From: Gammaproteobacteria bacterium | Lineage (GTDB): Bacteria > Pseudomonadota > Gammaproteobacteria > QNFE01 | DNA length: 64,000 nt | Reading direction: 5' to 3' | Assembly (NCBI GenBank): GCA_003645455.1 | Contig: QNFE01000003.1 | Location: forward strand, 1,442-65,441 | Shown here: positions 1 through 64,000 of the stretch, piece after piece | How positions within the stretch are numbered: the first letter of the stretch is position 1 | How the letters are laid out: each line of letters opens with the position of its first letter | The notes under the pieces: model-generated | The model's database searches: none | What the model was told of the DNA's origin: nothing | Seen by the model: only the letters and a program-made list of their open reading frames with translations | Program-made: the position numbers and the translations under genes

Positions 1-1
1 A

Positions 2-163
2 GTTTGGATAGCGGAGCTTTTAAATACTGCTATTGAAGCTGTCGTTGATAAAACTGGTGAGGACATTCATCCTTTGGCAGAGAAAGCAAAAGATGTAGGA
101 TCGGCGGCAGTTTTTACAGCTATGGTTTTGTTGGCTTTTGTTTGGTTTGTTATTTTGGTATGA
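2..163 (+). CDS. dgkA: Diacylglycerol kinase, C-terminal fragment (window edge)
   Basis: Frame ending in TGA at 161-163 translates to ...NTAIEAVVDKTGEDIHPLAEKAKDVGSAAVFTAMVLLAFVWFVILV, matching the DgkA C-terminus; overlaps next gene by ATGA. Confidence 0.5.
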   Translation, partial: VWIAELLNTAIEAVVDKTGEDIHPLAEKAKDVGSAAVFTAMVLLAFVWFVILV

Positions 164-606
164 ATGTTGTTTTGTATCATCCACAAATACCGCCAAATAC
201 TGGCAATATAATTAGATTATGTGCTAATATACCTGCGTATTTGCATTTGATAAAACCATATGGGTTTTTATTGGATCACAAAAATGTGCGAAGAGCAGGT
301 TTGGATTATCATGATTTGACGCAAATTAAGGAACATGAAAGCTGGGACGAGTTTTTGCAAAGCGTAGATAAAGAAGTTAATATCTATACAGTTAGCACCA
401 AAGGCAAAACTATTTATACTCAACCTGATTTTCAAGATAGTGATTATTTTATTTTTGGATCCGAAATATCTGGATTACCAAAAAAAATAAGAGAGGGGTT
501 TAAAAGTCTAGTTATTCCAATGAGAGCGGGATCTAGATCAATTAATCTGTCAAATAGTGTCGCTATTGTATTATATGAAGTTAAAAGGCAGTTAAGTTTT
601 TATTAA
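160..606 (+). CDS. trmL: tRNA (cytidine/uridine-2'-O)-methyltransferase TrmL (SpoU family)
   Basis: MNVVLYHPQIPPNTGNIIRLCAN... typical TrmL N-terminus; ORF track 142..606 with internal ATG at 160. Confidence 0.75.
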   Translation: MNVVLYHPQIPPNTGNIIRLCANIPAYLHLIKPYGFLLDHKNVRRAGLDYHDLTQIKEHESWDEFLQSVDKEVNIYTVSTKGKTIYTQPDFQDSDYFIFGSEISGLPKKIREGFKSLVIPMRAGSRSINLSNSVAIVLYEVKRQLSFY

Positions 607-611
607 ATTTA

Positions 612-1277
612 TTGAGAGTAAAAAACATTATGAATAAAATTATTGACAACAAAAAACTATATATATTTCTGTGTGCTTTTGTTATTGGCACTTTTACAGG
701 CTGTGGTGGTGGCATAGAAGAGGATGCAGAGGGTGGCGATGAAGAGATAACTTTTTATGAAGAGGAGGGATATTCTTGTTTTGATAAAGAATCAGAAGAA
801 TATGATTCCTTTTTAGATGAAATGGAGTTAGATCGTGACTATATAGACTCTTTGCCTGATGGCGAACAAGAGATAGAATACGATGAAGACGATGAAGAGG
901 CTTATAGCCCTATTCAAGATAAAGCAGATCTTGGAGCCTCTATATGTTTGCTTGAGTCTGATGAGCTTGAAGTAGAAATTGAAGAAGAAGAGGAATCAGA
1001 GGAGCTTGAAGTTACAGCGGAGAGTATTGCAGAATCAGGTAAGTATATCCTATTATCACAAAAATTCTTCTTGTCCAATAGGTTACAGAGTTCTTTAAAT
1101 GCTGTTAATCGTGCCATTAAATTAAATCCATATTCAGCATTAGGTTATCAAATTCGCGGTAGCATTTTCTATAAAGCTCGTTTTTTATCTAAGGCTAAAA
1201 AAGCATGGGAGAAAGCCATTGAGTTGGACCCAACCTTATATAGAGTCCGAATGCATCTGGAGACAATTTATTTTTAA
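612..1277 (+). CDS. Acidic lipoprotein with C-terminal TPR repeat
   Basis: Lipobox FTGC after hydrophobic N-terminus; long D/E-rich region; TPR-like C-terminus (AWEKAIELDP). Confidence 0.45.
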   Translation: MRVKNIMNKIIDNKKLYIFLCAFVIGTFTGCGGGIEEDAEGGDEEITFYEEEGYSCFDKESEEYDSFLDEMELDRDYIDSLPDGEQEIEYDEDDEEAYSPIQDKADLGASICLLESDELEVEIEEEEESEELEVTAESIAESGKYILLSQKFFLSNRLQSSLNAVNRAIKLNPYSALGYQIRGSIFYKARFLSKAKKAWEKAIELDPTLYRVRMHLETIYF

Positions 1278-1302
1278 ACTAATGATAAAAAATAACAACA
1301 AT

Positions 1303-2511
1303 ATGATAAAAACTTTATTTGTCGCTATGTTAGTGCTATTTTCAGGTAGTGCCAATTCTACTATGTATAATTTTCAGAGTTCACAAGAATTGGCACAAAA
1401 TCGTTATAATCGTCACCTGGAATCACAACTGTCATCAAGAATTAAAAGGATTGTCGGACACAATGGTTTTGTTATCCATGTTTTTGCGACATTAAACCCC
1501 ACTCAGAAGAAAAAAATAACAAAGAATAAGAAGAATTATAAGAATAAAATATTGTTAATAAACGATCAAATCGCACATTTGTCTGCCAACAACAGTAATT
1601 CTTCTCAACACAACAACAGATCGTCATCAAAATTACCAGGAATGCCTGACAAAAGATTTAATGTTGCTACTGCACAAAATCAGAATCGAGGTGTTGCCGG
1701 ATTTTTATTAGACGGATTATTTGAAAAAAATCCAATAAATGAGCCATTGTTCCATGATTTGATCGTCATGGATACAAAGCAACTACTCAACCAAAATAGA
1801 AATAGATCACCTGGTGTCCCAGATAATGCAAATATACCCCATATAAATAATTCACCACAGGTTGGGTTAAAATCTTTACCAGGATTTGAGATGCATGCAG
1901 ACATCCCAATGACTTCTAAAAAAAACAATCCACCGAACGATAAAATTAAAGCCTTAAAAAACATAAAAAGAATGTATCAACAAAAAAGTAAACTAAAGCC
2001 TAAAACCAAAAACCGTCTTCATAGAAATTATTATGGCGTAAAATCTGTCAAGATTGATGTTTTGCTTGACGAAAGTGTAAGCCTTGAAAAAGAAGAATTT
2101 ATCTCACACCTTATTATTGAGCGAGCAAAACTTTTAAAAAATCCTGCTAATTCTTTGAGCATTGTTCGTGCCCGTTTTGACTATAAAACATGGTCAAATG
2201 GTTATATTCCTCCTCCTATTATTTTTTCACAACCACCAATAATAAGAAAGCCCATAGTTATTCAGCAACAACAATCGCCCCCCCCACAGATTATAAAAAT
2301 AGAGCCTGCAAAACAAGAAATAGTTAAAAAAATATATCCAGAAATACAATTGCCAGAATTTATAAAATATTGGTGGATAGGGTTGTTGATTATATTATTT
2401 ATATGGTTTGTAAGTCACAGATTAAACATCAGAAGATCTGATGAGCAACATCGTAGAATGCAAGAAATGATGATGTTGCAAAACAAATCCCAGGTAAGGT
2501 ATATTAATTGA
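1303..2511 (+). CDS. FliF/YscJ-like bitopic membrane protein (N-terminal TM, periplasmic ring-building-motif-like modules, C-terminal TM, short cytoplasmic tail)
   Basis: Signal/TM MIKTLFVAMLVLFSGS; motifs LESQLSSRIKRIVGHNGFVIHV and SVKIDVLLDESVSLEKEEFISHLII resemble FliF/YscJ family signatures; TM YWWIGLLIILFIWFV; paralogous to 2524..4893. Confidence 0.4.
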   Translation: MIKTLFVAMLVLFSGSANSTMYNFQSSQELAQNRYNRHLESQLSSRIKRIVGHNGFVIHVFATLNPTQKKKITKNKKNYKNKILLINDQIAHLSANNSNSSQHNNRSSSKLPGMPDKRFNVATAQNQNRGVAGFLLDGLFEKNPINEPLFHDLIVMDTKQLLNQNRNRSPGVPDNANIPHINNSPQVGLKSLPGFEMHADIPMTSKKNNPPNDKIKALKNIKRMYQQKSKLKPKTKNRLHRNYYGVKSVKIDVLLDESVSLEKEEFISHLIIERAKLLKNPANSLSIVRARFDYKTWSNGYIPPPIIFSQPPIIRKPIVIQQQQSPPPQIIKIEPAKQEIVKKIYPEIQLPEFIKYWWIGLLIILFIWFVSHRLNIRRSDEQHRRMQEMMMLQNKSQVRYIN

Positions 2512-2523
2512 ATCACAGTTATT

Positions 2524-4893
2524 ATGATAAAACAAACACCACAATATAGATTAAAATATTATACAGTAATATTTTTGTGCTTGTTGTGGCAAAACACTGA
2601 TGCTGAGATTATAGTTCAAAAATATGGTGTGGATGCCAACGTAAATCAAAGATTTAATTCCAACATGGAAAGACGCCTTTCAATACCCATTAAAAAACTT
2701 CTTGGTAATAATAGTTTTATCGTTCAAGTTGATGCCAATCTTAAAAATGTGCAAAAAACAAAAGTCATAAATTTGCCATCAAAACCTGTTAATAACAATA
2801 CCTACCATCCTGCATTAGATTTATACATAAACGATCAATTTGCTCCCAAAATAAACCAAAAATATTCTCCGGTGTATCCTGGTATAAACTCCATGGATTC
2901 AATAAATAAAACAGAATCTAATCACATATACGATTCTTTACAGATGGGATCAGAACCAGATAATGTCATTGACTTCCCTAACCCTAATATTGTTGATAAT
3001 AATGGTAGCTTTTCACAAAATATGCTACTACCTGGCATACAAATAACAAATTCAAGTAAGTATAATTTATCGCCACAACAAAACAGGCAATTGCAAACCT
3101 ATCAAAAATATCAAAAAGCTCAAGCATTGCAAAGAATCAATAAACTTCGTCAAAAAACAAAAAAAAACTATAAATTAATAGGAACTTCAATTAAAGTAGA
3201 TAGATTAAAAATAAATGTTCTTATTGACGAAAATGTTGATTTTGAAAAAGAAGAAATTATTAGAAACCTAATCATAACACAAACGAATTTATCTTTTGAT
3301 AGAGGTGATTCCTTGGAATTAATTAGAACCACTTTCCCAAATGCTATTGATAATAATAAGCATAAAAACCAACAAAATGCCAATGCGAGATATAGGCAAA
3401 ATTATTTACAACCTACGATTGCGCCTGTGCCCAGTCAACAATACCCCCCACAACCTATTGTGTTGCCTCAACCCCAACCACAACCACAACCACAGATTCA
3501 AATCGATAGACAAAATTATCAACCTTCTTTGTTTGACTACTCAGGCATAACCTCTTTACAATTTTTTGACATTAAAAATTTTTTAATAGATTATTGGTGG
3601 TCTGGAATACTTTTATTAGTTTTTATCATATATTATTTTAACAAAAAATCATCCCAAAGAAGATTTAATAACGATGATTATTTTTATAATTTTGCTAACT
3701 CGCAGGCGACTCCTGATCTACTAATACATCGTAGTCAACCTCAAATTATAGCCGAGCCTCAAACTAAAATTATAAATCCGCAACAAAAACCACCTTATCA
3801 GAAAACCTCATCACAGAGAGAAAGATCCTTAGTTAAGGAATATCATGGTAATAGCAATGGTCATGATCGTAAAACTACCGAGGCCTTGAATAAATTAAAA
3901 GAATCCGTTTATAAAGATGAGTTGGTTAATTTGATTATATCACAACCTGCAAATTTTACGGAGCAAATCCAAGAATGGATAAATTCAAATTCCAAACAGG
4001 CAAAAAAATACATCATAACTGCTTATGCTTTATTAGGTGAAGGGATTTTTAACGGTGTGTTTAACAAATTGAGTGACGATGATAAGGCTTCTCTTAATAA
4101 TGCTGTGTTAGAGTATAAAAAAAGCACCAGCAATTCTGATTTTCAAAGGCATTCAAGAGAGCTTTATAGGTTATTTAGTTGTAACATTATGTCAAGACCA
4201 AACAATGCCTCTGGTTTATCAATGCCGTTTGCATTTTTAGAAAAAATGAATAATTCTCATATAAAGTATTTAATAGAAAATGAAAATTACAAAATAAAAG
4301 CCTTAGTTTTGTCTCAATTAAATAGTAAAAAAGCCGCCCAAATTATTAGCGACTATGAAGACCGAGAACGCAGCTTAATTGCAATAGAAATTAGTAATTT
4401 TAGAGAATTGCCAATTGCAACTTTCAGACAAATAGCTACACGCCTAGCAAAACAATCCAAAAAAATCCCAAGTTTTAATAATGTGTTGGTTGATGGAGTT
4501 GAATTATTAGTGAATATGTTAGGACAATTAGATGAGGGTCGTGAAAAAATGATTCTAAATTCTATTAAAAGTTACGATCCAAATTTATTTTTCAAAATTA
4601 AGCAACACTACTTAAATTTTAATGATCTGACAAAGCTACCAAATATTGCATTAAAAAACTTAATAGGTGCCGTAGATAGAAGAATGCTTGCCACGGCATT
4701 AAGTGGTGCTGATGGAGATATAGTTCAAAGATTTTTACAGGTTTTAAGTGAAACATCTGCCAATGCACTTAAATATACTTTAAAACAAATTGGCAATCCT
4801 AGCTCCGATGAAACATTAAAAGCGAAACAATTGATTTCATCACAAGCACGCCACATGTTAAAATCAGGGCTATTGAAAAATCCTGTCGTATGA
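2524..4893 (+). CDS. FliF-like periplasmic/TM region fused to a cytoplasmic FliG/MgtE_N-like domain
   Basis: N-terminal part paralogous to 1303..2511 (IKVDRLKINVLIDENVDFEKEEIIRNLII); Pro/Gln-rich linker; TM YWWSGILLLVFIIYYF; C-terminal region aligns by eye with FliG middle/C domains (ALVLSQLNSKKAAQIISDYEDRERSLIAIEI...; LPNIALKNLIGAVDRRMLATALSGADGDIVQRFLQVLSE). Confidence 0.45.
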   Translation: MIKQTPQYRLKYYTVIFLCLLWQNTDAEIIVQKYGVDANVNQRFNSNMERRLSIPIKKLLGNNSFIVQVDANLKNVQKTKVINLPSKPVNNNTYHPALDLYINDQFAPKINQKYSPVYPGINSMDSINKTESNHIYDSLQMGSEPDNVIDFPNPNIVDNNGSFSQNMLLPGIQITNSSKYNLSPQQNRQLQTYQKYQKAQALQRINKLRQKTKKNYKLIGTSIKVDRLKINVLIDENVDFEKEEIIRNLIITQTNLSFDRGDSLELIRTTFPNAIDNNKHKNQQNANARYRQNYLQPTIAPVPSQQYPPQPIVLPQPQPQPQPQIQIDRQNYQPSLFDYSGITSLQFFDIKNFLIDYWWSGILLLVFIIYYFNKKSSQRRFNNDDYFYNFANSQATPDLLIHRSQPQIIAEPQTKIINPQQKPPYQKTSSQRERSLVKEYHGNSNGHDRKTTEALNKLKESVYKDELVNLIISQPANFTEQIQEWINSNSKQAKKYIITAYALLGEGIFNGVFNKLSDDDKASLNNAVLEYKKSTSNSDFQRHSRELYRLFSCNIMSRPNNASGLSMPFAFLEKMNNSHIKYLIENENYKIKALVLSQLNSKKAAQIISDYEDRERSLIAIEISNFRELPIATFRQIATRLAKQSKKIPSFNNVLVDGVELLVNMLGQLDEGREKMILNSIKSYDPNLFFKIKQHYLNFNDLTKLPNIALKNLIGAVDRRMLATALSGADGDIVQRFLQVLSETSANALKYTLKQIGNPSSDETLKAKQLISSQARHMLKSGLLKNPVV

Positions 4894-6386
4894 AAATTTT
4901 TATATTGATATTGTTGCTATTTTCAAATAGTGCAATAGCATGGAAAAATTTTGAAAACATAAATGTCCCAAAAATAATAAAACCAGACGCTAAACAAAGA
5001 TTATTGTTAAAAAAGGGCATAACAGCAATACAAAAAGATAATCTCAAAGAAGCTTTAAATAATCTTGTGCCCATAGCAGATATGGGTTATCTCAAAGCAT
5101 CAGTGAGTTTAGCAAAATACCTATATAAATCAAAGCATATGAAGCTATTCAAGTTATCCCATAAATATCATTATATAGCAGCAAAACACAATATGTGGCA
5201 AAGTCAAGTGGTTATATCATATGCTTACCTACAAGGAGACTACACAAAAAAAAATTTTTTAATGGCAAGGTATTGGTTGGATAAGGCAGCTTATAATGGA
5301 GGTGGCTCTCAGATAGATTCTTTGTATGAGAAATTAAATCAAATCTCTTATAAGCAGGCTAAAATACTGATAGAACAAAAAAAATACAATGCGGCTGAGA
5401 AAATTTTAAAACCCATGGCAAAGATAAGATACAAAAACAGCAAATCTTTGTTAAATAGCATCCAAAAAATTGGCAAAAATGGAGAGAAAAAACAAAAAAT
5501 AGTAGAAAAATTGAATACAAATAATGGTAAAAAAAAGCAAGCAGCAACACAATATCATCTTGCCATTACATATCTAAAAGACAAAAATATTTCAAAAGAA
5601 AAACAACAACGGGCATTAAAATTATTAAAAAAATCAGGTGCTCCTGGAAACTCTTCTGCTCAGTTTAAGTTAGGGCTTATAATGTTAAAAGGTGATCTCA
5701 TAAAACAAGACATAAAACAAGGAATTCACTGGTTAAGAATGAGTGCCGAACAAGAAAATAAAGATGCTCAGTATACTCTGGGAGTGTATTATATATCAGG
5801 AACTAAAATTCCAAAAGATGATTATGAAGCTCACAGGTGGTTCAAACGTGCATCTAATAATGGTCATATAAAAGCCACCCATAATCTTGGTATAACATAT
5901 CTATACGGTATAGGGGTATCATCTGACAAGCCAAAAGCCATGTATTGGCTCAACAAAGCTAAAAAAAATGGCAATTATAAATCGTCCCAAATATTAAAAA
6001 ATCAAAATAATAATAGGGCATCATACAAGGAAAATAAAAAATATAAAAATCATAAAACACATGACAAAAAAGAAATTTACGAAGCAGTTAAGGGTCATAA
6101 TTGGTTTTCAAGCATAAAGGGTAGCGATAAGTATAGCCTGCAATTGTTAGTAGCTTTTAATTTCGATACTTTGTTAAAATTCTTAAAACAAAATAATATA
6201 AAATCGTCATATTTTCATTATAGCCGTAAAACAGATCAGTCCCAAAAACAACATATTTTAATCTATGGTATTTTTGATGATTATGAGAGCGCTTTTGCTT
6301 ATGCTAAAAAAATATCAAATGATTTTAAAAAATTTAAACCATGGGTTAGGAAAATATCTGCAATTGAGGATGAGACAAAATTATAA
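4890..6386 (+). CDS. Secreted Sel1-repeat protein with C-terminal SPOR (peptidoglycan-binding) domain
   Basis: Signal peptide; Sel1 repeats (AQYTLGVYYISG..., ATHNLGITYLYG...); C-terminal YSLQLLVAFNFDTLLKFLKQ...ILIYGIFDDYESAFAYAKK resembles SPOR; ATGA overlap with upstream gene. Confidence 0.55.
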   Translation: MKIFILILLLFSNSAIAWKNFENINVPKIIKPDAKQRLLLKKGITAIQKDNLKEALNNLVPIADMGYLKASVSLAKYLYKSKHMKLFKLSHKYHYIAAKHNMWQSQVVISYAYLQGDYTKKNFLMARYWLDKAAYNGGGSQIDSLYEKLNQISYKQAKILIEQKKYNAAEKILKPMAKIRYKNSKSLLNSIQKIGKNGEKKQKIVEKLNTNNGKKKQAATQYHLAITYLKDKNISKEKQQRALKLLKKSGAPGNSSAQFKLGLIMLKGDLIKQDIKQGIHWLRMSAEQENKDAQYTLGVYYISGTKIPKDDYEAHRWFKRASNNGHIKATHNLGITYLYGIGVSSDKPKAMYWLNKAKKNGNYKSSQILKNQNNNRASYKENKKYKNHKTHDKKEIYEAVKGHNWFSSIKGSDKYSLQLLVAFNFDTLLKFLKQNNIKSSYFHYSRKTDQSQKQHILIYGIFDDYESAFAYAKKISNDFKKFKPWVRKISAIEDETKL

Positions 6387-6390
6387 AAAC

Positions 6391-7392
6391 ATGAATAATA
6401 ACAGCAATAATAAAAATCTATTGATAGATAAGTTTAACCGTCCAATAAAATATTTAAGGATTAGTGTCACGGATAAATGTAATATGCGTTGTTTTTATTG
6501 CCTACCAAAGGATTATAGAGATTTTACAGTTCCAGAGCGTAGGTTGAATTTTATTCAAATTGAAAAAATTGTGAATGCTTTTGCAAATCTTGGAGTGCAA
6601 AGTGTGCGCTTAACCGGAGGTGAGCCTTTGGTTCGTGCTGGAATTTGTGATCTTGTGCGAACCATAAAAAACAATAAAAACATCACGGATCTTTCAATGA
6701 GTACCAATGCGAGTTTATTGATAGATAAGGCTTATGATTTGAAACAAGCAGGTTTGGATAGATTAAATGTCAGTTTGGATTCTATGAATCCCAAAACTTT
6801 CCATGATATAACCTGTGGTTTTAAATTATCAGATACATTAAATGGATTAGAGGTGGCTAAAAAAGAGGGCATAACTCCCATTAAAATAAACATGGTCATT
6901 ATGAGGGGCATCAACGATAATGATATAGATAATATGATAGAATACTGTATGGAGAATAAATTTGTTTTAAGGCTTATTGAGGCTATGCCTGTTGGTATAG
7001 GAGGTCGCAAAGCACGCGATTATTATATCAATCTTAACGAGGTGATTGACGATTTAAAACAAAAATATAATTTAATAAAAACAGAATTTATGGGTTCTGG
7101 TCCTGCAAAATATTATAAAATAATGGACACTAATTTTAAAATTGGCTTCATAACACCAATATCACAACATTTTTGTGATGCTTGCAACAGAGTAAGGCTT
7201 TCGGTGGATGGAATGTTGTATCTATGCTTAGGGGAGGATAATAAAGTTGATCTGAGACGGCATTTGATGCAAAATATATCCGATGATGGTTTGGAGCAAA
7301 TTATCAAAGATGCTATATTAAAAAAACCAGAGAAGCATACTTTTTCAAAAGAATCAACAACATATAGACCCATGTCTTTTACTGGAGGTTAA
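6391..7392 (+). CDS. moaA: GTP 3',8-cyclase MoaA (radical SAM)
   Basis: LRISVTDKCNMRCFYCLP CxxxCxxC motif; GGEPL; C-terminal CDACNRVRLSVDG. Confidence 0.85.
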   Translation: MNNNSNNKNLLIDKFNRPIKYLRISVTDKCNMRCFYCLPKDYRDFTVPERRLNFIQIEKIVNAFANLGVQSVRLTGGEPLVRAGICDLVRTIKNNKNITDLSMSTNASLLIDKAYDLKQAGLDRLNVSLDSMNPKTFHDITCGFKLSDTLNGLEVAKKEGITPIKINMVIMRGINDNDIDNMIEYCMENKFVLRLIEAMPVGIGGRKARDYYINLNEVIDDLKQKYNLIKTEFMGSGPAKYYKIMDTNFKIGFITPISQHFCDACNRVRLSVDGMLYLCLGEDNKVDLRRHLMQNISDDGLEQIIKDAILKKPEKHTFSKESTTYRPMSFTGG

Positions 7393-7399
7393 TATTGTT

Positions 7400-8008
7400 A
7401 TGAATAAACAGCAATACTGGGATAATATCTATGACAACAAAAATCATAATGAGTTAAGTTGGCACCAAAGCATGCCAAAAATATCGTTAGATCTTATCAA
7501 AAAAACAAAAATAAAAAATCATATTATGGATATAGGAGGAGGAGCATCGAGTCTATTAGATAATTTGTGTGAAGCAGGATATGATAATTTATCAGTTCTT
7601 GATATATCACAGAGCGCTATAAAAAAGCTTCGTCTGAGATTGGCAAAATTTAATACAAAAATTACTTACTATGTATGTGATATTACCAAATTCAAAGTAA
7701 AAAATAATGAATATAATCTATGGTATGATAGGGCAGTTTTTCATTTTTTAATTCATCAACAGGACAGAAAAAAATATCTAACAATATTAAAAAATACACT
7801 CAAAAAAAAAGGTTTTGTTATCATAGCAACTTTTAACAAAAATGGACCTAACATGTGTAGCGGTTTAGAGATAAGAAAATATGACCAAACAAAAATCTGC
7901 CAAGAAATGGGTGATGATTTTAAATTGATAACAGCAATTGATGAAAATCATCTAACCCCATCAGGGGCAACCCAAACATTTGGTTATTTTTTATTCCAAT
8001 ATTTGTAA
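7400..8008 (+). CDS. Class I SAM-dependent methyltransferase
   Basis: MDIGGGASSLLDNL motif I-like; roughly 200 aa. Confidence 0.5.
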   Translation: MNKQQYWDNIYDNKNHNELSWHQSMPKISLDLIKKTKIKNHIMDIGGGASSLLDNLCEAGYDNLSVLDISQSAIKKLRLRLAKFNTKITYYVCDITKFKVKNNEYNLWYDRAVFHFLIHQQDRKKYLTILKNTLKKKGFVIIATFNKNGPNMCSGLEIRKYDQTKICQEMGDDFKLITAIDENHLTPSGATQTFGYFLFQYL

Positions 8009-8013
8009 TTTTT

Positions 8014-8298
8014 ATGCAAAAAATAATTTTTATAATTCTATTGTTTTTATTATTGACCTTGCAATATAGATTTTGGTTTGGTAAGGCAAATTATAATCAG
8101 TTACAAGATCTGCAAGAGCGCATAGAGACATTAAACCAACAGATAGAGACAATGAACAAGCAAAATAGAGAATATGGAGCAAAAGTGCAATTACTAAAAA
8201 AAAGACTTGATGCGGTTGAGGAATATGCTCGATATGAATTACATATGAAAAAGAAAAATGAAGAATTTTATCCGCTTGATAAAAATCTTGCAAAATGA
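8014..8298 (+). CDS. ftsB: Cell division protein FtsB
   Basis: N-terminal TM then coiled coil; sits immediately upstream of ispD as in many gammaproteobacteria. Confidence 0.65.
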   Translation: MQKIIFIILLFLLLTLQYRFWFGKANYNQLQDLQERIETLNQQIETMNKQNREYGAKVQLLKKRLDAVEEYARYELHMKKKNEEFYPLDKNLAK

Positions 8299-8966
8299 TT
8301 ACAGCCATAATTCCTGCCGCAGGGTGTGGGCAGAGAATGAAAAACAAAACCCCAAAACAATATTTAAAAATTGCTGATAAAACTATTTTAGAGTGGAGTT
8401 TGCAAGAATTTATATCTCATCCAAAAATAGATAAAATAATAATCGCTATCAACAAAAATGATAATTTTTTTAAAACAACTAATCTTATAAACATCAAAAA
8501 AATAACAACCTGCATCGGGGGAGATAGTCGTTTTGATAGTGTTTATAATGCGATGAGAACGATAAAAAACGAGGACGATAATTATTTTGTGATAGTGCAT
8601 GATGCCGCTCGTCCGTTATTTAACAAAAAAGATTTAAACAATTTATTAGAGGCAAAAAATGATAGTGGAGCGATTCTTGTTGCCAATATTAATGAGACTG
8701 TAAAAAAAGTTATCAATGGCAAAATTCAAAAAACTCTCAATAGGGACAACTTATACCGGGCTTTAACACCACAATTTTTTAAACTTAGCTTATTAAAAAA
8801 AGCCTTTGAAAATGCCAAAAATAAAAAAATAAATATAACGGATGAATCGATGGCAGTTGAAAATTTAGGAGTTAATCCTGCGATTATCATAGGAGATGCC
8901 AACAATATAAAAATCACGACCAAAGAAGACTTAGATTATGCGAAAGAATTACTAATTTCATCGTAG
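8295..8966 (+). CDS. ispD: 2-C-methyl-D-erythritol 4-phosphate cytidylyltransferase
   Basis: MITAIIPAAGCGQRM... IspD N-terminal signature; VHDAARP. Confidence 0.85.
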   Translation: MITAIIPAAGCGQRMKNKTPKQYLKIADKTILEWSLQEFISHPKIDKIIIAINKNDNFFKTTNLINIKKITTCIGGDSRFDSVYNAMRTIKNEDDNYFVIVHDAARPLFNKKDLNNLLEAKNDSGAILVANINETVKKVINGKIQKTLNRDNLYRALTPQFFKLSLLKKAFENAKNKKINITDESMAVENLGVNPAIIIGDANNIKITTKEDLDYAKELLISS

Positions 8967-9062
8967 CGGACGAAAATAATTAATAATTAACAGTTATTAG
9001 TTAATAGTGAACGGACAACCAAAATCCTCCACACAACAAAAATCCCACAAAACCAAAAAACC

Positions 9063-9215
9063 CCGTCATTGCGAGGCGGACGGAAAAATGATGTAATATC
9101 AAGCACTTAAACCGCCACGGCAATCTCTTGAGGGGATAACGGACACCCAAAGAGATAACCACGGCAGTTGATTGCACCAGTTCCTCTTTTCTCTCCGTCT
9201 GCCTCGTTATGACGG
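9063..9215. repeat. MITE family 1 copy (TIR CCGTCATTGCGAGG...CCTCGTTATGACGG, about 150 bp)
   Basis: Terminal inverted repeats visible; near-identical copy at 12110..12261; related copies at 32822-32990, 33790-34022, 34545-34728, 61370-61560, 63695-64000. Confidence 0.7.
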
Positions 9216-9315
9216 TTTTTTTTAGATTTAGAATAGAGTTTTTAATTCTCAATTATCCATTCTCAATTTTCAATTATCCTCGTCTGCCTTGTTTTAAATT
9301 CCACCTTTTAAATTA

Positions 9316-9330
9316 TTTTTTGCTATAATA
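9316..9330 (+). promoter_or_regulatory. Extended -10 promoter element TGCTATAAT upstream of antitoxin-like gene
   Basis: TTTTTTGCTATAAT motif; same motif at 11416-11426 and 27316-27324. Confidence 0.4.
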
Positions 9331-9355
9331 TCAGTTTTTTAAAAAATATAATAAA

Positions 9356-9550
9356 ATGCAAACAATAACATTAAACATAAACGATGATTATATGCAAAAT
9401 TTTAAAACCATCTTAAAAGCTTTGCCAAAAAACAAAATCACAATAGCAAAAAATGAAGACGAATTATTTTTATCAACCTTAAAAAATAATCACAAAAAAG
9501 ATTATGTCAATAAAAATGAAATTTTTGAAGCACTATCGGTTAAATCTTAA
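9356..9550 (+). CDS. Putative antitoxin (MQTIxLxIxD family), partner of downstream RelE/ParE toxin
   Basis: 64 aa; stop overlaps the toxin start; N-terminus shared with 10280..10549 and 11454..11744. Confidence 0.4.
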   Translation: MQTITLNINDDYMQNFKTILKALPKNKITIAKNEDELFLSTLKNNHKKDYVNKNEIFEALSVKS

Positions 9551-9816
9551 TGCAGATAAGATATGAAAAAAAGTTATTAAAAGACATCAAAAAACTAAAC
9601 AACGACAAATTAAAACAAAAACTAAAAACTATTTTTGAATTATTTGAAACTCAAAACACAATGGAGACAATTCAAAATATAAAAAAATTAAAATCACACG
9701 AGAACTATTATAGATTAAAAATATCAGATTACAGACTTGGTTTTCACTATCAAAATAACATTATCACAATAATCCGCATACTTCACCGCAAAGACATTTA
9801 TAAAAAATTTCCATAA
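9550..9816 (+). CDS. RelE/ParE-family type II toxin
   Basis: 88 aa; C-terminal YRLKISDYRLGFHYQNNIITIIRILHRKDIY matches RelE/ParE signature. Confidence 0.6.
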   Translation: MQIRYEKKLLKDIKKLNNDKLKQKLKTIFELFETQNTMETIQNIKKLKSHENYYRLKISDYRLGFHYQNNIITIIRILHRKDIYKKFP

Positions 9817-10085
9817 TAAAGACAAAAAGTAATTTTTATCTTGGCAGGTTATGATATTGGCGGTTTGTTTTGGTTAAATATGCGAATTATATCAATACAA
9901 TCATCGGTTTGGTTTATTCTGTAAATTATAGTATAACCTTTATATATCATATTTCTGACATTTTGATTATTGAAATATATTTACTTTCTATGTTTGTATG
10001 GAAAGTTTGGTATGTCATCAATCGCCTCATCTAATTTATCTTTAAAATTTTTACAAGCAGATAAATTATCATAAGCAATATAATA

Positions 10086-10247
10086 TGAGACCCTTGCATA
10101 AATCAAGCACAATTTATAAAACACATAAAATGCACCTTTTCATAGCAAAAATTCGTCAAAGGGAATTACCATATTCCTCATTTTTGCTATAAAAATGCAC
10201 TATTTTCTGCATTCTTCTAAACAGCACTTGATTTATGCAAAGGTCTC
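10086..10247. repeat. MITE family 2 copy (TIR GAGACCTTTGCATAA...TTATGCAAAGGTCTC)
   Basis: Inverted termini visible; related copies at 16916-17101, 27135-27231, 44235-44331, 45640-45796, fragment 36061-36077. Confidence 0.65.
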
Positions 10248-10279
10248 ATTCTAAAATTTGATAGAGATTTTCCTCGTGC

Positions 10280-10549
10280 CTACGAGACCGTCTGATTTTC
10301 ATATTTGGCATTTAATTTATGCAAAAAATCTTTCATATTTTTGTCGTATTGTGCTTTTGAGTGCATAACAACTTTACCGCTATCAATATCTTTTAAGTCT
10401 TGATGAAGTTGTTTTTGTCGTGCATAAAAATATGGGTCTGCTTTTAGATTATCATCTCTTTCTATTTTAATATAATCGCCATATTTTGCCACAATAGTCA
10501 GAAAATCTTGCATAAAATTATCTTTGACTTGAAGTTTTAAAGTTTGCAT
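10280..10549 (-). CDS. Antitoxin-like protein (MQTLKLQVKD..., paralog of 9356..9550); cognate toxin apparently lost
   Basis: N-terminal similarity to the two other MQTI antitoxin-like ORFs; downstream is a MITE plus a roughly 33-codon ParE-like remnant. Confidence 0.35.
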   Translation of the reverse strand: MQTLKLQVKDNFMQDFLTIVAKYGDYIKIERDDNLKADPYFYARQKQLHQDLKDIDSGKVVMHSKAQYDKNMKDFLHKLNAKYENQTVS

Positions 10550-10649
10550 AAAATAATAGTTTTTAAAAAATTAAACCACAATAACACAAAAAATTAAATC
10601 ATTCAAAAATCTCGTGTTATAATACCAATTTTTTAATTTTAAAAATATA

Positions 10650-10862
10650 ATGTTATCAATAACCATAAACAACCAAACAATTGAAAATTTTTATAAAAAA
10701 GATTGTCAAAATAATCAAAATAAATTCATTGATAATTTAATAGGTTATATTGAAAATTATAAAATAAAACAAAGCATAACAACAGGTTTGCATCAAGCAC
10801 AGCTCATAAAAAATGGCAAATTAGAAAAAATAGATTTAAAACAAGCCTTAAGGAAGCTCTAA
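10650..10862 (+). CDS. Hypothetical small protein, possible antitoxin for downstream RelE-family toxin
   Basis: 70 aa ORF upstream of toxin gene; no recognisable motif. Confidence 0.25.
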   Translation: MLSITINNQTIENFYKKDCQNNQNKFIDNLIGYIENYKIKQSITTGLHQAQLIKNGKLEKIDLKQALRKL

Positions 10863-11017
10863 ATAACTACGATAATCATTAAAACAGCCACTATGCACTT
10901 GACTTGCAATTTTTTAAAAAAGCCCACAGAACCTTGCTATAATGGCCTTTAAAAAAAATCACAATTAAATAAATTGACTATTTTTCTAATCACCGCAGTT
11001 ATTCAGAACTTCCTTAA

Positions 11018-11347
11018 ATGCCATATAAAATAATACCAACCCCTGAATTTATAAAAAATGTAAAAAATCTACGCAAAAAATTCAAAAACATAAAAACAGA
11101 TATTGAAAACCTGAGTTTGAAGCTTGAAAACAACCCAACAATTGGCACTAAATTATCAACAAACACTTACAAAATAAGATTAAAAAACAGCGATATTAAT
11201 AAAGGAAAAAGCGGAGGATATAGAGTCATAACATACATTGTCAATCAGCAAAACGAAATAATTTTATTAACAATTTATGCCAAGTCAAACCAAGAAATAA
11301 TAACGGACTCAGAAATTGAAAAGTTGATAGACAATACCAACAACTAA
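11018..11347 (+). CDS. RelE/ParE (HigB-like) family type II toxin
   Basis: KIRLKNSDINKGKSGGYRVITYIVNQQNEIILLTIYAKS matches the KSGGYRVIYY RelE/HigB signature. Confidence 0.55.
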   Translation: MPYKIIPTPEFIKNVKNLRKKFKNIKTDIENLSLKLENNPTIGTKLSTNTYKIRLKNSDINKGKSGGYRVITYIVNQQNEIILLTIYAKSNQEIITDSEIEKLIDNTNN

Positions 11348-11453
11348 CCCTTAAAACCAGCTGATTTTAAAAAACAAGATATTACCTTGTTTTAAATTCC
11401 CCTTTTAAATTATTTTTTGCTATAATATCAATTTTTAAAAAAAACATAACAAA

Positions 11454-11744
11454 ATGCAAACAATACAATTACAAATTGAAGATAAAAATATTGAAACATT
11501 TTTAACTATTTTAAATAATCTAAAAACTAATTTAATAAAAAATCTTACAATATCAAATGCAACAACTGAAAACTTAACCAAAAAATATCAAAACTCACCA
11601 CAATTCACAAAAGATAAAATTTATTTTCAATCTTGCTTAGATGACATTAACAACAACAAATCAAAACTATTAAAAGAAAACGAATATCAAACCCAAATAA
11701 CTGATTTTGAAGAAAAATTAAAATCAAAATATGCAGATAATTAA
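11454..11744 (+). CDS. Antitoxin-like protein (MQTIQLQIED..., paralog)
   Basis: Shared N-terminus and shared promoter sequence with 9356..9550. Confidence 0.35.
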   Translation: MQTIQLQIEDKNIETFLTILNNLKTNLIKNLTISNATTENLTKKYQNSPQFTKDKIYFQSCLDDINNNKSKLLKENEYQTQITDFEEKLKSKYADN

Positions 11745-11998
11745 AAGCACTCAATATCTAAAAAAACTGCAAATTATCATGGAATATATTGCAAAAGATA
11801 ATTTATCAAGAGCATTAAAATTTAGAAAAAGTTTAGATGATGAAATTGATAACAACATAATAAATATGCCATTCAAATATCGCAAATCAATATGAGAGAT
11901 TTAATATTCAAAGGTTATGTAATTCCATATAAAATTGAGACTAACAACAATCGCATAATTATAATAGGTATAAATAAATACAAACTAAATTTATAATT
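11734..11998 (+). pseudogene. ParE-like toxin gene, frameshifted
   Basis: ATG at 11734 overlaps the antitoxin stop. Frame 1 gives MQIIKSTQYLKKLQIIMEYIAKDNLSRALKFRKSLDDEIDNNIINMPFKYRKSI* and the +1 frame continues RDLIFKGYVIPYKIETNNNRIIIIGINKYK*, which is a ParE C-terminal signature. Confidence 0.4.
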
Positions 11999-12109
11999 TA
12001 TAACTATGAAAACAATTAAAACAACAACAGGATTAGTGCAAACAATGAGAGAAATCCGCGACAAATATAGTTGCGAGATTTTGCCTATGTCGCTAACCTA
12101 AAAAAATTC

Positions 12110-12261
12110 CCGTCATTGCGAGGCGGACGGAAAAATGGTGTAATATCAAGCACTTAAACCGCCGTGGCAATCTCTTGAGGGGATAACGGAAACCCTGCGA
12201 GATAACCACGGCAGTTGATTACACCAGTTCCTCTTTTTTCTCCGTCTGCCTCGTTATGACG
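12110..12261. repeat. MITE family 1 copy
   Basis: Near-identical to 9063..9215. Confidence 0.7.
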
Positions 12262-12408
12262 GATTCTTTTTTTGTTTGGCAAAAATATAAAAATTAGTTA
12301 TTTCGCAATTCCACATAGTGGAAACAAGCTCTAAAAACAGAACAAAAAAAACAACAACAAAAACCAAAAAAGTTTATAATAGATGATTTTTTAAAACCGG
12401 AGCAATTT

Positions 12409-13322
12409 ATGAAAAAAGTAATTTTTATTTTAAGTTTATTTTTAACTAACCTATTGTTCGCCTATCAGTATGACCCTTTAAAAGCAGTTATGGCATATGA
12501 CGCACAAAAAAAAGGTGATTATAAAAAAGCAAGCGTATTGTGGAAGCAAAGTTGTGATGAAGGTAATGCAAATGGTTGTTTTAATCTTGGGTCATGTATG
12601 ACAATGGCAAAGGTGTTAGACAAGATAAAGTAAAAGCTATCATGCTCTACAAACAAGCCTGTGATGGAAGAGATGCCATGGGTTGCTTTAATCTTGGGTT
12701 GATGTATAGTAAGGGACAAATTTTAAAGCAAAATTTAGTAAAAAGTAAATTTTATGTTGGCAAGGCATGCGATTTGGGGCATCAACGAGGGTGTGAAGCC
12801 TACAAAAAACTCAACGAGCAAGGAATAAGTTCTGCCCCTATAAACGGTAGTGGCGACAACATAACAGATAATTTTAAAAATGCGATGACTTATTATAAAG
12901 CTGAAAATTTTTCACAAGCTTTGATTTATTTTGAAAAATCTTGCAATGATGGTAAGTTTATATCTTGTAATAATGCAGGTGGCATGTATCGGCTGGGGGA
13001 AGGCACAACTAAAAATCATCAATCTGCTTTGAATTTATTTGAAAAGGCTTGTAATGGCAAGACTTATATAGGTTGTTATAATTTGGCAGAGATGAACCTT
13101 TTAGGACAAGAAGTAAAAATAAATAAAAACACTAGGGGTGAGGGATTTAAACTTCTAATATATTCTTGTGATACTGGTAATCATGGTTTGTCTTGTTATA
13201 AGTTAGGAACATTGTCAGAGAATGCAAAAGATGAAAAAATGCAAGGTTTAAGCCAGTTTTATTTTAAAAAATCTTGTAAATTAGGACATAAAGAATCCTG
13301 CGGTAAAATATCAACAGAGTGA
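12409..13322 (+). pseudogene. Secreted Sel1/HCP-like cysteine-rich repeat protein with -1 frameshift near 12590
   Basis: ORFs 12409..12633 and 12594..13322 are the same gene split in GGG at 12588-12590: GCFNLG | VMYDNGKGVRQD is the expected repeat reading. Confidence 0.5.
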
Positions 13323-13337
13323 TTATTAGGTTTTTAA

Positions 13338-13556
13338 TTATGTAGATATGCTTTGCAAAATTTCAATATCTTTGCGGATTAGGTTGTTGATAGTTTTATT
13401 TAATGAAAAATTTGCCTTGCTATTTTTGTTTTTGTTTATAAAAAATTCTTTGTTTTCTTTGTCAAGGTAAATCGGAATATCTAATTCATTTTCAGGGCGA
13501 TAAAATTTACCTTGTTCGGCATCAGTAAAATCATATTCTTTTTTCATTTTTTGCAC
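13338..13556 (-). CDS. brnA: BrnA antitoxin
   Basis: KKEYDFTDAEQGKFYRP... BrnA-like; overlaps brnT. Confidence 0.5.
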   Translation of the reverse strand: MQKMKKEYDFTDAEQGKFYRPENELDIPIYLDKENKEFFINKNKNSKANFSLNKTINNLIRKDIEILQSIST

Positions 13557-13840
13557 CTTTGATAGTAATGGTTTTTTTCATTTTTGGTTGCGAGCCTTGC
13601 ACTTATAATACGAACGATTTCAAATTTATCAAAACCTCTGTATGTATGTGCCATAACCACAATTAAATTATTTTTTGTTTTTCCTAATATAATCCATCTG
13701 TCTTCATTTTGAGAGTTTTCATTGTCCTGCTTATTTAATGAAAAAGGATCAGAAAATACAGACAAAGCATCCTCAAAAGAGATTTTGTGTTTTTTTAAAT
13801 TACTTGTTGCTTTTTTATTGTCCCATTCAAATTTCATCAT
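13544..13840 (-). CDS. brnT: BrnT ribonuclease toxin
   Basis: MMKFEWDNKKATSNLKKHKISFEDALSVFSDP matches the BrnT N-terminal signature. Confidence 0.65.
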   Translation of the reverse strand: MMKFEWDNKKATSNLKKHKISFEDALSVFSDPFSLNKQDNENSQNEDRWIILGKTKNNLIVVMAHTYRGFDKFEIVRIISARLATKNEKNHYYQRCKK

Positions 13841-14000
13841 AAAACTGCAAACAAGAAAAATTGACTACTATACCTTAATACTTTAATTTTTGCAAATATC
13901 TTTATCTGACCGAGAAAAAATATTATTGCGATTTTACAACTTTTAATTTTTGTTTTTGCTATTATGGTTATTTTACATTATAAAACATTAGGTAAAAATT

Positions 14001-14261
14001 ATGCAAACCGCTAAACTTTTTTTAAATGGCAATAGTCAAGCCGTTCGTTTTCCTAAATCATATAACTTTAAAACAGACAAAGTGTATTTAAAAAAAGTGC
14101 CACAGGGTGTGCTTTTGATGCCAGCTGAAAACAATAATGATGATAATATATGGGATAAATGGCAGAAAAATTTAGACGAGTTTAGTTCTGATTTAAAAAT
14201 TAAAAGAGAGCAGAATAAAACACAACAAAACAGAGCGAAAATAGATGAGTTATTTGCTTGA
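14001..14261 (+). CDS. vapB: VapB antitoxin (AbrB/SpoVT-like)
   Basis: NGNSQAVRFPKSYNF... motif; overlaps vapC. Confidence 0.6.
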   Translation: MQTAKLFLNGNSQAVRFPKSYNFKTDKVYLKKVPQGVLLMPAENNNDDNIWDKWQKNLDEFSSDLKIKREQNKTQQNRAKIDELFA

Positions 14262-14649
14262 TACAAATATCTGCATTTATATTATCAACAATAGTTATAA
14301 AGAGGTTGTAGATAAGTTTAAAACAATTGCAATAGGCGATATTCATATCTCATCAATTACTGTCTCGGAACTTTTTTATGGAGTGCATAAAAGTAAAAAT
14401 AAAGATGATAATTTAATCAAATTAGACAACTTTCTTAATCCTTTTGAAATTCTTGTTTATGACAAAAAAGCATCACAAACTTATGGTTCTCTTCGTGCAA
14501 AATTAGAAAAAACAGGCAATGTTATAGGGTCGCTTGATATGTTAATAGCATCATCTGCCATCAGCCAAAATTTTACTTTGGTAACAAACAATGAAAAAGA
14601 GTTTAATCGTATTGGCAATTTAAAAATTGAAAATTGGATTGAAAAATAA
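14245..14649 (+). CDS. vapC: VapC PIN-domain toxin
   Basis: MSYLLDTNICIYIIN... PIN signature; 134 aa. Confidence 0.75.
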   Translation: MSYLLDTNICIYIINNSYKEVVDKFKTIAIGDIHISSITVSELFYGVHKSKNKDDNLIKLDNFLNPFEILVYDKKASQTYGSLRAKLEKTGNVIGSLDMLIASSAISQNFTLVTNNEKEFNRIGNLKIENWIEK

Positions 14650-14652
14650 AAT

Positions 14653-14844
14653 ATGTATACTGACACAATAATAAAAGATGTTTGGAAAAATAAAGATGAA
14701 TATTTAAAAAATCATTCATATAACATTGACAACATAATCAAAGACTTGATGCAAAAACAAGAATTATCCAAGAAAAAATTTTATACTTTGCAAGAGTTGC
14801 CACAGAAGTCTGCGAATATAAAAAAACAAAATCAAGCACAATAA
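14653..14844 (+). CDS. Hypothetical small protein
   Basis: 63-aa ORF, no motif recognised. Confidence 0.2.
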   Translation: MYTDTIIKDVWKNKDEYLKNHSYNIDNIIKDLMQKQELSKKKFYTLQELPQKSANIKKQNQAQ

Positions 14845-14857
14845 AAAAGGTTAAAAT

Positions 14858-15340
14858 ATGTTAAAAATAGGTTATGGAATAGATACCCATGCTTTTATGG
14901 AAGGCGATAATATAGTATTAAATGGTATAAAAATCAAACACAATAAAGCGATAAAAGCTCACTCAGACGGTGATGTTGCTATCCATTCGTTATGTGATGC
15001 AATCTTAGGGGCAAGTGCATTGGGGGATATTGGCGATTATTTTAAAGATACGGATGACAAATATAAAAATATTGATAGCACGATTTTATTAAAAAAATCA
15101 TACCAGATGGCACAACAAAAAAATTATAAAATCAATAATATTGATATGACAATAATAACCGAAACACCAAAAATATCAGAACATAAAAACAAAATGAAAG
15201 AAAATTTATCTGCAATATTAAAAATTGATATTGACGATATAAATATCAAAGCCACAACCTGCGAAAAATTAGGTTTTATTGGTGGCAAAAAAGGAATAAG
15301 TGTGCATTGTGTAGTTCTTATGGAGGATAAAAAATGTTAG
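14858..15340 (+). CDS. ispF: 2-C-methyl-D-erythritol 2,4-cyclodiphosphate synthase
   Basis: MLKIGYGIDTHAF...HSDGDV...IGDY motifs. Confidence 0.85.
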   Translation: MLKIGYGIDTHAFMEGDNIVLNGIKIKHNKAIKAHSDGDVAIHSLCDAILGASALGDIGDYFKDTDDKYKNIDSTILLKKSYQMAQQKNYKINNIDMTIITETPKISEHKNKMKENLSAILKIDIDDINIKATTCEKLGFIGGKKGISVHCVVLMEDKKC

Positions 15341-16392
15341 GTCCAGTTATGATAGACATCAGATCTTTCGTGCTTGATGAGCAAGAGATAACTATGATAA
15401 AAAATCCGCTTTGTGGTGGAGTAATTTTATTTAGCAGAAATTTTTCTGACAAAAAACAATTAAATGATCTATGTCAAAGCATCCGTGCCATAAAAAAACC
15501 ATCGCCACTTATATGCGTAGATCACGAAGGAGGTAGAGTGCAAAGATTTCATCAAGGTTTTATAAGTCTACCACCTATGGCAGAATTAGGTAAGATATAT
15601 CAAGAAAACAAGCAAGATGCGATAGAATATTCTTATAACATAGGGGAGTGCATAGCTATGGAGTTACAATCTTGCGGCATTGATTTTAGCTTTACTCCGG
15701 TTTTGGATATAAATCACGGCAATAGTGGGGTAATAGGAGACAGAGCATTTTCACATAACCCTTTAACCATTACAACCATAGCACATTCTTTAATGAAAGG
15801 CATGCAAGACAATGGTATGCAAGCTGTCGGCAAACACTTCCCAGGACACGGCTATGTCAAAGCCGACTCTCATTTATCTTTGCCTATTGATGACCGTGAT
15901 TTTGATTCAATTTACACCGCAGATTTAAGACCATTTAAAGCTATGATACAACACAACATAGCAGCCATAATGCCAGCCCATATTATTTATCAAAAAATAG
16001 ATCCAGATCCCGCAGGTTTTAGTAAATTTTGGCTCCAAGATATTCTAAGGAATAAGTTAGAATTTGAGGGGGTAATATTTTCAGATGATTTATCAATGGC
16101 AGGGGCAAAATTTGCAGGCAGTTATATTCAAAGAGCAAAAAAGGCTTTGGATGCAGGCTGTGATATGGTATTAGTTTGCAACCATCCTGCGGAGGCTAAT
16201 AATATCTTAGATAATTTAGATGTTGATAAAATAAAAAATTATAATCAAGCCATATCATCAATGAGATTGTTGAGAATGCACGGCAAAAATATAACATCAT
16301 ATGATAAATTAAAATATAACAATAGATATCAAAATATTTCGCAAAAAATAAAAAATAAATTTGAAAATCACGATTTACAAATGGACTTATAA
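15334..16392 (+). CDS. nagZ: Beta-N-acetylhexosaminidase NagZ (peptidoglycan recycling)
   Basis: KHFPGHG motif; DHEGGRVQRF. Confidence 0.8.
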   Translation: MLGPVMIDIRSFVLDEQEITMIKNPLCGGVILFSRNFSDKKQLNDLCQSIRAIKKPSPLICVDHEGGRVQRFHQGFISLPPMAELGKIYQENKQDAIEYSYNIGECIAMELQSCGIDFSFTPVLDINHGNSGVIGDRAFSHNPLTITTIAHSLMKGMQDNGMQAVGKHFPGHGYVKADSHLSLPIDDRDFDSIYTADLRPFKAMIQHNIAAIMPAHIIYQKIDPDPAGFSKFWLQDILRNKLEFEGVIFSDDLSMAGAKFAGSYIQRAKKALDAGCDMVLVCNHPAEANNILDNLDVDKIKNYNQAISSMRLLRMHGKNITSYDKLKYNNRYQNISQKIKNKFENHDLQMDL

Positions 16393-16402
16393 CTTACAAC
16401 TT

Positions 16403-16903
16403 ATGACAGGCTTAAAACTAATTTATGACAATCAACAAATTGAAAAAGCAATCACAAAAATTGCCACCCAACTTAATATAGACTACAAAAATAAAAACCC
16501 ATTATTGTTATGTGTTTTAAATGGGGCAATAGTATTTTTTGGAAAATTATTGCCGTTGTTAGATTTTAATTGTCAGGTAGATTCAATCTGTGTTGCAAGA
16601 TATGGCAAAAAAAATATAGGTGGAGATTTAAAATGGTTAAAATATCCCAATCTAACCCTTAAAAACAAAGATATAATAATAGTTGATGATATTTTAGACG
16701 AGGGCATAACTCTTACTCAAATTATCAAATATTGTCAAGAAAATCAAGCCTCTTCAATAGTGTCCGTAATGCTTGCCGACAAACAAAAAAGCCCTATAAA
16801 AGCAGACTATACGGCTTTAAATATCCCAGATAAATTTATCGTAGGTTATGGCATGGATTCAAATGAAAAATATAGAAATCTTGATGGCATATATTCAATC
16901 TAA
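16403..16903 (+). CDS. hpt: Hypoxanthine phosphoribosyltransferase
   Basis: IIVDDILDEGITL PRPP-binding motif; roughly 166 aa. Confidence 0.6.
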   Translation: MTGLKLIYDNQQIEKAITKIATQLNIDYKNKNPLLLCVLNGAIVFFGKLLPLLDFNCQVDSICVARYGKKNIGGDLKWLKYPNLTLKNKDIIIVDDILDEGITLTQIIKYCQENQASSIVSVMLADKQKSPIKADYTALNIPDKFIVGYGMDSNEKYRNLDGIYSI

Positions 16904-16915
16904 TAAACATATAAA

Positions 16916-17101
16916 GAGACCTTTGCATAGAGACCTTTGCATAATTTATAAAACACATAAAATGCACCTTTTAATAGCAAAAATTCGTCATCACGAGCGT
17001 AGCGAGGAACTCCAAAGGACTTGCCATTTTCCTCATTTTTGCTATAAAAATGCACTATTTTCTGTCCTCCATAGATCGCACTTGATTTATGCAAGGGTCT
17101 C
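16916..17101. repeat. MITE family 2 copy
   Basis: TIR GAGACCTTTGCATA...TTATGCAAGGGTCTC. Confidence 0.65.
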
Positions 17102-17189
17102 ATAAAAAACAATAATGATAAAGTGGTTAATATCTTTTTAATTATAAATTTAGTATCATAGTGTTTTTTTTAAAATAAGGACAAGCTTT

Positions 17190-17783
17190 ATGAACCCACT
17201 AAAATCTATCCCCCAAACCATAGTATTAGGCTTTGCATTATCCTTAATACTAGCTTTCGTCTTTAAAAGTAATAACTTTAATTTGTTGGAGTTATCAGTG
17301 TGGTTACATGTAATATTCGGCATAGTTTGGATTGGGTTATTATATTATTTTAATTTTATTCAAGTTCCTGCTATGGCTGATGCTTTGGCGGATAAAAATG
17401 GTCCGGGTCCTGCTGCTATTGGTAAATATGTAGCTCCCAAAGCATTATTGTGGTTTCGCTGGGCAGCTCTTGCAACCTGGATTACAGGCATTACAAGCTT
17501 AGAAGCGATGGCTCCTGGCACCTCATTAAAAGCATTTATGTTACAACCTGGGTTTGAGGTAATTGGCATAGGTGCATATTTGGGTAGCATAATGTTATTT
17601 AATGTATGGGTTCTTATTTGGCCAAACCAAAAAAAGATCTTGGGGCTTGGCAAAACGAAAGCCACTCCCGATCAAATAAATGGTGCAAAAGTTGTAGCGC
17701 TGTATGCCTCACGGATAAATACAATATTATCTATCCCATTATTATTAACCATGACAGCATATGGACATGGTATGGTTTTTTAA
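17190..17783 (+). CDS. Polytopic membrane protein of unknown function
   Basis: Multiple hydrophobic helices; no catalytic motif recognised. Confidence 0.35.
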   Translation: MNPLKSIPQTIVLGFALSLILAFVFKSNNFNLLELSVWLHVIFGIVWIGLLYYFNFIQVPAMADALADKNGPGPAAIGKYVAPKALLWFRWAALATWITGITSLEAMAPGTSLKAFMLQPGFEVIGIGAYLGSIMLFNVWVLIWPNQKKILGLGKTKATPDQINGAKVVALYASRINTILSIPLLLTMTAYGHGMVF

Positions 17784-17811
17784 AAAAATTTTATAAGCAA
17801 AACAGCAATTT

Positions 17812-18414
17812 TCAGATTTTAGATAATTCAAAGCGGTAAAACCAATCCGAACCCAATAAAGGCTCTTTTTTGATAAGTTTTAAAGCTGGTGTGTTATCTA
17901 ATAAATCCTCAAATACAACATCTAAACGAGTGGCAATCTTACCTACTAAGGGAGATAAAAAACGTCTTATGGGGGCAGGTTGATTTTTTTGTAAAAACTT
18001 ATCAATAATGATTATTTTGCCATCTTTTTTAAGTACCCTGGAACACTCTTGCAAGGCACGATAAGAATCTGGCACCACTGCCAAAATAAGGTGCATAATA
18101 ACGATATCAAAACTATTATCTGCATAGGATAAATCCATAACATCATCAATTTTAAGATCTATTTTTACTCCATATTTTTCTGCCCTACCATGGGCAATTT
18201 TTAACATAGCAGGAGTAATATCACAGCCATTATAAACAGCATCTTTTGGTAAAAAAGGTAAATCAAGGCCTGTGCCGACTCCTGCAATTAAGACTTTTTT
18301 ACCTCTTAAAGGGCCTAAGTTTTTAATGCTTTTTTCGCGCATTGTAGTGCTGAATTTTTTAACAGCAAAATCATAAAAAGGAGCAATCAAGGAATAACTG
18401 TGTTTTAAGCTCAT
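17812..18414 (-). CDS. Class I SAM-dependent methyltransferase
   Basis: VLIAGVGTGLDLPFL motif I. Confidence 0.5.
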   Translation of the reverse strand: MSLKHSYSLIAPFYDFAVKKFSTTMREKSIKNLGPLRGKKVLIAGVGTGLDLPFLPKDAVYNGCDITPAMLKIAHGRAEKYGVKIDLKIDDVMDLSYADNSFDIVIMHLILAVVPDSYRALQECSRVLKKDGKIIIIDKFLQKNQPAPIRRFLSPLVGKIATRLDVVFEDLLDNTPALKLIKKEPLLGSDWFYRFELSKI

Positions 18415-18519
18415 AATTTTAAAAATAAATAAAAAGTATATTTTAACAAAAAAATAGATAAAATGTTATAATAAGATGTTTTTAATGTCGCAAGACATAC
18501 TTACAATTAACTTATCCTA

Positions 18520-19155
18520 ATGTTTGAAAATCTATCAATTCTTGAAATTATTATAGTCGTGGCATTGCCGATTTTATCAGCGGTAATTTTGCACGAGGTA
18601 GCCCATGGATATGTCGCATATTTATTAGGGGACAACACCGCAAAAATGATGGGTAGGTTATCATTGAACCCCATCAAACATATTGACCCGATTGGCACGA
18701 TTTTAATTCCGGCTTTATTAGTTATGATACAAGCAGGTTTTGTGTTTGGCTATGCACGTCCGGTGCCAGTTAATTGGTTTAATTTAAAAAATCCAAAAAT
18801 TGATATGGTAAAGGTAGCCATCGCAGGACCATTGACTAACTTATGTTTGGCATTTTTTTGGGCGATAACTTTAAAATTTTTTATACCAACTGAAATCCAT
18901 CTGTTGATTTTGATGGCAGAGCTTGGAGTATTTTTAAATATATTTTTAATGGTTTTTAATTTGTTGCCAGTTCCTCCTTTGGATGGTGGGCGAGTTTTAC
19001 GAGGATTTTTGCCAGATAAATATGCCATTTATCTTGACAAAGCTGAACCCTATGGAATGATTATTGTGGTGTTGTTGTTGATAAGTGGTTATCTGATGCC
19101 GATCATGAAACCTATTATTTTATTTTTTTTAGAAATAATTAAATATGTGGTCTGA
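18520..19155 (+). CDS. Site-2 protease family (M50) membrane metalloprotease
   Basis: HEVAHG zinc motif within TM helices. Confidence 0.6.
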   Translation: MFENLSILEIIIVVALPILSAVILHEVAHGYVAYLLGDNTAKMMGRLSLNPIKHIDPIGTILIPALLVMIQAGFVFGYARPVPVNWFNLKNPKIDMVKVAIAGPLTNLCLAFFWAITLKFFIPTEIHLLILMAELGVFLNIFLMVFNLLPVPPLDGGRVLRGFLPDKYAIYLDKAEPYGMIIVVLLLISGYLMPIMKPIILFFLEIIKYVV

Positions 19156-20386
19156 TAATCAAATTATTAAAAGCCTATTTAATCGACGGATGTTGATCTG
19201 TGTTTTTACAGGTTTTGCCTCGGGTTTGCCTTTGTATGTTGTATATACTTTATTGCCTGCGTGGCTCAGAAGTGAGGGGGTAAGTTTAACTAATATCGGA
19301 TTTTTTGCTTTGGTGGGTACGCCATATACTTGGAAATTTTTTTACTCACCTTTAATTGATAGATACCCTTTGCCATTTCTGGGGATTCGCCGTGGTTGGA
19401 TGTTTATAACCCAGATTATATTATTTTTTATAATTGCCGCCTTTGGTTGGTTTGAACCTAATATATCCTTGTGGAGTATCGCAGTTTTAGCTTTTGCTTT
19501 GGCTTTGTTTAGTGCCTCTTTGGATATAGTGCTTGATGCTTATCGCCGTGAATTATTACCAGATAGTGAGTTAGGGCTTGGTAATTCAATTCATGTCAAT
19601 GCTTATCGGGTGGCAGGTTTAATCCCGGGATCACTGGCTTTAATTTTATCAGATCATTTAAGTTGGGAGTGGGTTTATTTTATTGTGGCTTTATTTATTT
19701 TGCCCGGGATTTTTATGACTTTATTTATCAAAGAATTAGAGCATAAAAATAAAACCCCGAACACCTTAAAAGATGCGATTGTTTTGCCGTTTATTGATTT
19801 TTTTACTCGCAATGGTGTCAAACAAGCTTTATGGGTATTGGCTTTTATGTTGTTTTATAAACTCGGCGACTCAATGGCAACGGCTTTATCAACTCCATTT
19901 TATCTTGATTTAGGATTTACCAAAACTCAAATAGGAATTGTCGCTAAAAATGCCGCTTTATGGCCGATGGTAATAGGCGGTATGGCAGGCGGTTTATTGA
20001 TGGTTAAAATTGGTATCAATAAAGCATTATGGTTGTTTGGTTTCGTGCAGATTATTACAATTGGTGGTTTTGTAGTTTTGGCAGAAGTCGGCAATAATTT
20101 GGCAGTTTTGGCAGTCGTCATCGCTTTTGAATATTTGGGGGTAGGGCTTGGCACCGCAGCTTTTGTGGCTTTTATTGCCCGCTCTACAAACAAAACATTT
20201 GTCGTGACTCAATTTGCCCTATTAACCGCTTTGACAGCTCTTCCTCGCACATTTGCCAACTCTATCACAGGAATTATGGTAGACTATATGGGTTGGAGTA
20301 ACTTTTTTTGGGTCTGTATTTTCTTGGCAATTCCTGGAATGTTAATGCTTTTCAAAGTTGCCCCTTTTTTTGAAAGATCTGAATGA
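19145..20386 (+). CDS. ampG: AmpG-family muropeptide MFS permease
   Basis: MFS topology; AmpG-like N-terminus (LPLYVVYTLLPAWL); genomic context with nagZ. Confidence 0.7.
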   Translation: MWSDNQIIKSLFNRRMLICVFTGFASGLPLYVVYTLLPAWLRSEGVSLTNIGFFALVGTPYTWKFFYSPLIDRYPLPFLGIRRGWMFITQIILFFIIAAFGWFEPNISLWSIAVLAFALALFSASLDIVLDAYRRELLPDSELGLGNSIHVNAYRVAGLIPGSLALILSDHLSWEWVYFIVALFILPGIFMTLFIKELEHKNKTPNTLKDAIVLPFIDFFTRNGVKQALWVLAFMLFYKLGDSMATALSTPFYLDLGFTKTQIGIVAKNAALWPMVIGGMAGGLLMVKIGINKALWLFGFVQIITIGGFVVLAEVGNNLAVLAVVIAFEYLGVGLGTAAFVAFIARSTNKTFVVTQFALLTALTALPRTFANSITGIMVDYMGWSNFFWVCIFLAIPGMLMLFKVAPFFERSE

Positions 20387-20555
20387 CCTATGTGATTGGT
20401 AAAATAGTCCGTTTGCCTCCGATTGTGAATCTTTAAGAAGACGGTAATAGTAAGTCTCTGACAAGCTTCTTAAAAATTTGCAAGCGGTGATAAAGTTGTA
20501 AGTTTTAACGATTGCATAGGTTATTTAGGTATTCCACTTATAATAGAGGATAAAA

Positions 20556-21167
20556 ATGGCTAATTTATTTATTATTACTGCCCCATCTGGGGTTGGTAAA
20601 ACTTCGCTTATTCGCGAGCTAATGCAACAGGATGTTTTGAGTATAAATTTGGCAATATCACACACAACAAGACCTGCCAGAGACGGTGAACGTGATGGGG
20701 TTGAGTATTATTTTATTGATGAATTATCTTTTAAAAAAATGATTAATGATAATGATTTTGTAGAATACGCAGAGGTTTTTAATAATTTTTATGGCACCTC
20801 AAAACAGGAGATTGCAAATAAATTATCTGAAAATCAAAATATTATTTTGGAGATTGACTGGCAAGGAGCAAAAATCGCTCGCAAAGTCTTTAAAGATGCA
20901 ATAAGTATTTTTATTTTACCACCATCAATTGGGACGATTGAAAAAAGACTCAATATAAGAGCCACAGATAACCTTGATATAATTAAAAATCGGTTAAAAC
21001 AAAGCAAGATTGAGCTCTCTCATTATGATGAGGCAGATTATCTTATTATCAATGATGATTTTCAACAAGCCGTGCAGGATTTGCATAATATCATAGTAGC
21101 CTCCCATAACAATATAAAAACTATGCAAAAACAATACTCCGAACTGATTGAAAGCCTCTTAAAATAA
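20556..21167 (+). CDS. gmk: Guanylate kinase
   Basis: ITAPSGVGKTSL P-loop; HTTRPAR. Confidence 0.85.
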   Translation: MANLFIITAPSGVGKTSLIRELMQQDVLSINLAISHTTRPARDGERDGVEYYFIDELSFKKMINDNDFVEYAEVFNNFYGTSKQEIANKLSENQNIILEIDWQGAKIARKVFKDAISIFILPPSIGTIEKRLNIRATDNLDIIKNRLKQSKIELSHYDEADYLIINDDFQQAVQDLHNIIVASHNNIKTMQKQYSELIESLLK

Positions 21168-21949
21168 TGAAAAAATTTGCGGTTATTGGCAACCCTATCA
21201 AACATAGTTTGTCGCCTATAATTCATCAAAATTTTGCTAAACAATTTAAGATAAAATTAGAATATCAAAAAATTCTTGCCACAGATGATAACTTTAAAAA
21301 AATTGTCACAGATTTTTTTAAAAATGGTGGGGTAGGTTTAAATATTACCGTACCTTTTAAGTTTATAGCTTTTAATCTTTGTGATATTTTATCGGATAGG
21401 GCAAATATGGCAGGCTCTGTTAATACTTTATATCTTGATAAAAACAATAAAATCTGTGGCGACAATACCGATGGTGCAGGTTTGGTAAATGATTTAGAAC
21501 AAAACTTAAATTATAAAATAAAAAATAAAAAAATTTTAATCTATGGGGCAGGGGGAGCAACCGCCGGAATTATTTATCCAATTTTACAAAACCTACCAAA
21601 AAATATTGATATAACTAATCGCACCATCAAAAAAGCCTATGATATGGCAGAGAGATTCAATAAATTTGGCAACATACAAGCTATATCAATTGATAAGTTA
21701 AATAATAACTGTTATGATTTGATTATCAATGCCACCTCAACCGGATTAAGTGGCGAAACCTTGCCTTTAACATCAGGTATAATACACAATACAACACTTT
21801 GTTATGATTTAGCATACAGCAAAAAGCCAACTAATTTTATGCTGTGGGCAGATAAAAACGGAGCCAACAAAACTACAGACGGCAAAGGAATGTTAAAAGA
21901 GCAGGCTGCCATCTCATTTTATATCTGGCACCATAAAAAACCTATCTAG
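21167..21949 (+). CDS. aroE: Shikimate dehydrogenase
   Basis: KHSLSPIIHQ motif; GAGGA NADP site. Confidence 0.8.
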   Translation: MKKFAVIGNPIKHSLSPIIHQNFAKQFKIKLEYQKILATDDNFKKIVTDFFKNGGVGLNITVPFKFIAFNLCDILSDRANMAGSVNTLYLDKNNKICGDNTDGAGLVNDLEQNLNYKIKNKKILIYGAGGATAGIIYPILQNLPKNIDITNRTIKKAYDMAERFNKFGNIQAISIDKLNNNCYDLIINATSTGLSGETLPLTSGIIHNTTLCYDLAYSKKPTNFMLWADKNGANKTTDGKGMLKEQAAISFYIWHHKKPI

Positions 21950-22258
21950 CAAAAATCCCTGTTATAATGGGATTCTTTTTGCTTTTTATATCTATGCAAA
22001 CATTTGGGATAAAATATTCAAAAATAAAGTTTATAAAATGTGTTATGATAGTACCTTTTTACTCTTTTAAAACTTATGAAAATTTTTAATAAAATTGCCA
22101 CAGTCCCTGTTGCTGTTATCCTAATCGGCGGTGTAGCAGTGTATGCAACTTCCAATAAAAACGGGGGGGGGTAGATAATTGTTCAAATTATCAAACTTAT
22201 CCACAAATACCATCAGACTTACAACCCACTACAGCCCAAAAAACCCAATCTTGCAAAA

Positions 22259-22888
22259 TTGCTAATAATCCAAAACGAACACCTAATAAATACAAAGGCA
22301 AAAGGGGGTGCAAAACAATTATTACACACAAAACTTTACAATAAAACATCATTTTATTGTGATCGTCCATATAAACAGCATAAAAAATCACCTGATAGAA
22401 AGTGTTATGAAAAAGACTGCTCGCTGAATATCAACAAAGGCAAGGAATTACAAAAAAACACAATAGATTCGGAACATATTGTTCCTCGGTCAACATTAGG
22501 AAAAAAATCACCTGACTACAAACTATCTCAAAGTGACTTACACAATCTTCGCCCTACTGTTGCCATATTAAACAATCAAAGACAAAATTATCCATTTATT
22601 GATAATATAAATAGCCCACACATAGAAATTAGCAAATGTGATTTAAAGATTACCCATAAAGCAAAACTGGTATCGCCACCAAACAGCAAAAAAGGAACAA
22701 TAGCTCGCACCTATTTATATATGAATGACACCTATTCCTTGCAATTAAGTGAACAAGAATTAGAGCAATATTTAAGATGGCACAAACTTTATCCGCCAAA
22801 TAACTGGGAAATAAAACGCAATATTTTAATTCAAAAATATCAAGGCAATACTAACCCTTGGATTGATATTTATGAGACAAAAAAATGA
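22259..22888 (+). CDS. Endonuclease I (EndA/Vvn family) domain, separated from its in-frame signal-peptide segment (22076..22171) by TAG at 22172
   Basis: AKQLLHTKLYNKTSFYCDRPY...SIARTYLYM... matches periplasmic endonuclease I; upstream in-frame MKIFNKIATVPVAVILIGGVAVYATSNKNGGG* ends right after a G9 tract. Confidence 0.55.
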   Translation: MLIIQNEHLINTKAKGGAKQLLHTKLYNKTSFYCDRPYKQHKKSPDRKCYEKDCSLNINKGKELQKNTIDSEHIVPRSTLGKKSPDYKLSQSDLHNLRPTVAILNNQRQNYPFIDNINSPHIEISKCDLKITHKAKLVSPPNSKKGTIARTYLYMNDTYSLQLSEQELEQYLRWHKLYPPNNWEIKRNILIQKYQGNTNPWIDIYETKK

Positions 22889-23340
22889 AAAAATATCTCA
22901 TAACTACAATGTTATTTTTTGTGGCAAGTTCTGTTTATTCTTTTAATGATAAATCGTCAAACCATAAAAATCCTGCAAATTTGGCAGAATTAACAAAATT
23001 ATTTAATAATGGATTAAATGAATATGATAAGGGCAATTATACCAAAGCTGCTGATTTATGGCAAAGAGCCTGTGATGGTGGGGTATCTGGTGCTTGTTAT
23101 AATCTCGCAGTCCTGTATACCAACGGCACAGGGGTTAAAAAAAACCCAAAAATAGCTTTTGAATTATATCAAAAATCTTGCAACAATCATTATGCTGATG
23201 CTTGTTTTAATCTGGGAATTATGCATAATCAAAAACACGGCATTTATAAAGACAAAACCAAAGCCAAAACATACTTTAAAAAAGCCTGTGATTTGGGGCA
23301 TTCTTTTAGTTGTCAAGGCTTAAAATCTATCAAGGATTAA
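22885..23340 (+). CDS. Secreted Sel1/HCP-like cysteine-containing repeat protein
   Basis: Signal peptide; ACYNLAVLY, ACFNLGIMH repeats. Confidence 0.6.
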   Translation: MKKYLITTMLFFVASSVYSFNDKSSNHKNPANLAELTKLFNNGLNEYDKGNYTKAADLWQRACDGGVSGACYNLAVLYTNGTGVKKNPKIAFELYQKSCNNHYADACFNLGIMHNQKHGIYKDKTKAKTYFKKACDLGHSFSCQGLKSIKD

Positions 23341-23532
23341 GTTATGCTGGTAATTAGAAATTATTATACACGAAAATCAGATAAATTGACAAAATAAATA
23401 TTTTTGTTTATAATTCTATTTTTTGCTTAAAATATATTAATATTATCTAAACTTCTTAGAAAAAGTGGGAGATTTTGATAAACCCATCAAAGCATTTGTT
23501 GATTTAACCCAAGGTAAAACATACGGTAAATA

Positions 23533-25029
23533 ATGGCATCACTACTAAAAGAATATTCAAAAGAAAAACTTACAGGGCAAATCTGGACTCCTTTTTATAT
23601 AGTTGATAAAATTCTTGATGATATAAAATATGATGGCTCTGATGTTCTTGGTAAAACAATTTTAGACCCTGCCTGTGGAGATGGACGATTTTTGATAAAA
23701 ATAGCTCAACGGATAATAAAATATTCAAAACTCTGCGATTTACAACATAATCTCAATAATATCTATGGCTGGGATATTGACAAAAAAGCCATCAAGATTG
23801 CTCGTCAAAAATTAGATAAAATAATCCAGCCTTATGATATCTGTGTCAATTGGAATTTAAAAATTTGTAATTCCCTGCAACAGATAAACGGACAAATTGA
23901 TTTATTTTCCGATAAAAAACAAATTCAAAAATTTGATTTTATTGTCGGCAATCCGCCATATATTCGCATTCAACATTTGAATGAGAGCACACGACAATAT
24001 ATCAAAAAAAACTATTCTTTTTGTAAGATGGGTTCAACTGACATATATATAGCATTTTATGAGTTGGCTTTGAATTTATTAAAAAATGATGGTGTTTGTG
24101 GTTATATTAGCCCCAATTCTTTTTTTTATACTGATACTGCAAAATATTTACGAGAGTATTTTCAAGACCATAAAAATCTTCTGCAAGTCAGTAACTATGG
24201 CACAATCCAGTTATTTGAAAATGCGATTACCTATAGTGCAATAGTTATTTTTAACAAACAACAACAAAATAATTTTTTATATCAATTAGCGGAGAATAAT
24301 ACAGATTTTAAACAAAGATATATAGATTTTAAGGAATTGACACAATATTCTTTTTGGCAATTAGCCACCAAAAAACTTAAAATCAAAAAAGGCATAAAAC
24401 TAAAAGACATCGCCGATATTCATGTGGGTTTGACAACTTTGGCTGATAAAATTTATATGATGCCACTATATAAAAAAGAGGGTGATTATATTTATCTTAA
24501 ATCAAAATATAATGGGGTGATACAGATTGAAAAATCTATTTGTAAACCTATCATAAAAGCCTCAAGAATAAAAAGCTCTGATGAGCCGATAAAAGAATTT
24601 GTGGTATTTCCATACAAAAAAACAACAGATGGTAACAGGATCATCAAAGAACAAGAGTTAAAACAAAAATATCCGCTTGCCTATGCTTATTTATCATCCA
24701 ACAAAGATATTTTATTAAAAAGAGATAATGGCAAAAAAAATAAAGTAGTATGGTATGCCTTTGGCAGAAGTCAAGGATTACTGACAAGTTTTGGCGAGAA
24801 AATCTTGCTATCACCGATGAATAAAAAACCTAATTTTATTTATCATAAAAATAAAAATGCTTGTTTTTATTCAGGTTATTGCATTAAATATAAAGGCGAT
24901 AATGATAAATTATTACAACAACTAAACTCAACCAGAATGGCAGAGTATATTCAAAGCTCGTCATCTGATTTATCATCTGGCTGGAAAGCTTATAACAAAA
25001 GAGTTTTGCAAGAGTTTGTCATAGTATAG
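23533..25029 (+). CDS. N6-adenine DNA methyltransferase (gamma-class, TaqI/Eco57I-like), solitary
   Basis: DPACGDGRFL motif I and FIVGNPPYIRIQ motif IV (NPPY). Confidence 0.65.
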   Translation: MASLLKEYSKEKLTGQIWTPFYIVDKILDDIKYDGSDVLGKTILDPACGDGRFLIKIAQRIIKYSKLCDLQHNLNNIYGWDIDKKAIKIARQKLDKIIQPYDICVNWNLKICNSLQQINGQIDLFSDKKQIQKFDFIVGNPPYIRIQHLNESTRQYIKKNYSFCKMGSTDIYIAFYELALNLLKNDGVCGYISPNSFFYTDTAKYLREYFQDHKNLLQVSNYGTIQLFENAITYSAIVIFNKQQQNNFLYQLAENNTDFKQRYIDFKELTQYSFWQLATKKLKIKKGIKLKDIADIHVGLTTLADKIYMMPLYKKEGDYIYLKSKYNGVIQIEKSICKPIIKASRIKSSDEPIKEFVVFPYKKTTDGNRIIKEQELKQKYPLAYAYLSSNKDILLKRDNGKKNKVVWYAFGRSQGLLTSFGEKILLSPMNKKPNFIYHKNKNACFYSGYCIKYKGDNDKLLQQLNSTRMAEYIQSSSSDLSSGWKAYNKRVLQEFVIV

Positions 25030-25142
25030 GTCAAAAACTCCGTCATAATGAGGCAGAATGATGCGGTTATCTCTTTGGGTCTTGTTGTTTGCCCTATAAT
25101 GTCGTTTGATTTTCGTTGCCATAACATGGATTATTCTGATGG

Positions 25143-25240
25143 GCTGTGAAAAATGGTGTCAGTAAAACCACAGACGGCAAGAGTATGTTAAAAGAGCAGG
25201 CTGCGATTTCTTTTTATATCTGGCATCATAAAAAAACCTA
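25143..25240 (+). repeat. Diverged duplicate of the aroE 3-prime end (about 90% identical to 21841..21949)
   Basis: Translates in frame as AVKNGVSKTTDGKSMLKEQAAISFYIWHHKKT*, compared with aroE ...KNGANKTTDGKGMLKEQAAISFYIWHHKKPI*. Confidence 0.7.
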
Positions 25241-25343
25241 AAACCTTGTCATTGCGAACGAAGTGAAGCAATCTTGCAAAAGCAGACGGATAATAACAAT
25301 AGATAACCACAGCACCTGATTACGCACAAGAGTATCTATTTTT

Positions 25344-26003
25344 TTAATAACCTAATAAACGAATATAACTTACCAATCCTGCTACTTCTTGTTTGTTAAG
25401 AATTCCATCCCAAGCCGGCATAAAACGCCCTTTGCCTTTTTGAATGCTTTGTATTAGGTCTTGATTACTAAGTTTATTAGTGTTGATAGGGTTGGTGTGA
25501 TCGGTCGGAGTTATGCCGATTAAATTTGTCATAATACCATCACCGTCACCATCTTTACCGTGACACACCGCACAATAGGTTTGATAGGTTTTTTTACCTA
25601 AGTTAGGGTCTCCCATAAGTTGATGCCGGCTACGAGATAAAAATCTTAAATAAGCAATTATTGAATCTATTTGACTGTCATTAAAAACTGTGTTCCACTC
25701 TGGCATAGCATCTGATAAAATATTGTGTCTATCTCTACCTGTTATCGTTTGTTTGCCCCGACCTGTAATAATTTTTTTTAAAATTGTATCACTACGAGAG
25801 CGGACAGTTGTTGTTAAATCGGCAGGTTTGATTTTCATAGCTTTTGCCAAAGTGCCATCACCTTTGCCATTTTTGCCGTGGCATAATTGACAATAAGAGG
25901 TAAATAATTTACGACCATCAAAGGCATCACCATTTGCTGCTAATATCGGCTGGTGAAAAAATATAAAAATCAACAATATGATAGGATAAATTTTTTTATT
26001 CAT
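25344..26003 (-). CDS. Dihaem c-type cytochrome (c4-like)
   Basis: Two CxxCH motifs (CQLCHG, CAVCHG); signal peptide. Confidence 0.6.
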   Translation of the reverse strand: MNKKIYPIILLIFIFFHQPILAANGDAFDGRKLFTSYCQLCHGKNGKGDGTLAKAMKIKPADLTTTVRSRSDTILKKIITGRGKQTITGRDRHNILSDAMPEWNTVFNDSQIDSIIAYLRFLSRSRHQLMGDPNLGKKTYQTYCAVCHGKDGDGDGIMTNLIGITPTDHTNPINTNKLSNQDLIQSIQKGKGRFMPAWDGILNKQEVAGLVSYIRLLGY

Positions 26004-26004
26004 T

Positions 26005-26367
26005 TTAAAGTTCCTTGCCGTTAAAAACCTTGATAGTTAGTTTTTCCATATCAATATTCTGAATACAACCTAAGTTTATTCGGTAATGATTGGGTTGACG
26101 AAATGTTTGATGAAAAGGGTGGATGCCACATTTTTGACAAAAATAATGTTTAGCGGTTTTATCGCCAAATTGATACATAGTAAGATTATTGCTCTCATCT
26201 GTTATCTTTATCTCATCAGGCGACACCACAAAAGATGACATAACATAACCCTTGCGTTGGCATATAGAGCAATTACATCTCAAGCCAGTGCTAATTTTAT
26301 CAGATTCTGTAAATTCAAATTTAATGGCTTGGCAGTGGCAAGAGCCAGTATATTTTTTTGTATTCAT
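26005..26367 (-). CDS. GFA-family (glutathione-dependent formaldehyde-activating/CENP-V-like) zinc protein
   Basis: CHC...CNCSIC...CQKCG cysteine pattern. Confidence 0.55.
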   Translation of the reverse strand: MNTKKYTGSCHCQAIKFEFTESDKISTGLRCNCSICQRKGYVMSSFVVSPDEIKITDESNNLTMYQFGDKTAKHYFCQKCGIHPFHQTFRQPNHYRINLGCIQNIDMEKLTIKVFNGKEL

Positions 26368-27110
26368 TTTTTGTTATCCATCCATTGTTGAACGGTTTTT
26401 ACTAATAATTCATTTTTATCATTAAAAAAATGGTCTGTCTTGACTACTATTTGTTGGTATTTAGGGTTATTTTTAGCAGCTTGTTGGCGTTTTTTGACCG
26501 AATCTAAAACAGGTTTAATATCATCTGTGCCGTATAAATCTAAGGTTGGGATTTTTATTTTTGACAGATATTTGACGGTAAAATTTGGCATACCGATACC
26601 GACAAAATATTTAAATGGATGGGGATTATTAGCCATAAAATGAGATGCCATAACAGTTCCCATACTGTGAGCTACGACAAAATCAACTTCTAATTTTTGT
26701 TGTTGCAAGTAATCAATGGCAGCTTTAATTCTTTTGTCGGCGAGAGTTAATAATTTTAAGTATTCAGGAGCCTCAATACCATTAGCAAGAACTGGCATTT
26801 GCATTGATAGGGTGTGATAACCATATTTTGTAAGCTCTATTCGTAAGGGTTGGATAATTTGTTGCATATTAGGGTGGACACCAATTCCATGCATAATTAT
26901 CACAGCTTTGCGGCTTGGTTTTTCAGATGCAGTCAAAATTGATAAAAAAGAATGTTTGCGGGCTTTAAGCCATACTACTTCACCATCCATCAAACTATCT
27001 TCAATAGCAACACTCCACCTTTTTTCTTTGGCAAAGTTAGGGGTAATATCACCTGCAAAAATTGCAGATGAATAAAAAAATATAAGCAATAAAAACGTCC
27101 AAAATTTCAT
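26364..27110 (-). CDS. Secreted alpha/beta-hydrolase
   Basis: AHSMG nucleophile elbow; signal peptide. Confidence 0.5.
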   Translation of the reverse strand: MKFWTFLLLIFFYSSAIFAGDITPNFAKEKRWSVAIEDSLMDGEVVWLKARKHSFLSILTASEKPSRKAVIIMHGIGVHPNMQQIIQPLRIELTKYGYHTLSMQMPVLANGIEAPEYLKLLTLADKRIKAAIDYLQQQKLEVDFVVAHSMGTVMASHFMANNPHPFKYFVGIGMPNFTVKYLSKIKIPTLDLYGTDDIKPVLDSVKKRQQAAKNNPKYQQIVVKTDHFFNDKNELLVKTVQQWMDNKK

Positions 27111-27134
27111 TATAAACTCTTAAAAATATTTATT

Positions 27135-27231
27135 TGAGACCTTTGCATAAATAAAGTGCTGTCTATGGAATGCTGCAAAAAAGTGCATTTTGTGTATTTT
27201 ATAAATTGTGCTTTATTTATGCAAAAATCTC
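27135..27231. repeat. MITE family 2 copy (short)
   Basis: GAGACCTTTGCATAAATAAAGTGC...GTGCTTTATTTATGCAAAAATCTC. Confidence 0.55.
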
Positions 27232-27315
27232 AATACAATAAGAATGCGATATTTTAACAAATAATCAATAAAAAAACAACAAATATTTAAAAAAATATTT
27301 TTTAAGTTTATTTTT

Positions 27316-27324
27316 TGCTATAAT
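27316..27324 (+). promoter_or_regulatory. Extended -10 element TGCTATAAT upstream of prpE
   Basis: TTTTTTGCTATAAT about 30 nt upstream of start codon. Confidence 0.4.
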
Positions 27325-27351
27325 TAGTGTTTTATATTTTATGGGGGCATT

Positions 27352-29241
27352 ATGACATACAAAGAAGAATATCAAAATTCTTTACAAAATTCTATTAGAT
27401 TTTGGCAAGAAAAATCTGCTGATTTACCTTGGTATCAAAAACCATCAGAGGTTGCATTAAAGGACGATGGAGGTATCCATCACTGGTTTGCAGATTCAAA
27501 AATGAATACCTGTTATATGGCAGTGGATTATCATTGTGAAAATGGCAGAAGCTCACAAGATGCTTTGATTTATGATTCGGCGGTAAGTGGTAAATCTACC
27601 CGATACACCTATGGCGAATTAAAACAAGAGGTCGCAAAAACAGCTGGAATGTTGGTAGAATTGGGGGTCAAAAAAGGTGATAGAGTTGTCCTATATATGC
27701 CAATGATTGCAGAATCTGCTATTGCTATGTTGGCATGTAGCAGAATTGGAGCTGTGCATTGTGTTGTTTTTGGTGGTTTTGCAGCCCCCGAGCTTGCTTC
27801 GCGAATTGATGATTGCACCCCTGTAATAATTTTAAGTGCCTCTTGTGGGGTTGAGGTTAATAAAATAATCCCTTATAAGCCTATCTTAGATAATGCTTTA
27901 AAATTATCATCTCATCAACCTCTAAAATCTGTGGTTTTAGTGCGTGATGAGTTGGAAGATATGCCAGTGCCTGAGATGGTAGATGGTTTTGATGTGGATT
28001 GGCATTCTTTAAAAACCATCGCAAAACCTGTGGATTGTGTGCCTGTTCGTGGCGATGATTTGTTATATATTCTTTATACCTCTGGCACAACTGGAAAACC
28101 TAAGGGTGTGACACGTGAAAGTGGCGGTCATGCTGTGGCGATGAAATATTCAATGAAAGCCATTTATGATATGAATCCAGGTGATGTATTCTGGGCGGCC
28201 TCTGATGTAGGTTGGGTGGTAGGGCATTCATACATAGTTTATGCCCCTCTGTTACAAGGATGCACGAGTATTTTTTATGAGGGAAAACCGATAATGACTC
28301 CTGATGCAGGTAGTTTTTGGCGGATAATTGAAGATTATAAAGTCAAAGCCTTATTTACAGCACCGACAGCTTTTCGGGCAATTAAAAAAGAAGACCCAGA
28401 TGGAAAACTGATTAAAAAATACAATATATCAAGTTTAGAAAAAATCTTTGCCGCAGGCGAGAGATTGGACCCACCAACCTATGACTGGTTGGTTGAAAAA
28501 ACTGGCAAACCAGTATTTGATCACTGGTGGCAAACCGAGACCGGCTGGGCGATTGTAGCTAATATGACAGGAATTGAAGAGATGCCTGTAAAGCCTGGTT
28601 CATCAACCGTGCCAACTCCTGGTTTTGATATTAGAATTTTAGATGATAAAGGTGTTGAATTACCGACAGGGGAGCAGGGAAATATCTGTATAAAACTACC
28701 ATTGCCGCCGAGCTGTTTAACAAAAATTTACGGTGATGATAATAGGTTTTATAATGAATATCTATCAAGATTTAAAGGGTATTATTCAAGTGGTGATGGC
28801 GGTTACTTTGACGAAGACGGTTATTTATTTATTATGGGTAGAACTGATGATGTTATCAATATATCAGGACACAGACTATCAACAGGTGAGATGGAAGAGA
28901 TAGTAGCCAAACATAAAAGTGTAGCAGAGTGTGCCGTAGTTGGAATAAACGACAAGCTAAAAGGACAGATTCCCTTAGGTTTTGTCGTTTTAAAAGCAGG
29001 TGAAAATATAACCTATCAAAAACTTATGCATGATTTGGTGCAAATGGTGCGATCGGATATAGGAGCGGTGGCTTGTTATAAAAAAACCATCATAGTGAAA
29101 CGGTTACCAAAAACCAGATCTGGTAAAATTTTACGAAAAACGATGCGTCAAATGGTGGACGGTGATGAATATATTGTGCCATCCACGATTGATGACCCTG
29201 CTATAATAAACGAAATAGAATTAAAAATCAGAGCAGTTTGA
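27352..29241 (+). CDS. prpE: Propionate--CoA ligase
   Basis: Long stretches match PrpE by memory: RVVLYMPMIAE...RIGAVHCVVFGGFA..., ILYTSGTTGKPKGV...DVGWVVGHSYIVYAPLL. Confidence 0.75.
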   Translation: MTYKEEYQNSLQNSIRFWQEKSADLPWYQKPSEVALKDDGGIHHWFADSKMNTCYMAVDYHCENGRSSQDALIYDSAVSGKSTRYTYGELKQEVAKTAGMLVELGVKKGDRVVLYMPMIAESAIAMLACSRIGAVHCVVFGGFAAPELASRIDDCTPVIILSASCGVEVNKIIPYKPILDNALKLSSHQPLKSVVLVRDELEDMPVPEMVDGFDVDWHSLKTIAKPVDCVPVRGDDLLYILYTSGTTGKPKGVTRESGGHAVAMKYSMKAIYDMNPGDVFWAASDVGWVVGHSYIVYAPLLQGCTSIFYEGKPIMTPDAGSFWRIIEDYKVKALFTAPTAFRAIKKEDPDGKLIKKYNISSLEKIFAAGERLDPPTYDWLVEKTGKPVFDHWWQTETGWAIVANMTGIEEMPVKPGSSTVPTPGFDIRILDDKGVELPTGEQGNICIKLPLPPSCLTKIYGDDNRFYNEYLSRFKGYYSSGDGGYFDEDGYLFIMGRTDDVINISGHRLSTGEMEEIVAKHKSVAECAVVGINDKLKGQIPLGFVVLKAGENITYQKLMHDLVQMVRSDIGAVACYKKTIIVKRLPKTRSGKILRKTMRQMVDGDEYIVPSTIDDPAIINEIELKIRAV

Positions 29242-29287
29242 TTACCTACTAAGCAATTGAATTCAATCTTTGTTTGGGGACTTATGG

Positions 29288-29320
29288 ATAACTTCCTAAC
29301 TACGGAAGTTATATTTTAAT
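29288..29320 (+). terminator. Hairpin (ATAACTTCC...GGAAGTTAT) followed by T-rich run after prpE
   Basis: 9-bp perfect stem, then ATTTTAATTTT. Confidence 0.4.
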
Positions 29321-29489
29321 TTTATATTATAAACAATTGATTTTAAGGTATAAAAATTGTAAAAGCAAAATGCTGCTTCCGAAAACATAGGTTAATCAAG
29401 GGCTTCTTTGTAAAAATTTGAATGATTGATGCTTGAATTATGTAAAAATCTTATATATAATATGCAGTTTTTAAATTGATACCGATATT

Positions 29490-30164
29490 ATGAATAATTA
29501 TTTATCTGGAGTCTTTGGCTCCTCTCCTATAAGTCCACTACAAGCACATATGGCAAAAGTTCAAGATGCCATAACATTGTTATCTGAATTTTTTGATGTT
29601 GTTATAATGCAAGATTTTGAATCTGCTGAAAAAATTAAAATTCAAATATCTGAATGTGAAAAAGAGGCAGATTTTATGAAAAAAAAAATAAGACTTAATT
29701 TGCCGAAAGGTCTTTTTATGCCATTTGCTCGTGCTGATCTTTTGAATGTTTTGCTGATGCAGGATAGAATCGCTAATAAAGCCAAAGATATAGCAGGAAT
29801 AGTGGTCGCTCGTAGAATCATAATCCCTAAAAAAATTGATAAAAAATTTTTAAAATTTGTAAATAAATGTATAAATGCCTCAGCTCAGGCAAAAAAAGCT
29901 ATTGATGAATTGGACGAATTAGTTACCGCAGGTTTTCGTGGTAATGAGGTAAAAATTGTTAAAAAAATGTTAAATAAATTGGATAAAATAGAATCAGATG
30001 CTGACAAAAAAGAGGCAACGATTCGTAATATTTTATTTATAATTGAAAAAACATTAGACCCCATTGAGGTTATTTTTCTGTATAAAATAATAGAAGATAC
30101 CGGTGAATTAGCGGACTTGTCTCAAAGAGTTGGCAGTCGTTTGCAATTGATGTTAGCTAAATAA
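29490..30164 (+). CDS. DUF47/PhoU-like protein associated with PiT transporter
   Basis: Family always paired with pit; helical; 224 aa. Confidence 0.55.
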   Translation: MNNYLSGVFGSSPISPLQAHMAKVQDAITLLSEFFDVVIMQDFESAEKIKIQISECEKEADFMKKKIRLNLPKGLFMPFARADLLNVLLMQDRIANKAKDIAGIVVARRIIIPKKIDKKFLKFVNKCINASAQAKKAIDELDELVTAGFRGNEVKIVKKMLNKLDKIESDADKKEATIRNILFIIEKTLDPIEVIFLYKIIEDTGELADLSQRVGSRLQLMLAK

Positions 30165-30186
30165 CAAAACAACAATATAAAATACT

Positions 30187-31449
30187 ATGGAAAATACATA
30201 TCTTATTTTAATTTTGGTTGCCACTTTTGGAATTTTTATGGCATGGGGTATAGGGGCGAATGATGTAGCAAACGCTATGGGAACCTCAGTAGGAGCAGGG
30301 GCTTTAACAATCAAACAGGCTATAATAGTCGCAGCTATTTTTGAGTTTTCAGGGGCATATCTGGCAGGGGGGGAGGTTACCAAAACTATCCGCAAAGGAA
30401 TCGTTGATGTTGGTTTATTAAATAGCTCGCCTGATTTGTTGGTGTATGGAATGCTTGCCGCTTTGCTTGCCGCAGGCACTTGGTTATTGATTGCCTCAAA
30501 ACTTGGTTGGCCGGTCTCAACTACCCATTCAATTGTCGGTGCTATTATAGGTTTTGCGGTCGTGGGAATTTCAGTTGATGCCGTGCAATGGAGCAAAGTA
30601 GTTGATATTATGCTAAGTTGGGTAATCACCCCATTGATAGCAGGAATATTATCTTTTTTGATTTTCAGATCTGTCCAAAAACTAATCTTAGATACCAAGC
30701 ACCCATTTAAAAATGCGAAAAAATATGTTCCGATATATATGTTTCTCGCGGGCTTTGTTATATCTCTTGTGACGTTATTTAAAGGCTTAAAACATATTGG
30801 TTTACATACAACACTTTGGCAAAATTATCTAATTGCCACAGGGGTTGGCTTGTTGATTATGTTAGTTGGCACATATTTTATTCGTAAAATCCATATAGAT
30901 AAAGAGGCAGATAGAGAATATCATTTCACAAGCATTGAAAAAATATTTGGAGTTTTAATGGTGATTACAGCATCGGCTATGGCTTTTGCTCACGGCTCAA
31001 ATGATGTAGCTAATGCCGTAGGTCCTGTGGCAGCTGTGGTAAGCATCGTGCAAAATGCAGGAGAAGTAGGACAAAAATCAGTAATGCCGGCATGGGTGCT
31101 GTTGCTCGGTGGCGCAGGAATAGTCATAGGGCTTGCCACTTACGGACACAAAGTTATGGCAACTATTGGCAAAAAAATTACCGAACTTACTCCAAGCCGT
31201 GGTTTTGCCGCCGAGTTATCCGCAGCCTCAACTGTTGTTGTAGCATCAGGTTTTGGTTTGCCAATTTCAACCACTCAAACGCTCGTAGGTGCGGTGTTGG
31301 GGGTAGGTTTTGCTCGTGGGTTGGCAGCTTTGAATCTTGGTGTTGTCCGCTCAATTTTTATGTCATGGGCTATCACACTGCCCGCAGGTGCAATCCTTGC
31401 TATTATTTTCTTTTTCATTTTGAAAAGCATAGGTTTTGCAAGTTTTTAA
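30187..31449 (+). CDS. Inorganic phosphate transporter, PiT family
   Basis: GANDVANA motif twice (N and C halves). Confidence 0.8.
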   Translation: MENTYLILILVATFGIFMAWGIGANDVANAMGTSVGAGALTIKQAIIVAAIFEFSGAYLAGGEVTKTIRKGIVDVGLLNSSPDLLVYGMLAALLAAGTWLLIASKLGWPVSTTHSIVGAIIGFAVVGISVDAVQWSKVVDIMLSWVITPLIAGILSFLIFRSVQKLILDTKHPFKNAKKYVPIYMFLAGFVISLVTLFKGLKHIGLHTTLWQNYLIATGVGLLIMLVGTYFIRKIHIDKEADREYHFTSIEKIFGVLMVITASAMAFAHGSNDVANAVGPVAAVVSIVQNAGEVGQKSVMPAWVLLLGGAGIVIGLATYGHKVMATIGKKITELTPSRGFAAELSAASTVVVASGFGLPISTTQTLVGAVLGVGFARGLAALNLGVVRSIFMSWAITLPAGAILAIIFFFILKSIGFASF

Positions 31450-31508
31450 AATATGCTACTTTATAACAAGAGGACACGCTACCTTGTGGAAGCCCTGATT
31501 AACTACTA

Positions 31509-31529
31509 ACAAGGGGACATGTCCCCTTG
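31509..31529. repeat. 22-nt perfect palindrome ACAAGGGGACATGTCCCCTTG(T)-type mini-element copy
   Basis: Same palindrome at 60387-60408, 60619-60640 and 62561-62582; imperfect second palindrome at 31466-31487. Confidence 0.6.
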
Positions 31530-31603
31530 CTAAAATGTATTTATTATTTATTCTTATAATTATTAGAGCTTTATTACCAAATCTTTCTTTTAATAAAAAA
31601 ATT

Positions 31604-32785
31604 ATGTCAAAAAAATTAAAAATAGCCGTTGCTGGCACAGGGTATGTAGGTTTATCAAATGGGATTTTATTAAGTCAATATAACAAAGTTGTAGCCCTTG
31701 ATATCGTTGCTGAAAAAATAACTATGTTAAACCTGGGCATCTGTCCGATCGAAGATGACAGGATGCAAAAAATATTACCACAGCTTATCAACAAATCTTT
31801 TTTTGCCACCCTTGACAAAAAAGAAGCTTATAAAAATGCAGATTTTGTTATTATAGCCACTCCCACAGACTATGACCCCGATACTAATTATTTTAATACC
31901 TCATCGATTGAGTCTGTTATACGGGATGTTTTATCAATCAATCCTGGGACAATAATGGTTATTAAATCCACGGTTCCCGTAGGTTATACCAAATCAATCA
32001 AAGACAAATTTAACACCAAAAATATAATATTCTCGCCAGAGTTTTTGCGAGAAGGGCAAGCATTATATGATAACTTATATCCCAGTAGAATAATAATAGG
32101 AGAGAGATCAAAACGAGCAGAGCAATTTGCAGGTTTATTAACACAAGCGGCAAAAAAAGAAAATATTCAAGTTTTATATACCCACAACACGGAGGCTGAG
32201 GCAATCAAACTTTTTGCCAACACTTATCTGGCGATGAGGGTAGCATATTTTAATGAGTTAGATTCTTATGCTTTAACTCATAACTTAGATAGCAAACAAA
32301 TTATCGAAGGGGTAGGTTTGGATCCAAGAATAGGCATGCACTACAATAACCCAAGCTTTGGTTATGGTGGTTACTGTTTGCCAAAAGACACCAAACAATT
32401 ATTAGCAAACTATAAAGATGTGCCCTCAAATATGATAGAGGCCATAGTCAATGCCAACTCCACTCGTAAAGATTTTATCGCAAATTCCATTACCAAACAA
32501 AATCCAAAAATAGTGGGTGTTTACAGGCTTACCATGAAATCAGATAGTGATAATTTTAGAAGCTCGGCGATTCAAGGCATAATGAAAAGAATCAAATCTC
32601 GAGGCATTGAAGTTATAATCTATGAACCCGCCTTAGAAGACAGTCAATTTTTTAATTCCAAAGTTATTAAAAAACTTGCTGAATTTAAAGAAAAAAGCGA
32701 TATAATAATAACTAATAGATTGGAGGATGATATAAGTGATGTCCGACATAAGGTTTTTACCCGTGATATTTTTAATAAAGATTAA
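31604..32785 (+). CDS. ugd: UDP-glucose 6-dehydrogenase
   Basis: [12 protein letters not shown] Rossmann; [10 protein letters not shown] active-site Cys. Confidence 0.8.
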
Positions 32786-32821
32786 AGTTCCACCAAAACA
32801 AACAAATAAAATAAAATAAAA

Positions 32822-32990
32822 ACCCCCGTCATTGCGAGCGTAGCGCGGCAATCTCCTAGGGCAGACGGACACCCAAAGAGACTGCCACGGCATCCTGCCT
32901 CGCAGTGACGGTATATTTTAAGAGACTGCCACACTGCACTTCGTTGCATTGCTGTGACAGAGTTTTTTCGGAGAGATTGTCGTGCAAAAA
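32822..32990. repeat. MITE family 1 copy
   Basis: CCGTCATTGCGAGCG...CGCAGTGACGG termini. Confidence 0.6.
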
Positions 32991-33002
32991 ACACATAAAA
33001 AA

Positions 33003-33027
33003 AGCCGTGTTAGCACGGCTTTTTAAC
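33003..33027. terminator. Bidirectional rho-independent terminator between ugd and the OMP gene
   Basis: AAAAAAGCCGTGTTAGCACGGCTTTTT: 6-bp GC stem flanked by A and T runs. Confidence 0.55.
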
Positions 33028-33049
33028 TTAACTTTTTAACTCAACTTTA

Positions 33050-33706
33050 TTAAAAATACTTAGCTATTCCAATGGTTAAATCAAGACCACCACCATCAAC
33101 TGTTTCGGTATCTGAGCTTGTGTAACTAACTCCATCTGTTGTAAAAGTGTCCTCTTCGTTATATTTTACACTATAGAACTTAGCACCCATATTTAAATGC
33201 AAGCCAGGTTGTAACTTTTTAACATATTCAGCAGTTATATGAAAACCTGTGGCAGTCTCATATTTTTGTTCATATTTTTTAAAACCAACTATGTTAGCAT
33301 TGTCAAATGTCATCTCCAATTTGCCGGCAGAATACATTCCTAAACCACCACCAAATCTTAACAGAGATTTATCATCAATAGTTTTTTTGTATTTTAGAGT
33401 GAACAACATCAAATTACGCGAAAAATCGCCTGTGGCATTAGATACTGGAGTCATGCTACTTTTTTGTGTTCCAAGTGATAATTCAAAATCAAGCATAGGG
33501 TTGATAACATAACCGACATTCAAACCAAAACCCACACCACCACCTGCTGATAGAGTTATATCATCACCTGCTGTGGTTGTGCCGATTTTATCTTCTTTCG
33601 TGCCAAAACCAACTGCAAAATCACCACCTACATAAAATTTTGCATCTTCGGCATACAAACCACCTGCAAAACCTAACAACATCAAACCTACTAATATTCT
33701 TTTCAT
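33050..33706 (-). CDS. Outer-membrane beta-barrel protein (OmpA/OmpW-like porin family)
   Basis: Signal peptide; alternating hydrophobic strands; C-terminal aromatic (AKYF). Confidence 0.55.
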   Translation of the reverse strand: MKRILVGLMLLGFAGGLYAEDAKFYVGGDFAVGFGTKEDKIGTTTAGDDITLSAGGGVGFGLNVGYVINPMLDFELSLGTQKSSMTPVSNATGDFSRNLMLFTLKYKKTIDDKSLLRFGGGLGMYSAGKLEMTFDNANIVGFKKYEQKYETATGFHITAEYVKKLQPGLHLNMGAKFYSVKYNEEDTFTTDGVSYTSSDTETVDGGGLDLTIGIAKYF

Positions 33707-33789
33707 AATAAAAATTCCTTTAAAGATTGATTGCCATAAAAAAGGTTAAAAATAACAACAGTTTGGCAATCAAAAAAAACTGTTGTTGT

Positions 33790-34022
33790 TGTCATAAAAA
33801 ATAATCCCGTCATAACGAGTGACAAAAACCTCGTCATTGCGAGCGAGCTTGCGAGCGTGGCAATCTTTTGGGGTTTGTCCTGTCTTGTTTGCAGGTCTAA
33901 TAGCACCCCAAGAGATTGCTTCGTCGCTACCGCTCCTCGCAATGACGGGACTCTATTAAGAGATAACCACGGCGGATAATTGCTCCGTGTTTCATCCTTT
34001 CTCCGTCTGCCTCGTTATGACG
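33790..34022. repeat. MITE family 1 copies (composite)
   Basis: Multiple GTCATTGCGAG / CTCGCAATGAC / CGTTATGACGG motifs. Confidence 0.55.
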
Positions 34023-34029
34023 GATATTT

Positions 34030-34464
34030 TTATTTTGATTTTATTAATTTGCTTTCAAGTACACCTTTTCTACCAGTTTTTTCATCCACTATATGCAGTT
34101 TTGTTCTGGGAACAAGTATTCCCATTTTTGCTTCTTGCCAGATAAAATATAGTTTTCCTTTTAAGGCTTTGATGGTAACAGAATCTGTATTTTCAGCTAT
34201 TGACTTGACAGTGTGAGTACCTGCTGGAACTTCTTTATAAAAATAGGTATTCATTTTTGTTAAACCTATGAGTTTGTTATCTAACATGGTCTCCATTCTA
34301 TACGCTCCACCAAAAAATTCATTCCTATAAATATAAATTCCTGCCTTTTCAGCTGGTGCTTTAAAATTTTTTGCCGTATGGTCTTCCTCATCAGTTGCCA
34401 TAGGAACAGTGCTACAACCTGCAACAAAATAACCAACAAATAGTAAAAATATAATTTTTTTCAT
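34030..34464 (-). CDS. Lipoprotein, DUF2846-like
   Basis: Start at internal MKKIIFLLFVGYFVAGCS (lipobox); the ORF-track N-terminal extension lies in MITE sequence. Confidence 0.4.
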   Translation of the reverse strand: MKKIIFLLFVGYFVAGCSTVPMATDEEDHTAKNFKAPAEKAGIYIYRNEFFGGAYRMETMLDNKLIGLTKMNTYFYKEVPAGTHTVKSIAENTDSVTIKALKGKLYFIWQEAKMGILVPRTKLHIVDEKTGRKGVLESKLIKSK

Positions 34465-34544
34465 AATATAATTCCTCAAAAATTGATTGCTATAAAAAGT
34501 TAAAAACGACAACAGTTGGCAATCAAAAAAACTGTTATTGTTGT

Positions 34545-34728
34545 CATAAAAAATAATCTCGTCATTACCTAACTTATACAATTGCGAGCAACAGAATCCC
34601 GTCATTGCGAGGAACGAAGAGACAAAGCAATCTCTTTGGGTAAAAAGAGAGACTGCCACGCTCGCAGTGACGAAAACCCCCGTCATTGCGAGGAACGAAG
34701 CAATCTCATAAGGTCAGACGAACACCAA
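34545..34728. repeat. MITE family 1 copies
   Basis: GTCATTGCGAGGAACGAAG motifs. Confidence 0.5.
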
Positions 34729-34960
34729 AGAGACTGCCACACTCGCAAGCTCGTTCGCAGTGACGGATTCTTTTAAGAGACTGCCACACTCGCAAGCTCG
34801 CTCGCAGTGACGGATTCTTTTAAGAGACTGCCACACTCGCAAGCTCGCTCGCAGTGACGGATTCTTTTAAGAGACTGCCACACTCGCAAGCTCGCTCGCA
34901 GTGACAGTATATTTTTTGCTTGCTCGCAGTGACAGTATATTTTTTGCTCGCTCGTTATAA
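34729..34960. repeat. Tandem repeat, 47-nt unit (AGAGACTGCCACACTCGCAAGCTCGCTCGCAGTGACGGATTCTTTTA), about 4.5 copies, derived from MITE family 1 sequence
   Basis: Units begin at 34729, 34776, 34823, 34870; nearly identical. Confidence 0.7.
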
Positions 34961-34977
34961 CAAAATGATATCGTTAT

Positions 34978-35280
34978 TTAATTGCAACCATCATCTGATA
35001 TTTGATATTTTATACCGTCAGCACAGCCCAAAATAGTATAGGTTGCACTACAATAATCTTCTACCTTTTCTTTGCACCATGCAAACATTGTATCTTTGTT
35101 GCTGGTAGCAGTAGTTGTCCAGCATTGATTGAGATCATTTAGTCGTTGGCCCTCTGGGGTCTCATTTGATTCGGTGATTTTACAGGTGTTGTATGTGGTT
35201 TTACTCTCATCCTCATCTTCGTCCTCAGAGCAAGCACCAAGCATTAAAAACGGCAACAATAATAAAGTGTATTTTTTCAT
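34978..35280 (-). CDS. Small Cys-rich lipoprotein
   Basis: Lipobox LGAC; 8 Cys; acidic. Confidence 0.3.
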   Translation of the reverse strand: MKKYTLLLLPFLMLGACSEDEDEDESKTTYNTCKITESNETPEGQRLNDLNQCWTTTATSNKDTMFAWCKEKVEDYCSATYTILGCADGIKYQISDDGCN

Positions 35281-35540
35281 TATCTTATCTCCTGGGTATC
35301 ACCACAATTATAATCCGCCGAGAGTTGATTATATTCTGTGTTAATTATCTCATCGGTTTGACAAGGCATTGAGAGGGCTGAATTTATACTAAGATTTTTT
35401 AATTCATCGTTGATATAAAAACTAATATCATTATCTGTGAGATTAAAAACACTAAATGTTTTGTCTGTCCTATTTTCATCTGCCTGTATGGTAGATATAG
35501 ATAATAACAGACCAGCAAGAGTTGCAATTTTCGTTTTCAT
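35280..35540 (-). CDS. Small secreted protein
   Basis: Signal peptide MKTKIATLAGLLLSISTIQA. Confidence 0.3.
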   Translation of the reverse strand: MKTKIATLAGLLLSISTIQADENRTDKTFSVFNLTDNDISFYINDELKNLSINSALSMPCQTDEIINTEYNQLSADYNCGDTQEIR

Positions 35541-35678
35541 AGTAAATTTCAAAAGTAAAAAAGTGGATATTATATATAAATGCTATTTTTAATGCAAGTG
35601 TTTATTACCTGTAATGCTAATTTACCTTACATTTTATTGGAATATTATATATTTTTATCGGTTTAATTGGTATGTTCT

Positions 35679-36059
35679 ATGTCTTATTATCCACAACAAA
35701 AAATTCGTAATGAGTTTGCCGACAGGTTGCAAGGTGCCATTGGTAACAGCAAGTTGTCAAAACTTAATCAGACTCAACTTGCAAAAATTTTTTTAGTCAC
35801 TCGTCAGGCAGTTATGATGTGGTTAGATGGTGTTACTATGCCAAACCAAGCCCGTATGCCGATTATTGCCAAAAAACTTGGGGTATCGCTTGGCTGGTTG
35901 CGAGATGGAGCAGGGCAAATGTATGATATTGCAGTTGATATTGATAATAAAAACACAAAATCTATTAGTGCGGAGGAGTATAATCTATTGAAAAAATATC
36001 GCCTGCTTGATGATGATAATCAACAAATAATTCACAATCTTTGTAAAAAATTAAATTGA
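35679..36059 (+). CDS. XRE-family helix-turn-helix regulator
   Basis: QTQLAKIFLVTRQAVMMWLDG HTH. Confidence 0.5.
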   Translation: MSYYPQQKIRNEFADRLQGAIGNSKLSKLNQTQLAKIFLVTRQAVMMWLDGVTMPNQARMPIIAKKLGVSLGWLRDGAGQMYDIAVDIDNKNTKSISAEEYNLLKKYRLLDDDNQQIIHNLCKKLN

Positions 36060-36088
36060 ATTATGCAAAGGTCTCTTATAAGATTTAA

Positions 36089-36523
36089 TCATGTATTGGT
36101 TTGATAGGTTGCCAACCACTGCTCGACAATCACAACAGCACTTATTTTATCTATATCGGTTTTTTTTAATTTTTTTTTATGCAATCCTGTTTTTCTTTTT
36201 TCTATCAACATATTTTCAGCCTGATAGGAGCTTAATCGCTCATCACACATTATAGGCGTTATTTTGAAATGTTGTTCTAATTGTTGGGCGAACTTTTGGG
36301 ATAATTTTGTCATAGGTTGAGTATTGCCATCTAATTTCAAAGGCAAACCTACTAATAAAACGCCAGGATTATATGCTTTGATTATTTTTTGAATATTGTC
36401 AAATGTTTGTGGGTTGTTGAAAATGGTGGTAAGTGGTCCTGCGGTTTTGGTGATTGTATTGCCTACGGCTACTCCTATTCTTTTGGTGCCATAATCAAAA
36501 CCTATAACTGTGGCGGAACTCAT
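36089..36523 (-). CDS. ruvX: Holliday-junction resolvase-like RuvX/YqgF
   Basis: [17 protein letters not shown] signature. Confidence 0.75.
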
Positions 36524-37416
36524 TTCAATAAAAATTCTACCAGTGCTTTTTGTGAAAAAAGACGATTTTGTGCCTCTGCGAATACTAAACTTTGTTTGCC
36601 ATCAATAACATCTGCGGACACCTCTTCGCCACGATGAGCGGGTAGGCAGTGCATAAAAACAGCATCGGATTTGGCAAGACTCATAATCGTATCATCAACA
36701 ATAAAATCTTTAAAATCATTTAATCGCTTTTTTTGTTCCTGCTCTTGTCCCATACTCGCCCAGACATCGGTGGCGATTAAATCAGCATTGTAAGCGGCTT
36801 TTTGGGGCTCATTAGAAACAATAACATTAGGATTATCTTGATATAATTTTTTATTTGGCTCATATCCTTTGGGTATGGCAATTTGTAATTTAAAATCAAG
36901 CAGTTTGGCAGCATTGATATAAGAATAACACATATTGTTGCCATCACCTATCCATGCAACTGTTTTGCCTTTGATGTCACCTTTGTTTTCAAAAAAAGTT
37001 TGCATATCAGCGAGCAGTTGGCAAGGATGATATTCGTCAGTCAAAGCATTGATCACAGGCACAGATGAAAAACGAGCAAATTCTTCGATATCTTGTTGAG
37101 AAAAAGTTCTAATCATAATAATATCTACCATTGAAGAGATAACCCGAGCGCTATCTTTTATTGGTTCACCTCGTCCGAGTTGTGAGTCCGCAGGGGATAA
37201 AAAAATAGTAGAACCACCCATCTGATTCATCCCGGCCTCAAAAGATACCCGGGTTCTGGTCGAGGCTTTGTCAAAAATCATCGCCATTGTTTTGCCGATT
37301 AAATACTGGTGCAAAACCCCACTTAAATGTTGTTTTTTAAGTTTGCGAGCTCGGTTAATTAGATGATAAAAATCATCTGTTGTAAGGTCTTTTAAGGATA
37401 AAAAATGTTTTAACAT
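36520..37416 (-). CDS. argF: Ornithine carbamoyltransferase
   Basis: STRTRVSFE carbamoyl-phosphate motif and HCLPA ornithine-binding motif. Confidence 0.7.
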
Positions 37417-37517
37417 AAAAAAATAGTTGTAATTTTTAAAAAAGTTTGCTATTTTACTCTTTTTTTTAAAAAATGCAAGGTTTTTATTTTATGTTAGTGA
37501 GTCAAAATTATGAAAAA

Positions 37518-39746
37518 ATGGAATTAGCTGAATTTGTCAAAAAGGCATATTTGGATTATTCGATGTCGGTCATATTAGATCGGGCTTTGCCTCATATCGG
37601 TGATGGCTTGAAACCTGTGCAACGGCGGATTATATTTGCGATGAGTCAACTTTCCTTGCATAATAGTGCCAAACCTAAAAAATGTGCCAGAACTGTTGGT
37701 GATGTTTTGGGTAAATTTCATCCTCACGGTGATAGTGCTTGTTATGAGGCGATGGTTTTAATGTCGCAATCTTTTTCAACCCTATATCCTCTGATAGAAG
37801 GTCATGGCAATTTTGGTTCGGCAGATGACCCTAAATCATTCGCCGCGATGAGATATACCGAGGCAAAGTTATCCGCTTTTGCCGAATTATTGTTAGATAA
37901 AATAAATCAAGGCACAGTGCAATGGCAACCAAACTTTGATGGCACATTGCAAGAACCTAAATTATTACCCTCAGCCGTGCCGCATATTGTGTTAAATGGC
38001 ACAACTGGAATTGCCGTTTCAATGGCAACGGATATTCCACCGCATAATCTAGCAGAAATATGCAAGGCTTGTATTAAAATTTTACAAAGTCCTAATTTGA
38101 GCGAAGATCAATTATTTAAACTAGTGCCTGCACCTGATTATCCTACGGCAGCTACCATTATATCCAAAAAAGAGGAGATAGAGCAGGTTTATAAAACAGG
38201 CAAGGGCAGTATTCGCACCAGAGCCGTGTATATGGAAAATGGTAAAAATATAATTATCAATCATCTGCCATATCAAGTATCTCCATCCAAAATAATAAAA
38301 CAAATAGGTAGTTTAATCCAGAGCAAAAAACTATTATCTTTGGATGACATAAGAGATGAATCTGACCACGAAAACCCGATTAGAATCGTTTTGCATATCA
38401 AAGGCAATAGACAAAATGCCACCAAAATAATGCAAAATTTATATGCACTGACAGATTTGGAGAAATCATTTCGAGTTAATATGAATATGATCGGCATAAA
38501 TGGCAGACCGCAGGTTAAATCTTTGTTAGTTATTTTGCAAGAGTGGTTATCCTGGCGGATAAATATTGTCAAACTTCATCACTTATGGCGACTTGATAAA
38601 ATATCAAAAAGATTGCATATTTTAGATGGTTTATTGATAGCTTATCTGAACTTAGATGAGGTGATAAGGATTATAAGAGAAGAAGACGAGCCGAAGATAA
38701 AACTTATGCAAAAATTCTCTTTGAGTGAGATTCAAGCCGATGCAATCTTAGAGACGAAGTTAAAAAATCTGGCAAGATTAGAGCAGATAAAAATCAAAGC
38801 CGAGAGAGATTTATTAAAAGAAGAACAAAATACAGTTAAAGAGATTTTATCAGACCAAAAAAATCTTAAAAAAGAGGTTATTAGTGAATTAAAAGAGGCA
38901 ATTAAAAAATATCCAAACTCGCGTATTAGCCCTATTGTTGAGATGGAAAAATCTGTCGCTATCAATATTGAATCTTTGCAACCTACCTATGGTATTACGG
39001 TAATTTTATCAAAACACGGCTGGATAAGAGCCGCCAAAGGACATAATATTGATATTGAAAAATTAAATTACAAACAATCAGATGGTTTATTCAAAGCAGT
39101 TGAATTAAAATCAACCGATGAGGTCGTTATTATTGACAATACAGGTAGGGCATATAGCATCGCAGTTATAAATCTACCAAGTGCCAGAGGTCTGGGCGAG
39201 CCGATTAGTAGCAAAATCAAATTATCCGATGGAGCGGTTATAATTGATATGATAGGGGGCTTGAAAGATACTGATAAAATCTTATTTTCAACGAATGCAG
39301 GGTATGGTTTTATGAGTGAGTTTCAACAGATAAAAAGTAAATTATTAGCGGGCAAACAAATTATAAATATTGGCGATAATAATTCTATGTTGCCACCTAT
39401 AATAGTGCAAAATGAAAAAACCCAAAAAATTATCAGCATTAGTAGTATAGGTTATATGCTTTGTTTTGATTTATCTCAATTGCCAACCCTATCAAATGCC
39501 AAGGGAGTTAAAATCATCAATATTCCTGCCAAATCTCGTTTGCAAAATAATGAGATTTTATCAAAAATTAATTTATTTTATCCTAATGATAAAATAATAT
39601 TAAATGCTGGTAAAAGAATTTTTACCATCAATCCATCGGACATTCAAATTTTTATGGGAAAAAGAGCCCTCAGAGGCAAAAAACTCCCCCGAGGGTTGTG
39701 TGGTGTTGATACAATTCAAATTAAATCAAGTTTAACGAGTTATTAA
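37518..39746 (+). CDS. parC: DNA topoisomerase IV subunit A
   Basis: [29 protein letters not shown]; size about 745 aa fits ParC rather than GyrA. Confidence 0.75.
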
Positions 39747-40522
39747 CGAATTCTTTTTAGGATGTTTTTTCTAAAATCATTGTCGGTTAAACCTGTTTTA
39801 AATTTATAATCGCTCCATTCTAAAACAGTAGATTTACCAGATTGATGATTTATCATAGTCATTTTTGCAGGACGCCAATGTTTGTTTGCGTATTGTTTAT
39901 ATCCATCTGCTGTCAATGTTTTTAACAATGAATCTTTGCGATCATGATAAACAATTTTTATGGCTACTAATCGTTTTTTATCAATCCAAACTATACTCTT
40001 TTTATAACCTGAATATTTGTAGGCTGGAATTCGGACAATTTTATAACATTCAATTCCATTGATTTTTTCATCACCCTTATATTCATAGGTATATTTTTCC
40101 ACCTCTTGTGATGATATGTCCTCATAAGCGAATTCAGAACCCATAAAAGGACCTGATTTATTTTTGGATGAGATACGTTTGACTCTTTTCAAAGCAGGTA
40201 AATACATCCATTGTTGGTCAGGTTCTAAACCGTGTGACCAGGTTAAAAAAGCTGTACCTTTTACATCAGCAGGTTTATCAAAAATTGAGATGCTTTTGTT
40301 GCCATCACCTGTTACCTCTAATGTTCGATTGCGGATATAACGAATACTAGTATCACCTTGTTTATTTTTGAGAGTCATTTTCATCTGAGCTGTGGTATCG
40401 TGAAAACCTAAATCAGAATCATAGGCTTGTTGGCTTATTTCCAAACCTCTCTCTTGTGGGGTTTGTGCTATGGCTACAAACGGTATCAACAGCAAAAAAA
40501 TAAAAGTTTTTAAAAATTTCAT
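39743..40522 (-). CDS. LolA-like outer-membrane lipoprotein-sorting family protein (partner of MMPL transporter)
   Basis: Signal peptide; conserved context next to MMPL gene. Confidence 0.45.
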
Positions 40523-40547
40523 AATAATCTCCTAAAAAATAAAAATC

Positions 40548-42836
40548 CTAAGCTTTTTTTCTGTCCATCCACATCAATAGTGGTGGTAAAAATAGAAAAT
40601 CAGCAATAAGTGCCAAAACTATTGTAATGGCGGTTAATAATCCAGTATCAGAATTGATACTAAAACCAGATTGCGACAAGACGGAAAATCCGCCCACCAG
40701 AATTACAGTTGTTACTAATAAAGCGGCTCCTACTGTATTAAAAGCATACCGCACAGCCTCAGGTGCCGGCATATTTTTCTCTCGCCTTGCTCGTAAGTAT
40801 TTGCTTAAAAAGTGAATACTGTCATCAACAACAATGCCAAGCGACATCGAAGTTACCACAGATGCCGCCAATCCAATTTGTCCTACCAATACACCCCAAA
40901 CCCCAAACGCCATCATAGCAGGGGCAATGTTTGGTATAAGGCTTATCATTCCGTGTTTAAATGAACCCAGTGCAAAAATAAGCAAAGCGGATATCATAAT
41001 TAAAGCTACCGCAACACCGCTTAACATACTTTTGATATTTCTCATACCAATATGCGAGAACATCAGCGCAGAACTGGCAGGGTCAATATCAATCTCTGGG
41101 GCATTTTTATCAAACCAAGCTATGGCATCATCTGAGTATTTTATCATATCTTGCGATGAGATAGAGTTTAAAGTTGCAGTTAATTTTAATGAGGACTTAT
41201 CCACATTCATCTGATTGTTAAGGTCTAAACCATAGGGTAGTGACATCTCGTATAATAACAAATATTGAGCGGCCAGATCACGTTTTTCTGGGATTTTATA
41301 CCAAGCCTCATCATCTGAGTGCATATTTTTATTTAATCTTTTTTCAACATCGGTAAAAGAATAGACGTGCAAAGTATCTTTTTTGTTTTTTAGATATTTA
41401 CTAAATTTTTCAACAGTGTGGAGGAATTTAGGGGATGATATGCCACCTGCCTCACGGCTACCCAAAGAAAAATCAATAAAATATAAACCAGTTAAATTAT
41501 CGGTTAATAAGTCTGCTTTTTGGCGAAACTCCATTGAGGTATCAAAATACTCCACCATTTTATCGTTGAGTTGGTTCAGCGGCACTAAACTTATCAAACC
41601 TACAATAACTATTGTCATTGCTATAAAATAACGTTTTTGATATTTTATAACATTAGTTGCCAAGTTATCAATAATTTTATATTTTGCTTGTTGCACTTTG
41701 CCGTGTTTTACTTTGACAGGCAAAAAACTCATCAAAATTGGTAAAATTGTCAAGGACAAAAAGAAAGCATAAATAACTCCTATGGCAGTAATGTTGCCAA
41801 GATCACGAAAAGGTGGTGCATCAGAGAAATTCATACTAAAAAAACCGATAGCAGTAGTAAGCGAAGTTAAAAATATGGGATGAAAATTGATACGAATACT
41901 TTCAACAATTGCCTCATTTTTATTTTTACCCTGTTGCATATGTTGCAACATACTCATCAAAAAGTGGACACAATCTGCCACTGCCAAAGTCAAAATCAAC
42001 AAAGGAGCCGAGGCGGAGGGTGGGCTGAGTTTTATCCCCAACCAGCCTGCGGTGCCCATCGCAGTTATGATTGATAAAACTATAATTAAAAATGTGCCAA
42101 GTGTGCCACTTAATGATTTGGTAAACCAATACAAACCGAGCATAATTATCAAAAATGTAATCGGCACTAAGGTTTGCATATCAGATTTTGATGCCTCTGG
42201 AAATGCATTATTCATCATAACACCACCGGTATCAGTAAATTCAATATCAGGATATTCGGCTCGATATTTTTTTAACATCTCTCGGACAAATGTAGCAATT
42301 TCAGCAATTTCATTGTTATGTGCCCCTGGCAATTGCACCGTAATATTTACCCCTGTGGCATGCCCCGCAGGAGATATAATCCGATTTATCAACAACGGCT
42401 CGGCAAGGGCTATTTTTTTAATTTTTTGAATATAGTTCTTGTTTATGGTCTCTTCTGCATCAATCAAATCACCAACAATCAAATCATCCTCATCAGAATA
42501 AGTATGTTGAAAATTAGCCAATGAATCAACTCGCGAAGAATATGGAGTTTGCCAACTATCTGTTGTGAGTTTTAAAATCGCCTCAAATGTTTGGGCATTA
42601 AAAACATTGCCAGATTTAGGACGAAGCATTATCATCACATTATCATTTTTGTTGTAAGTATCTTGCATCTTATCAAAAGCGATTAGTTGTGGATTATCTT
42701 CGCTAAAAAATATCCTATAATCAGAGCTAAATACCAAATTTTTAGCCCCATATGTTGCCACAGTCGCCAATAACAACATAAAAACCAAAACAGCAAAACG
42801 GTTTTTTAAAATAAAATTGGCATATTTTGTAATCAT
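40548..42836 (-). CDS. MMPL/RND-superfamily transporter
   Basis: 762 aa, two 6-TM bundles with large periplasmic loops. Confidence 0.7.
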   Translation of the reverse strand: MITKYANFILKNRFAVLVFMLLLATVATYGAKNLVFSSDYRIFFSEDNPQLIAFDKMQDTYNKNDNVMIMLRPKSGNVFNAQTFEAILKLTTDSWQTPYSSRVDSLANFQHTYSDEDDLIVGDLIDAEETINKNYIQKIKKIALAEPLLINRIISPAGHATGVNITVQLPGAHNNEIAEIATFVREMLKKYRAEYPDIEFTDTGGVMMNNAFPEASKSDMQTLVPITFLIIMLGLYWFTKSLSGTLGTFLIIVLSIITAMGTAGWLGIKLSPPSASAPLLILTLAVADCVHFLMSMLQHMQQGKNKNEAIVESIRINFHPIFLTSLTTAIGFFSMNFSDAPPFRDLGNITAIGVIYAFFLSLTILPILMSFLPVKVKHGKVQQAKYKIIDNLATNVIKYQKRYFIAMTIVIVGLISLVPLNQLNDKMVEYFDTSMEFRQKADLLTDNLTGLYFIDFSLGSREAGGISSPKFLHTVEKFSKYLKNKKDTLHVYSFTDVEKRLNKNMHSDDEAWYKIPEKRDLAAQYLLLYEMSLPYGLDLNNQMNVDKSSLKLTATLNSISSQDMIKYSDDAIAWFDKNAPEIDIDPASSALMFSHIGMRNIKSMLSGVAVALIMISALLIFALGSFKHGMISLIPNIAPAMMAFGVWGVLVGQIGLAASVVTSMSLGIVVDDSIHFLSKYLRARREKNMPAPEAVRYAFNTVGAALLVTTVILVGGFSVLSQSGFSINSDTGLLTAITIVLALIADFLFLPPLLMWMDRKKA

Positions 42837-43276
42837 TTTTTAACCTCTTGTGGAATCCATGTTTGAGTGCGATAAAAAAAAGCTACATAACCACGAACTT
42901 TTAATTTACCATTTTCAAACCACATCTTGCAATCATATTCTTTGCCTTTTTTTGGTGAATATATTGTGCCACCTGAATACTCTTTGCCATCTTTTTTTAG
43001 ATTTTCTAAAATTATCATACCTATTATTTTTTTATTTTTTCTTTTGCCTGTGCATTTATCACATATTGGGTCTTGCTCTTCTGACTTTTTGCGGAATAAT
43101 TTAATAATTTTGCCATAAAATGCACCGTTTTTTTGATAAATTTGCACAATAGATTTTGCAGTGCCTGTCTCATCATCAATTGTTTTGTAGGTTCCTGTTA
43201 GTGGATCTGTGGTTGCCATAACATTATAACTGCTTATCAACAAAAATAAACCTATAATTTTAAATAAAGTTTTCAT
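42833..43276 (-). CDS. DUF2147-family secreted protein
   Basis: Signal peptide; conserved C..C pattern. Confidence 0.45.
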   Translation of the reverse strand: MKTLFKIIGLFLLISSYNVMATTDPLTGTYKTIDDETGTAKSIVQIYQKNGAFYGKIIKLFRKKSEEQDPICDKCTGKRKNKKIIGMIILENLKKDGKEYSGGTIYSPKKGKEYDCKMWFENGKLKVRGYVAFFYRTQTWIPQEVKK

Positions 43277-43305
43277 GATTCTCTCCTGTTTTAAAAAATA
43301 AAAAA

Positions 43306-44091
43306 CTACATATTGTTATGTAGTCTCTCATACTCATCAGCAAAAATATTGTTTTGCAAATCTGCTTTGATTTTGTTACAATCAATTGCATCTGATAAGG
43401 GTTGCCAATTTAACCCATCTAAGGTTGAATTGATCATGCTTAATGTGGCAGAATCTGTGTCATCTACACCAAGATTTTGCCAGTTTATATCTGTTGTTGC
43501 TAACAATGCACCTCCGTATACTTGTGACCACAAGCCATACAAAATTTTCTCAGAACTAATGGATTTAGGAGGTATCAATTCTTTGTTATCAAAAGCCTTT
43601 TTTATAATATTGTTTATTATACCAATAACCAAAACTTCTTTTTTTTTAATCTGCTCTAAGGTTGCAGGCTGTAATTTAGCCAATATGTGGGATGAGCGCA
43701 TTATTTGCATATTTTTAAAATCATCAGGATGTAGGCGATTTAATAACTGGTAAGTAAAAAATATCGCTATTATTTTTTGACGAGTTGAACCCTCATAATT
43801 AGCCACTTTTTGAAAAAAATCAATGTGGCTATCAATACAACAGGTGCATAAATCTGCCACAATTTCTTCTTTGTTGGCATAATGTAAATAAATCGTGCCT
43901 TTGGAGCATTGGATTTCTTTGGCAATTTTGTCCATAGACAAACCAGCAAAACCATCAGTTGATAGGATTTTGCGAGCAACATCTAAAACCAGATTCTTTC
44001 TGTTATTTATTTCTTGTTGTTTGCGTGATAATTTTTTGCAGCAAAATTTATCAGCAATTTTGTTCAATAAATCATTCAATGTTATCTCCAA
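43306..44091 (-). CDS. TetR-family transcriptional regulator
   Basis: N-terminal HTH FAGLSMDKIAKEIQCSKGTIYLHYANKEEIV. Confidence 0.6.
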   Translation of the reverse strand: MEITLNDLLNKIADKFCCKKLSRKQQEINNRKNLVLDVARKILSTDGFAGLSMDKIAKEIQCSKGTIYLHYANKEEIVADLCTCCIDSHIDFFQKVANYEGSTRQKIIAIFFTYQLLNRLHPDDFKNMQIMRSSHILAKLQPATLEQIKKKEVLVIGIINNIIKKAFDNKELIPPKSISSEKILYGLWSQVYGGALLATTDINWQNLGVDDTDSATLSMINSTLDGLNWQPLSDAIDCNKIKADLQNNIFADEYERLHNNM

Positions 44092-44234
44092 ATAATATTA
44101 TTTTGACTATTCGTCAAATAATGACAATGTGTCAATTATAGTAATATTATTTGAAAAGTCAACTTTTTTTACAATAAAATTAAAAATAAATTGATATATA
44201 TCGGTTATTTTATGTATAATCTCCATTTTGTTAC

Positions 44235-44331
44235 GAGACCTTTGCATAATTCAAGTGCTGTTTAGAATAATAAGAAAATAGTGCATATTTTATTGTTGTT
44301 ATAAATTGTGCTTGAATTATGCAAAGGTCTC
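44235..44331. repeat. MITE family 2 copy
   Basis: Near-identical to the internal part of 45640..45796. Confidence 0.65.
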
Positions 44332-44361
44332 GTTACATTTTTAAATTTAAATAATTATGCT

Positions 44362-45630
44362 ATGCTCAAAAATAATGTAGTGCTATTTTCCGCTTTATTT
44401 GTTGTGTTTTTTATATCGTCCTGCTCGGCTGATTTAAAAAAAGATGCAGAAATTAAACAGAACACCGAACAACAAAATGTAGCTAAAAAAACAGCCGTAA
44501 CCGAACAACAAAATGTAGCTAAAAAAACAGCCGTAACCGAACAACAAAATGTAGCTAAAAAAACAGCCGTAACCGAACAACAAAATGTAGCTAAAAAAAC
44601 AGCCACAGAAGATAAATTGATAGAATCGGAGTGGCCAATAGAAGCAAATATAGACACAAAAGAAACAACAAATCAAAAAGTTTTAGTAAAAAATAATGAA
44701 ACAGAAAGCGATAAAATATCTTCAATTAAATACTATAAAAAATTAAATAATAAATATCGAAAAATCGAAAAATATACTATAGAAGTGGATGCGCCATTAA
44801 TAAAAAACAATGAATTTCCTGTGTCCCTACCTTATTACAACGATCTTTTGACTGGTAAAAATAAACTCAAAGCAATATTGATGATACCGATGAAGCTTAC
44901 CATCACTAATTCAGCCCAACGGCGTCTGTTTACTATTTTTACTCAAAAATCAAAATCAACACTTAAAATTGGCACAAAATTAATAAAAGTAAAGCAGGTT
45001 TTTATAGAAAAAAATCAAGAGAGAGAAAATGATTTAGCTGTTTTTGTGGGAAACAACAAACAGATATATCATACAAAAAAATCAAAATCAAAATATATTA
45101 TAAAATTTTTTCTGCCTGTAAATCACAAGCATTTTAATGACGGTTTTATTAAAGTTTCAATAGCATCAACCAATGGCATAGAATTAACAAAAATTTGTGA
45201 AAAACATATTACATGTATAAAACCTGCCTTTATTAAAATATTGCCAAGATATGTTCATTACAATTTTGATGTGGCAAATACTTCGGGCTTTAATAGGAAC
45301 AAACCAAAACAAAAATTTACCATTAGTAGTTCTAATGTAAATTTATTAATAAAAGAAAACGGTAAGAAAAAAACAACTATATATTATCATAAGTTACCTG
45401 CATCATTTACAGTTAAATACGATGCAAAAAAAAGTAAATTTAATCGCAGTTTGATAAGAAAGTCTTTTATTGTAATAAAAAATAATTTGGATATATATCC
45501 CATAATACCCTATATGTCATCTGATAAGTATTCTATTGATGATGTGATAACAATAACTAATTTGACATCAAAACAAGAGTTGACCACACAGACAATTAAT
45601 AGAGTCAAAAAAATGTCTACAAAACATTAA
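44362..45630 (+). CDS. Lipoprotein, paralog 1 of a tandem three-gene family (DIYPIIPYMSSD C-terminal motif), with 36-nt in-frame tandem repeat
   Basis: Lipobox ISSC; (TAVTEQQNVAKK)x4; shared domain with 45810..46703 and 46768..47850. Confidence 0.5.
   Translation: MLKNNVVLFSALFVVFFISSCSADLKKDAEIKQNTEQQNVAKKTAVTEQQNVAKKTAVTEQQNVAKKTAVTEQQNVAKKTATEDKLIESEWPIEANIDTKETTNQKVLVKNNETESDKISSIKYYKKLNNKYRKIEKYTIEVDAPLIKNNEFPVSLPYYNDLLTGKNKLKAILMIPMKLTITNSAQRRLFTIFTQKSKSTLKIGTKLIKVKQVFIEKNQERENDLAVFVGNNKQIYHTKKSKSKYIIKFFLPVNHKHFNDGFIKVSIASTNGIELTKICEKHITCIKPAFIKILPRYVHYNFDVANTSGFNRNKPKQKFTISSSNVNLLIKENGKKKTTIYYHKLPASFTVKYDAKKSKFNRSLIRKSFIVIKNNLDIYPIIPYMSSDKYSIDDVITITNLTSKQELTTQTINRVKKMSTKH
44467..44606 (+). 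repeat. 36-nt perfect tandem repeat x3.9 inside coding sequence (VNTR)
   Basis: GAACAACAAAATGTAGCTAAAAAAACAGCCGTAACC repeated head to tail. Confidence 0.85.
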
Positions 45631-45639
45631 AACCATTTT

Positions 45640-45796
45640 GAGACCTTTGCATAATTCAAGTGCGATTTAAATAATAAGAAAATAGTGCATATTTTATTAA
45701 AAAAGAGGAAAATAGCTTGCTATTTGACAAGTTTTTTGGTAAAATAGGTGCATTTTATTGTTGTTATAAATTGTGCTTGAATTATGCAAAGGTCTC
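45640..45796. repeat. MITE family 2 copy
   Basis: TIR GAGACCTTTGCATAATTCAAGTGC...GCTTGAATTATGCAAAGGTCTC. Confidence 0.65.
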
Positions 45797-45809
45797 ACTT
45801 TATGCTATT

Positions 45810-46703
45810 ATGCTTACAAACTATTTAAAAATTGCCATTATGTTGCCACTATTTATGCAAGTTATTGTAGCTTGCTCTTCTGCTGAAACATATGTCATAG
45901 AATTACAGGCTCCACTTATAGATAACAACGAATTTCCAGTTGCTATTGATTATTATAACGACTTATTGGATAACAAAAATAAATTAAAAGCTTACTTGTT
46001 GGTGCCAGTTAAACTTACAATTACTGGCTCACAAAAAAGAAGGTTGTTTACAATTTATACCATGAACTCCAATTCTAAATTAAAATTTGGCACAGATTTA
46101 TTAAAAATTAACCAAGTGCATCTAACTAAAAAACAAATAAAAGTAGCCAATTTACAAACTTTTATCGGTCCAGATAAAAATATTTACCATACAAAAAAAT
46201 CAGATACAACTAATATTATAAAATTCAAAATACCTATCACCCACAAACACTTCAATGGCGGATCTGTGAAGATTCTTGTCGGATCTAGCAACGGCACAGA
46301 GCTCTCAAACATATGTGAACTAAATTCAAAATGTATGAAAGATGCATCTTTTACTATTAAACCTAGATACATTAAGTACGGTTTTAAGTTAAATGGAGGC
46401 TCTAACTACATACATTATGCGCCAACACACACAAATAAAGTTTATAAATCAAATGTGGACCTACATATCTTTAAAAACAACATTAAAAGAAATACATTGC
46501 TCCGCGAAGATTTACCAGCTTCATTTTCTGTGGGATACAATAAAAACAATCAAAAATATACCATAGATATTCGTCCTATAATTCCTTATATGTCATCTGA
46601 TGCATATCACAGTAATGATAAAATTATAAGCACATACTCAGTATCTAAACCGATATTAGATTACAAAAACATCAAAAAAGCAGAAAAATTATTAGATAAT
46701 TAA
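45810..46703 (+). CDS. Lipoprotein, paralog 2
   Basis: Lipobox VACS; NNEFPVAIDYYNDLL...KLKAYLLVPVKLTITGSQKRRLFTIYT shared block. Confidence 0.5.
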   Translation: MLTNYLKIAIMLPLFMQVIVACSSAETYVIELQAPLIDNNEFPVAIDYYNDLLDNKNKLKAYLLVPVKLTITGSQKRRLFTIYTMNSNSKLKFGTDLLKINQVHLTKKQIKVANLQTFIGPDKNIYHTKKSDTTNIIKFKIPITHKHFNGGSVKILVGSSNGTELSNICELNSKCMKDASFTIKPRYIKYGFKLNGGSNYIHYAPTHTNKVYKSNVDLHIFKNNIKRNTLLREDLPASFSVGYNKNNQKYTIDIRPIIPYMSSDAYHSNDKIISTYSVSKPILDYKNIKKAEKLLDN

Positions 46704-46767
46704 ATAAATATGTTTTTTAATATTTTTATTATGGTATAGTAGGACACTCTTTTCTTAGGAATTTATT

Positions 46768-47850
46768 ATGTTTAAAAATTATTTAAAGTATCTGTTATTA
46801 TTATCTTTTCTTGCTGTATTCACAGTCGGTTGCTCATCCAATCAAGAAGAAGAATCTATTGATGATGAGACTGTTGTGGAGGGTGCTGTTGAAAAACCAG
46901 ACAACAAAAAACAGTCTAAAACAACAAAACGAGCAAATGAAAATAGTAATAATGTCACAAGTATAAAAGGCAAAAAGGCATTGCCAGAAAAATATACTCT
47001 AGAAGTTGTAGCACCAAAAATAGACAACAATGTATTTCCAGTTCCAGTTAAATATTTTGATGATTTGTTGACTCATAATGGCAAACTAAAAGCAGTTTTG
47101 ATGGTACCAATGAAACTTACTATTGAAAACACTCGTGAGCGTCGCCTGTTGACAATCTATACTCAAAATGTTAATTCACAAGTTCCATATGGTGCTGATT
47201 TAAGATCCATAAAACAACTTAATTTATCAAAAACGGAAAAGCATAGAGCGAATCTCTTAACTTTTGTAGGGCCAAATAAAAAAATATTTCGCACCGCAAG
47301 CTCTGCTACAACTCAGGTTGTAAATTTTAACTTACCAATAACTCACCAACATTTTCACGAAGGTCATGTCAAGGTGCTTGTAGGCTCATCAAATGGGGTG
47401 CAATTAACTGAAATTTGTGAGGTTAATAATACAGAATGTCTGACGAGTGCAACTTTTAAAGTCGTGCCAAGAGCCGTTCAATATTCCTTGGTGGCCACGG
47501 ATAAATCATATTTTTTCAACCCCAGTCCTAATCAAAAATTTAAAATATTGAAATCAAATGTGGATGTGCAAGTAAATGAAAATAATGTGCAAAAGGCGAT
47601 TGTTTCTCGTAAAAAATTGCCTGCTGAATTTCTTGTAGCTTATGTTACTCAAAAATTTAGACCTCATTTGGTGAATAGTGCAATGCCAAAATCAAGAGTG
47701 AATAACATGGACATATATCCTGTTATTTATTATATGTCATCAAATGCTTATAAGCCATCTGATGTAATTATTTCAACTCACTCTTCAACCCGTCCTGATA
47801 TTACAGTCCGTAATGCTGCAAGAGCGGTTAAAATTTTACAAAAAAAATAG
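46768..47850 (+). CDS. Lipoprotein, paralog 3
   Basis: Lipobox TVGCS; same conserved blocks; C-terminal DIYPVIYYMSSNAY. Confidence 0.5.
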   Translation: MFKNYLKYLLLLSFLAVFTVGCSSNQEEESIDDETVVEGAVEKPDNKKQSKTTKRANENSNNVTSIKGKKALPEKYTLEVVAPKIDNNVFPVPVKYFDDLLTHNGKLKAVLMVPMKLTIENTRERRLLTIYTQNVNSQVPYGADLRSIKQLNLSKTEKHRANLLTFVGPNKKIFRTASSATTQVVNFNLPITHQHFHEGHVKVLVGSSNGVQLTEICEVNNTECLTSATFKVVPRAVQYSLVATDKSYFFNPSPNQKFKILKSNVDVQVNENNVQKAIVSRKKLPAEFLVAYVTQKFRPHLVNSAMPKSRVNNMDIYPVIYYMSSNAYKPSDVIISTHSSTRPDITVRNAARAVKILQKK

Positions 47851-47872
47851 GAGTTTTAATTTTTTATATTTA

Positions 47873-47905
47873 AAAGGCACTCGATTGTGAGTGCCTTTTT
47901 TTTAT
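47873..47905. terminator. Bidirectional rho-independent terminator
   Basis: AAAAGGCACTCGATTGTGAGTGCCTTTTTTTT: 7-bp stem plus T-run, between convergent genes. Confidence 0.6.
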
Positions 47906-48594
47906 TTAAAAACATTGTTGATTGATAACAGTTGTTTTGTAAGATGTGGTCTTATTAAAGTTTTTGCTATTTCTTTTATTTGCCAGTAATTGACTGCAAC
48001 ATCATATTTTTTTTGTAGCAATTGTAATATTATGGATCCACTATAGGACAAAAGTTTTTTGTCGTATGCGATAGTTACCCCTCTTTGAGGAAATATGTGA
48101 TAAAAACAATCTTTTTTAATTGGTTCTGTGTTTTTAAAATCATACGAAAAATCTAGACCAAACCCTAAAAATTCAATTAAACTAAATTCAAAATTCCTTA
48201 AAACCTGATGAATGTTGATATTCTGATTTAAATCTTTCAAGGTATTTTTGTATAAATAAAAAATAACAGGGCATCCGAGACTGTGTGGTAGCAAGCGGTA
48301 TATTAACTCATTTAAATAAATAGCACTCATAAGCTTGACCCCTTTTAATCTGTGATATCTGTTGTCTGTTGCCTCCCATTTGCTGGCAACTGATAATTTT
48401 TGATTATCTCTGTAGGATACTGCCAAAGCAGTAAATGGTTGCAAGCATAAGAACTTGTGTTTTTTAGATTGTTTTGCACCTTTTGCTAACAGGCTTATCA
48501 TTCCATAATCACGGCTTAATAGTTTTAATATTTTGCTGTTATTGCCGTAATTTATGTGGTGCATTATAAAACATGGTTGCTTAAAAACATTCAT
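47902..48594 (-). CDS. recO: DNA repair protein RecO
   Basis: Size and position downstream of era; N-terminal OB-fold region pattern. Confidence 0.65.
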   Translation of the reverse strand: MNVFKQPCFIMHHINYGNNSKILKLLSRDYGMISLLAKGAKQSKKHKFLCLQPFTALAVSYRDNQKLSVASKWEATDNRYHRLKGVKLMSAIYLNELIYRLLPHSLGCPVIFYLYKNTLKDLNQNINIHQVLRNFEFSLIEFLGFGLDFSYDFKNTEPIKKDCFYHIFPQRGVTIAYDKKLLSYSGSIILQLLQKKYDVAVNYWQIKEIAKTLIRPHLTKQLLSINNVFK

Positions 48595-49463
48595 CTGTTT
48601 TTAAAAGTTTCTTCAAAAATATTTGTTTTTAATTTTACCCATGTTTTTAAAAAAACCTTTTTATCAAAAAACTTTTCCAAAGATTGACGAGAATTTGTTG
48701 CAATTTGTTTTAATTTGCTACCATTTTTACCAATTATAATAGCCTTGTGATGTGTTTTTTCCACTAATATTACAGCTGATATTTTTACCATATTATTTTC
48801 TTCTATTATTTTTTCAATCTCAACCACTAATTGATAGGGCAGTTCTTGGTCTAATTGTTTTGTTAATTGCTCGCGAACGATTTCCGCACAAAGAAAATTG
48901 GTAGATTTATCTGTCAGCTCATCATTATTATAGATAAAATCAATTTTAGGTAAAAATGGTTGTATTTGATTTTTTAACAAGTCAATTGATATATTTTTTT
49001 TTGCAGATAAGGGTATAATTTGTGAAAAATTAAATAACTTATCTAATTTACTAATTTGCAACAACAGAACATTCTTATCTTTTATTAAGTCAATTTTTGT
49101 TAAAACCAACAAAACAGGAATATTTATTTTATGTTCAGTCATATGGTCTATAATTTTTTTATCTTCATTTGTAATTTTATTGGCTTGAATTAACAACAAC
49201 ACACAATCGACATCCTTTACGACAGATAGGGCAGTGCGATTTAATATTTGGTTAAATGTTTTAGTTTTCCCTAAATGAATTCCCGGTGTATCCATATAAA
49301 TGTATTGGCAAGTTTTTTGGGTATCTATTCCAATTATGTTGTCTCGTGTGGTTTGGACTTTTGATGCAGTTATCGATAATTTTGTTTTTAATATAGAGTT
49401 TAGAAGAGTTGACTTTCCTACATTTGGACGACCTATAATGGCAATAAACCCACACTGCTTCAT
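48591..49463 (-). CDS. era: GTPase Era
   Basis: GRPNVGKSTLLN G1 motif; DTPG; C-terminal KH. Confidence 0.85.
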   Translation of the reverse strand: MKQCGFIAIIGRPNVGKSTLLNSILKTKLSITASKVQTTRDNIIGIDTQKTCQYIYMDTPGIHLGKTKTFNQILNRTALSVVKDVDCVLLLIQANKITNEDKKIIDHMTEHKINIPVLLVLTKIDLIKDKNVLLLQISKLDKLFNFSQIIPLSAKKNISIDLLKNQIQPFLPKIDFIYNNDELTDKSTNFLCAEIVREQLTKQLDQELPYQLVVEIEKIIEENNMVKISAVILVEKTHHKAIIIGKNGSKLKQIATNSRQSLEKFFDKKVFLKTWVKLKTNIFEETFKNR

Positions 49464-50140
49464 TTATTTTTTATCTCAATTAGGGCTTCTTTGGCAGCTT
49501 TTTGTTCTGCTTTTTTGCGGCTTTTATCACGACCACTTGTTTTTATTCTTAAGGATTCAATAAAGCAACCAACAATAAAGTCTTGTTCGTGTGCCATTCC
49601 TTCTGTTTTTAGTAATTCATATGAGGGTAAATCTAATTTTTGAGATTGCAGATATTCTTGTAATATTGTTTTGGAATCTTTGAGTGATTTTAGATCAGGA
49701 ACAGCATTCAATCTATTACGATACAGATTAACTATTACATTTTGAGTAGTATCCATATTATAATAACTATCGAGATATATGGCGCCTATTATAGCCTCCA
49801 AAGCATCAGCTAAGATAGATTCACAGCGGAAACCTCCTGATTTTTTCTCTCCACTACCGAGATATAAAAAATCTCCAAGATCTATTTTATTGGCTATTGC
49901 ACAAAGAGTTTCTTTGCGAACCATGCTAGCACGCAGACGAGATAACTCCCCTTCTTTTAAGTTTGTGTGTCGCTTATAAATTTCACTAGTAATGACAAAA
50001 TTTAAAATACTGTCTCCTAAAAATTCCAATCTCTCGTTGTTTGTTTGTGATGCACTACGATGAGTTATAGAATTCCTTAATAGTTCCAAACTATTAAAGC
50101 GGTATTTTAAATTTTTCTCTAATATTTCAACATTATTCAT
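49460..50140 (-). CDS. rnc: Ribonuclease III
   Basis: ERLEFLGDSILNFVITSEIY signature; start at internal MNNVEIL. Confidence 0.85.
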   Translation of the reverse strand: MNNVEILEKNLKYRFNSLELLRNSITHRSASQTNNERLEFLGDSILNFVITSEIYKRHTNLKEGELSRLRASMVRKETLCAIANKIDLGDFLYLGSGEKKSGGFRCESILADALEAIIGAIYLDSYYNMDTTQNVIVNLYRNRLNAVPDLKSLKDSKTILQEYLQSQKLDLPSYELLKTEGMAHEQDFIVGCFIESLRIKTSGRDKSRKKAEQKAAKEALIEIKNK

Positions 50141-50166
50141 AATAAAAAATTTAAAAAAAAAGCATA

Positions 50167-50757
50167 TTATAACAAAATAGCAGGTAATTTTAAATTTTCT
50201 TTTGACAACATCGATATTAACCTTATCAGAGGTAGGCCCATAAGGGCAGTAGGGTCGTGTGATTCTATTGTTTTTAATAGACAAATACCTAATCCCTCCG
50301 ACTTGAAGCTACCAGCACAATTATATGGCTTTTCTGTAAATAAATAATTTTCTATTGTTTTTTTGCTATTGTTTCTAAAATGGACGATAGTTTCGATGTT
50401 TGCCACTTGAAAATTATTTGTTTTTGAGTTCAATAAACATATTCCTGAATGAAATTTAACACTGTTATTTGAAAAATTTGTCAACTGCTCTATCGCTTTT
50501 TGATGAGTCAGTGGTTTCCCTATAATTAAATCATTATAGGTTGCAACTTGATCGCCTCCAATGATTAAAGCATCTGTAAAATTTTTTTTTAAACTATCTG
50601 CTTTTTTTATACTTAGTCTTTGCACTAAATCTGATGCTTTTTCATATTTTAGTGGGGTTTCATCGCAGCATGGGGCAACAGCTTCAAAAGGTATTTGTAA
50701 TCTTTTTAATAAATTCTCTCGAATCTCTGATGTGGATGATAAGATAATTTTTTGCAT
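50167..50757 (-). CDS. maf: Maf-like nucleoside triphosphate pyrophosphatase
   Basis: ILSSTSEIRENLLKRL...IIGGDQV Maf motifs. Confidence 0.65.
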   Translation of the reverse strand: MQKIILSSTSEIRENLLKRLQIPFEAVAPCCDETPLKYEKASDLVQRLSIKKADSLKKNFTDALIIGGDQVATYNDLIIGKPLTHQKAIEQLTNFSNNSVKFHSGICLLNSKTNNFQVANIETIVHFRNNSKKTIENYLFTEKPYNCAGSFKSEGLGICLLKTIESHDPTALMGLPLIRLISMLSKENLKLPAILL

Positions 50758-50820
50758 TTTTTTTGTATTTTAATTATAAATTTGTTATTATACACTTTTT
50801 ATTTTTTATGGAAATTTAAT

Positions 50821-51012
50821 ATGAATCAACAGTATCGTGACACAACCACAAAAATGGAAGAAGCTGGTGTTAAAACTGACTACATAATAGGTTGGCAAGG
50901 TGGCTTTATGAAGCATCCAAAACGAGAAGAACAAAGACTTACCGAAGCCTATGAGGCAGGATACAATGACGGTTATGAGGGTAAAAATGAATCCTACGCT
51001 AACTGGTCGTAA
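50821..51012 (+). CDS. rmf: Ribosome modulation factor-like small protein
   Basis: GWQGGF...EAGYNDGYEG resembles RMF motifs; 63 aa. Confidence 0.35.
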   Translation: MNQQYRDTTTKMEEAGVKTDYIIGWQGGFMKHPKREEQRLTEAYEAGYNDGYEGKNESYANWS

Positions 51013-51535
51013 ATAAAATTTGTTTTAAAAAACTATAAATCTGCTTAATGTTATTGATATCTAACAAAGTCAAAGAGTTGGGTAGATTTATTTTATAATC
51101 ACTTGCCACCGCAATTATTTTTTTATCAATCCTGTATAACAATTCATTCTTTAACTCTTTTCTGTTTATTTCTATTTTAAGGTAATCTTCGTTTTTAAAG
51201 CCCTCAACAATAATTAAATCTAAATTATCCTGATTCAATCTGTTTAATTCGTCTTGCAAATTTGGTATATGTTCTTTTTTTCTATTAGCCATCATAACCC
51301 ACTTATATGGAGAACTCAACAAAACACAAGATGCTCCACAAGATCTGAGCTTATAACTATCTTTGCCAGGAATATCAATGTCAAAATTATGATGAGAACC
51401 TTTAATAACAGCAACATTTATGTTGTCATCATCAAACATTTTCAATAATTTACAAATGAGAGTAGTTTTTCCTGTGCCACTTTTGGCAACAAAACCAATA
51501 ATGGGTATTTTTTTCATATGATTAGGCATTTGCAT
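50999..51535 (-). CDS. mobB: Molybdopterin-guanine dinucleotide biosynthesis adapter MobB
   Basis: GFVAKSGTGKTTL P-loop. Confidence 0.65.
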   Translation of the reverse strand: MQMPNHMKKIPIIGFVAKSGTGKTTLICKLLKMFDDDNINVAVIKGSHHNFDIDIPGKDSYKLRSCGASCVLLSSPYKWVMMANRKKEHIPNLQDELNRLNQDNLDLIIVEGFKNEDYLKIEINRKELKNELLYRIDKKIIAVASDYKINLPNSLTLLDINNIKQIYSFLKQILFTTS

Positions 51536-51621
51536 AGTTTAACAAATAATACTTGCTAACAATACAATAATTTTATTTTAAATTTGTTAAAATATGCAAT
51601 ATCTAACAAGAAATTTTTTTA

Positions 51622-52854
51622 ATGACCAACACAACTCTTTTTATTATTTTATTTTTTTTAATAATTATTTCTGGATTCTTTTCAGGGTCTGAGACCGCTT
51701 TGATGAAAATTAACCGACACAGGTTAAAGTATCTAAAAAATAAAGGTCACAAAGCTGCAATAATTACCGAAAAACTACTGCAAAGAACAGATAAACTTAT
51801 CGGCATAATTCTGCTTGGCAATAATTTTGTCAATATATTAGCATCAGCTATTGCAACAATTATCGCAATGCGTATCTCAGGTGAGGGGGCAATTGCTATT
51901 GCAACCGGAACCCTAACCTTAGTTATTTTGATATTTGCCGAACTTGCCCCTAAAACTCTTGGAGCTCATCATCCTGAAAAATTTAGCTTTATATCAGCAT
52001 ACATTTATCGTATCTTGTTATTTGTTTTATACCCATTGATTTGGTTTATAAACCTAATTGCTAATAATTTATTAAAATTATTTGGAGTTAGTTTGGATGA
52101 TAAAAAAATTGATATAAGTCGCGATGAATTACGCAATATTGTCGAAGAAGCAAGTGGCAACAATCCTCATGATTATCTAACGATGCTGACAAATGTCATT
52201 GATTTGGAAAAAATTACTATTGATGATATAATGATTCCTCGCAACAAGATAATAGGTATAGATATCAACGAATCATGGCAAGAAAATGAGCAATTTATTG
52301 TGGATTCTCCATATATCCGGTTGCCAGTTTATTCTGACACCATCGATAATATCAAAGGCATAATACATTTAAAAACAATAATAAATTCACAAATTGACAA
52401 AAAAACTATCCTTGATAATTGTCGCGATCCAATATTTGCTCCTCAAAACACATCCCTCACCGATCAATTATTAAAATTTCAACTATTAAAAAGAAGAACT
52501 GCATTTGTTGTTGATGAATACGGTAGCATAGTAGGTCTTAGCACATTAGAGGATATCTTAGAGGAAATAGTGGGGGATTTTACCAATCAGAACTCCCATC
52601 AAACCAACAAAATAATAAAACAAAGTAAGGGCTCCTATGTAATAGATGCAAGCATCAGTTTGCGTTTATTGAATTCCAGCCTTGGATTGAAGCTCCCTTT
52701 GAACTCTGCTAAAACTCTCAATGGATATATTTTAGAATATTTGAAGGATATTCCTAAAAAAGGAGTGAGTTTTTTACTGCAAGATAACCCATTGGAGGTT
52801 ATGAGAATACAAAACAACCAAGTGCGAACAGTCAAGTTAATAAAAATAAAATGA
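51622..52854 (+). CDS. CNNM/HlyC/CorC-family transporter (DUF21 + CBS pair + CorC_HlyC)
   Basis: N-terminal 4-TM DUF21, tandem CBS region, C-terminal transporter-associated domain. Confidence 0.7.
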   Translation: MTNTTLFIILFFLIIISGFFSGSETALMKINRHRLKYLKNKGHKAAIITEKLLQRTDKLIGIILLGNNFVNILASAIATIIAMRISGEGAIAIATGTLTLVILIFAELAPKTLGAHHPEKFSFISAYIYRILLFVLYPLIWFINLIANNLLKLFGVSLDDKKIDISRDELRNIVEEASGNNPHDYLTMLTNVIDLEKITIDDIMIPRNKIIGIDINESWQENEQFIVDSPYIRLPVYSDTIDNIKGIIHLKTIINSQIDKKTILDNCRDPIFAPQNTSLTDQLLKFQLLKRRTAFVVDEYGSIVGLSTLEDILEEIVGDFTNQNSHQTNKIIKQSKGSYVIDASISLRLLNSSLGLKLPLNSAKTLNGYILEYLKDIPKKGVSFLLQDNPLEVMRIQNNQVRTVKLIKIK

Positions 52855-54215
52855 GCAAAGATAAGATTCAATATATTTGTAAAAATTGTCAAGCTACTGC
52901 AATAAAATGGTCAGGGCAATGCACAAAATGTCATAATTGGAATTGTTTAGAGCAAATCAAGGTTGCTCTTAATATGCCAGATAAAATGATTGCGACAAAC
53001 TATGCAGGATCTCAAAAACAAAGCGAGGTTATGTATTTATCACAAATAAAACCACAGCAACAAATTCGCAACACAACCAACATAAGTGAATTAGATCGTG
53101 TGCTCGGAGGTGGCTTGGTTATAGGATCGGTAGTTTTAATCGGTGGAGATCCTGGAATAGGAAAATCAACCCTTCTTTTGCAAGCTGCGATCAATCTTAG
53201 CACAACATACAAAGTTTTGTATATAACCGGAGAAGAATCTCTGCAACAGGTGTCACTTCGAAGTAAAAGATTAGAAATGCCCCCTAATGATTTGATGATT
53301 TTATGTGAGACAGGAATAGAGCATATCCAAGAGATAACAGCAAAACATCAACCGCAAGTTTTAGTTATTGATTCTATTCAAACTATATATAGTACCAACA
53401 TAAACTCATCTCCTGGTAGCGTATCACAGGTAAAAGAGTGCACAGCAGCATTGGTTCGTTTTGCCAAACAAACCCAAACATCAGTTTTTATCATAGGTCA
53501 TGTTACCAAAGAAGGAGCCATAGCAGGACCTAGAATTTTGGAGCACATGGTTGATACTGTTTTATATTTTGAAGGAGATAGCAACGCAAGGTTTCGTATT
53601 ATTCGCTGTGTTAAAAATCGCTTTGGGGCAGCTGATGAGATAGGTGTATTTGTGATGAGCGACAAGGGGCTTTTGCCTGTATCAAATCCATCTGCTATTT
53701 TTTTATCACAACACTCATCTGATGTATCAGGATCTGTTATAATGGTGACATATGAGGGAACAAGACCGCTATTGTTAGAGATTCAAGCCTTGGTTGATGT
53801 AGCATACGGTCAGACAAGAAGATTAACCTTGGGGCTTGATCACAATCGTTTAGCAATGTTGCTTGCAGTATTGCATCAACATACAGGGCTTGCTATGTTT
53901 GACCAAGATGTCTATATCAATATTGTAGGAGGAGTTAGAATAAATGAAACTGCGGCAGATTTAGCCGTAGTATGTGCCTGCATATCATCATTTAAAAAAA
54001 TAGCAATATCTAACAAAACTATTATTTTTGGCGAGATAGGTTTAGCAGGTGAAATTCGTCCTGTTCCAAATGGGGAGCAAAGATTACAAGAGGCATTAAA
54101 GCATGGTTATACACATGCTATAATACCACGAGCTAATCACCCAAAAAATAAAATAAAGAATATGAATATAGTATCTATAGATAGGCTGTCACAGGTTATA
54201 GACCACATATTGTAG
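52851..54215 (+). CDS. radA: DNA repair protein RadA/Sms
   Basis: C4 zinc finger CKNCQ...CTKCHNW; GGDPGIGKSTL Walker A; Lon-like C-terminus. Confidence 0.85.
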   Translation: MSKDKIQYICKNCQATAIKWSGQCTKCHNWNCLEQIKVALNMPDKMIATNYAGSQKQSEVMYLSQIKPQQQIRNTTNISELDRVLGGGLVIGSVVLIGGDPGIGKSTLLLQAAINLSTTYKVLYITGEESLQQVSLRSKRLEMPPNDLMILCETGIEHIQEITAKHQPQVLVIDSIQTIYSTNINSSPGSVSQVKECTAALVRFAKQTQTSVFIIGHVTKEGAIAGPRILEHMVDTVLYFEGDSNARFRIIRCVKNRFGAADEIGVFVMSDKGLLPVSNPSAIFLSQHSSDVSGSVIMVTYEGTRPLLLEIQALVDVAYGQTRRLTLGLDHNRLAMLLAVLHQHTGLAMFDQDVYINIVGGVRINETAADLAVVCACISSFKKIAISNKTIIFGEIGLAGEIRPVPNGEQRLQEALKHGYTHAIIPRANHPKNKIKNMNIVSIDRLSQVIDHIL

Positions 54216-54226
54216 ATATTGTCAAA

Positions 54227-55057
54227 TTAGTTATCAATATTAGCCTGTTTGGCTTGCATTATTATCCCAAAATAAGGGTGATCAAAATAATAATTCTCAC
54301 CTAATTCTATGGTTTGATTTTGTTGCAATCTATATATATTGGTTTTTTTAAAGTCAAGTTTTGCAAACCAACTATCCAAAAAATCTAAGGCTTTGATGTT
54401 GATAATTTGATCTAATTTTTTTGTAGGTTTTAACATAACAACGTCTACATAAAAAATAAATTTTTTTTTATCGTTATATTTCAATAGAATAGACCCATCA
54501 AATTCGTGTAATTTTTTAACATTATGACTATTATTGTCTTTGATTTGTCTTATGAATTCTGGGTGTAATTTATTTTGTTTTTCGTTTATAATTTTCATAA
54601 CAAACTGTTGTCTCCATTGTTGTTGTAAATCATCAAAGGCTATAATGCGAGTCTTGTTATATTTTATGTTGATAGCATTTAATATTCCAGTAGGGCTAAA
54701 AATTAGATGCTCCTTACCATTTGTTATTCTCACAGGGTTATTAACATCAACAACAGGCTGTATATAACTGATATATTTAATTATTTTGTATTTACCTTCG
54801 TTTGATTTTAATTTATCTAACACGTCTTTTAACAGGGTTGGTTGAGTTATTTTAAAGCCGTATTCTTCAAGTTTTTTTAGAGTAAAATATTGTTCTGTTT
54901 CAGGAATAGATGTGTTTTTATTATTGTCCGTATTCTTATTTTTAACAACATTTAAGTGTTTAAAAATAATTAATTCTACCTGTATATTATTTTTGTCGTC
55001 TGATATGGCAGGCATAGCATAAAATAGGGCAATGGCAAATATTATAAGTTTTTTCAT
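54227..55057 (-). CDS. Secreted hypothetical protein (C-terminal YYFDHPYFGII motif)
   Basis: Signal peptide; no assignable function. Confidence 0.3.
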   Translation of the reverse strand: MKKLIIFAIALFYAMPAISDDKNNIQVELIIFKHLNVVKNKNTDNNKNTSIPETEQYFTLKKLEEYGFKITQPTLLKDVLDKLKSNEGKYKIIKYISYIQPVVDVNNPVRITNGKEHLIFSPTGILNAINIKYNKTRIIAFDDLQQQWRQQFVMKIINEKQNKLHPEFIRQIKDNNSHNVKKLHEFDGSILLKYNDKKKFIFYVDVVMLKPTKKLDQIINIKALDFLDSWFAKLDFKKTNIYRLQQNQTIELGENYYFDHPYFGIIMQAKQANIDN

Positions 55058-58000
55058 AGTTTAATTTTCTCTATAAGTGACACAATAAAGTTTATTTTTT
55101 CATCATCTGTGGCAAGTGTTTTGTTAAATTCTAACCTATTATTATTTTTTAATTTATATATTTCAGGTTTGTCGGCAATTAGTTTAATTAAATTTGTCAT
55201 ATTTATTTTAGGATTATTTAAAATTTCCATATAACCACCGTCCTCATTCAATTGCATAGTTTTTATATTCATATGTTGCAATTGTAACCTAATTTGAGTT
55301 TGAAAAATCAAGTTTTTTAATTGTTTTGGTAATAAACCAAATCTATCAATTAACTCTAATTGAATACCATATAGAGATTTTTTATCAACCGAAGCGGCAA
55401 TTTTTTTATAAAATACTAAACGTGTATTGATGTCAAAAATATAGGTCTCAGGGATCAGGGCAGGAATATCTATTTCAATACTGGTTTTTTTCTCATCCAT
55501 TAATAGGTTATCAAGATTAGTAACCTTGCCTGTTTTTAGGATTGCAATTGTTTTTTGCAATATTTCCAAATAAAGATTGTAACCTATCTGTTGCATCTGT
55601 CCGCTTTGCTCTTCGCCCAAGATTTCTCCTGCACCACGGATTTCCATATCGTGGCTTGCTAAGGTAAAACCTGCTCCGAGATTATGAGTTTTTTCTATTG
55701 CCTCTAATCTTTTGATGCCATTTTTTGTTATTAAATTTTTATCAGGTATCAGTAAATAAGCATAGGCTTGATGAGACGATCTACCGACTCGTCCTCGTAA
55801 TTGATGCAATTGTGCTAAGCCTAATTTATCAGCACGGTTGATTATAATAGTGTTAGCAGCTGCTATATCTATACCAGATTCAATAATAGTTGTTGCCACC
55901 AAAATATCAAATTTTTGCTCTGAAAACTCCATCATAACTCTCTCTAATTGAGTTTCGTTCATTTGTCCGTGGGCAAAATCAATCTTAGCATTTGGCAATA
56001 AAGAAGATAAGTTGCGACACATTTTGTTGATGGTTTGCACATTGTTATGCAAAAAATAAACCAAACCTCCTCTTGATATTTCACGATTTATAGCATCAAC
56101 GATAATGTTATCATCCCATTGAGTTATAAAAGTTTTTATCTCTAATCTCTCAGGAGGTGGCGAAGCAATTATAGACAATTCTTTTAGTCCTGATAGACCA
56201 AAATTCAATGTTCTAGGAATAGGGGTGGCAGTCATGGTTAGAATATCAATATTAAGCCGATAGGTTTTTAATTTTTCTTTATGACGAACTCCAAAACGAT
56301 GCTCCTCGTCAATAACAATAAGCCCTAGGTTTTTAAATTTATTATCACGACTTAATAATTTATGGGTACCAATAACAATATCCATCTCACCTGATAGCAT
56401 TTTTGCACGAATTTCTTTTGTTTGTTTGGTCGTAGAAAAACGCGATAAAGCTGCAATATTGATAGGGTGATTAGCAAATCTATCAATAAAACTTTCATGG
56501 TGTTGCATAGCAAGTAGAGTGGTGGGGACTAAAATTATAGTCTGTCTATCAGATCCTGCACAAATAAAAGCAGCTCTCATAGCAACTTCTGTTTTACCAA
56601 AACCTACATCTCCGCAGATAACTCGATCCATAGGTTGTTTTTTTGCCATATCATTTTCAATATCATAGATAGCTTTTGCCTGATCTGTTGTTTCAATAAA
56701 TTCAAACTCTCGAACAAATTTTTGATAAGATTTTTTATCAATTTTGTGGGAGAAGCCCTCTACCATCTGCCTTTTTGCATTCAATTCTAAAAGGGCAACC
56801 GCTGTATCGCGAATTTTTTTAGTGGCTTTTTTTTTCTCTTTTTCCCATCTGTTATTACCTAAACTATGCAAAGGAGCATTTTCAGAGCTTGTTCCAGTAT
56901 AACGAGAAATCAGATTTAAATTAGCAACCGGGATATAAAGATAAGATTCGTTAGCAAAATTAAGCTTAATAAACTCCGTCTGGCTGTTTTTTAAAAATAA
57001 CCCCAATCCACCAAAACGAGAAATGCCATAATCCATATGAACCAGAGCATCACCCAGATTCAAATCTTCTAAATTGTTAATAATATTGCCTGAATATGTA
57101 TTTTTTTGTTGGGTTTTGCTGTCAATAATAGCTTTATATTTAGTTAATGTATCATCACAGATAATAGATGTATCTATTTGTTTTAATAGATAATTATAAT
57201 TTGATGACGGTGCGACAATTAATTTTATTCTGCTGTTATTTTCTTTGAGTTGTTGATATGTTTCACAAAGAGTGGAATCTATTGCAAAGTCAGATAGGGC
57301 ATCTTGAATAATTAAAGCCTTGCCTGCTGAATGACAGGTGATAATAATTGATCCTGTGTGTGTTTGGGAATAAGCAACAAAAGATTTAATAGCATTTTTA
57401 TCAATTTTAGAATAGTTAAATTTATCAATAACTTGCAGTGTTTTTTTGAGAGGTTTTTTGTCTTCGGTAAAATAATAATTTTCTTTACTTTCTATTGTTT
57501 TTTTTATCGTTGCAGGGTCAAGATAAAGCTGTGAAACATCTAAAATAGGTTTATTTTTTTCTGTTAAATAAGCATATCTGCTATGACATATCTTAAAAAA
57601 ATCATCCATACTCTGCATAGATTTATCAAAAACAAAAGTTGCATAATTCTCAGGTAAATAATTAAATATAGTTGCCATCTCTTTGAAAAACAAAGGAATA
57701 TAATATTCAACTCCTGCGAATGTTTTGCCCTCCGATATTTTTTCATACATTGTATCAGAGCGGTAGGTGGGGAACTTTAAACGATAATTGTTACGAAAAA
57801 AATCAATGGAGTTGTCGTCCAATAAAAACTCTTTGGCAGGCAAAACTTCTATTTTATCAATTTTTTCAATAGTTCGTTGGTCAGATGTAGCAAAAATTCT
57901 AATAGATTCAATCTCATTATCAAATAACTCAATCCTAAAAGGATTTTTAGCAGCCATGGGATACAAATCAATAATTGATCCACGAATAGCATATTCTCCG

Positions 58001-58485
58001 TGTTTTTCTACCTGTGATACTCGGGTCCACATCATCTGTTCTAATTGAGATTTTAAATCATCTATATCCAATATATCGTTGTTTTTTAAAAGAAATACAT
58101 TTGATTTCAAAAAATTACTGGGAACTATTTTTTGCATTAAAACATTTGCAGTTATGATTAAAAAACCTTTTTTAATTGTTGGTAACCTATATAGGGTTTT
58201 AAGTCTTTGGGAAATAATTTGATTAAAAGGAGAAAAGCCATCATATGGCAGAGTTTCATAATCAGCAAAATGCATAATGTTAGTGTCATCTACATCTGTC
58301 ATAACAAACTTTAAAGTTTTTTCTAAATCAGTTGCATGTTTTTTGTCGCTACATATCAATAAGCAAAATTTTTTCTCGTTTTTATTTTTTTGCATAAAAT
58401 GCTTTAACATCAAAGATGTGGCATATAAAGGCACAGCAGGATTTATAGGTTTTAAAGCAAAATCAAAACTCATACAACTAAACAA
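55054..58485 (-). CDS. mfd: Transcription-repair coupling factor Mfd
   Basis: 1143 aa; GDVGFGKTEVA helicase motif I; DEEHRFGV motif II. Confidence 0.85.
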   Translation of the reverse strand: MFSCMSFDFALKPINPAVPLYATSLMLKHFMQKNKNEKKFCLLICSDKKHATDLEKTLKFVMTDVDDTNIMHFADYETLPYDGFSPFNQIISQRLKTLYRLPTIKKGFLIITANVLMQKIVPSNFLKSNVFLLKNNDILDIDDLKSQLEQMMWTRVSQVEKHGEYAIRGSIIDLYPMAAKNPFRIELFDNEIESIRIFATSDQRTIEKIDKIEVLPAKEFLLDDNSIDFFRNNYRLKFPTYRSDTMYEKISEGKTFAGVEYYIPLFFKEMATIFNYLPENYATFVFDKSMQSMDDFFKICHSRYAYLTEKNKPILDVSQLYLDPATIKKTIESKENYYFTEDKKPLKKTLQVIDKFNYSKIDKNAIKSFVAYSQTHTGSIIITCHSAGKALIIQDALSDFAIDSTLCETYQQLKENNSRIKLIVAPSSNYNYLLKQIDTSIICDDTLTKYKAIIDSKTQQKNTYSGNIINNLEDLNLGDALVHMDYGISRFGGLGLFLKNSQTEFIKLNFANESYLYIPVANLNLISRYTGTSSENAPLHSLGNNRWEKEKKKATKKIRDTAVALLELNAKRQMVEGFSHKIDKKSYQKFVREFEFIETTDQAKAIYDIENDMAKKQPMDRVICGDVGFGKTEVAMRAAFICAGSDRQTIILVPTTLLAMQHHESFIDRFANHPINIAALSRFSTTKQTKEIRAKMLSGEMDIVIGTHKLLSRDNKFKNLGLIVIDEEHRFGVRHKEKLKTYRLNIDILTMTATPIPRTLNFGLSGLKELSIIASPPPERLEIKTFITQWDDNIIVDAINREISRGGLVYFLHNNVQTINKMCRNLSSLLPNAKIDFAHGQMNETQLERVMMEFSEQKFDILVATTIIESGIDIAAANTIIINRADKLGLAQLHQLRGRVGRSSHQAYAYLLIPDKNLITKNGIKRLEAIEKTHNLGAGFTLASHDMEIRGAGEILGEEQSGQMQQIGYNLYLEILQKTIAILKTGKVTNLDNLLMDEKKTSIEIDIPALIPETYIFDINTRLVFYKKIAASVDKKSLYGIQLELIDRFGLLPKQLKNLIFQTQIRLQLQHMNIKTMQLNEDGGYMEILNNPKINMTNLIKLIADKPEIYKLKNNNRLEFNKTLATDDEKINFIVSLIEKIKL

Positions 58486-58746
58486 AAAAGAAAAAATTAT
58501 AGGTATTGTAAACCAAAACTAAAACCAATATTCAATTATTAACAAAACCATAAGATTCTAAGTTTGTTATAATGTTATTCATAACTAACAAATAACTTCG
58601 CATAATGTATATTATGTTAAATTACATAAAATAATAGATGGCAGCAATTTGACAGGATACATATGGGAGTGATTTTCTTGTTGGGGACGATTTATGGATG
58701 AGGAATAAAAAATATGGTTTTTTTATGGTTTTTTTGAAGTTTGTTA

Positions 58747-59991
58747 TCAAAGCCATTCTGCAATGACTTTGATATAATCATCTAAATTCTTTATGCTGTC
58801 ATTAGGAGATGATTTTGAGCTGGAATTGCTTGCAGGTAAGTTATGAGCAATATTATTCCTGATATTATTTATTTTTTTAAAAGTCTTGCCTATTTCTATT
58901 TCTTTTGTTGATAATTTTTTGTTGTTCTTATAATCACTCCAAGAAAATAAAATATCCTTAGCTTCTTTTCTGTTATCTTTATTTGTGTCGTCTAATTTTT
59001 CTTTTTTGCACATAATAGATACACTTGCCTCAGCAAGGCACATATACGCCATAGAAAAATTTTTATTTTCATGATACCATTTAGATAAATTAAGTTGAAA
59101 TTCTGGCAGTGATTGATTTTTGAATCTATTAAAAAAATCTTCTAAATCAGAAGCAATCAATGGCAATATTTTGTTGGATGATGTTTTAAAATTATCAATA
59201 GTTTGTGATAAACTGTTTATGCTTTTTTGTAAGGATCTCATATCTGAAATACTAATGGCATCAGATAATTGATTAAATTTTCCTGAAATATTTTTGTCAT
59301 CAATGTTGGTATTAATTAGTTTTTTAAGTTCAAAACTGTTACCATAGTTTTTAAGATTACTAATTGCCTGACCCCAACTTAACAACTCATAAAATATAGA
59401 AACATCTATGATTACAGAAGCCTCATCTTTTTTTAACATAGCATAAAAGATTCCTTTTATCTTAAAACCTGCACGAATTTTGCCAAATTCTGCCACAATT
59501 AAAGACATTATAGAATGAGACCTAAAAAGATGAGTAATGTCTAAATACAACTGATCTTGCTCGCTTAAGTTCTCTATTATTTTTTGAAATTTTTCAAAAA
59601 TACCCCATAATTCCTCTTGATTGTCTCCTGGAAGCACAACAAAACACTCAGATCCAGGTAATTTTTTACTAATTTTATCATTAAGTGGCTGTAAAAAGCA
59701 ATCATCAATATCTGCATTTTCTTTTTTTTCTAAAATTTTATATGCATAGTCACTGTCATCATTATCACTATAAATTTCGTTAATATTGTCCCACATTGAT
59801 TCGCTTGTACCAATTAAAAATAATCTATCAATTTTATACTTTTCAATTATAGGGTTGGTGGCATATTGTTGATTTCTATATAACTTATTGTTATTTTCAA
59901 ATTTGTAAGTAGTTGTAGTATAATTGTTTTTATTGTTATCGTTTTTAGCAGATTTGCCAGTTCCCAGCAAACTTATAAGAATCTTTGCCAT
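58747..59991 (-). CDS. Csx1/Csm6-like CARF-HEPN protein
   Basis: N-terminal CARF signatures (AKILISLLGTGK...; DITHLFRSHS); C-terminal HEPN R-X4-H (NNIRNNIAHNL); adjacent to CRISPR array. Confidence 0.6.
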   Translation of the reverse strand: MAKILISLLGTGKSAKNDNNKNNYTTTTYKFENNNKLYRNQQYATNPIIEKYKIDRLFLIGTSESMWDNINEIYSDNDDSDYAYKILEKKENADIDDCFLQPLNDKISKKLPGSECFVVLPGDNQEELWGIFEKFQKIIENLSEQDQLYLDITHLFRSHSIMSLIVAEFGKIRAGFKIKGIFYAMLKKDEASVIIDVSIFYELLSWGQAISNLKNYGNSFELKKLINTNIDDKNISGKFNQLSDAISISDMRSLQKSINSLSQTIDNFKTSSNKILPLIASDLEDFFNRFKNQSLPEFQLNLSKWYHENKNFSMAYMCLAEASVSIMCKKEKLDDTNKDNRKEAKDILFSWSDYKNNKKLSTKEIEIGKTFKKINNIRNNIAHNLPASNSSSKSSPNDSIKNLDDYIKVIAEWL

Positions 59992-60243
59992 TATTGTCAT
60001 TCCCCCCTATTTTGTAAAAAATTACACAATAACACAAAGTATGTTGATAAACAAAATTATCTTTTAAGGTTTTATGCTGTTATTCAAAGCAGGTAAAATA
60101 TTTGGCAAAGATTGGTCAGATATTAGGCTCAAATGAATCATGTCTTTGTGTTTAATTTTTTCAATCGACAGATATCAAGAACTGTAGCTATTTTTATAAT
60201 TGATAGGCCGTTTTTATACATTGGTTTGGACTATATTATTCTC

Positions 60244-60796
60244 ACCCTTATTCCCTCCCTTCTCTTTGTGCTTTACTAAATGCAGCCTCTTGGATATTTA
60301 ACAGTTAACAGTTATTAGTTGAGTTATCACTATTAATTTTTAACTATTCATTATTAACTATTTCAGTCGGGTCTCGGTCTCTGACAACAAGGGGACATGT
60401 CCCCTTGCCAAATTAGGGTGTCTTAATCCCCTCGGTGTTTTGTAATTGACAGAGGTAGTTAGAAAATTAGTATATTTGTGCCAGTGGTGAATTTTTAAAA
60501 AATAAACATAACTTGTTATGTTGTTTTTTACAAAATTTGACAATGGTGCAAAGATGCTGATTTAATGACTGCCTATGTTGATTACAAGACGCCATATGTC
60601 GGGTCTCGGTCTCTGACAACAAGGGGACATGTCCCCTTGTCAATAAAATAACCAGGTCTTAATCCCCTTTATGTCGAGCTTCTAATAATTGAAAATGGAG
60701 AGTTGATAATTGAGAATTTTGCATAACCTTACCTTGTGTTTTGTTTTATCCCATAATTTTGTTATACACAATTTTTGATTTTTAATTTTCAATTAT
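60244..60796. CRISPR. Degenerate array end: three split CRISPR repeats, each interrupted by a 100-165-nt insertion, with two spacers derived from the palindromic mini-element
   Basis: 5-prime repeat parts at 60246-60262, 60420-60437, 60656-60676; 3-prime repeat parts at 60366-60385, 60595-60617, 60797-60820; spacers 60386-60419 and 60618-60655. Confidence 0.55.
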
Positions 60797-61266
60797 TGTC
60801 GTCGGGTCTCGGTCTCTGACTTTAATAAACTTACGGCACTTATGCAATGTAAAAGCAGTCTTAATCCCCTTTATGTCGGGTCTCGGTCTCTGACCGAAAG
60901 GTTTTGTTCGTTCTGTTTCGTATACGAAAGGTCTTAATCCCCTTTATGTCGGGTCTCGGTCTCTGACCCTGTCAGTTACTGATGGTGGGATTAAAGATGC
61001 GTCTTAATCCCCTTTATGTCGGGTCTCGGTCTCTGACCAGAAGAAGTAATCGCCTGAAGAGGTAGTAAAATACAGTCTTAATCCCCTTTATGTCGGGTCT
61101 CGGTCTCTGACACAGAAATAATTGGTCGTGGCGAATGGCATAGTGCTTTGTCTTAATCCCCTTTATGTCGGGTCTCGGTCTCTGACTCTACCTCCTGTTT
61201 TTCACTTTTAAAAACAATTACTTACAGACCCCCGTTAACGGAAATCTGTCGTAGCGAAAATCTGAC
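60797..61266. CRISPR. CRISPR array: 37-nt repeat GTCTTAATCCCCTTTATGTCGGGTCTCGGTCTCTGAC, 5 full repeats (60858, 60931, 61001, 61075, 61150), one partial leading repeat, possible degenerate terminal repeat 61227-61266; spacers 33-40 nt
   Basis: Direct inspection: identical 37-mers regularly spaced with unique 33-38-nt spacers. Confidence 0.85.
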
Positions 61267-61369
61267 TATTTTTTTGAGTCAAAAACTGGTGTTTATTATA
61301 CAATTTTATGGTTTTAAAAGTCAAGGTTTTTTTTGATTTTGGGTGGCTTTGAGAGATTAGATTTCCTCC

Positions 61370-61560
61370 CTGCGGTCGCGATGCTTTGTTTCTTCGTTTC
61401 TGGCAATGACAGTTCATCCGTCACTGCGAGCGAGCTTGGCGAAACGTGGCAGTCTCTCTTTTTACCCCAAGAGATTGCTTCGTTCCTCGTAATGACGGCA
61501 ACGAATTACCTAACTTATACAGCAATGACGGCTCCCTAAAAGAGATTGCCATATTCACAC
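61370..61560. repeat. MITE family 1 copies between array and cas operon
   Basis: GTCACTGCGAGCGAGC..., CTCGTAATGACGG, CAATGACGG motifs. Confidence 0.5.
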
Positions 61561-61588
61561 ACTCACTTGCAATGATGAGGTTTAATAA

Positions 61589-61861
61589 TTAAAAAGGACA
61601 GTCATCATCATAAGCAGTATAACCGTTATTGTTATTATAAGAGTTGTGTTTTTGATAGACTTTGCAGAATATTTCCATATTTGTGACTATTTCTTGGAAT
61701 ACTGTCCGATCTTCATAGGCGATATGAAATGGAGCATCGTTTATCATCTGGTCGGTTTTTTTGGCAATTATTGCAGGATCGATAAAATAATCAGGCAACA
61801 GACGAGCTGCATTAATTTCTTGGGTTATTAAATCACATCTTAAATCGTGCTTGGTTTTCAT
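61589..61861 (-). CDS. Hypothetical 90-aa protein, last gene of cas operon (ATGA overlap with cas2)
   Basis: No motif recognised; two Cys near C-terminus; not convincingly Cas4. Confidence 0.3.
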   Translation of the reverse strand: MKTKHDLRCDLITQEINAARLLPDYFIDPAIIAKKTDQMINDAPFHIAYEDRTVFQEIVTNMEIFCKVYQKHNSYNNNNGYTAYDDDCPF

Positions 61862-62160
61862 TTATTTCTCCTTATTTTAGTAAAATTTTTTGGTAAAAGA
61901 TAATCTAATGGCGTATCTTTGCCATAGATTGAAATTTTGGTTTTTTTATCAAAACGATATATTTTTATATCATCTTGTTTTGGATCAATTATTTTATTAA
62001 TATCTGTTTGATATTCTAAGATTTGTCTGTTCGTTGTGTCTGCCATATATACCGAATATTGAATAGGCAAGGTTATGGCACACAGGTATTGGTGAACTTT
62101 TCTCAATCGTTTTTTGCATTTTATATCGTAACAAATTAAATATAAATTTGTATGTGCCAT
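61858..62160 (-). CDS. cas2: Cas2 (copy b)
   Basis: LYLICYDIKCKKRLRKVHQYL...IQYSVYMA...DDIKIYRF Cas2 signature. Confidence 0.7.
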   Translation of the reverse strand: MAHTNLYLICYDIKCKKRLRKVHQYLCAITLPIQYSVYMADTTNRQILEYQTDINKIIDPKQDDIKIYRFDKKTKISIYGKDTPLDYLLPKNFTKIRRNK

Positions 62161-62163
62161 TTT

Positions 62164-63255
62164 TTAAAATAACTCCGCTTGAATGGGGGTTGTTATATTT
62201 AACACTACATCGTCATCGTTGTCATTGATGAGGCTGTTTTTGAGTTGATAACTTTGTAATCTTAACCATCTTCTGTATGGTGGTAGCCATTTTTCTAATT
62301 GATGATAATAGATTTTACGCCCTGTTTTTGATAACAAGCATTTTTTAGCATTTTTAATAAAATGTTCTTGGCGAATATCTTGCTCGGCAAACAAACGCCA
62401 GATAAAATATTCCGCCGAGGGGCGAATTGGCTCTATTATATCAGAGGCAAGAGCAGCATGATTGTAGGATGGTTTATGTAGAAAACCTATGTATGGATCC
62501 AGACCTGCTTGATATTAACTCGGCAGTTAAATACATGTATTCAACTTCCCATAAGAACTAACAAGGGGACATGTCCCCTTGTCAAAATAGAGAAGTTTAT
62601 TGTTGCCAGTTTAATAAATAGCTTTGACAGCTTGGCTGTATAAAATTGTATAAGTCAAAGACAACACCGAATTAACAGGATCTGGGGCAGGATGTTTGGC
62701 TCGTTTGGTAAAATTCAAAGATGGAGCAAATAATTGAGTATAGGCTTGAAAGAAAAATTTGGAGGCACAGCCTTCTATACCGAGTAACTGGTTGGTATTG
62801 ATGGGTTCTGTCAGAGATTTATTTGTCAATAAAAATTTTAATTTATCATAGGTTTGCTGTAAAATTTTATCTTTATCGGTGCGAGTGCTGGTGATTTTTT
62901 TAATCAATTTTAGCTGTTTGGTGATTTTGTTGGTAATTTGATGGGTTGCCAGATTAAGCGGAATATCTTTTTTTTCTAACCATCTATATTGTGAGATTCT
63001 GCCTTTGGCATCTTTGTGAGGCGAGCCAAAGATTATGACAGGTTCCACTGATCTTTTGTTGATAAAAACAATGCTGACATTATGCTTTTGGCAAGCATAT
63101 AATAACTTGGCGTTGAGATTGCAGTGACCGTAGATTATTATTCTCTCGATGAGCTGCAAAGGTAAGGCTTGATAAGTTTTATCGGCTTTGAGTTTGATCC
63201 TTTTGCCATCGGTATCAAGGTTGATGTGTTGTTTGTCAATATAGATTGTTTTCAT
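62164..63255 (-). pseudogene. cas1: cas1 interrupted in frame by a 96-nt palindromic mini-element insertion (62518..62613) carrying stop codons
   Basis: N-terminal part ends ...LSLTYTILYSQAVKAIY*; C-terminal part resumes QAGLDPYIGFLHKPSYNHAALASDIIEPIRP...; same frame on both sides; catalytic E/H/D present. Confidence 0.7.
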
Positions 63256-63263
63256 TTTAGTTG

Positions 63264-63557
63264 TTATCCGATATATATCATATTGTTTTCAGCAGGCTTC
63301 AAAGCAATGCCACAGGTTATCAGAGGATTATTTTTAGGTAATTTTATGATTAGAAAACGATCTGTTTTTTTGTTTAGTTGGGGGATGATCTGGTTTTTTA
63401 TATTCTGGCAATTTGCCGGGGTCAGATAACACTCATAGACCGATTTTTGCCATTGATAAGAATAGGATTGCAAAATCTTGCATATACGAGATCGGGTGTT
63501 ATGACAACTTATGTCATAGGATAATAAATAAAAATGATTATTTGGTTTTAAGCTCAT
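63264..63557 (-). CDS. cas2: Cas2 (copy a), upstream of cas1
   Basis: HFYLLSYDISCHNTRSRICKILQSYSYQWQKSVYECYL...DRFLIIKL Cas2 signature. Confidence 0.65.
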   Translation of the reverse strand: MSLKPNNHFYLLSYDISCHNTRSRICKILQSYSYQWQKSVYECYLTPANCQNIKNQIIPQLNKKTDRFLIIKLPKNNPLITCGIALKPAENNMIYIG

Positions 63558-63694
63558 AACAACAATGGTGGAATTAAAAAAAACCACTATTGTATATTAT
63601 TTTTTTAAATATGTGTTTTATGACAAGCTTGTCATTTTTTTTGGCGAGTAAAAATAATGCCAGTCCATTTTTTAAGTGGTCAGGGTGGTTATCT

Positions 63695-64000
63695 CTTTTT
63701 GAAGTCGTCATTGCGAGGAATTCGCCGCAGAGCGGATACCGTGGCAATCTCTTGAGGGTTTAGTGTGTAACCTCAGGAGATTGCCACGGCTACGCCTCGC
63801 AATGACGGGGTTATGTTTTGGTGCTGTTGCGGTGTTTTATATTAACTTATTTCTTGTCTGCGAATTACCTAACTTATACAGCAATGACGGGGTTTTTTGT
63901 GGCAGTCTTTTGGTTTAGCCAAGAGATTGCTTCGCTACGCTCGCAATGACGGCTCCCTAAAAGAGGTTGCTTCGTTCCTCGCAATGACGGGGTTTTTTGT
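63695..64000. repeat. MITE family 1 copies (window edge)
   Basis: GTCATTGCGAGGAATTCGCC...CGCAATGACGG repeated. Confidence 0.55.

Follow-up and report, generated by a model that had tools for sequence, protein, structure and literature searches.

The window, a stretch of 64,000 nucleotides of a gammaproteobacterial contig, carries close to its start a compact module of genes on the forward strand. An earlier note had placed ORF1, ORF2 and a Sel1 protein there, with a TPR protein upstream; checking of the coordinates bore out all four positions, as well as the 4-nt overlap between the start of the Sel1 gene and the end of ORF2. The genes and the domains within them are as follows.

630-1277, + strand: TPR lipoprotein with an acidic linker (start at 630 by the gene callers; TTG at 612 in the ORF list)
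1303-2511, + strand: ORF1, 402 aa, without FliG
2524-4893, + strand: ORF2, 789 aa, FliF(RBM3)-FliG fusion protein
2605-3339, + strand: periplasmic RBM3/collar-like domain of ORF2 (aa 28-93 and 182-272)
3571-3669, + strand: transmembrane helix of ORF2 (aa about 350-382)
3862-4203, + strand: FliG_N-like helical domain of ORF2 (aa about 447-560; Foldseek against full-length FliG)
4204-4527, + strand: FliG middle domain of ORF2 (PF14841, E 3.3e-11, aa 579-648)
4528-4890, + strand: FliG C-terminal domain of ORF2 (PF01706, E 7.1e-17, aa 680-782)
4890-6386, + strand: periplasmic Sel1-repeat protein with a C-terminal SPOR-like domain, 498 aa
6132-6353, + strand: SPOR-like peptidoglycan-binding domain of the Sel1 protein (aa about 415-488)

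The neighbours of the module in the window are housekeeping genes. Neither a scan of about 45 window ORFs nor tblastn revealed flagellar, T3SS or MotA/ExbB-type genes. A promoter and terminator scan gave no excess over shuffled sequences, and the Rfam and tRNA scans of the window were empty.

The FliG resemblance of ORF2 was confirmed with the Pfam models FliG_M (43.7 bits, cut-off 25) and FliG_C (62.1 bits, cut-off 23.3), both of which scored above their gathering thresholds. Residues 572-783 aligned without gaps to residues 113-324 of Aquifex FliG (3hjl; 212 residues, E 2.5e-17). The sole match of Pfam FliG_N was out of register, on the M domain; the ORF2 model aligned by Foldseek across the whole of FliG (322/321 residues with 3hjl and 327/328 with 8umx_B). 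The cytoplasmic part of ORF2, which follows one membrane helix, has the M and C domains of FliG and, by its model, a putative N domain, so that it appears to be a complete FliG. The other identity that had been proposed for this region, MgtE_N (PF03448), was rejected, since its match (E 0.036; 15 bits, cut-off 25.9) lay under that of FliG_M, below the cut-off, and was weaker than that of FliG_C (E 7e-17). With TIGR00207, the equivalog model of flagellar FliG, ORF2 scored 97.6 bits, below the cut-off of 226.7. The EHPQ motif is part of the FliM-binding surface of FliG; in ORF2 it is replaced by E587-N-Y-K590, and members of the fusion family have nothing but the E of it in common. The MFxF-type hinge motif is kept as Y-L-N-F-N-D.

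The FliF signal was weak when single sequences were used. YscJ_FliF_C matched with E 0.036 (15 bits, cut-off 23.8), the single-sequence FliF matches of ORF1 and ORF2 ranged from E 0.02 to 0.04, and PF01514 matched neither protein at E up to 1. A family profile of the N-terminal half, with ORF1 as its first row, matched residues 233-479 of Salmonella FliF (E 1.3e-05) and also Vibrio FliF (E 1.3e-04). In its alignment with Salmonella FliF the two putative ring-building motifs quoted in the earlier note, both of which occur in ORF1, fell on alpha1-beta1 and on the ...RGDxL... strand region. The search for RBM folds in AlphaFold models was also positive, with FliF RBM3/collar found by Foldseek for both proteins at probability 0.99-1.00. 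The ORF2 model (pLDDT >90 at aa 30-85 and 215-270) matched 6sd1_A (E 4.5e-3, probability 1.00) and the Vibrio S-ring 8z4d_1. The periplasmic domain of ORF2 is a homologue of the RBM3/collar (S-ring) part of FliF, which forms rings. The FliF/YscJ resemblance stands for this part and the TM2 that follows it, but RBM1 and RBM2 are absent. With this restriction, ORF2 is indeed laid out as an MS-ring-type domain fused to its C-ring partner: a periplasmic domain like RBM3/collar is followed by a single membrane helix and, on the cytoplasmic side, by FliG.

A disordered insert (aa 94-181, pLDDT <50) splits the RBM3/collar-like domain of ORF2 and bears an L-P-G motif (L169, P170, G171). In the 42-sequence family alignment (ORF2 and 41 members) L169 never varies, and conservation is at least 90% at P170, G171, G261 and D262. 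The membrane helix has its Kyte-Doolittle peak at aa 353-371 and is modelled at 358-382, and the FliF alignment extends into FliF TM2. A TM-periplasm-TM topology had been proposed for both proteins. The second membrane helix holds. The N-terminal hydrophobic segments, which are short and precede A-x-A-type sites, stay under the Kyte-Doolittle threshold for a transmembrane helix; judged from their sequence, they are probably cleavable signal peptides rather than TM1. ORF2 would be exported first and then anchored in the membrane.

ORF1 is a paralogue of the N-terminal half of ORF2 (BLASTP E 1e-13, 28% identity over 267 aa), as the earlier note had it, and has the ring domain and the membrane helix only. 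A signal-peptide-like N-terminus leads into an RBM3/collar-like domain split by a long disordered insert, then into a Pro-rich linker, a transmembrane helix (about aa 351-372) and 30 cytoplasmic residues as a tail. The AF2 model reaches pLDDT of about 90-98 at aa 30-75 and 240-295, and the best Foldseek matches are FliF RBM3 (6sd1_A: rmsd 2.4 A, 54 columns, probability 0.99, E 0.03). ORF1 alone gave no match to PDB sequences at E up to 10 and a weak match to NCBIfam spore_III_AG (E 0.02).

The TPR protein matches Pfam TPR_2 (E 2.6e-07) and its N-terminus, as read from the sequence, ends in a lipobox-like site (...FTGC GGG); membership of PilW was considered and rejected. The downstream protein has Sel1 repeats (E 3.8e-33). 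Its SPOR-like domain (PF05036) fell short of the cut-off in the window protein (16.8 bits against 21) but was recognized in the full-length orthologue from locus L018 (31.5 bits, E 2.3e-07). The repeats resemble those of the Vibrio T-ring protein MotX (E 1.3e-11) and the C-terminus resembles the SPOR domain of DamX (E 0.004). Both likenesses are generic: MotX membership was rejected (44 bits against a cut-off of 330), and the DamX family model gave 16 bits against 256. The association of both proteins with the fusion gene, suggested by their position, proved genuine, as their orthologues share its operon in related genomes. Full-length Sel1+SPOR orthologues occur in L015, L017 and L018 (30-33% identity, E 1e-71 to 1e-82), and by tblastn the window TPR gene matches the TPR genes upstream of the fusion in L005-L019 (E 1e-9 to 1e-15).

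The fusion belongs to a large family. An exhaustive HMMER protein search returned 2983 matches with E<1e-3, 44 of them with E<1e-30. Among the 150 representatives listed, about 100 are 560-790 aa long, have the FliG part at the C-terminus and score above canonical 330-aa FliG; the fused architecture is common to at least about 100 clusters at 50% identity. Signal peptide, RBM3-like domain with LPG loop, TM and FliG are conserved throughout the 42-sequence alignment. Related loci, found by a genome scan with a 10-sequence alignment, include Aliivibrio fischeri VF_A0183-0187 and loci of Bermanella, Thalassolituus, Bacterioplanoides and Marinicellulosiphila. All 15 loci recovered outside the window lineage (L005-L019) have a TPR lipoprotein gene and flagellar-type motA-motB next to the fusion gene. 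The stators have the MotB plug and an OmpA domain, and their best NCBIfam models are MotP/PomA and MotD/MotS. The gene order is X-TPR-fusion-MotA-MotB in L005-L014, with no match to X in L010, and Sel1/SPOR-motA-motB-X-TPR-fusion, with Sel1/SPOR as the first gene, in L015, L017 and L018. A Sel1+SPOR gene in the operon is a feature of the P0003 sub-clade, the one closest to the window. Gene X, present in 14 of the 15 loci, encodes 350-380 aa ending in ...GYRF, a C-terminus that looks like that of an outer-membrane barrel. The gene cluster is undescribed so far and in other marine bacteria has its own MotA/MotB: no description of the fusion family or of VF_A0183-0185 was found in the literature searched, and the MotAB evolution paper does not mention the family. 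More distant MotA matches, from MAGs of Nitrospinae, Bacteroidetes and Rickettsiales, belong to motAB pairs that stand alone, with no fusion gene, so that a MotA similarity of about 50% is no marker of the system.

The window lineage departs from this pattern. Its only close relative found, L001, has the same TPR-ORF1-fusion-Sel1 order without motAB or X. ORF1 is a gain specific to these two, absent from the other clusters; in the window it sits between the TPR gene and the fusion gene, which are directly adjacent in the related loci outside this lineage. Neither motA nor motB was found in the 64-kb window, in the 10 kb that follow it or in the 26.6-kb L001 contig; of the genome of the window, this covers 64 kb plus about 13 kb. 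Gene X gave no tblastn match in the window or L001, and no other flagellar or injectisome genes occur in L001 or beyond the window end. The earlier description of the module as an orphan is thus right for the window locus but not for the wider cluster, which normally has MotA and MotB. All four ORFs are intact in both lineages at about 42-60% identity. Folded domains are 52-71% identical and linkers 24-30%, with FliG_M and FliG_C highest (65-71%); in ORF1 the folded parts reach 62-65%, the linkers 30% and the cytoplasmic tail 53%.

The charged torque helix has also changed. The equivalents of E. coli K264, R281, D288, D289 and R297 in ORF2 are S727, T744, Y751, T752 and S760, and all five charges are replaced in both the window and L001. 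R281 and D288/D289 have roles in the contact of the torque helix to MotA (PMC12505986). At the position of R281 most of about 50 other members have K or R; P0019/P0024 have E, and P0013 has T, like the window and L001. At that of D289 the family has mostly E or D, and the window has T. The acidic pair is lost too in P0003-P0005, the closest MotAB-linked clade, where the stator genes are kept; charge loss alone is therefore no proof of lost stator coupling.

We hold with moderate confidence that 630-6386 is a reduced version of a conserved envelope module whose components derive from the flagellar motor, and that its ring likely lacks direct stator drive. We infer that the RBM3-like domains of ORF1 and ORF2 form rings; through them the two proteins would co-assemble into an inner-membrane ring with FliG on its cytoplasmic face. 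The Sel1-SPOR protein would tie this ring to peptidoglycan and the TPR lipoprotein would tie it to the outer membrane, and the LPG motif that is conserved in the disordered loop may serve as the docking peptide. In the relatives, the ring would be a small rotor turned, independently of the flagellum, by MotAB stators of its own; in the window lineage it would be a static or differently driven envelope-spanning scaffold. Since the stator genes and X are gone from the locus and the five charges replaced, the ring most likely no longer receives torque via canonical MotA-FliG charge contacts. A wider proposition, which we advance tentatively, is that the family as a whole is a stand-alone, flagellum-independent rotary machine, an RBM3/FliG ring with its own MotAB coupled through TPR, Sel1-SPOR and barrel proteins, and that the window represents its stator-less conversion to two paralogues.

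The strongest competitor of the scaffold reading is a working mini-rotor, in which ORF1/ORF2 would form the rotor and a MotAB (or other 5:2 motor) pair, with its genes in another part of the genome off the sequenced contig, would drive it. Dedicated motAB in all 15 relatives outside the window lineage speak for it, as do the retained hinge motif, the P0003 clade with its motAB despite the missing acidic pair, and the frequency of free-standing motAB pairs of such type in genomes. The FliG_M and FliG_C domains are moreover the most conserved segments of ORF2 between window and L001, which argues that FliG still binds a conserved partner, possibly such a stator. On the other hand, no motA/motB turned up in the sequence covered, all five torque-helix charges are replaced, including the R281-equivalent that is basic in most members, and no named entry from the MAG is among the best 120 relatives of the clade's MotA, a weak negative because most of these entries are nameless. 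On balance we judge a remote stator somewhat unlikely.

The same conservation bears on whether the genes left after the loss of motAB and X are a non-functional, drifting remnant. The ancestral operon has indeed been cut from six genes by three, and the stator-contact charges have gone, but the four ORFs persist intact in two diverged lineages, identity is concentrated in folded domains and in the ORF1 tail while the linkers are relaxed, and the genes remain tightly spaced with one overlapping junction; decay is accordingly improbable. It is still less probable that ORF1 and ORF2 are the ordinary flagellar FliF and FliG of the organism, fused and divergent, with the other flagellar genes elsewhere. 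Domain homology would fit, and in some sources members of the family carry the annotation 'flagellar motor switch protein FliG'. RBM1 and RBM2 are absent, however, the TIGR00207 score is below its cut-off, the FliM-binding EHPQ motif is conserved nowhere in the family and the window neighbours are housekeeping genes; furthermore, A. fischeri has separate fliF/fliG besides the cluster, whose motA2B2 is dispensable for swimming. Finally, the caution that Pro/Asn-rich composition might create a spurious resemblance deserves almost no weight. Long low-complexity stretches do lie at ORF2 aa 94-181, 273-349 and 383-446 and dominate word-indexed searches, but these Pro/Asn/Gln stretches are linkers between conserved domains and not the source of the matches, which fall in non-repetitive, high-pLDDT segments. 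An artefact was rejected on the Pfam FliG domains, the gapless FliG alignment, Foldseek and the FliF family profile.

A natural fusion of RBM3 only with an apparently whole FliG, accompanied by dedicated stators and by no export apparatus, rod or switch proteins, suggests that the rotor-stator pair can be an independent module. If so, this would bear on the evolution of the flagellar motor and on other envelope uses of ion-driven rotation, and would offer a concrete candidate partner of motA2B2 that can be tested in A. fischeri, which is genetically tractable. The rotary-machine reading, if true, would supply a second use of the flagellar rotor-stator pair outside motility and a function for the long-unexplained motA2B2. 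The window lineage, with stator genes and contact charges lost and FliG strongly constrained, can reveal a role of FliG without the push of MotA.

Compared with the flagellum, the periplasmic domain of the window proteins aligns with FliF 233-479, that is RBM3, a disordered collar-tip insert and TM2, and matches S-ring structures, and the cytoplasmic part of ORF2 matches full-length FliG. The differences are that RBM1 and RBM2 are missing, that FliF and FliG are on one polypeptide, that ORF1 and ORF2 probably have a cleaved signal peptide in place of TM1, that the EHPQ motif and torque-helix charges are lost, and that no export apparatus, rod, FliM/N or other flagellar genes lie near the module. 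The sporulation protein SpoIIIAG, to which FliF RBM3 is related (PMC4768692), likewise has a single RBM3-like module with an inserted beta-region and makes a large ring outside the flagellum, as proposed here; it gives no significant direct match, has no FliG and belongs to other organisms and another context. Covalent FliF-FliG as in ORF2 is also found in engineered Salmonella and Vibrio fusions (PDB 8z4d), which are described as assembling into rings (PMC10941966; PMC11481574); unlike ORF2, these are laboratory constructs with full-length FliF within a complete flagellum. The Chlamydiaceae FliF-FliG fusion (CT719 type) is, like ORF2, natural and non-flagellar, joining a shortened bitopic FliF-like part to a cytoplasmic FliG-like part (PMC4768692). 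At about 330 aa it comprises an RBM2-like segment, one further RBM and a FliG_M-like region only, without an RBM3/SpoIIIAG-like domain (Bergeron 2016, PMC4768692), and this published description sets it apart from ORF2, with its 789 aa, RBM3 only and FliG M+C with a putative N domain. A further known counterpart is A. fischeri VF_A0183-VF_A0187 (X, TPR, fusion, motA2, motB2) with its orthologues. Only motA2B2 (VF_A0186/0187) is known to have been studied in this cluster; it is dispensable for swimming and not FlrA-regulated (PMC3948606; PMC10804989), and the organism also has canonical fliF and fliG, VF_1852/1851 (PMC3948606). Unlike the window, clusters of this type have motA-motB and X, lack ORF1 and, in those taxa, have no Sel1/SPOR gene within 10 kb; they share with it the same fusion family and the TPR lipoprotein gene directly upstream.

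The window is AT-rich (G+C about 31%), and its closely spaced + strand genes follow the order SpoU/TrmL-type methylase, TPR protein, ORF1, ORF2, Sel1-repeat protein, moaA, methyltransferase, ftsB and ispD. ORF listing of the window reproduced the coordinates, the 4-nt overlap and both peptide motifs quoted in an earlier note on this DNA, and a database match gave ORF2 the locus tag DRQ51_00980 in an uncultured "Gammaproteobacteria bacterium" MAG. The features with coordinates are:

142/160-606, + strand, SpoU/TrmL-type methylase
612/630-1277, + strand, TPR protein
1303-2511, + strand, ORF1, 402 aa
2524-4893, + strand, ORF2, 789 aa
4890-6386, + strand, Sel1-repeat protein, 498 aa, overlapping ORF2 by 4 nt

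The cytoplasmic half of ORF2 is FliG. FliG_C (E 7.1e-17) and FliG_M (E 3.3e-11) were both over the Pfam gathering thresholds, and residues 113-324 of Aquifex aeolicus FliG aligned without gaps to residues 572-783 of ORF2 (E 2.5e-17). The AlphaFold2 model of ORF2, for which the 42-sequence family alignment was the input (mean pLDDT 73.7, folded parts >90), matched full-length FliG structures in Foldseek (3hjl, E 2.9e-12; 8umx_B) over 322-327 columns, a span that takes in the N as well as the M and C domains of FliG. The resemblance to FliG middle and C-terminal domains proposed in the earlier note is therefore confirmed. MgtE_N reached only E 0.036 in Pfam, against the value for FliG_C. ORF2 is, however, no ordinary FliG: it scored 97.6 bits with the TIGR00207 equivalog, below the cut-off of 226.7, its EHPQ motif is replaced by E-N-Y-K, and the charged torque-helix positions K264, R281, D288, D289 and R297 of E. 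coli align with S727, T744, Y751, T752 and S760. The MotA contacts are R90/D288-D289 and E98/R281 (PMC12505986). Of about 50 family members compared, most have K or R at the R281-equivalent, with E (P0019/P0024) and T (P0013) as exceptions, and the window and its relative on contig L001 have T; the D289-equivalent, usually E or D, is T in the window.

As single sequences the periplasmic halves gave weak FliF-type matches (YscJ_FliF_C, E 0.036, for ORF2; spore_III_AG, E 0.02, for ORF1), and ORF1 alone matched no PDB sequence. A profile headed by ORF1 and built from 19 family N-terminal halves matched Salmonella FliF (residues 233-479, E 1.3e-05) and Vibrio FliF (E 1.3e-04). In the profile alignment, which continues into FliF TM2, the first motif of the earlier note (xLExRLxxxIxxxLG..FI.V.A.L) aligns with FliF 'FANDVESRIQRRIEAIL..GNVHAQVTAQL' and the second (L.V.L.LD....EQE.F.RNL...K..L...RGD.L.I.RT.F) with 'LSVAVVVN...ADQMKQIEDLTREAMGFSDKRGDTLNVVNSPF'. 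The AlphaFold models of ORF1 and ORF2 were both confident in two regions either side of a long disordered insert, the first approximately a helix plus strands and the second strands-helix-strand, and the top non-FliG Foldseek matches of both were FliF RBM3/collar S-ring structures (6sd1_A: E 4.5e-3, probability 1.00 for ORF2; rmsd 2.4 A over 54 columns, probability 0.99 for ORF1). These results are clear family-level evidence for FliF RBM3 homology. RBM1/RBM2 (PF01514) were found in neither ORF, so that the FliF/YscJ ring motifs claimed earlier hold for RBM3 only. The paralogy suggested for the two genes was borne out by a match at E 1e-13 between ORF1 and the N-terminal half of ORF2. Their proposed TM-periplasm-TM topology was correct for the membrane helix after the periplasmic domain, but the N-terminal hydrophobic stretches are short, fall below the transmembrane threshold and have small-residue sites (NTDA|E, SANS|T) after them. 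Judged from sequence, these segments are probably signal peptides, in which case both proteins would be type I, a single helix separating the external ring domain from an internal tail or FliG.

HMMER, run exhaustively against 1.84 billion cluster representatives, found 2983 matches with E<1e-3, of which 44 had E<1e-30. Among the 150 matches listed, about 100 were proteins of 560-790 aa with a C-terminal FliG part, and these outscored canonical 330-aa FliG. Where named, family members are annotated at source as 'hypothetical' or 'FliG', and the fusion family appears to be so far undescribed. Alignment of the 42 members alignable over the whole length revealed a G-D pair, almost invariant, in the region of the last strand, and an invariant Leu with a near-invariant Pro-Gly ('LPGLP') within the otherwise unconserved disordered insert. 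Written L-P-G-(L/I/M)-(P/Q), the latter is the sole strongly conserved element of the ring-domain insert; it lies at residues 168-172 of ORF2 (window 3025-3039) and 110-114 and 191-195 of ORF1, with two copies per protein in the window lineage, and could be a short linear motif recognised by the TPR or Sel1 partners.

A scan of species-representative genomes found family members at ten loci, in Thalassolituus, Bacterioplanoides, Marinicellulosiphila, Bermanella, two MAGs and three Aliivibrio species. A TPR lipoprotein gene precedes the fusion gene, and motA and motB follow it, at all ten; MotB has a plug and an OmpA domain, and the best models for these stators were MotP/PomA and MotD/MotS. 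A gene of 350-380 aa, gene X, lies before the TPR gene at nine of the ten, and no family assignment was found for it. Gene X (L009 8187-9320, in a genome; L018 6227-7345, in a metagenome) gave a weak FlgO-like match (E 0.0012) in its N-terminal part. Its C-terminus is ...GYRF(Q), an ending of the kind seen in outer-membrane barrels, and its product may resemble an outer-membrane beta-barrel. Scanning metagenomes with the five closest sequences as queries added five loci, and the three complete ones all have the operon Sel1/SPOR-motA-motB-X-TPR-fusion. The Sel1 protein of these operons is orthologous to that in the window over its full length (30-33% identity, E 1e-71 to 1e-82) and has a significant SPOR domain. 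Since the TPR and Sel1/SPOR proteins are conserved with the fusion gene in related loci and operons, they are real parts of the system, in agreement with the coupling described in the earlier note.

The only close relative of the window's fusion protein is P0002 on L001 (52% identity), and the order SpoU-TPR-ORF1-fusion-Sel1/SPOR-moaA is common to both. Both loci lack motA, motB and X, tblastn found no match to these genes across the 64-kb window, and Pfam detected no flagellar, T3SS or MotA/ExbB-family genes in about 45 window ORFs, which include housekeeping genes, toxin-antitoxin pairs and CRISPR-Cas. The reported lack of other flagellar or T3SS genes nearby thus stands, but the label 'orphan' applies to the window locus and not to the family at large, whose dedicated flagellar-type stators are absent here along with the stator-facing charges. 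No other related locus has an ORF1 counterpart. Between the window and L001 identity is 52-71% in folded domains versus 24-30% in linkers, being highest in FliG_M (71%) and FliG_C (65%), and is 53% in the 30-aa cytoplasmic tail of ORF1; by this comparison the module genes are not decaying.

Small Sel1-repeat proteins are also encoded at 12594-13322 (E 5.5e-25) and 22885-23340 (E 5.6e-23), positions unrelated to the module, and the genome therefore seems Sel1-rich. Small toxin-antitoxin genes (ParE, RelE, BrnT and PIN families) are densely clustered at 9356-14650, between ispD and ispF, which are usually neighbours. Three consecutive ORFs (440, 328 and 360 aa; 44308-47850) and a 417-aa ORF adjoining the CRISPR array (58747-60000) had no Pfam family at E 1e-4 to 1e-5. 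The array (60581-61187 and 62611-63255) has about 6-8 copies of the 37-38-nt repeat GTCTTAATCCCCTTTATGTCGGGTCTCGGTCTCTGAC spaced 70-75 nt; cas1 adjoins it, cas2 and type III-A csm/cas10 genes lie directly past the window end (L020), and the 10 kb past that end are a type III-A CRISPR-Cas locus.

In Aliivibrio fischeri ES114 the family locus lies on chromosome II at about 205.2-210.0 kb (L014 7545-12294). Its stator genes have been published as motA2/motB2 (VF_A0186/0187); they lie directly downstream of the fusion gene, the TPR lipoprotein gene and gene X, which by position would be VF_A0185, VF_A0184 and VF_A0183. The motA2/motB2 genes are dispensable for soft-agar motility and outside FlrA control (PMC3948606). 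No paper in the searched library mentioned the cluster or a fusion gene beside motA2/motB2, and this adjacency does not appear to have been remarked on there.

We propose that ORF1 and ORF2 would form, through their RBM3-like domains, an inner-membrane ring with FliG on its cytoplasmic face; published engineered FliF-FliG fusions do assemble into rings (PDB 8z4d). The SPOR-like domain of the Sel1 protein would anchor this ring in peptidoglycan and would be expected at septal or denuded glycan, the TPR lipoprotein would be its outward link, and TPR or Sel1 repeats could plausibly dock on the invariant LPG motif of the loop. In the TPR lipoprotein the residue after the lipobox Cys (+2) is Gly, and under the sorting rule of E. 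coli this indicates the outer membrane. Relatives probably use the ring as a small rotor driven by dedicated stators. In the window lineage the ring is probably stator-independent. A stator encoded elsewhere in the genome might still drive the window-lineage ring, as the adjacent stators would in the relatives; this seems to us the less likely reading. We lean slightly towards a FliF/FliG-type ring tied to the envelope, stator-driven in the relatives and stator-independent in the window lineage.

The interpretation in the earlier note is thus supported with three amendments: RBM3 only, a signal-peptide-like N-terminus, and orphan status at the window locus only. The module is a non-flagellar envelope module in which flagellar rotor proteins are redeployed, and its interest rests on the broader fusion family, not on the stator-less window offshoot alone. 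Among published concepts the chlamydial FliF-FliG fusion (Bergeron, PMC4768692) comes closest; compared by the description in that paper, it differs from the ORF2 family in domain content.

Follow-up and report, generated by a model that had tools for sequence, protein, structure and literature searches.

A diverged duplication of the aroE 3′ end around a candidate decayed restriction-modification cassette in a gammaproteobacterial genome

Using a 64-kb stretch of gammaproteobacterial DNA (the window), we observe that the 3′ end of aroE recurs as a direct repeat about 3.2 kb downstream, and that the interval between the two copies carries an intact methylase gene preceded by a short stub of its partner gene. 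The reading that we prefer, and to which we give roughly an even chance, is that this interval is the remnant of a decayed type II restriction-modification (R-M) cassette, which would have entered without an integrase, guided by homology, as an “insertion with long target duplication”.

The aroE repeat and the interval that it bounds

The aroE gene (21167..21949, + strand) encodes an intact shikimate dehydrogenase of 260 aa (Pfam Shikimate_dh_N 2.5e-24, Shikimate_DH 4e-9) that terminates in ...HHKKPI*, and its last ~35 codons are copy 1 of the repeat. Our repeat search paired 21845-21940 with 25140-25235 as a 96-nt ungapped direct repeat with 83% identity, and gapped local alignment widened this core to 21837-21944 (copy 1, +) and 25131-25240 (copy 2, +), with a score of 121. 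An earlier reading of the DNA, made from the sequence alone (the sequence-only reading), had put the identity at about 90%, which is too high for the core, but was right that the aroE end recurs downstream: 300 random 3.4-kb pieces of the AT-rich window aligned to the aroE end with scores that averaged 23 and never exceeded 27, whereas the real interval scored 116. No other gene end is duplicated within the 64-kb window. Copy 2 reads in frame as an AroE C-terminus, as had been proposed, with the translation WAVKNGVSKTTDGKSMLKEQAAISFYIWHHKKT*. It carries a Gly-to-Ser change at the invariant Gly of the DGxGML motif, and its A-run has 7 A rather than 6, a +1 frameshift; removal of one A gives ...HHKKPKT... 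and regains the conserved KPxT. [quoted passage not shown]

In the closest relative that we found (locus L015), gmk (59% identical), aroE (57%) and the gene for a di-haem cytochrome c (70%) are contiguous, with the cytochrome c gene directly after aroE. Since these three genes are adjacent in L015, the ~3.2-kb interval of the window (21945-25130) is best supported as an insertion, with a target duplication of 96-108 nt, between aroE and its conserved right-hand neighbour, the convergent cytochrome c gene (25344..26003, − strand; Pfam Cytochrome_CBB3 2e-25). [quoted passage not shown] For the empty site to be looked for in relatives, the contiguous gmk-aroE-cytC of L015 is a candidate at the level of synteny, with AroE 57% identical; our genome and metagenome scans recovered neither a relative closer than this nor a DNA-level empty site. 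The AroE protein of this syntenic locus (P0002) served as the outgroup for the two copies, and sides with copy 1 at 4 of 4 differences at first or second codon positions. The alignments and this comparison support copy 1 as a replacement, functional 3′ end joined to the aroE body, with its own stop and terminator hairpin. They also support the distal copy 2 as what appears to be a displaced, decaying aroE end, because all four of these differences are derived in copy 2, which has in addition the Gly-to-Ser change and the frameshift.

The source of the window is a metagenome-assembled genome, and a chimeric contig that unites two strains at a common aroE end would leave a similar arrangement. 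Two Logan contigs (SRR6478866) are base-identical to positions 17600-23489 and 23515-27212 of the window. Both repeat junctions are therefore reproduced, internal to contigs and base for base, by another assembler, whose reads may be the same ones, although the Logan assembly is interrupted within the island (23490-23514). At 20 nt, the longest stretch of identity between the copies is too short for a k-mer mis-join, copy 2 is reached from unique sequence that follows the methylase, and one family of palindromic elements is found on both sides of the island and within it, all of which makes an assembly artefact extremely improbable.

Of these palindromic elements, a partial copy of the genome's dispersed element (25033..25086, no strand assigned; E 4e-6 with an nhmmer profile built from 7 other copies, and alignment) begins 4 nt past the methylase stop codon and is a later arrival inside the insert. 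A second, degenerate element (25241..25332, no strand assigned; nhmmer E 0.014 for 25241-25316, and alignment) starts exactly where the homology between copy 1 and copy 2 ends, and includes a 26-nt motif that recurs exactly at 63925. After this degenerate element, the letters TATCTA (25333-25338) match the continuation of copy 1 at 21944-21949 (TATCTAG), a weak match seen by inspection.

Gene content of the interval and the methylase partner family

Pfam searches bore out the gene content given by the sequence-only reading, with matches, in round figures, to Endonuclease_1 (3e-29), Sel1 (6e-23) and Eco57I/N6_Mtase (4e-30). The leftmost gene (22076..22888, +) encodes an endonuclease I with a signal peptide and a nuclease domain (Pfam Endonuclease_1 3e-29 on 22259-22888), and matches the NCBIfam deoxyribonuclease I family at 1e-30, under the family cutoff. 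An in-frame TAG (22172-22174) stands directly after a run of nine G (22163-22171) in this gene, with identical bases in the Logan contig, and the gene is probably either a pseudogene or switchable through this homopolymer. It is followed by a gene for a Sel1-repeat protein of 151 aa with an N-terminal signal-like segment (22885..23340, +; Pfam Sel1 5.6e-23), which overlaps the endonuclease I stop by 4 nt. This protein is 38% identical to a Sel1 paralogue at 12591-12818, Sel1 being a multi-copy gene family resident in the genome.

The methylase gene (23533..25029, +) is intact and encodes 498 aa that, by sequence, belong to the gamma-class N6-adenine DNA methyltransferases, with Pfam matches to Eco57I (PF07669; 3.6e-30, 105.7 bits against a cutoff of 25.3) and N6_Mtase (PF02384; 1.8e-17, 64.1 bits against a cutoff of 20.4). 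The translation shows the SAM-binding DPACGDG and catalytic NPPY (GNPPY) motifs, its PDB relatives are M.BseCI, CamA and M.TaqI, and it has 1252 homologues; it retains all the columns that do not vary among 30 family members. Directly upstream, tblastn and alignment identified the last 28 codons and the stop of a partner gene, a putative restriction endonuclease (23447..23533, +), with the stop codon overlapping the methylase ATG (TAATG). These 28 codons (23447-23530) match the 263-aa partner ORFs of loci L019 and L021 at 61-68% over 28 aa (tblastn E 1e-5 to 2e-5), and were aligned with the C-termini of four full-length partners and the stub of L028. A promoter scan placed a predicted promoter (23386..23414, +), a sigma-70-like consensus match of TTGACA-17-TATAAT (12/12), upstream of both the remnant and the methylase.

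In four other genomes, an intact partner ORF adjoins the homologous methylase with a 2-nt gap or a 4-nt overlap (L019/L020, L021/L022, L024 and L026), and decay of the partner with the methylase kept is seen elsewhere too, as a nonsense split in L023 and a 38-codon stub in L028. We found 734 homologues of the partner and no match for it in Pfam or NCBIfam. Its AF2 model has a pLDDT of 94.7, and type II endonucleases make up 4 of its 6 best PDB fold matches, all of them weak (E 2e-3 to 0.16); the gene context and these matches point to the 263-aa ORF as a putative restriction endonuclease (R). A functional type II system has an intact cognate endonuclease beside its methylase (M), whereas here R is reduced to its last 28 codons, so the methylase is now solitary. 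The sequence-only reading, which called it solitary, thus describes its present state but not its original one, the end of its partner still being directly upstream. This remnant is also the reason for regarding the right half of the island as a candidate decayed R-M cassette.

A parallel case is present in L019, from an unrelated genome, where the intact two-gene cassette lies between repeats (5009-5118 and 7519-7627; 96-110 nt, 94% identical) that duplicate the start of the downstream carboxyltransferase gene. These repeats score 163 against a null maximum of 31 and differ at four synonymous and two non-synonymous positions. The interval between them has space for R and M alone, and no recombinase was found within 6 kb to either side of the cassette. 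Flanking repeats occur in 2 of 7 contexts of this R-M family.

Divergence of the two copies and possible routes of entry

The copies differ at 16 sites, 12 of them at third codon positions and 4 at first or second positions, and these comprise 11 synonymous and 5 non-synonymous differences (dN/dS ~0.05). With 11 of 16 differences synonymous, the copies appear to be two alleles that both evolved as coding sequence, which makes homology-guided entry with part of a former host's gene a better account than duplication at the site itself. Duplication in situ, with copies identical at insertion and the 17% divergence accrued later, is the literal model of the published class of such insertions, and agrees with the decay seen in copy 2 (the derived Gly-to-Ser change at an invariant Gly, and the frameshift) and with an island old enough for R to have been lost and host palindromic repeats gained. 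If copy 1 were constrained and copy 2 neutral, however, the expected synonymous share is 0.31, and the observed 11 to 5, with 12 of 16 at third positions, departs from this (binomial p = 0.002). By a second calculation, taking the 5 non-synonymous differences as neutral decay of copy 2 (~6% per site) predicts ~2 synonymous differences against the 11 observed, and the published repeats are near-identical. This synonymous excess disfavours in-situ duplication followed by copy 2 decay, a route that we consider very unlikely.

We infer instead that a cassette, with the putative endonuclease gene directly upstream of the methylase gene, entered the aroE/cytochrome c junction without an integrase. 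Most likely, it would have brought with it part of the aroE of a related donor lineage, and homology with the resident aroE would have placed it, since the copies look like two alleles whose divergence took place while both belonged to functional aroE genes. One possible route is that a circular or tandem unit, once released, integrated through a single crossover; the other is that one side was joined by a homologous crossover and the opposite side by an illegitimate joint. After insertion, copy 1 would supply the last ~35 codons of aroE, the stop and the terminator, with copy 2 displaced and decaying. Later, the endonuclease gene would have lost all but its last 28 codons, on the side where the endonuclease I-Sel1 pair is now found, the methylase would have stayed intact and become solitary, and copies of the genome's palindromic repeat would have settled beside copy 2. 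Several findings count against this reading: our scans yielded no DNA-level empty site, flanking repeats are present in only 2 of 7 contexts of the R-M family, and copies that are 83% identical, with at most 20 identical nt in a row, are a poor RecA-type substrate. The repeats also enclose the endonuclease I-Sel1 pair, whose presence calls for either a further event or a donor segment of composite origin.

The pair would need no extra event had it already been 3′ of aroE when a cassette, carrying a scrap of its former host's aroE as a hitch-hiker, landed illegitimately between Sel1 and the cytochrome c gene with no target duplication. Such a scrap would also account for the allelic divergence of the copies, and the resident multi-copy Sel1 family fits with it. 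By contrast, chance would have had to bring the scrap to a point 3.2 kb from the resident aroE, with matching orientation and exactly beside the ancestral neighbour cytC; the adjacency of aroE and cytC in L015 argues that the endonuclease I-Sel1 pair is not ancestral there, and the other cassettes of this R-M family have edges free of orphan gene fragments. Taken together, we judge this hitch-hiking route unlikely.

The sequence-only reading had favoured a degraded element integrated into the 3′ end of aroE, and its observation that the island has no integrase was upheld, also across the wider region: no recombinase, transposase or tRNA gene was found in the 64 kb, with proteins searched in ORFs of at least 110 aa. 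The three non-coding gaps of the island are only ~100-126 nt each, and so leave no space for an integrase remnant. At its gene-proximal boundary the repeat opens with 5 identical nt and then shows 8 differences by nt 24, where later decay could have blurred a core, while the e14/icd repeat, measured alike as a control, has an 11-nt identical core at that edge. What stands of the proposal is therefore an insertion with a replacement gene end, and a degraded integrase-type element is unsupported, with neither recombinase nor proximal core. A site-specific integrative element of the e14/icd type with R-M cargo, whose integrase module was deleted (by the same deletion that truncated R) or which was mobilised in trans as a cis-mobilisable element, is nevertheless the main rival reading, which we take seriously while holding it improbable. 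The architecture is its classic signature, i.e., a 3′-end direct repeat and a gene rebuilt by insert-borne sequence with stop and terminator. The synonymous bias has no power against an integrase origin, because the integrase-made e14/icd repeat has it as well (third positions hold 11 of its 12 coding differences). Integrases are frequently found linked to R-M systems (PMC2853133), the 5′ truncation of R indicates that a deletion inside the island did happen, and the identical runs of 20, 14 and 11 nt between the copies could have held the crossover core. Set against these points, in addition to the missing recombinase gene or fragment, the small gaps and the short boundary identity, are the homology that runs past each candidate core in both directions, something that site-specific integration would not need, and the homologous L019 cassette, with a similar duplication at a different gene.

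Comparison with known systems and significance

The integration of e14 and phage 21 into the 3′ end of E. coli icd (Hill et al. 1989; re-examined in PMC13626634) shares with the aroE locus a duplicated gene 3′ end, a working replacement end brought by the element, and the original end left as a pseudogene (icdC in e14) at the far side. The differences between copies are almost all synonymous in e14/icd and synonymous-biased here. Unlike e14, which is 15 kb and carries intE and xisE, the aroE insert is 3.2 kb with no recombinase, and whereas the e14 repeat opens with its 11-nt identical core, the proximal edge is the least conserved part of the aroE repeat. Of the features of the e14/icd type, we thus find the 3′-end direct repeats and the restored gene, but no recombinase and no proximal core.

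The CIMEs at fda in Streptococcus thermophilus are cis-mobilisable elements that have no integrase, sit between att sites at a gene 3′ end, and depend on a related integrase-bearing element at the same site. The aroE island resembles them in being bounded by gene-end direct repeats, in having no integrase of its own, and in that R-M genes are possible as cargo, but differs in that no short identical core is evident at the aroE repeat. To our knowledge, neither an integrase-bearing element at aroE nor use of aroE as such a site has been described in this lineage.

Homology-facilitated illegitimate recombination, described for linear DNA and mostly in naturally competent species, usually deletes recipient sequence (PMC3240628). 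It fits the aroE locus in that foreign DNA would be anchored by one homologous arm (the aroE body), fusing a divergent donor allele to the resident gene with no recombinase needed; it fits poorly in that recipient sequence is duplicated here, and no microhomology joint could be defined at the junction, which a palindromic element adjoins.

R-M insertion with long target duplication has been described for inserts of <20 kb with duplications of 46 to >400 bp and no mobility genes, by an unknown mechanism (Nobusato et al. 2000; Furuta, Abe and Kobayashi 2010, PMC2853133). By the criteria of Furuta et al. 2010, the aroE insert contains homologues of R (the 28-codon C-terminal remnant, E 1e-5) and M, is ~3.2 kb and thus <20 kb, has a duplication of 96-108 nt and thus >30 bp, and has no other mobile-element genes linked to it in the 64 kb. 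Its small size (3.2 kb), the length of its duplication (~100-108 nt, >30 bp), the lack of a linked integrase or transposase, cargo GC slightly under that of the flanks, and a homologous cassette elsewhere with a duplication at another gene are all as in this class, and the overlap of the duplication with the 3′ end of a neighbouring gene is as in the H. influenzae cases of Furuta et al. Near-identical repeats, expected if made at insertion, are not seen: the aroE copies are 83% identical, with mainly synonymous differences (dN/dS ~0.05), against about 93-100% in published pairs (PMC2853133), which counts against assignment to this class. Also unlike the published cases, R is a 28-codon stub, unrelated endonuclease I and Sel1 genes lie within the interval, and there is no alignable conspecific empty site.

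How R-M cassettes without mobility genes move between genomes is still unexplained. Release and re-infection, hypothesised by Kobayashi's group, has never been observed, and the 2010 survey found no evidence for it (PMC2853133). We suggest, tentatively and with little confidence, that the synonymous-biased repeats seen here, and weakly in L019, could be its footprint. The cassette would depart from one host with ~100 nt of the neighbouring housekeeping gene, and this piece would act as a homology “address tag” for entry into the same gene of a new, diverged host, where it rebuilds the gene end and makes the insertion harmless; if true, this would be site-specific spread that is integrase-free and depends on host recombination. 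The dN/dS between flanking repeats is a cheap test that is applicable to thousands of R-M loci. For annotators, a gene end that is duplicated without an integrase is not necessarily a degraded prophage or island, and a solitary methylase may bear a short stub of its lost endonuclease. Under homology-guided entry, the aroE locus would be a further case of the known class of R-M insertions with long target duplication, from a poorly sampled gammaproteobacterial lineage, and one in which the repeats are different alleles of a working gene end.

Duplication of the aroE end and the ancestral locus

Our repeat search of the window confirms that the end of aroE is directly repeated, with an ungapped 96-nt core (21845-21940 and 25140-25235) that is 83% identical, lower than the roughly 90% put forward in the sequence-only reading. 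Gapped local alignment widens the repeat to 21837-21944 (copy 1, at the 3' end of aroE) and 25131-25240 (copy 2), with a score of 121, whereas alignment of the aroE end to 300 random 3.4-kb pieces of the window (GC content 32%) never scored above 27. The coordinates of the two copies are as that reading gave them, and copy 2 does read in frame as an AroE C-terminus (…TDGKSMLKEQAAISFYIWHHKKT*); no duplicated end was found near any other gene in the window. Two Logan contigs (SRR6478866), made with a different assembler, carry the same bases as the window at 17600-23489 and 23515-27212, and since the longest identical run common to both copies is 20 nt, a mis-join via the repeat is very unlikely. 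Strain heterogeneity at the break between these contigs (23490-23514) was considered and rejected, as they abut in an AT-rich spacer that matches the window exactly, with no variation evident.

The lineage of the window is poorly sampled. The best AroE identity is 51% among 185,579 species genomes, with a next-best AroE at 57% among 5.8 billion proteins, and our search for an empty site met no conspecific or congeneric sequence in genome contigs (AroE at most 51%), metagenome contigs (at most 43%) or the 5.8 billion proteins (at most 57%), so that the comparison is one of family-level synteny only. The 57% relative lies on a 49-kb contig (L015) with a GC content of 33%, similar to that of the window. 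In L015, gmk (59% identity to the window protein), aroE (57%) and a convergent gene for a di-haem cytochrome c (cytC; 70%) lie side by side, the aroE-cytC spacer measuring 145 nt. These three genes also occur in the window, but there 3.2 kb and a second aroE end separate aroE from cytC. This argues that the aroE-cytC adjacency is ancestral, and copy 2, which adjoins cytC, sits where the original aroE end was.

The two copies differ at 16 positions, 12 of them third codon positions, with 11 synonymous and 5 non-synonymous differences (dN/dS ~0.05). Under a null model in which the copies were identical at insertion and copy 2 then drifted freely, the synonymous share would be ~0.31, which the observed 11 of 16 exceeds (p = 0.002). 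The copies therefore diverged mostly while each was part of a working aroE, and divergence of both under coding constraint implies that one copy originated in another lineage. When L015 is used as the outgroup, the four first- and second-position differences are all derived in copy 2, which also has Ser for the invariant Gly of DGxGML and a run of 7 A rather than 6; minus one A, it reads …KKPKT…, and the KPxT motif is present in 8 of 8 aligned relatives. As these derived changes, the Gly-to-Ser replacement and the extra A all fall in copy 2, it is the end that was displaced and is decaying. Selection acts on copy 1, which belongs to an intact aroE (21167-21949) ending …HHKKPI*, and the proposal that an insertion supplied a replacement 3' end for aroE is thus upheld by the contiguous locus in L015 and by the contrasting fates of the copies. 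Base composition was uninformative as to which copy is native, with GC3 of 0.44 (copy 1) and 0.41 (copy 2), both above that of the aroE body (0.25).

Proposed remnant of a restriction-modification cassette

Within the island between the repeats, which has three non-coding gaps of about 100-126 nt, aroE is followed by a hairpin with a U-run (-11.9 kcal/mol, z = -3.6) and by an endonuclease I gene. The signal peptide and nuclease domain of this gene share one frame, with a TAG between them (22172-22174) directly 3' of a G9 run (region 22163-22176); a second homopolymer, AAAAGGGGG, lies 130 nt downstream in the same gene (22300-22308). Both assemblies agree on the lengths of these runs, and the gene may have become a pseudogene recently or may be a contingency gene prone to slippage. 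It is overlapped by 4 nt by a Sel1-repeat gene, after which come a 192-nt spacer and a methylase gene, whose stop codon lies 101 nt from copy 2. The methylase (498 aa) is of the gamma class of N6-adenine enzymes (Pfam Eco57I and N6_Mtase), and its closest solved relatives are M.BseCI, CamA and M.TaqI.

More than 1,200 homologues of the methylase (~498 aa, 55-66% identity) are spread over unrelated phyla; our search of viral contigs for further contexts returned distant methylases only (at most 43%). In four independent contexts (contigs L019/L020, L021/L022, L024 and L026), an ORF of 263-270 aa lies directly 5' of the methylase, the two being 2 nt apart or overlapping by 4 nt. This partner ORF has 734 homologues, without a match in Pfam or NCBIfam or, by sequence, to any solved structure. 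Its AlphaFold model is confident (pLDDT 94.7), and although the top PDB hits by fold are weak, with E-values of 2e-3 to 0.16, 4 of the first 6 are type II restriction endonucleases (EcoT38I, the R.BspD6I small subunit, BstEII and BbvCI), for which reason we class the ORF as a putative restriction endonuclease (R).

The last 28 codons of R are present in the window at 23447-23530 (tblastn, 61-68% identity, E ~1e-5), with the stop codon of this remnant overlapping the methylase ATG. Just 5' of the R stub, the spacer holds a perfect match to the sigma-70 consensus (TTGACA-17 nt-TATAAT, 23386-23414), which may now drive the solitary methylase. The methylase retains all columns invariant in 30 family members and, as judged from its sequence, probably functions on its own. 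The endonuclease I-Sel1 pair may have two origins: later replacement of the 5' part of R, or arrival on the same donor segment.

Stages of R decay beside a conserved methylase are also seen at one locus in two related genomes: in L023 (4585-5999), a nonsense codon interrupts R, and an unrelated 212-aa ORF lies between R and the methylase, and in L028 (5882-5998) R is reduced to a 38-codon stub. L015 carries a decaying restriction-modification (R-M) system of its own, inserted beside secG/tpiA (3949-5930), with a HinfI-family endonuclease split into ORFs of 195 aa and 102 aa and an N6_N4 methylase alongside.

Dispersed repeats and other loci in the window

The first part of the gap between the methylase and copy 2 is an incomplete copy (25033-25086, nhmmer E 4e-6) of a palindromic (MITE/REP-like) repeat dispersed in the genome, and a second, degenerate copy (25241-25332) begins at the exact end of the homology between copies 1 and 2. 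The 6 nt that follow the latter element (TATCTA) equal the continuation of copy 1, a short match which suggests that the element inserted into copy 2 later. We rejected these elements as island boundaries, since they flank copy 2 but are missing from the left junction; these dispersed host repeats are probably later arrivals. Family members have ends like AAAAACCCCGTCATTGCGAG…CTCGCAATGACGGGGTTTTT, and further copies lie at 9055-9223, 12102-12270, 32818-32968, 33800-34031, 34591-34942, 61416-61583 and 63702-63998, with half-elements forming a 47-nt tandem array at 34728-34915. For the family motif TCAYTGCGAR we count 20 occurrences where 0.4 would be expected. There are no copies in 20.8 kb of L015, and contig L002 gave weak matches.

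A 15-nt intergenic motif, TTATGCAAAGGTCTC, inside a conserved stretch of ~45 nt, is found 5' of genes both in the window (10203, 17057, 27187, 36031, 44287 and 45752) and in L015 (6018, 10790, 10934, 11883 and 16191). In L015, an inverted pair of this motif brackets the aroE-cytC spacer, the left copy coding for the final codons of AroE (…ETFA*), so that in both genomes small repeats seem to use the aroE tail as a landing site.

Several other loci were noted. The usually adjacent ispD (8295-8966) and ispF (14858-15340) are 5.9 kb apart (8967-14857), and the interval is crowded with Sel1-repeat genes (12409-13322) and small toxin-antitoxin genes (ParE, 9550-9816; RelE-like, 11018-11347; BrnT, 13544-13840; VapC/PIN, 14245-14649, with antitoxin-like ORFs upstream). 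Neither ispD nor ispF has a duplicated end, and the 169-nt repeats in this interval (92% identical) are the first two palindromic copies listed. A CRISPR-like array (60335-61186; repeat GTCTTAATCCCCTTTATGTCGGGTCTCGGTCTCTGAC, ~37 nt, spacing 70-75 nt, at least 5 regular units) lies near a Cas1 ORF (62611-63255, 214 aa) whose match to the Pfam profile covers only positions 1-208 of 283; since no further cas genes were recognized in the window, this locus may be degraded. Three tandem paralogous ORFs (44308-47850; 440, 328 and 360 aa), without a Pfam match, have conserved 5' regions in common (44275-44331 and 45741-45796); a 36-nt tandem repeat (44428-44640) lies in the first ORF. A 789-aa protein (2524-4893), adjoined by TPR and Sel1-repeat proteins, carries the middle and C-terminal domains of FliG at its C-terminal end; otherwise the window is without flagellar genes.

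Proposed route of entry and comparison with known insertions

The sequence-only reading had taken the island for an element of the integrase type, for which we find no support: among the ORFs of the 64 kb that reach 110 aa, all scanned with Pfam, there is no recombinase or transposase, and the window contains no tRNA genes or Rfam matches. As a control we used the E. coli element e14, which lies in the 3' end of icd and encodes intE and xisE. Over the 165 coding nt of the e14/icd repeat there are 12 differences, 11 of them third-position, and as this integrase-made repeat shows the same synonymous bias, the bias is no argument against an integrase. The e14 repeat opens with an 11-nt identical core at its gene-proximal edge. 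Unlike e14, the window has no counterpart of intE/xisE and no such core; at the proximal edge of its repeat, 5 identical nt give way to the stretch where differences are most concentrated (8 in the first 24 nt), and every longer identical run has homology on either side. This edge pattern, together with the missing recombinase, weakens the integrase reading. A degraded or trans-mobilized integrative element is nevertheless the main rival explanation, as an integrase could have been lost in the deletion that truncated R at its 5' side, or could have worked in trans; we regard it as rather unlikely.

A parallel duplication is present in L019, a contig from an unrelated genome (GC 44%), where an intact R-M pair (GC 37%) is bracketed by a direct duplication of 96-110 nt (5009-5118 and 7519-7627) whose start coincides exactly with the ATG of the carboxyltransferase gene downstream. 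The repeats are 94% identical and score 163 (null maximum 31); of their differences, 4 are synonymous and 2 non-synonymous. Only R and the methylase lie between the repeats, and no recombinase is found within 6 kb on each side. Comparison with L020 as a second strain was uninformative, the sequences being nearly the same. The other five contexts of the R-M family have no flanking repeat, no non-coding ends are conserved among the homologous cassettes, and no orphan gene fragments flank the others. That 2 of 7 contexts show a gene-end duplication of ~100 nt, each at a different gene, links such duplications to the cassette and not to an aroE-specific integrase.

We judge the chances about even that the island is the remnant of a decayed R-M cassette which entered by an integrase-independent, long-target-duplication route guided by homology. 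The cassette would have carried a piece of its former host's aroE into a diverged host and entered by homology, either when a unit released in circular or tandem form underwent a single crossover, or with a homologous joint at one end and an illegitimate joint at the other, as happens in homology-facilitated illegitimate recombination (PMC3240628). Homology of 83% with such short identical runs is a poor substrate for recombination.

Insertion with long target duplication was defined for R-M systems by Furuta, Abe and Kobayashi, who required R and methylase genes in an insert of <20 kb, a duplication of >30 bp and no other mobile element, and reported repeats of 46 to >400 bp, some over the 3' ends of genes (PMC2853133). 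These authors described the mechanism as unknown and hypothesized a life cycle of insertion, amplification via the repeats, release and re-infection, the last two steps being without evidence (PMC2853133). The window has the structure that defines this class, with R as a stub only. In contrast to the near-identical repeats of the class (PMC2853133), those in the window are allelic and 83% identical, which is what homology-guided entry with a piece of the former host's gene would leave, and the locus adds a modest mechanistic twist to this known class of long target duplications.

Follow-up and report, generated by a model that had tools for sequence, protein, structure and literature searches.

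What kind of CRISPR-Cas locus has a CARF-HEPN gene, a 37-nt-repeat array and a cas2-cas1-cas2 operon without any effector gene? The locus lies on the minus strand of the AT-rich chromosome of a Gammaproteobacteria MAG, of which a stretch of 64,000 nucleotides (the window) was analysed. We conclude that the region in the window is very probably the promoter-distal third of one type III-A (Csm) CRISPR-Cas locus of ~15.8 kb, with an interference part that looks in working order and a memory that is frozen.

Effector genes beyond the window edge

A previous sequence-only reading had found no effector gene in the 64-kb window, and this was borne out: no Cas10, Cas7, Cas9 or Cas12 family was among the matches listed, and for the 46 remaining window ORFs that reach 150 aa the best 25 matched families held no cas family. 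The effector is missing because the window stops short of it; the window ends inside a repeat block and therefore shows only cas2a onwards. An exact-protein look-up of Cas2a retrieved an ENA contig (ERZ27227324 k141_1148694) that is identical to window 60403-64000 (3598 bp of overlap, 0 mismatches) and runs past 64000, where a complete Csm effector module follows directly on the same strand. The effector side begins 71 bases past the window edge. Its genes, in window-equivalent coordinates (73588 - x for position x of L001, 75510 - x for position x of L002), are as follows:

64071-65624, minus strand: CARF-PD-(D/E)xK gene (PADLOC CARF_PDDEXK, 2.5e-14)
65609-67165, minus strand: AAA/PD-(D/E)xK gene (family match, AAA/PDDEXK_9)
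67202-68851, minus strand: csm5 (PADLOC Csm5, 1.6e-24)
68838-69752, minus strand: csm4 (TIGR01903, 126 bits, cut-off 55)
69759-70466, minus strand: csm3 (TIGR02582, 222.5 bits, cut-off 90)
70483-70872, minus strand: csm2 (TIGR01870, 58.8 bits, cut-off 30.6)
70876-73158, minus strand: cas10/csm1 (TIGR02578, 517.7 bits, cut-off 170)
73165-74511, minus strand: CARF-HEPN gene, 448 aa (CARF_HEPN, 4e-97; TIGR02710-like)

The Csm bit scores were judged against curated NCBIfam cut-offs; Csm5, which has an unusual C-terminal extension of ~150 aa, had no NCBIfam match. Read in the reverse of the listed order, these genes are followed by the repeat block and then by cas2a, a broken cas1, cas2b, orf90, leader, array and csx1. 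Gene order agrees between the whole 15.1-kb ENA contig and an independent Logan contig. The Cas10 is annotated by NCBI as "type III-A Cas10/Csm1" of a Gammaproteobacteria MAG with shared locus tags DRQ51_.

Past the downstream end of the array, the locus closes with one more gene:

58747-60000, minus strand: csx1, 417 aa, CARF-HEPN ancillary RNase of a type III locus

The earlier identification of this gene as CARF-HEPN was correct. It matches TIGR02221 (1.6e-36; 126.4 bits, curated cut-off 76.25) and PADLOC CARF2-CARF_HEPN (2.3e-106, residues 4-415), the RNNIAH (Rx4H) HEPN motif is visible in its translation, and it is NCBI RLA08813.1, "TIGR02221 family CRISPR-associated protein".

The same reading had recognised no standard subtype in the combination of CARF-HEPN nuclease, array and cas2-cas1-cas2. 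The lack of effector families within the 64 kb speaks for an effector-less or novel-subtype locus of these parts alone, but with the Csm module on window-identical sequence and the NCBI type III-A label this explanation is practically untenable. The reading had itself held that a complete effector module immediately past 64000 would make the locus a conventional one, and such a module is what was found there.

Adaptation genes

63264-63587, minus strand: cas2a, upstream Cas2 paralogue of the clade (PF09827, 6.1e-15)
62164-63255, minus strand: cas1 pseudogene (PF01867, 4.7e-40)
62512-62613: insert breaking cas1, 102 bp, with three in-frame stop codons
61858-62160, minus strand: cas2b, downstream Cas2 paralogue of the clade (PF09827, 6.4e-16)
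61589-61861, minus strand: orf90, overlapping the cas2b stop codon

The operon described earlier as cas2-cas1-cas2-orf90 does contain two Cas2 genes and a Cas1 gene, but cas1 is split by the insert and is a pseudogene. Its N-terminal ORF encodes 214 aa (62611-63255, of which 62614-63255 is Cas1 itself), and every public copy of this Cas1 ends at that length. The remaining, C-terminal sequence (62164-62511) continues in the same frame. The insert is exactly 34 codons long and in frame, with a palindromic core, TAT on both sides and imperfect inverted ends. The rebuilt Cas1 of 329 aa aligns without gaps over 91-97% of intact Cas1 proteins (312-331 aa). Its invariant residues E161, H226, D238 and E241 are preserved, and there is no other lesion in the flanking Cas1 sequence.

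The in-frame length of the insert and the undamaged flanks with all catalytic residues would suit a Cas1 that is still functional, the insert being bypassed or removed in RNA or protein, or the split halves assembling, so that adaptation is alive. We consider this very improbable in view of the three stop codons and of a break within the catalytic alpha-helical domain. The insert showed no sign of an intron, an intein or recoding, gave no Rfam match and folds only into a short palindromic hairpin; it is one copy of a dispersed element that phage genomes carry as well. Moreover, the first start codon or ribosome-binding context that the C-terminal part could use for itself is at TTG 62394.

The two cas2 genes had been taken as an oddity, but comparison with relatives shows that they are ancestral and the rule in this Cas1 clade. 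Cas2a and Cas2b share only 23% identity and find their best matches in the upstream (1.6e-18) and downstream (1e-14) Cas2 of relatives, respectively. Among 80 related genomes, 67 have the order cas2a-cas1-cas1'-cas2b, and 7, such as Aggregatibacter segnis ATCC 33393, have cas2a-cas1-cas2b as seen here, where cas1', the second Cas1-like gene of the clade (~250 aa), is also absent. No description of cas1' of the relatives was found in the literature searched. Because the catalytic His and Asp/Glu lie beyond the point at which Cas1 is cut short, and because cas1' is absent, we infer that adaptation at this locus is dead and that new spacers are no longer taken up. The status of orf90 as a real gene is doubtful, and it may be no gene, since it is without relatives: it has no Pfam, NCBIfam or PADLOC family, and 1.84 billion cluster representatives returned only itself and one weak partial match.

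The array and its leader

61187-61333, minus strand: leader, with promoter-like site TTGACT-18-TATAAT at 61324-61295
60821-61186, minus strand: spacer 5 plus the undamaged array, in which spacers 4 to 1 alternate with five identical 37-nt repeats
60656-60820, minus strand: repeat 6, interrupted at 60677-60800 by an insert of 124 bp
60618-60655, minus strand: spacer 6, 38 nt, containing palindrome ACAAGGGGACATGTCCCCTTGT
60420-60617, minus strand: repeat 7, interrupted at 60433-60595 by an insert of 163 bp
60386-60419, minus strand: spacer 7, 34 nt, containing the same palindrome
60366-60385, minus strand: repeat 8, the oldest, with its first 20 nt (crRNA sense) left; family D3

The 37-nt array was recognized rightly in its five identical repeats (60858-61186, with spacers of 33-38 nt), but it has 8 repeats and 7 spacers in all, reaching left to 60366, and the three oldest repeats (6, 7 and 8) are each split or shortened by an insertion. 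A half-repeat 20-mer occurs 8 times, versus 0 in shuffles. In crRNA sense the repeat reads GTCAGAGACCGAGACCCGACATAAAGGGGATTAAGAC, with a predicted 8-nt tag AUUAAGAC; in line with its earlier description as non-palindromic, it is only weakly structured (-6.1 kcal/mol, z = -1.5), and it matches Rfam CRISPR-DR8 weakly (24.7 bits, under the gathering score).

An intact cas6 is found on another contig of the same MAG, beside a second array (L015) with an identical repeat and a similar leader; it is tied to the csm locus only through MAG membership (binning) and the identical repeat. The two leaders are 80.7% identical, and the promoter-like site, which agrees with the consensus at 11/12 positions, is conserved in both. 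Repeat 7, in which the insert is flanked by repeat nt 25-37 and nt 1-22, recurs in its split form in the second array (98.5% identity over 198 bp) between unrelated spacers. The repeat 6 insert has inverted ends near (T/C)AATAATTGAAAAT, and the repeat bases CGAC are duplicated at its junctions, as read from the sequence; a related insert cuts an L015 repeat elsewhere in the repeat, and the sequence after the repeat 8 remnant resembles the beginning of the repeat 6 insert (80% similarity).

Dispersed repeats and Mu-like phage

61334-61588: dispersed-repeat block right of the leader, modules ...GAGATTGC...CGTAATGACGG... (families D5-D7, D9)
63588-64000: second dispersed-repeat block, continuing to ~64070, the end of the CARF-PD-(D/E)xK gene

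The clusters that bound the cas operon at both ends, earlier called MITE blocks, consist of short dispersed repeat modules (~30-45 nt) and are not demonstrably single MITEs. The modules are common to both blocks, window 9052-9078 and 32824-34905, and those of the 61334-61588 block are present in Mu-like phage contigs too. A contig of a palindrome-rich Mu-like phage (L099) agrees with spacer 7 at 31/34 positions and with spacer 6 at 34/38. The cas1 insert is 94% identical over 86 bp to two other such contigs (L098 and L100), starting exactly from the TAT/TAAACTG junction.

The MAG comes from metagenome assemblies, where repeat-rich junctions could be mis-assembled, yet three assemblies agree. 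Short repeats abound in the genome and the palindrome (window 60403) is precisely where the ENA assembly breaks off, as might be expected if the cas1 and repeat insertions were artefacts of repeats in the metagenome bin. This is extremely improbable, however, given that the cas1 junctions are the same in the window and in k141_1148694, that the 214-aa Cas1 product is recorded from several sources and that a JGI contig, assembled from another sample, contains repeat 7 with the same split.

Comparison with known systems

Type III-A systems are found in Staphylococcus epidermidis, Streptococcus thermophilus, Mycobacterium tuberculosis and Thermus thermophilus. With its genes identified by NCBIfam models, the present locus resembles these systems in its cas10/csm1-csm2-csm3-csm4-csm5 order, in its weakly structured repeat of ~36-37 nt (ending ...GGGGATTAAGAC; ...GGGGATTGCGAC in T. 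thermophilus), in a CARF-HEPN ancillary RNase of the Csm6/Csx1 kind and in cas1 and cas2 adjoining the array. Unlike these systems, it has a Cas10 without the HD nuclease domain, three CARF effectors (two CARF-HEPN, one CARF-PD-(D/E)xK) instead of one, a cas6 that lies apart from the locus beside the second array, and two cas2 paralogues with an inactivated cas1.

The cas2a-cas1-cas1'-cas2b module occurs in type III-A and III-B loci of Gamma- and Betaproteobacteria, for example in Methylotuvimicrobium sp. KM1, Plasticicumulans acidivorans and Thauera phenylacetica. Our cas2a, cas1 and cas2b are orthologous to it in unchanged order, and they too lie where a type III effector operon ends, beside the array, but the Cas1-like gene between cas1 and cas2b is missing and cas1 is broken. 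In the type III-D operon RT-Cas1-Cas2A-Cas2B of Vibrio vulnificus YJ016, spacers were acquired only when both Cas2 proteins were present, and the two were proposed to form a Cas2A/Cas2B heterodimer (PMC6821258). Both loci have two different Cas2 in one type III adaptation operon, the pairs not necessarily being orthologous, and relatives of our module also carry a VVA1548 (csx16) family gene. In contrast to V. vulnificus, our locus has no reverse transcriptase, and its order is cas2-cas1-cas2 rather than RT-cas1-cas2A-cas2B.

In an alignment with relatives, Cas10 lacks the N-terminal HD domain, present in relatives of ~890 aa, and keeps the GGDD cyclase motif. The HD domain is found in 39% of type III loci and 65% of III-A, and HD-less Cas10 and multiple effectors in one locus are both common in type III (PMC11229360). 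Cas10 without HD is shared with the Vibrio metoecus type III-B Cmr system (VmeCmr) and other cyclase-only type III systems (PMC8682760, PMC11229360), although VmeCmr uses the effector NucC and cA3, whereas the effectors here are CARF proteins.

Functional state of the locus

The sequence-only reading had also raised the possibility of a decaying locus, and this holds for the interrupted cas1, the absent cas1' and the 3 broken repeats of 8 but not for the interference genes and csx1, which are intact. It is unlikely, though less so than the other alternatives, that the entire system including interference is a dead relic being lost. Besides the damage to adaptation and array, one could cite in its favour the small number of spacers, the HD-less Cas10, the location of cas6 outside the locus and the spacers themselves: the virus collection yielded no exact protospacer for the young spacers 1-3, and neither spacer 4 nor spacer 5 had a match within three phage loci, the sole sequences compared. 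Yet csx1 and each of the eight upstream genes have a full-length ORF with its profile matched end to end, and GGDD, both HEPN motifs and the D...ECK nuclease motif are kept. The five repeats nearest the leader do not differ from one another, both leaders retain the strong promoter-like site, and an intact cas6 is present elsewhere in the MAG. Cyclase-only Cas10 proteins without HD are, moreover, widespread and functional (PMC8682760, PMC11229360).

We therefore favour a type III-A locus that has lost spacer uptake and in which interference looks intact, judging from an HD-less Cas10 that keeps GGDD and from the three CARF effectors. With no HD domain in Cas10, immunity would have to run through effectors activated by a second messenger. 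The leader promoter would transcribe the array on the minus strand, Cas6 encoded elsewhere in the genome would cut the transcript into crRNAs carrying the AUUAAGAC tag, and the Csm complex would bind complementary phage RNA. Cas10 would then produce cyclic oligoadenylate, which would activate the CARF-PD-(D/E)xK nuclease and both CARF-HEPN RNases, including the csx1 product of the window.

A type III-A effector module beyond the window edge

The sequence-only reading had taken the locus for an effector-less CRISPR-Cas system of no standard subtype, and had named beforehand an effector module immediately past position 64000 as the observation that would speak against this. That claim fell when the contig was extended. 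An exact-protein look-up with Cas2a, the upstream of the two Cas2 paralogues, retrieved a 15.1-kb ENA contig (ERZ27227324 k141_1148694) that overlaps the window over 60403-64000 with 0 mismatches and runs 11.5 kb past its end, and a complete Csm module lies directly past 64000, with the csm genes upstream of cas2a and on the same strand. The genes of the locus are listed below; the handles L001 and L002 are coordinate frames of the extension, in which position x equals window position 73588 - x and 75510 - x, respectively.

Genes of the locus in the window and in its extension
58747-60000, minus strand: csx1, CARF-HEPN protein (TIGR02221 curated cut-off reached, profile positions 1-217 of 218)
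61589-61861: orf90 (no match)
Gene end at window-equivalent 64071, same strand as cas2a: CARF-PD-(D/E)xK protein, 517 aa
L001 6423-7979 (window-equivalent 65609-67165): AAA-ATPase/PDDEXK_9 protein, 518 aa (PF09820, 3.9e-61; PF08011, 5.2e-21)
L001 4737-6386 (window-equivalent 67202-68851): Csm5, 549 aa (PADLOC, 1.6e-24)
Same strand as cas2a: Csm4 (TIGR01903, 126 bits versus a cut-off of 55)
Same strand as cas2a: Csm3 (TIGR02582, 222.5 bits versus a cut-off of 90)
Same strand as cas2a: Csm2 small subunit (TIGR01870, 58.8 bits versus 30.6; PADLOC Csm2, 1.8e-18)
Same strand as cas2a: Cas10/Csm1, 760 aa (TIGR02578, 6.6e-155, 517.7 bits versus a cut-off of 170, residues 17-759)
Upstream of cas2a, same strand: CARF-HEPN protein, 448 aa

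Cas10, Csm2, Csm3 and Csm4 all pass the curated NCBIfam cut-offs for type III-A. Csm5 gave no significant NCBIfam match, only a sub-threshold one to Cmr6 (TIGR01898, E value of 0.0049, 17 bits versus a cut-off of 51.1). The protein has a C-terminal extension of about 150 aa, rich in Lys, Gln and Glu, that lies outside the Csm5 profiles, and long proteins of 571 to 588 aa are found at the Csm5 position in two loci of relatives as well (L006 and L007). NCBI names the Cas10 protein 'type III-A Cas10/Csm1', and the annotated contig also bears the RadA, Csx1 and orf90 of the window. The locus is thus a standard type III-A system that is cut by the window edge and is already annotated as such in GenBank.

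Two further features of the extension were seen. The AAA-ATPase/PDDEXK_9 gene separates csm5 from the CARF-PD-(D/E)xK gene. At L002 1-180, where the contig breaks off on the upstream side, the sequence is made up of tandem 13- to 14-nt repeats (GAGGGTAAAATA..., then GAGGGCAAGAAA...) within a partial open reading frame (ORF), and these repeats are the probable reason for the break.

Within the 64 kb, family searches agreed with the earlier statement that no effector is present, as the list of families matched by the other 46 large ORFs contained no cas family. These ORFs encode housekeeping proteins (such as RadA, Mfd, gyrase/topoisomerase IV A subunit, IspD, and IspF) and a restriction-modification methylase.

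Cas10 and the CARF effectors

Alignment with relatives of about 890 aa showed that Cas10 lacks the HD nuclease domain, with the FLHDLGK motif and some 130 N-terminal residues missing, and that the cyclase GGDD motif (FAGGDDFFLIGPW) is conserved. An HD domain is present in only 65% of III-A loci (PMC11229360), so its absence is compatible with membership in this subtype. The presence of a CARF-HEPN gene, as first read from the sequence, was upheld by an end-to-end match of Csx1 to the PADLOC CARF_HEPN profile (2e-106, residues 4-415), and the HEPN motif RNNIAH, of the Rx4-6H kind, is visible in the translation. A look-up of a 414-aa Csx1 variant returned another ENA contig of the same organism and no sister strain. 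Since the HD domain is absent, the GGDD motif is kept and the locus encodes three CARF proteins alongside Cas10, defence should run via cyclic oligoadenylate signalling. Cyclase-only type III loci with multiple effectors are common (PMC11229360, PMC8682760), and a cyclase-only type III-A locus with several CARF effectors is in itself ordinary and already catalogued.

The array, its leader and Cas6

The array of 37-nt repeats described earlier is real, with five identical repeats at 60858-61186 and spacers of 33 to 38 nt, but it is longer than was thought and comprises eight repeats and seven spacers, numbered here from the leader. The array is partly eroded: a 124-bp insert interrupts repeat 6 and is accompanied by a duplication of 4 bases of the repeat, another insert, of 163 bp, interrupts repeat 7, and repeat 8, the oldest, ends after 20 nt. 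Transcription would proceed on the minus strand and give CRISPR RNAs (crRNAs) with the 8-nt 5' tag AUUAAGAC, because the minus-strand repeat ends in ...AAAGGGGATTAAGAC and the best promoter-like site (TTGACT-18-TATAAT) lies in the leader on the same strand and is conserved in a second array; both orientation and tag were judged from the repeat end ATTAAGAC and this promoter. In Rfam, the region 58500-64000 gave matches to CRISPR-DR8 only, all sub-threshold, and a 20-mer of the repeat had no match in one genome per species of GTDB, where this metagenome-assembled genome (MAG) is not a representative.

Family searches of the locus and of the window ORFs did not find cas6. One gene that precedes the locus (L002 317-988; 223 aa) was considered for this role and ruled out, being without a PADLOC or Pfam match. 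A half-repeat search of metagenome contigs found one JGI contig, L015, that encodes a Cas6 of 313 aa (PF10040, 1.7e-13, 51.6 bits versus a cut-off of 25) next to an array whose repeat is identical to that of the window and whose leader is 80.7% identical to the window leader. The exact sequence of this Cas6 is NCBI RLA06131.1 (locus tag DRQ51_10295), and the DRQ51_ prefix is shared with the window genes. The common prefix and the identical repeat mean that the genome has two arrays, one by the cas operon and one by cas6. Both Cas6 and an array that it would process are present in the MAG, and crRNA processing is predicted.

The same 163-bp insert occurs at the same repeat position in the two arrays (window 60420-60617 and L015 7947-8144; 98.5% identical), and the spacers that flank it in one array are unrelated to those in the other. 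Members of a second insert family interrupt repeats at 60677-60800 and near 60366 in the window and from 8281 onwards in L015. Neither the 75.5 kb of host sequence nor the phage contigs described below contained another copy of the 163-bp or the 124-bp insert, and the cores of both had no match in IMG/VR. Insertion is possibly repeat specific. The half-repeat/palindrome/half-repeat units at 60366-60432 and 60598-60676 were also considered as CreA-like or mini-array regulators, a reading that was rejected since the units are normal-length spacers between insert-cut repeats.

A 102-bp insert interrupts cas1

The sequence-only reading was correct that a cas1 gene is present, but its reading frame is interrupted. 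Translation of the minus strand runs to ...AVKAIY, continues through 34 codons with three stops, and then resumes in the same frame with QAGLDPYIGFLH...; the inserted stretch, 62512-62613, measures exactly 102 bp. When it is removed, a protein of 329 aa results that aligns without gaps to intact Cas1 proteins of 312 to 331 aa and retains the invariant Glu, His and Asp/Glu. Because the rebuilt protein aligns in this way and keeps the catalytic residues, the lesion is single and probably recent. All public copies of the window Cas1 end at residue 214, and with Cas1 truncated before the catalytic His and Asp/Glu, adaptation is predicted to be unable to work.

The insert, a possible MITE, is short and has no coding capacity. 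Its ends are imperfect inverted repeats (TAAACTGGCA versus TTAACTCGGCA), and TAT flanks it on both sides, through either duplication or chance. The 75.5 kb of host sequence contained no full-length second copy, and its palindromic core occurs at four window sites. Two phage contigs carry copies that are 94% identical and have different flanks.

The two Cas2 proteins and a four-gene adaptation module

The claim of two cas2 genes was confirmed (cas2a at 63264-63587 and cas2b at 61858-62160). The two proteins share only 23% identity, and each is the reciprocal best match of the Cas2 that relatives encode at the corresponding place. The gene context was read for six of the closest intact relatives of the window Cas1, from III-A and III-B loci, and all have the order cas2-cas1-cas2 with a gene for a Cas1-like protein of 248 to 275 aa between cas1 and the second cas2. 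We refer to this gene as cas1'. A scan of one genome per species with a Cas1 alignment gave at least 329 relatives, the best 80 of which were examined with hidden Markov models. The order cas2a-cas1-cas1'-cas2b was found in 67 of these 80, and cas2a-cas1-cas2b, as in the window, in 7 (Aggregatibacter segnis, Pasteurella, Testudinibacter, two Zoogloea, Sulfuricella, and an Alcanivoracaceae MAG); in the other 6 the module was cut by contig ends. The present locus has no room for cas1' between cas1, which extends to 62164, and cas2b, which begins at 62160.

Cas1' is about 250 aa long (for example, L030 4945-5700 from Methylotuvimicrobium sp. KM1), and its homology to Cas1 is confined to the first 100 residues or so (hhalign probability of 97.3%, 1.7e-11). 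The alignment showed no conserved acidic or histidine residues, and no catalytic residues are conserved. We found no description of Cas1' or of the four-gene module in the open-access literature text.

The double cas2 may be a trace of this four-gene module. In a neighbour-joining tree, where the window Cas1 sits on a long branch, its distances are 0.64 to 0.68 to four-gene forms and 0.72 to 0.75 to three-gene forms; being nearer the former, it hints that the loss of cas1' here was probably independent. The reverse transcriptase-Cas1 (RT-Cas1) system of Vibrio vulnificus likewise has two different Cas2 proteins, both of which are required (PMC6821258). One could imagine an asymmetric integrase in which a Cas2a/Cas2b heterodimer links pairs of a catalytic Cas1 and a structural Cas1', the window locus being a derivative that lost first Cas1' and then Cas1, an arrangement that we regard as speculative and rather unlikely.

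Oldest spacers and a Mu-like phage

The core of the cas1 insert is a palindrome, ACAAGGGGACATGTCCCCTTGT, which also occurs in spacers 6 (60618-60655) and 7 (60386-60419) and once more at 31512. Its density is 4 copies in the 64 kb of the host and about 1 per kb in two IMG/VR contigs. The palindrome-rich contigs encode MuA- and MuB-like transposition proteins together with terminase, portal, head protease, baseplate and tail fibre, which identifies them as Mu-like phages. Spacer 6 matches a phage site at 34 of 38 positions and spacer 7 another at 31 of 34, both on contig L099. The insert in cas1 is 94% identical over 86 bp to an intergenic phage segment (L098 10037-10122; L100 1979-2064), with the similarity starting exactly at the insertion junction, and this identity indicates that a phage-associated small element knocked out the host cas1. 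The phage contigs also contain the short GAGATTGC...CGCAATGACGG repeats seen on either side of the adaptation operon. Spacers 1 to 3 had no exact match in IMG/VR, and spacers 1 to 5 and the four L015 spacers gave nothing beyond 15 nt against the Mu-like phage loci. As a separate observation, spacers 6 and 7, the two oldest, end at exactly the same base of a 22-nt palindrome.

On the simplest reading, this lineage would harbour a transposable phage and have small mobile repeats in common with it. The array may once have taken up spacers against the multi-copy palindrome of the phage, and one such small element would later have landed in cas1, an order of events and a causal link that we infer.

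The palindrome copy at 31511-31528 lies in an 85-bp gap between two plus-strand genes (30187-31449 and 31535-32785) and is preceded by a weaker second hairpin (region 31440-31600); it may be a terminator.

Dispersed repeats and other features of the window

What had been described as MITE blocks at the ends of the cas operon are indeed repeats, but they are clusters of short dispersed modules that are shared with other parts of the window. These modules, of the form ...GAGATTGC(N)CGCAATGACGG..., were seen at 9052-9078, 32824-34905, 61334-61588 and 63588-64000, as well as in L015 and the phage loci, and they abound in the genome. The stretch 34595-34905 bears several tandem-like copies, placed between two 218-aa ORFs (33050-33706 and 34030-34686). 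For orf90, no family was found in three libraries and no relatives among 1.84 billion representatives, and it is left as an orphan ORF. Among the products of the window are three proteins with Sel1 repeats and a restriction-modification methylase of the Eco57I type (type II/IIG), and a Sel1-like Cys-rich repeat protein is encoded on L015. These genes and a G+C content of 32% suggest a host-associated gammaproteobacterium.

Conclusions

A locus truncated by the window edge mimicked a new, effector-less CRISPR type, and a single contig extension resolved it, which makes this a cautionary case. The locus itself is a clean natural case in which interference appears to have been kept and adaptation lost, and its oldest spacers match repeats of a Mu-like phage that also carries the element that broke cas1. 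Small inserts are found within CRISPR repeats, one of them at the identical repeat position in two arrays, and these fixed-position inserts deserve a further look, as does the four-gene adaptation module. The cas2a-cas1-cas1'-cas2b module is widespread and could explain why some type III systems, as experiments on V. vulnificus showed, need two Cas2 proteins.

Follow-up and report, generated by a model that had tools for sequence, protein, structure and literature searches.

A Csx1-family gene beside a type III-A CRISPR-Cas locus in an uncultured gammaproteobacterium

The csx1 gene and its product

The gene considered here, csx1, lies near the end of the window (the whole stretch of DNA analysed, 64 kb in length) and is the final gene in a CRISPR-cas locus extending beyond that end. 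The ORF listing placed it on the minus strand from 58747 to 60000, giving 417 aa when counted from the first ATG, and the GenBank entry for the product, RLA08813.1 ('MAG: TIGR02221 family CRISPR-associated protein [Gammaproteobacteria bacterium]'), is likewise called from the ATG at 60000 (417 aa). The real start is likely the second ATG at 59991, which gives a protein of 414 aa and agrees with the coordinates used in the first-pass annotation, because all 30 aligned homologues open with MAK(I/V)L; a G-rich Shine–Dalgarno-like run also lies about 10 nt 5' of this ATG. An exact look-up with the 417-aa form returned no match, whereas the 414-aa form starting MAK did match. The gene and the parts of its product are as follows.

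58747 to 59991, stop codon included, minus strand: csx1, 414 aa (TIGR02221/'Csx2' family; PADLOC CARF2--CARF_HEPN)
59401 to 59991, minus strand: CARF domain with a Rossmann-like beta-alpha core, about residues 1–197
59953 to 59982, minus strand: ILISLLGTGK, residues 4–13, within the CARF domain and containing the Gly-rich loop LLGTGK (residues 8–13)
59518 to 59541, minus strand: DxTH motif DITHLFRS, residues 151–158 (DITHLFRSH, residues 151–159, is 59515 to 59541)
59110 to 59400, minus strand: helical middle domain, about residues 198–294, equivalent of the Csx1 HTH-like linker domain
58750 to 59109, minus strand: HEPN domain, about residues 295–414
58843 to 58860, minus strand: HEPN catalytic motif R378-N-N-I-A-H383 (R-X4-H), residues 378–383, read directly from the sequence

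The ORF is real, and the three segments on which the first-pass annotation had built its call of a Csx1/Csm6-like CARF-HEPN protein (ILISLLGTGK, DITHLFRSH and RNNIAH) are all present at the positions listed. In an alignment of 31 sequences that were 30–52 % identical to the query, T153, H154, F156, R157 and S158 of the CARF DxTH motif were invariant, as were I377, R378, I381 and H383 of the HEPN domain, with A382 conserved in at least 90 % of sequences. The R-X4-H motif, whose loss on alignment would have spoken against the call, therefore survives, with R378 and H383 present throughout.

Curated profiles placed the product firmly within a named family. The NCBIfam equivalog TIGR02221 (cas_TM1812) matched residues 7–229 with a score of 126.4 bits (curated cut-off 76.25; E 1.6e-36), and the DxTHG-motif model TIGR02549 matched weakly at residues 151–172. 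PADLOC CARF2--CARF_HEPN (PDLC01826) covered residues 1–412 at E 2.2e-106, the PADLOC 'Csx1/Csm6 CARF+HEPN' model matched at E 1.7e-64, and several PADLOC 'Csx1, CAS-III associated signalling' models were also matched. A search of Pfam-A returned a sub-threshold match to Csx1_CARF alone, and PF27248 MJ1674_2nd appears in the annotation precomputed for the public protein. The AF2 model of the product was of high confidence (pLDDT 89.5), and Foldseek, the structural check put forward with the first-pass annotation, aligned the predicted fold with the solved Csx1 8y7g at E 5.7e-14. Sequence searches of the PDB found no such relative: a profile of 31 csx1 homologues retrieved only a spurious BRG1 match (E 0.55), and the 566-aa csx1 relative P0062 gave no match. 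The tie to solved Csx1 therefore rests on the fold and the PADLOC profile models.

Features expected of a Csx1-family protein are accordingly found in the product, namely an N-terminal CARF sensor domain, a C-terminal HEPN domain with an R-X4-6-H motif and, in the model, a three-domain architecture that superposes on solved Csx1. Membership of the Csm6 family (CARF1 clade) was considered and rejected: the top PADLOC matches were all to CARF2 or Csx1 models, no Csm6 Pfam domain was present, and Csm6 structures fitted far worse than Csx1. Profile matches and the predicted structure together confirm the product as Csx1-type (CARF2 clade) and not Csm6-type, which sharpens the earlier 'Csx1/Csm6-like' wording.

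The closest known systems include Sulfolobus islandicus Csx1 (PDB 6qzt / 6r9r, 'DxTHG family') and the Csx1 module of Marinitoga Csx1-Crn2 (PDB 8y6z / 8y7g), to both of which the csx1 product is 15–20 % identical in sequence. Marinitoga Csx1-Crn2 is a 563-aa protein fused to a Crn2 ring nuclease, whereas the csx1 product has 414 aa and lacks Crn2. Its domain map is CARF 1–181, HTH 182–305 and HEPN 306–444, with catalytic residues R401, N402 and H406, and the spacing of its R-N-x-x-x-H motif (R401-N402-...-H406) is identical to that of R378-N-...-H383 in the csx1 product (PMC11317161). The solved relatives differ in their oligomers, S. islandicus Csx1 forming hexamers and Marinitoga Csx1-Crn2 tetramers. 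Csm6 proteins, including those of Enterococcus italicus (6tug) and Streptococcus thermophilus (8pe3), which respond to cA6, and that of T. thermophilus (5fsh), which responds to cA4, likewise join a CARF sensor to a HEPN RNase. Within TIGR02221 and PADLOC CARF2--CARF_HEPN the product is a full member, without difference of substance. The namesake of the family, TM1812, is numbered beside T. maritima TM1811 (Csm1), TM1810 (Csm2) and TM1809 (Csm3), and the neighbours of csx1 described below match the models named after these three genes. A literature search for TIGR02221, TM1812 and Csx2 returned only proteins with Csx2x-type names and found no biochemical study of the subfamily.

The CRISPR array and adaptation genes

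A CRISPR array begins 375 bp 5' of the csx1 start on the same strand, and cas1/cas2 begin 1.9 kb away; the gene sits across the array from the csm operon. The first-pass annotation drew no link between csx1 and the array or cas1/cas2 inside the window. The features of this region are given below.

60366 to 60857, minus strand: trailing decayed end of the array; its three repeats are split or partial, and it holds three more spacers and two small inserts
60438 to 60597 and 60677 to 60800: inserts of the trailing array with inverted ends (inverted repeats I1 and I2)
60858 to 61186, minus strand: intact part of the array, a 37-nt repeat (GTCAGAGACCGAGACCCGACATAAAGGGGATTAAGAC) in five identical copies separated by four spacers of 33–38 nt
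61295 to 61324, minus strand: sigma-70-like match TTGACT-18-TATAAT (11/12) in the presumed leader, 5' of the first repeat
61589 to 61861, minus strand: 90-aa ORF overlapping the cas2 end, with no family match, also called on the ENA contig
61858 to 62160, minus strand: cas2, 100 aa (Pfam CRISPR_Cas2 E 6.4e-16; TIGR01573)
62164 to 63255, minus strand: cas1, interrupted, with the N-terminal 214 aa at 62611–63255 and the C-terminal part from about 62514
63264 to 63587, minus strand: second cas2-like gene, 107 aa, 5' of cas1 (Pfam E 6.1e-15; PADLOC Cas2 E 1.1e-14)

Including its decayed end the array spans 60366–61186, and the cas2-cas1-cas2 stretch occupies 61858–63587 on the minus strand, 1.9–3.6 kb from csx1. 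We infer that the array is oriented on the minus strand because its repeat has a 3' end (...GGGGATTAAGAC) similar to that of the ...GGGGATTGAAA(C) repeats in relatives, because the degenerate repeats lie at 60.3–60.8 kb, the csx1-side end, and because that strand also carries the cas genes. Matches to Rfam CRISPR-DR8 were weak, on the plus strand and below the gathering score, and were not used for orientation. The promoter candidate at 61295–61324 was chosen on its match to the consensus alone, the best in the region. When two of the four intact spacers were compared with viral contigs, no exact match was returned.

Several small insertions mark this side of the locus. The N-terminal piece of cas1 matched Pfam Cas_Cas1 at E 4.7e-40 over profile positions 1–208 of 283 and ends in ...AVKAIY and a stop codon; the catalytic core (YQAGLDPYIGFLH...DIIEPIRP) continues in another ORF, and the 76-aa C-terminal piece matched profile positions 250–283. 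The insert that separates them is about 90 nt long and comprises stop codons and the palindrome AACAAGGGGACATGTCCCCTTGTCAA, of which further copies lie at 31511 and, within two trailing spacers, at 60389 and 60621. One split repeat of the trailing array is interrupted by an insert of 124 nt whose ends are inverted over 34 nt, with a duplicated GTCG on either side, and another holds a 160-nt insert that is a single long imperfect palindrome. Insertion in cas1 and at a similar position in successive repeats could, on a reading taken up below as improbable, point to an element with a preference for CRISPR repeats. Spacer acquisition at the locus is probably defunct.

The type III-A operon and its CARF effectors

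Two contigs of ENA assembly ERZ27227324 overlap the window and one extends it. Contig L001 matches window positions 48747–60654 at 99.99 % identity, and contig k141_1148694 (L003/L084, 15,107 bp) matches 60403–64000 at 100 % over 3598 bp and extends 11,509 bp past the window end, into a type III-A operon. The GenBank record agrees: RLA08813.1 (csx1) and RLA08819.1 (the 517-aa neighbour listed below) are on one 76,977-bp contig, and five accession numbers separate the two, matching the five ORFs that separate their genes. That GenBank contig also encodes the window's RadA, whose nearest named counterparts (Granulosicoccaceae, Leucothrix and Thiotrichaceae) are only 58–61 % identical to it. The DNA derives from the MAG of an uncultured gammaproteobacterium with about 31 % G+C. 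Coordinates beyond the window are window-equivalent positions taken from k141_1148694, and all the genes listed share the strand of csx1.

64071 to 65624, minus strand: 517-aa protein (PADLOC CARF4--CARF_PDDEXK, E 2.5e-14)
Beyond the window, between the 517-aa gene and csm5, minus strand: AAA-ATPase_like/PDDEXK_9 protein
Beyond the window, minus strand: Csm5 (PADLOC 1.6e-24)
Beyond the window, minus strand: Csm4 (TIGR01903, 126 bits)
Beyond the window, minus strand: Csm3 (TIGR02582, 222.5 bits)
Beyond the window, minus strand: Csm2 (TIGR01870)
70876 to 73158, minus strand: Cas10/Csm1 (TIGR02578, 517.7 bits; cut-off 170)
73165 to 74511, minus strand: 448-aa Csm6-like protein (TIGR02710 / CARF1--CARF_HEPN)

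The Cas10 gene begins 6.9 kb beyond the window end, at a distance of about 10.9 kb from the start of csx1, and its cyclase motif is intact, with GGDD at residues 562–565 (FAGGDDFF). An adjoining type III locus with a GGDD Cas10 is thus a further Csx1-family feature present here. The interference and signalling genes (cas10, csm2–5 and the three CARF effectors) are intact full-length ORFs with their motifs. No HD dipeptide occurs in the full-length Cas10 sequence, which is not exceptional, since a recognisable HD domain is present in only 65 % of III-A Cas10s in a survey of type III loci (PMC11229360). Because its Cas10 is without an HD motif, the locus probably relies on signalling alone. A search of the 15.1-kb contig for cas6 came up empty, a 223-aa and a 98-aa ORF on it matching no Cas6 model.

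Three CARF effectors of three clades are encoded at the locus: CARF1-HEPN, CARF2-HEPN (csx1) and CARF4-PD-(D/E)xK. Three effectors in one type III locus are rare (PMC11229360). The putative CARF4-nuclease of 517 aa carries an invariant FDILLVL...HLECKS motif and is itself scarce, with four proteins in total among 5.8 billion, counting its own GenBank form (513 aa). Its structure model, built from a four-sequence alignment, reached a pLDDT of only 49.4, and Foldseek searches with this low-confidence model, which retrieved Card1 (E 1.3e-5), Cam1 and Can2, are merely suggestive. The PADLOC match to CARF4--CARF_PDDEXK is the usable evidence on what this protein may be.

Relatives of csx1 were found in similar settings. 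A search of 5.8 billion proteins recovered 62; the nearest from another genome was 52 % identical, and where the source gives a name it is 'TIGR02221 family CRISPR-associated protein' or 'Csx2 family protein'. A scan of GTDB species representatives, among which the source genome is not included, gave 80 genome loci with csx1 relatives at 27–47 % identity, mostly from Campylobacterota, Bacillota and cyanobacteria. Type III effector-complex genes, detected by tblastn with the Csm proteins of our locus, lay within 10 kb in 40 of the 80, and a CRISPR-like array was present in 30; both counts are lower bounds, since the contig is short at many loci that gave no match and Cmr-type complexes would escape a single-sequence tblastn. 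The order cas10-csm2-csm3-csm4-csm5-[homologue] recurred in many of them (e.g. L004, L006, L009, L043, L045 and L067), so that the homologue occupies the 'csm6 position' directly 3' of csm5.

Proposed function and alternative readings

We consider it very probable that csx1 encodes a Csx1-family ancillary ribonuclease, built as CARF, helical linker and HEPN, of the adjoining type III-A locus. Among type III effectors Csx1 is the most frequent, present in 411 of 1113 loci, and cA4 activates it (PMC11229360); the mechanism is described for Csx1-Crn2 in PMC11317161. Drawing by analogy on characterised Csx1 proteins and the general type III pathway (PMC11317161; PMC11229360), we propose that a Csm complex (Cas10/Csm1 and Csm2–5), loaded with crRNA from the adjoining array, would bind a complementary invader transcript. 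The crRNAs would carry an 8-nt ...AUUAAGAC-derived tag. The Palm/GGDD site of Cas10 would then make cyclic oligoadenylate, most likely cA4, which would bind the CARF dimer of the csx1 product; the signal would be relayed by the helical domain to the HEPN dimer, whose two R-N-x-x-A-H motifs would come together as one composite site. Non-specific cutting of single-stranded RNA by the product would slow both cell and invader. By the same analogy, the product is predicted to dimerize and to act as an RNase, and the locus would be active today. As activator, cA4 is favoured because both best structural matches are cA4 enzymes, because the co-resident CARF4-PD-(D/E)xK class (Can2/Card1) is cA4-dependent and because activators are seldom mixed within one locus (PMC11229360).

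The first-pass annotation had instead described a CARF-HEPN protein apparently orphaned from any cyclic-oligoadenylate synthase, which might be fed by an unlinked type III system, a CBASS-like or another cyclase, or be an unfed relic. The 64-kb window by itself speaks for this: it holds no Cas10 or CD-NTase-like gene, tblastn with Cas10 and Csm2–5 of the locus found none in it, no ORF of at least 300 aa carries GGD[DE], and the ORFs between 1 and 50 kb of the window resemble housekeeping genes. The remark that no Cas10 is nearby is correct for the window and fails beyond it, where Cas10 lies 6.9 kb past the end. The array 375 bp from csx1 and the cas2-cas1-cas2 stretch, both within the window, argue against orphan status, and the Cas10/Csm1–Csm5 operon, present past the window on the 100 %-identical ENA contig and on the same GenBank contig, refutes it; an unlinked or CBASS-like cyclase finds no support either. 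Nor does the gene look like a relic, as it keeps every residue that is invariant in the family. Orphan status was an artefact of the window's end and now merits almost no credence, and the earlier interpretation stands in part, the CARF-HEPN identity being upheld and the orphan status not.

A genuine effector might still belong to a decaying locus, so that the gene is idle or works by cross-talk with another system. The break in cas1 by the ~90-nt insert with stop codons and the three split trailing repeats fit such decay, as do the four remaining intact spacers, of which the two searched had no viral match, and the want of a cas6 in 15.1 kb. Against it, every interference gene (cas10, csm2–5 and three CARF effectors) is intact with its catalytic motifs, the five repeats are identical, and loss of cas1 halts acquisition, not interference. 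Type III systems also often rely on a cas6 encoded elsewhere. We judge decay to idleness unlikely; it would in any case be compatible with the family assignment of csx1. A more composite proposal, that an HD-less, signalling-only III-A system feeds three CARF clades while palindromic elements targeting CRISPR repeats dismantle the adaptation side, strikes us as distinctly improbable when all its parts are taken jointly. More doubtful again is an activator other than cA4 (cA6 or another Cas10 product), or a main role for the product as a ring nuclease or in transcription regulation through its HTH-like domain. In favour of it, some Csm6 CARF domains also degrade their own activator (PMC10897365), and the middle domain of the csx1 product corresponds to the Csx1 'HTH' domain.

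Taken on its own, csx1 matters little for the biology of these systems: it is the commonest type III ancillary effector in its usual position, and it is already known in kind, GenBank using the family name. The mildly unusual features (three effectors, a rare 517-aa protein and palindromic insertions) belong to the locus and not to csx1. As a lesson for annotation, an 'orphan' call on a defence accessory gene near a window edge requires a look past that edge, and here the CRISPR array and cas1/cas2 inside the window already spoke against the call. The locus offers a tidy example of a type III-A system that is probably HD-less and signalling-only, with three CARF effectors.

Signalling and effector genes of the type III-A locus

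The signalling genes were examined on L084, the ENA metagenome contig that matches the end of the window and continues beyond it. The following features were identified:

L084 317-988 (-), 223-aa ORF
L084 999-2345, TIGR02710/CARF1-HEPN protein, 448 aa
L084 2352-4634, Cas10/Csm1, GGDD present
L084 6659-8308, Csm5-like protein, 549 aa
L084 9886-11439 (window-equivalent 64071-65624, just past the window's end), 517-aa protein matching the PADLOC model CARF4--CARF_PDDEXK (E 2.5e-14)

No HD dipeptide was found in the entire Cas10/Csm1 sequence on L084. Because this protein has GGDD but no HD dipeptide, the type III-A system is probably signalling-only. Counting the 448-aa TIGR02710/CARF1-HEPN protein, the locus encodes three CARF effectors, one each of clades CARF1, CARF2 and CARF4, and the occurrence of three effectors together has been termed rare (PMC11229360). 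The 517-aa protein had no match in Pfam or NCBIfam, and only three other homologues were present among 5.8 billion proteins. It carries the invariant motif FDILLVL..HLECKS and resembles a nuclease of the Can2/Card1 type that has an additional segment of ~200 aa; its AF2 model was poor (pLDDT 49), with weak Foldseek matches to Card1, Cam1 and Can2.

The Csm5-like protein is unusually long compared with the 321-339 positions of PADLOC Csm5 models, and has a K/Q/E-rich C-terminal extension of ~150 aa. No cas6 was recognized across the whole 15.1-kb contig. The 223-aa ORF, a neighbour of the csm6-like gene in the opposite orientation, was without a match in Pfam, NCBIfam or PADLOC.

Palindromes and inserts in the CRISPR array

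Three trailing CRISPR repeats (window 60366-60857) are broken at approximately the same position; in every case the 20 nt at the 3' end remain intact. Two of the splitting inserts and the copies of a perfect 18-nt palindrome, AAGGGGACATGTCCCCTT, lie as follows:

60438-60597, 160-nt insert, a single long imperfect palindrome with 79-nt arms
60677-60800, 124-nt insert with 34-nt inverted ends and duplicated GTCG on both flanks
31511-31528, 60389-60406, 60621-60638 and 62563-62580, copies of AAGGGGACATGTCCCCTT

The inserts may be small MITE-like elements landing in CRISPR repeats, and a 91 % copy of the end of the 124-nt element is present at window 9244-9277. The 18-nt palindrome occurs four times in the window against zero expected, and 3/4 copies are held by the CRISPR locus: two within trailing 'spacers', each immediately preceded by a half repeat, and the third in an insert in cas1. 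The sequence common to the copies extends over only ~26 nt.

Adaptation genes and the interrupted cas1

Two cas2 genes flank cas1 (window 61858-63587), in the order 107-aa cas2-like gene, cas1, 100-aa cas2. Both cas2 copies likewise adjoin cas1 in L020, a genome locus encoding a csx1 relative, and in two further such loci (L044 and L057) the cas2-like gene adjoins cas1.

61589-61861, 90-aa ORF of no family, overlapping the end of cas2
62164-63255 (-), cas1, split by an insert at ~62518-62610

Either side of the adaptation genes, short G+C-rich repeats (...GATTGCTTCGTTCCTCG(T/C)AATGACGG... and ...CGAATTACCTAACTTATACAGCAATGACGG...) are clustered at window 61340-61550 and 63680-64000, in a region otherwise of 27-36 % G+C; these look like a genome-wide family of small palindromic repeats. 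The cas1 insert of ~90 nt carries stop codons and the palindrome AACAAGGGGACATGTCCCCTTGTCAA, such that the N-terminal part ends in ...AVKAIY* and the C-terminal part (YQAGLDPYIGFLH...DIIEPIRP) resumes in a separate ORF. The truncated 214-aa N-terminal fragment was called likewise on L084, and spacer acquisition is probably defunct.
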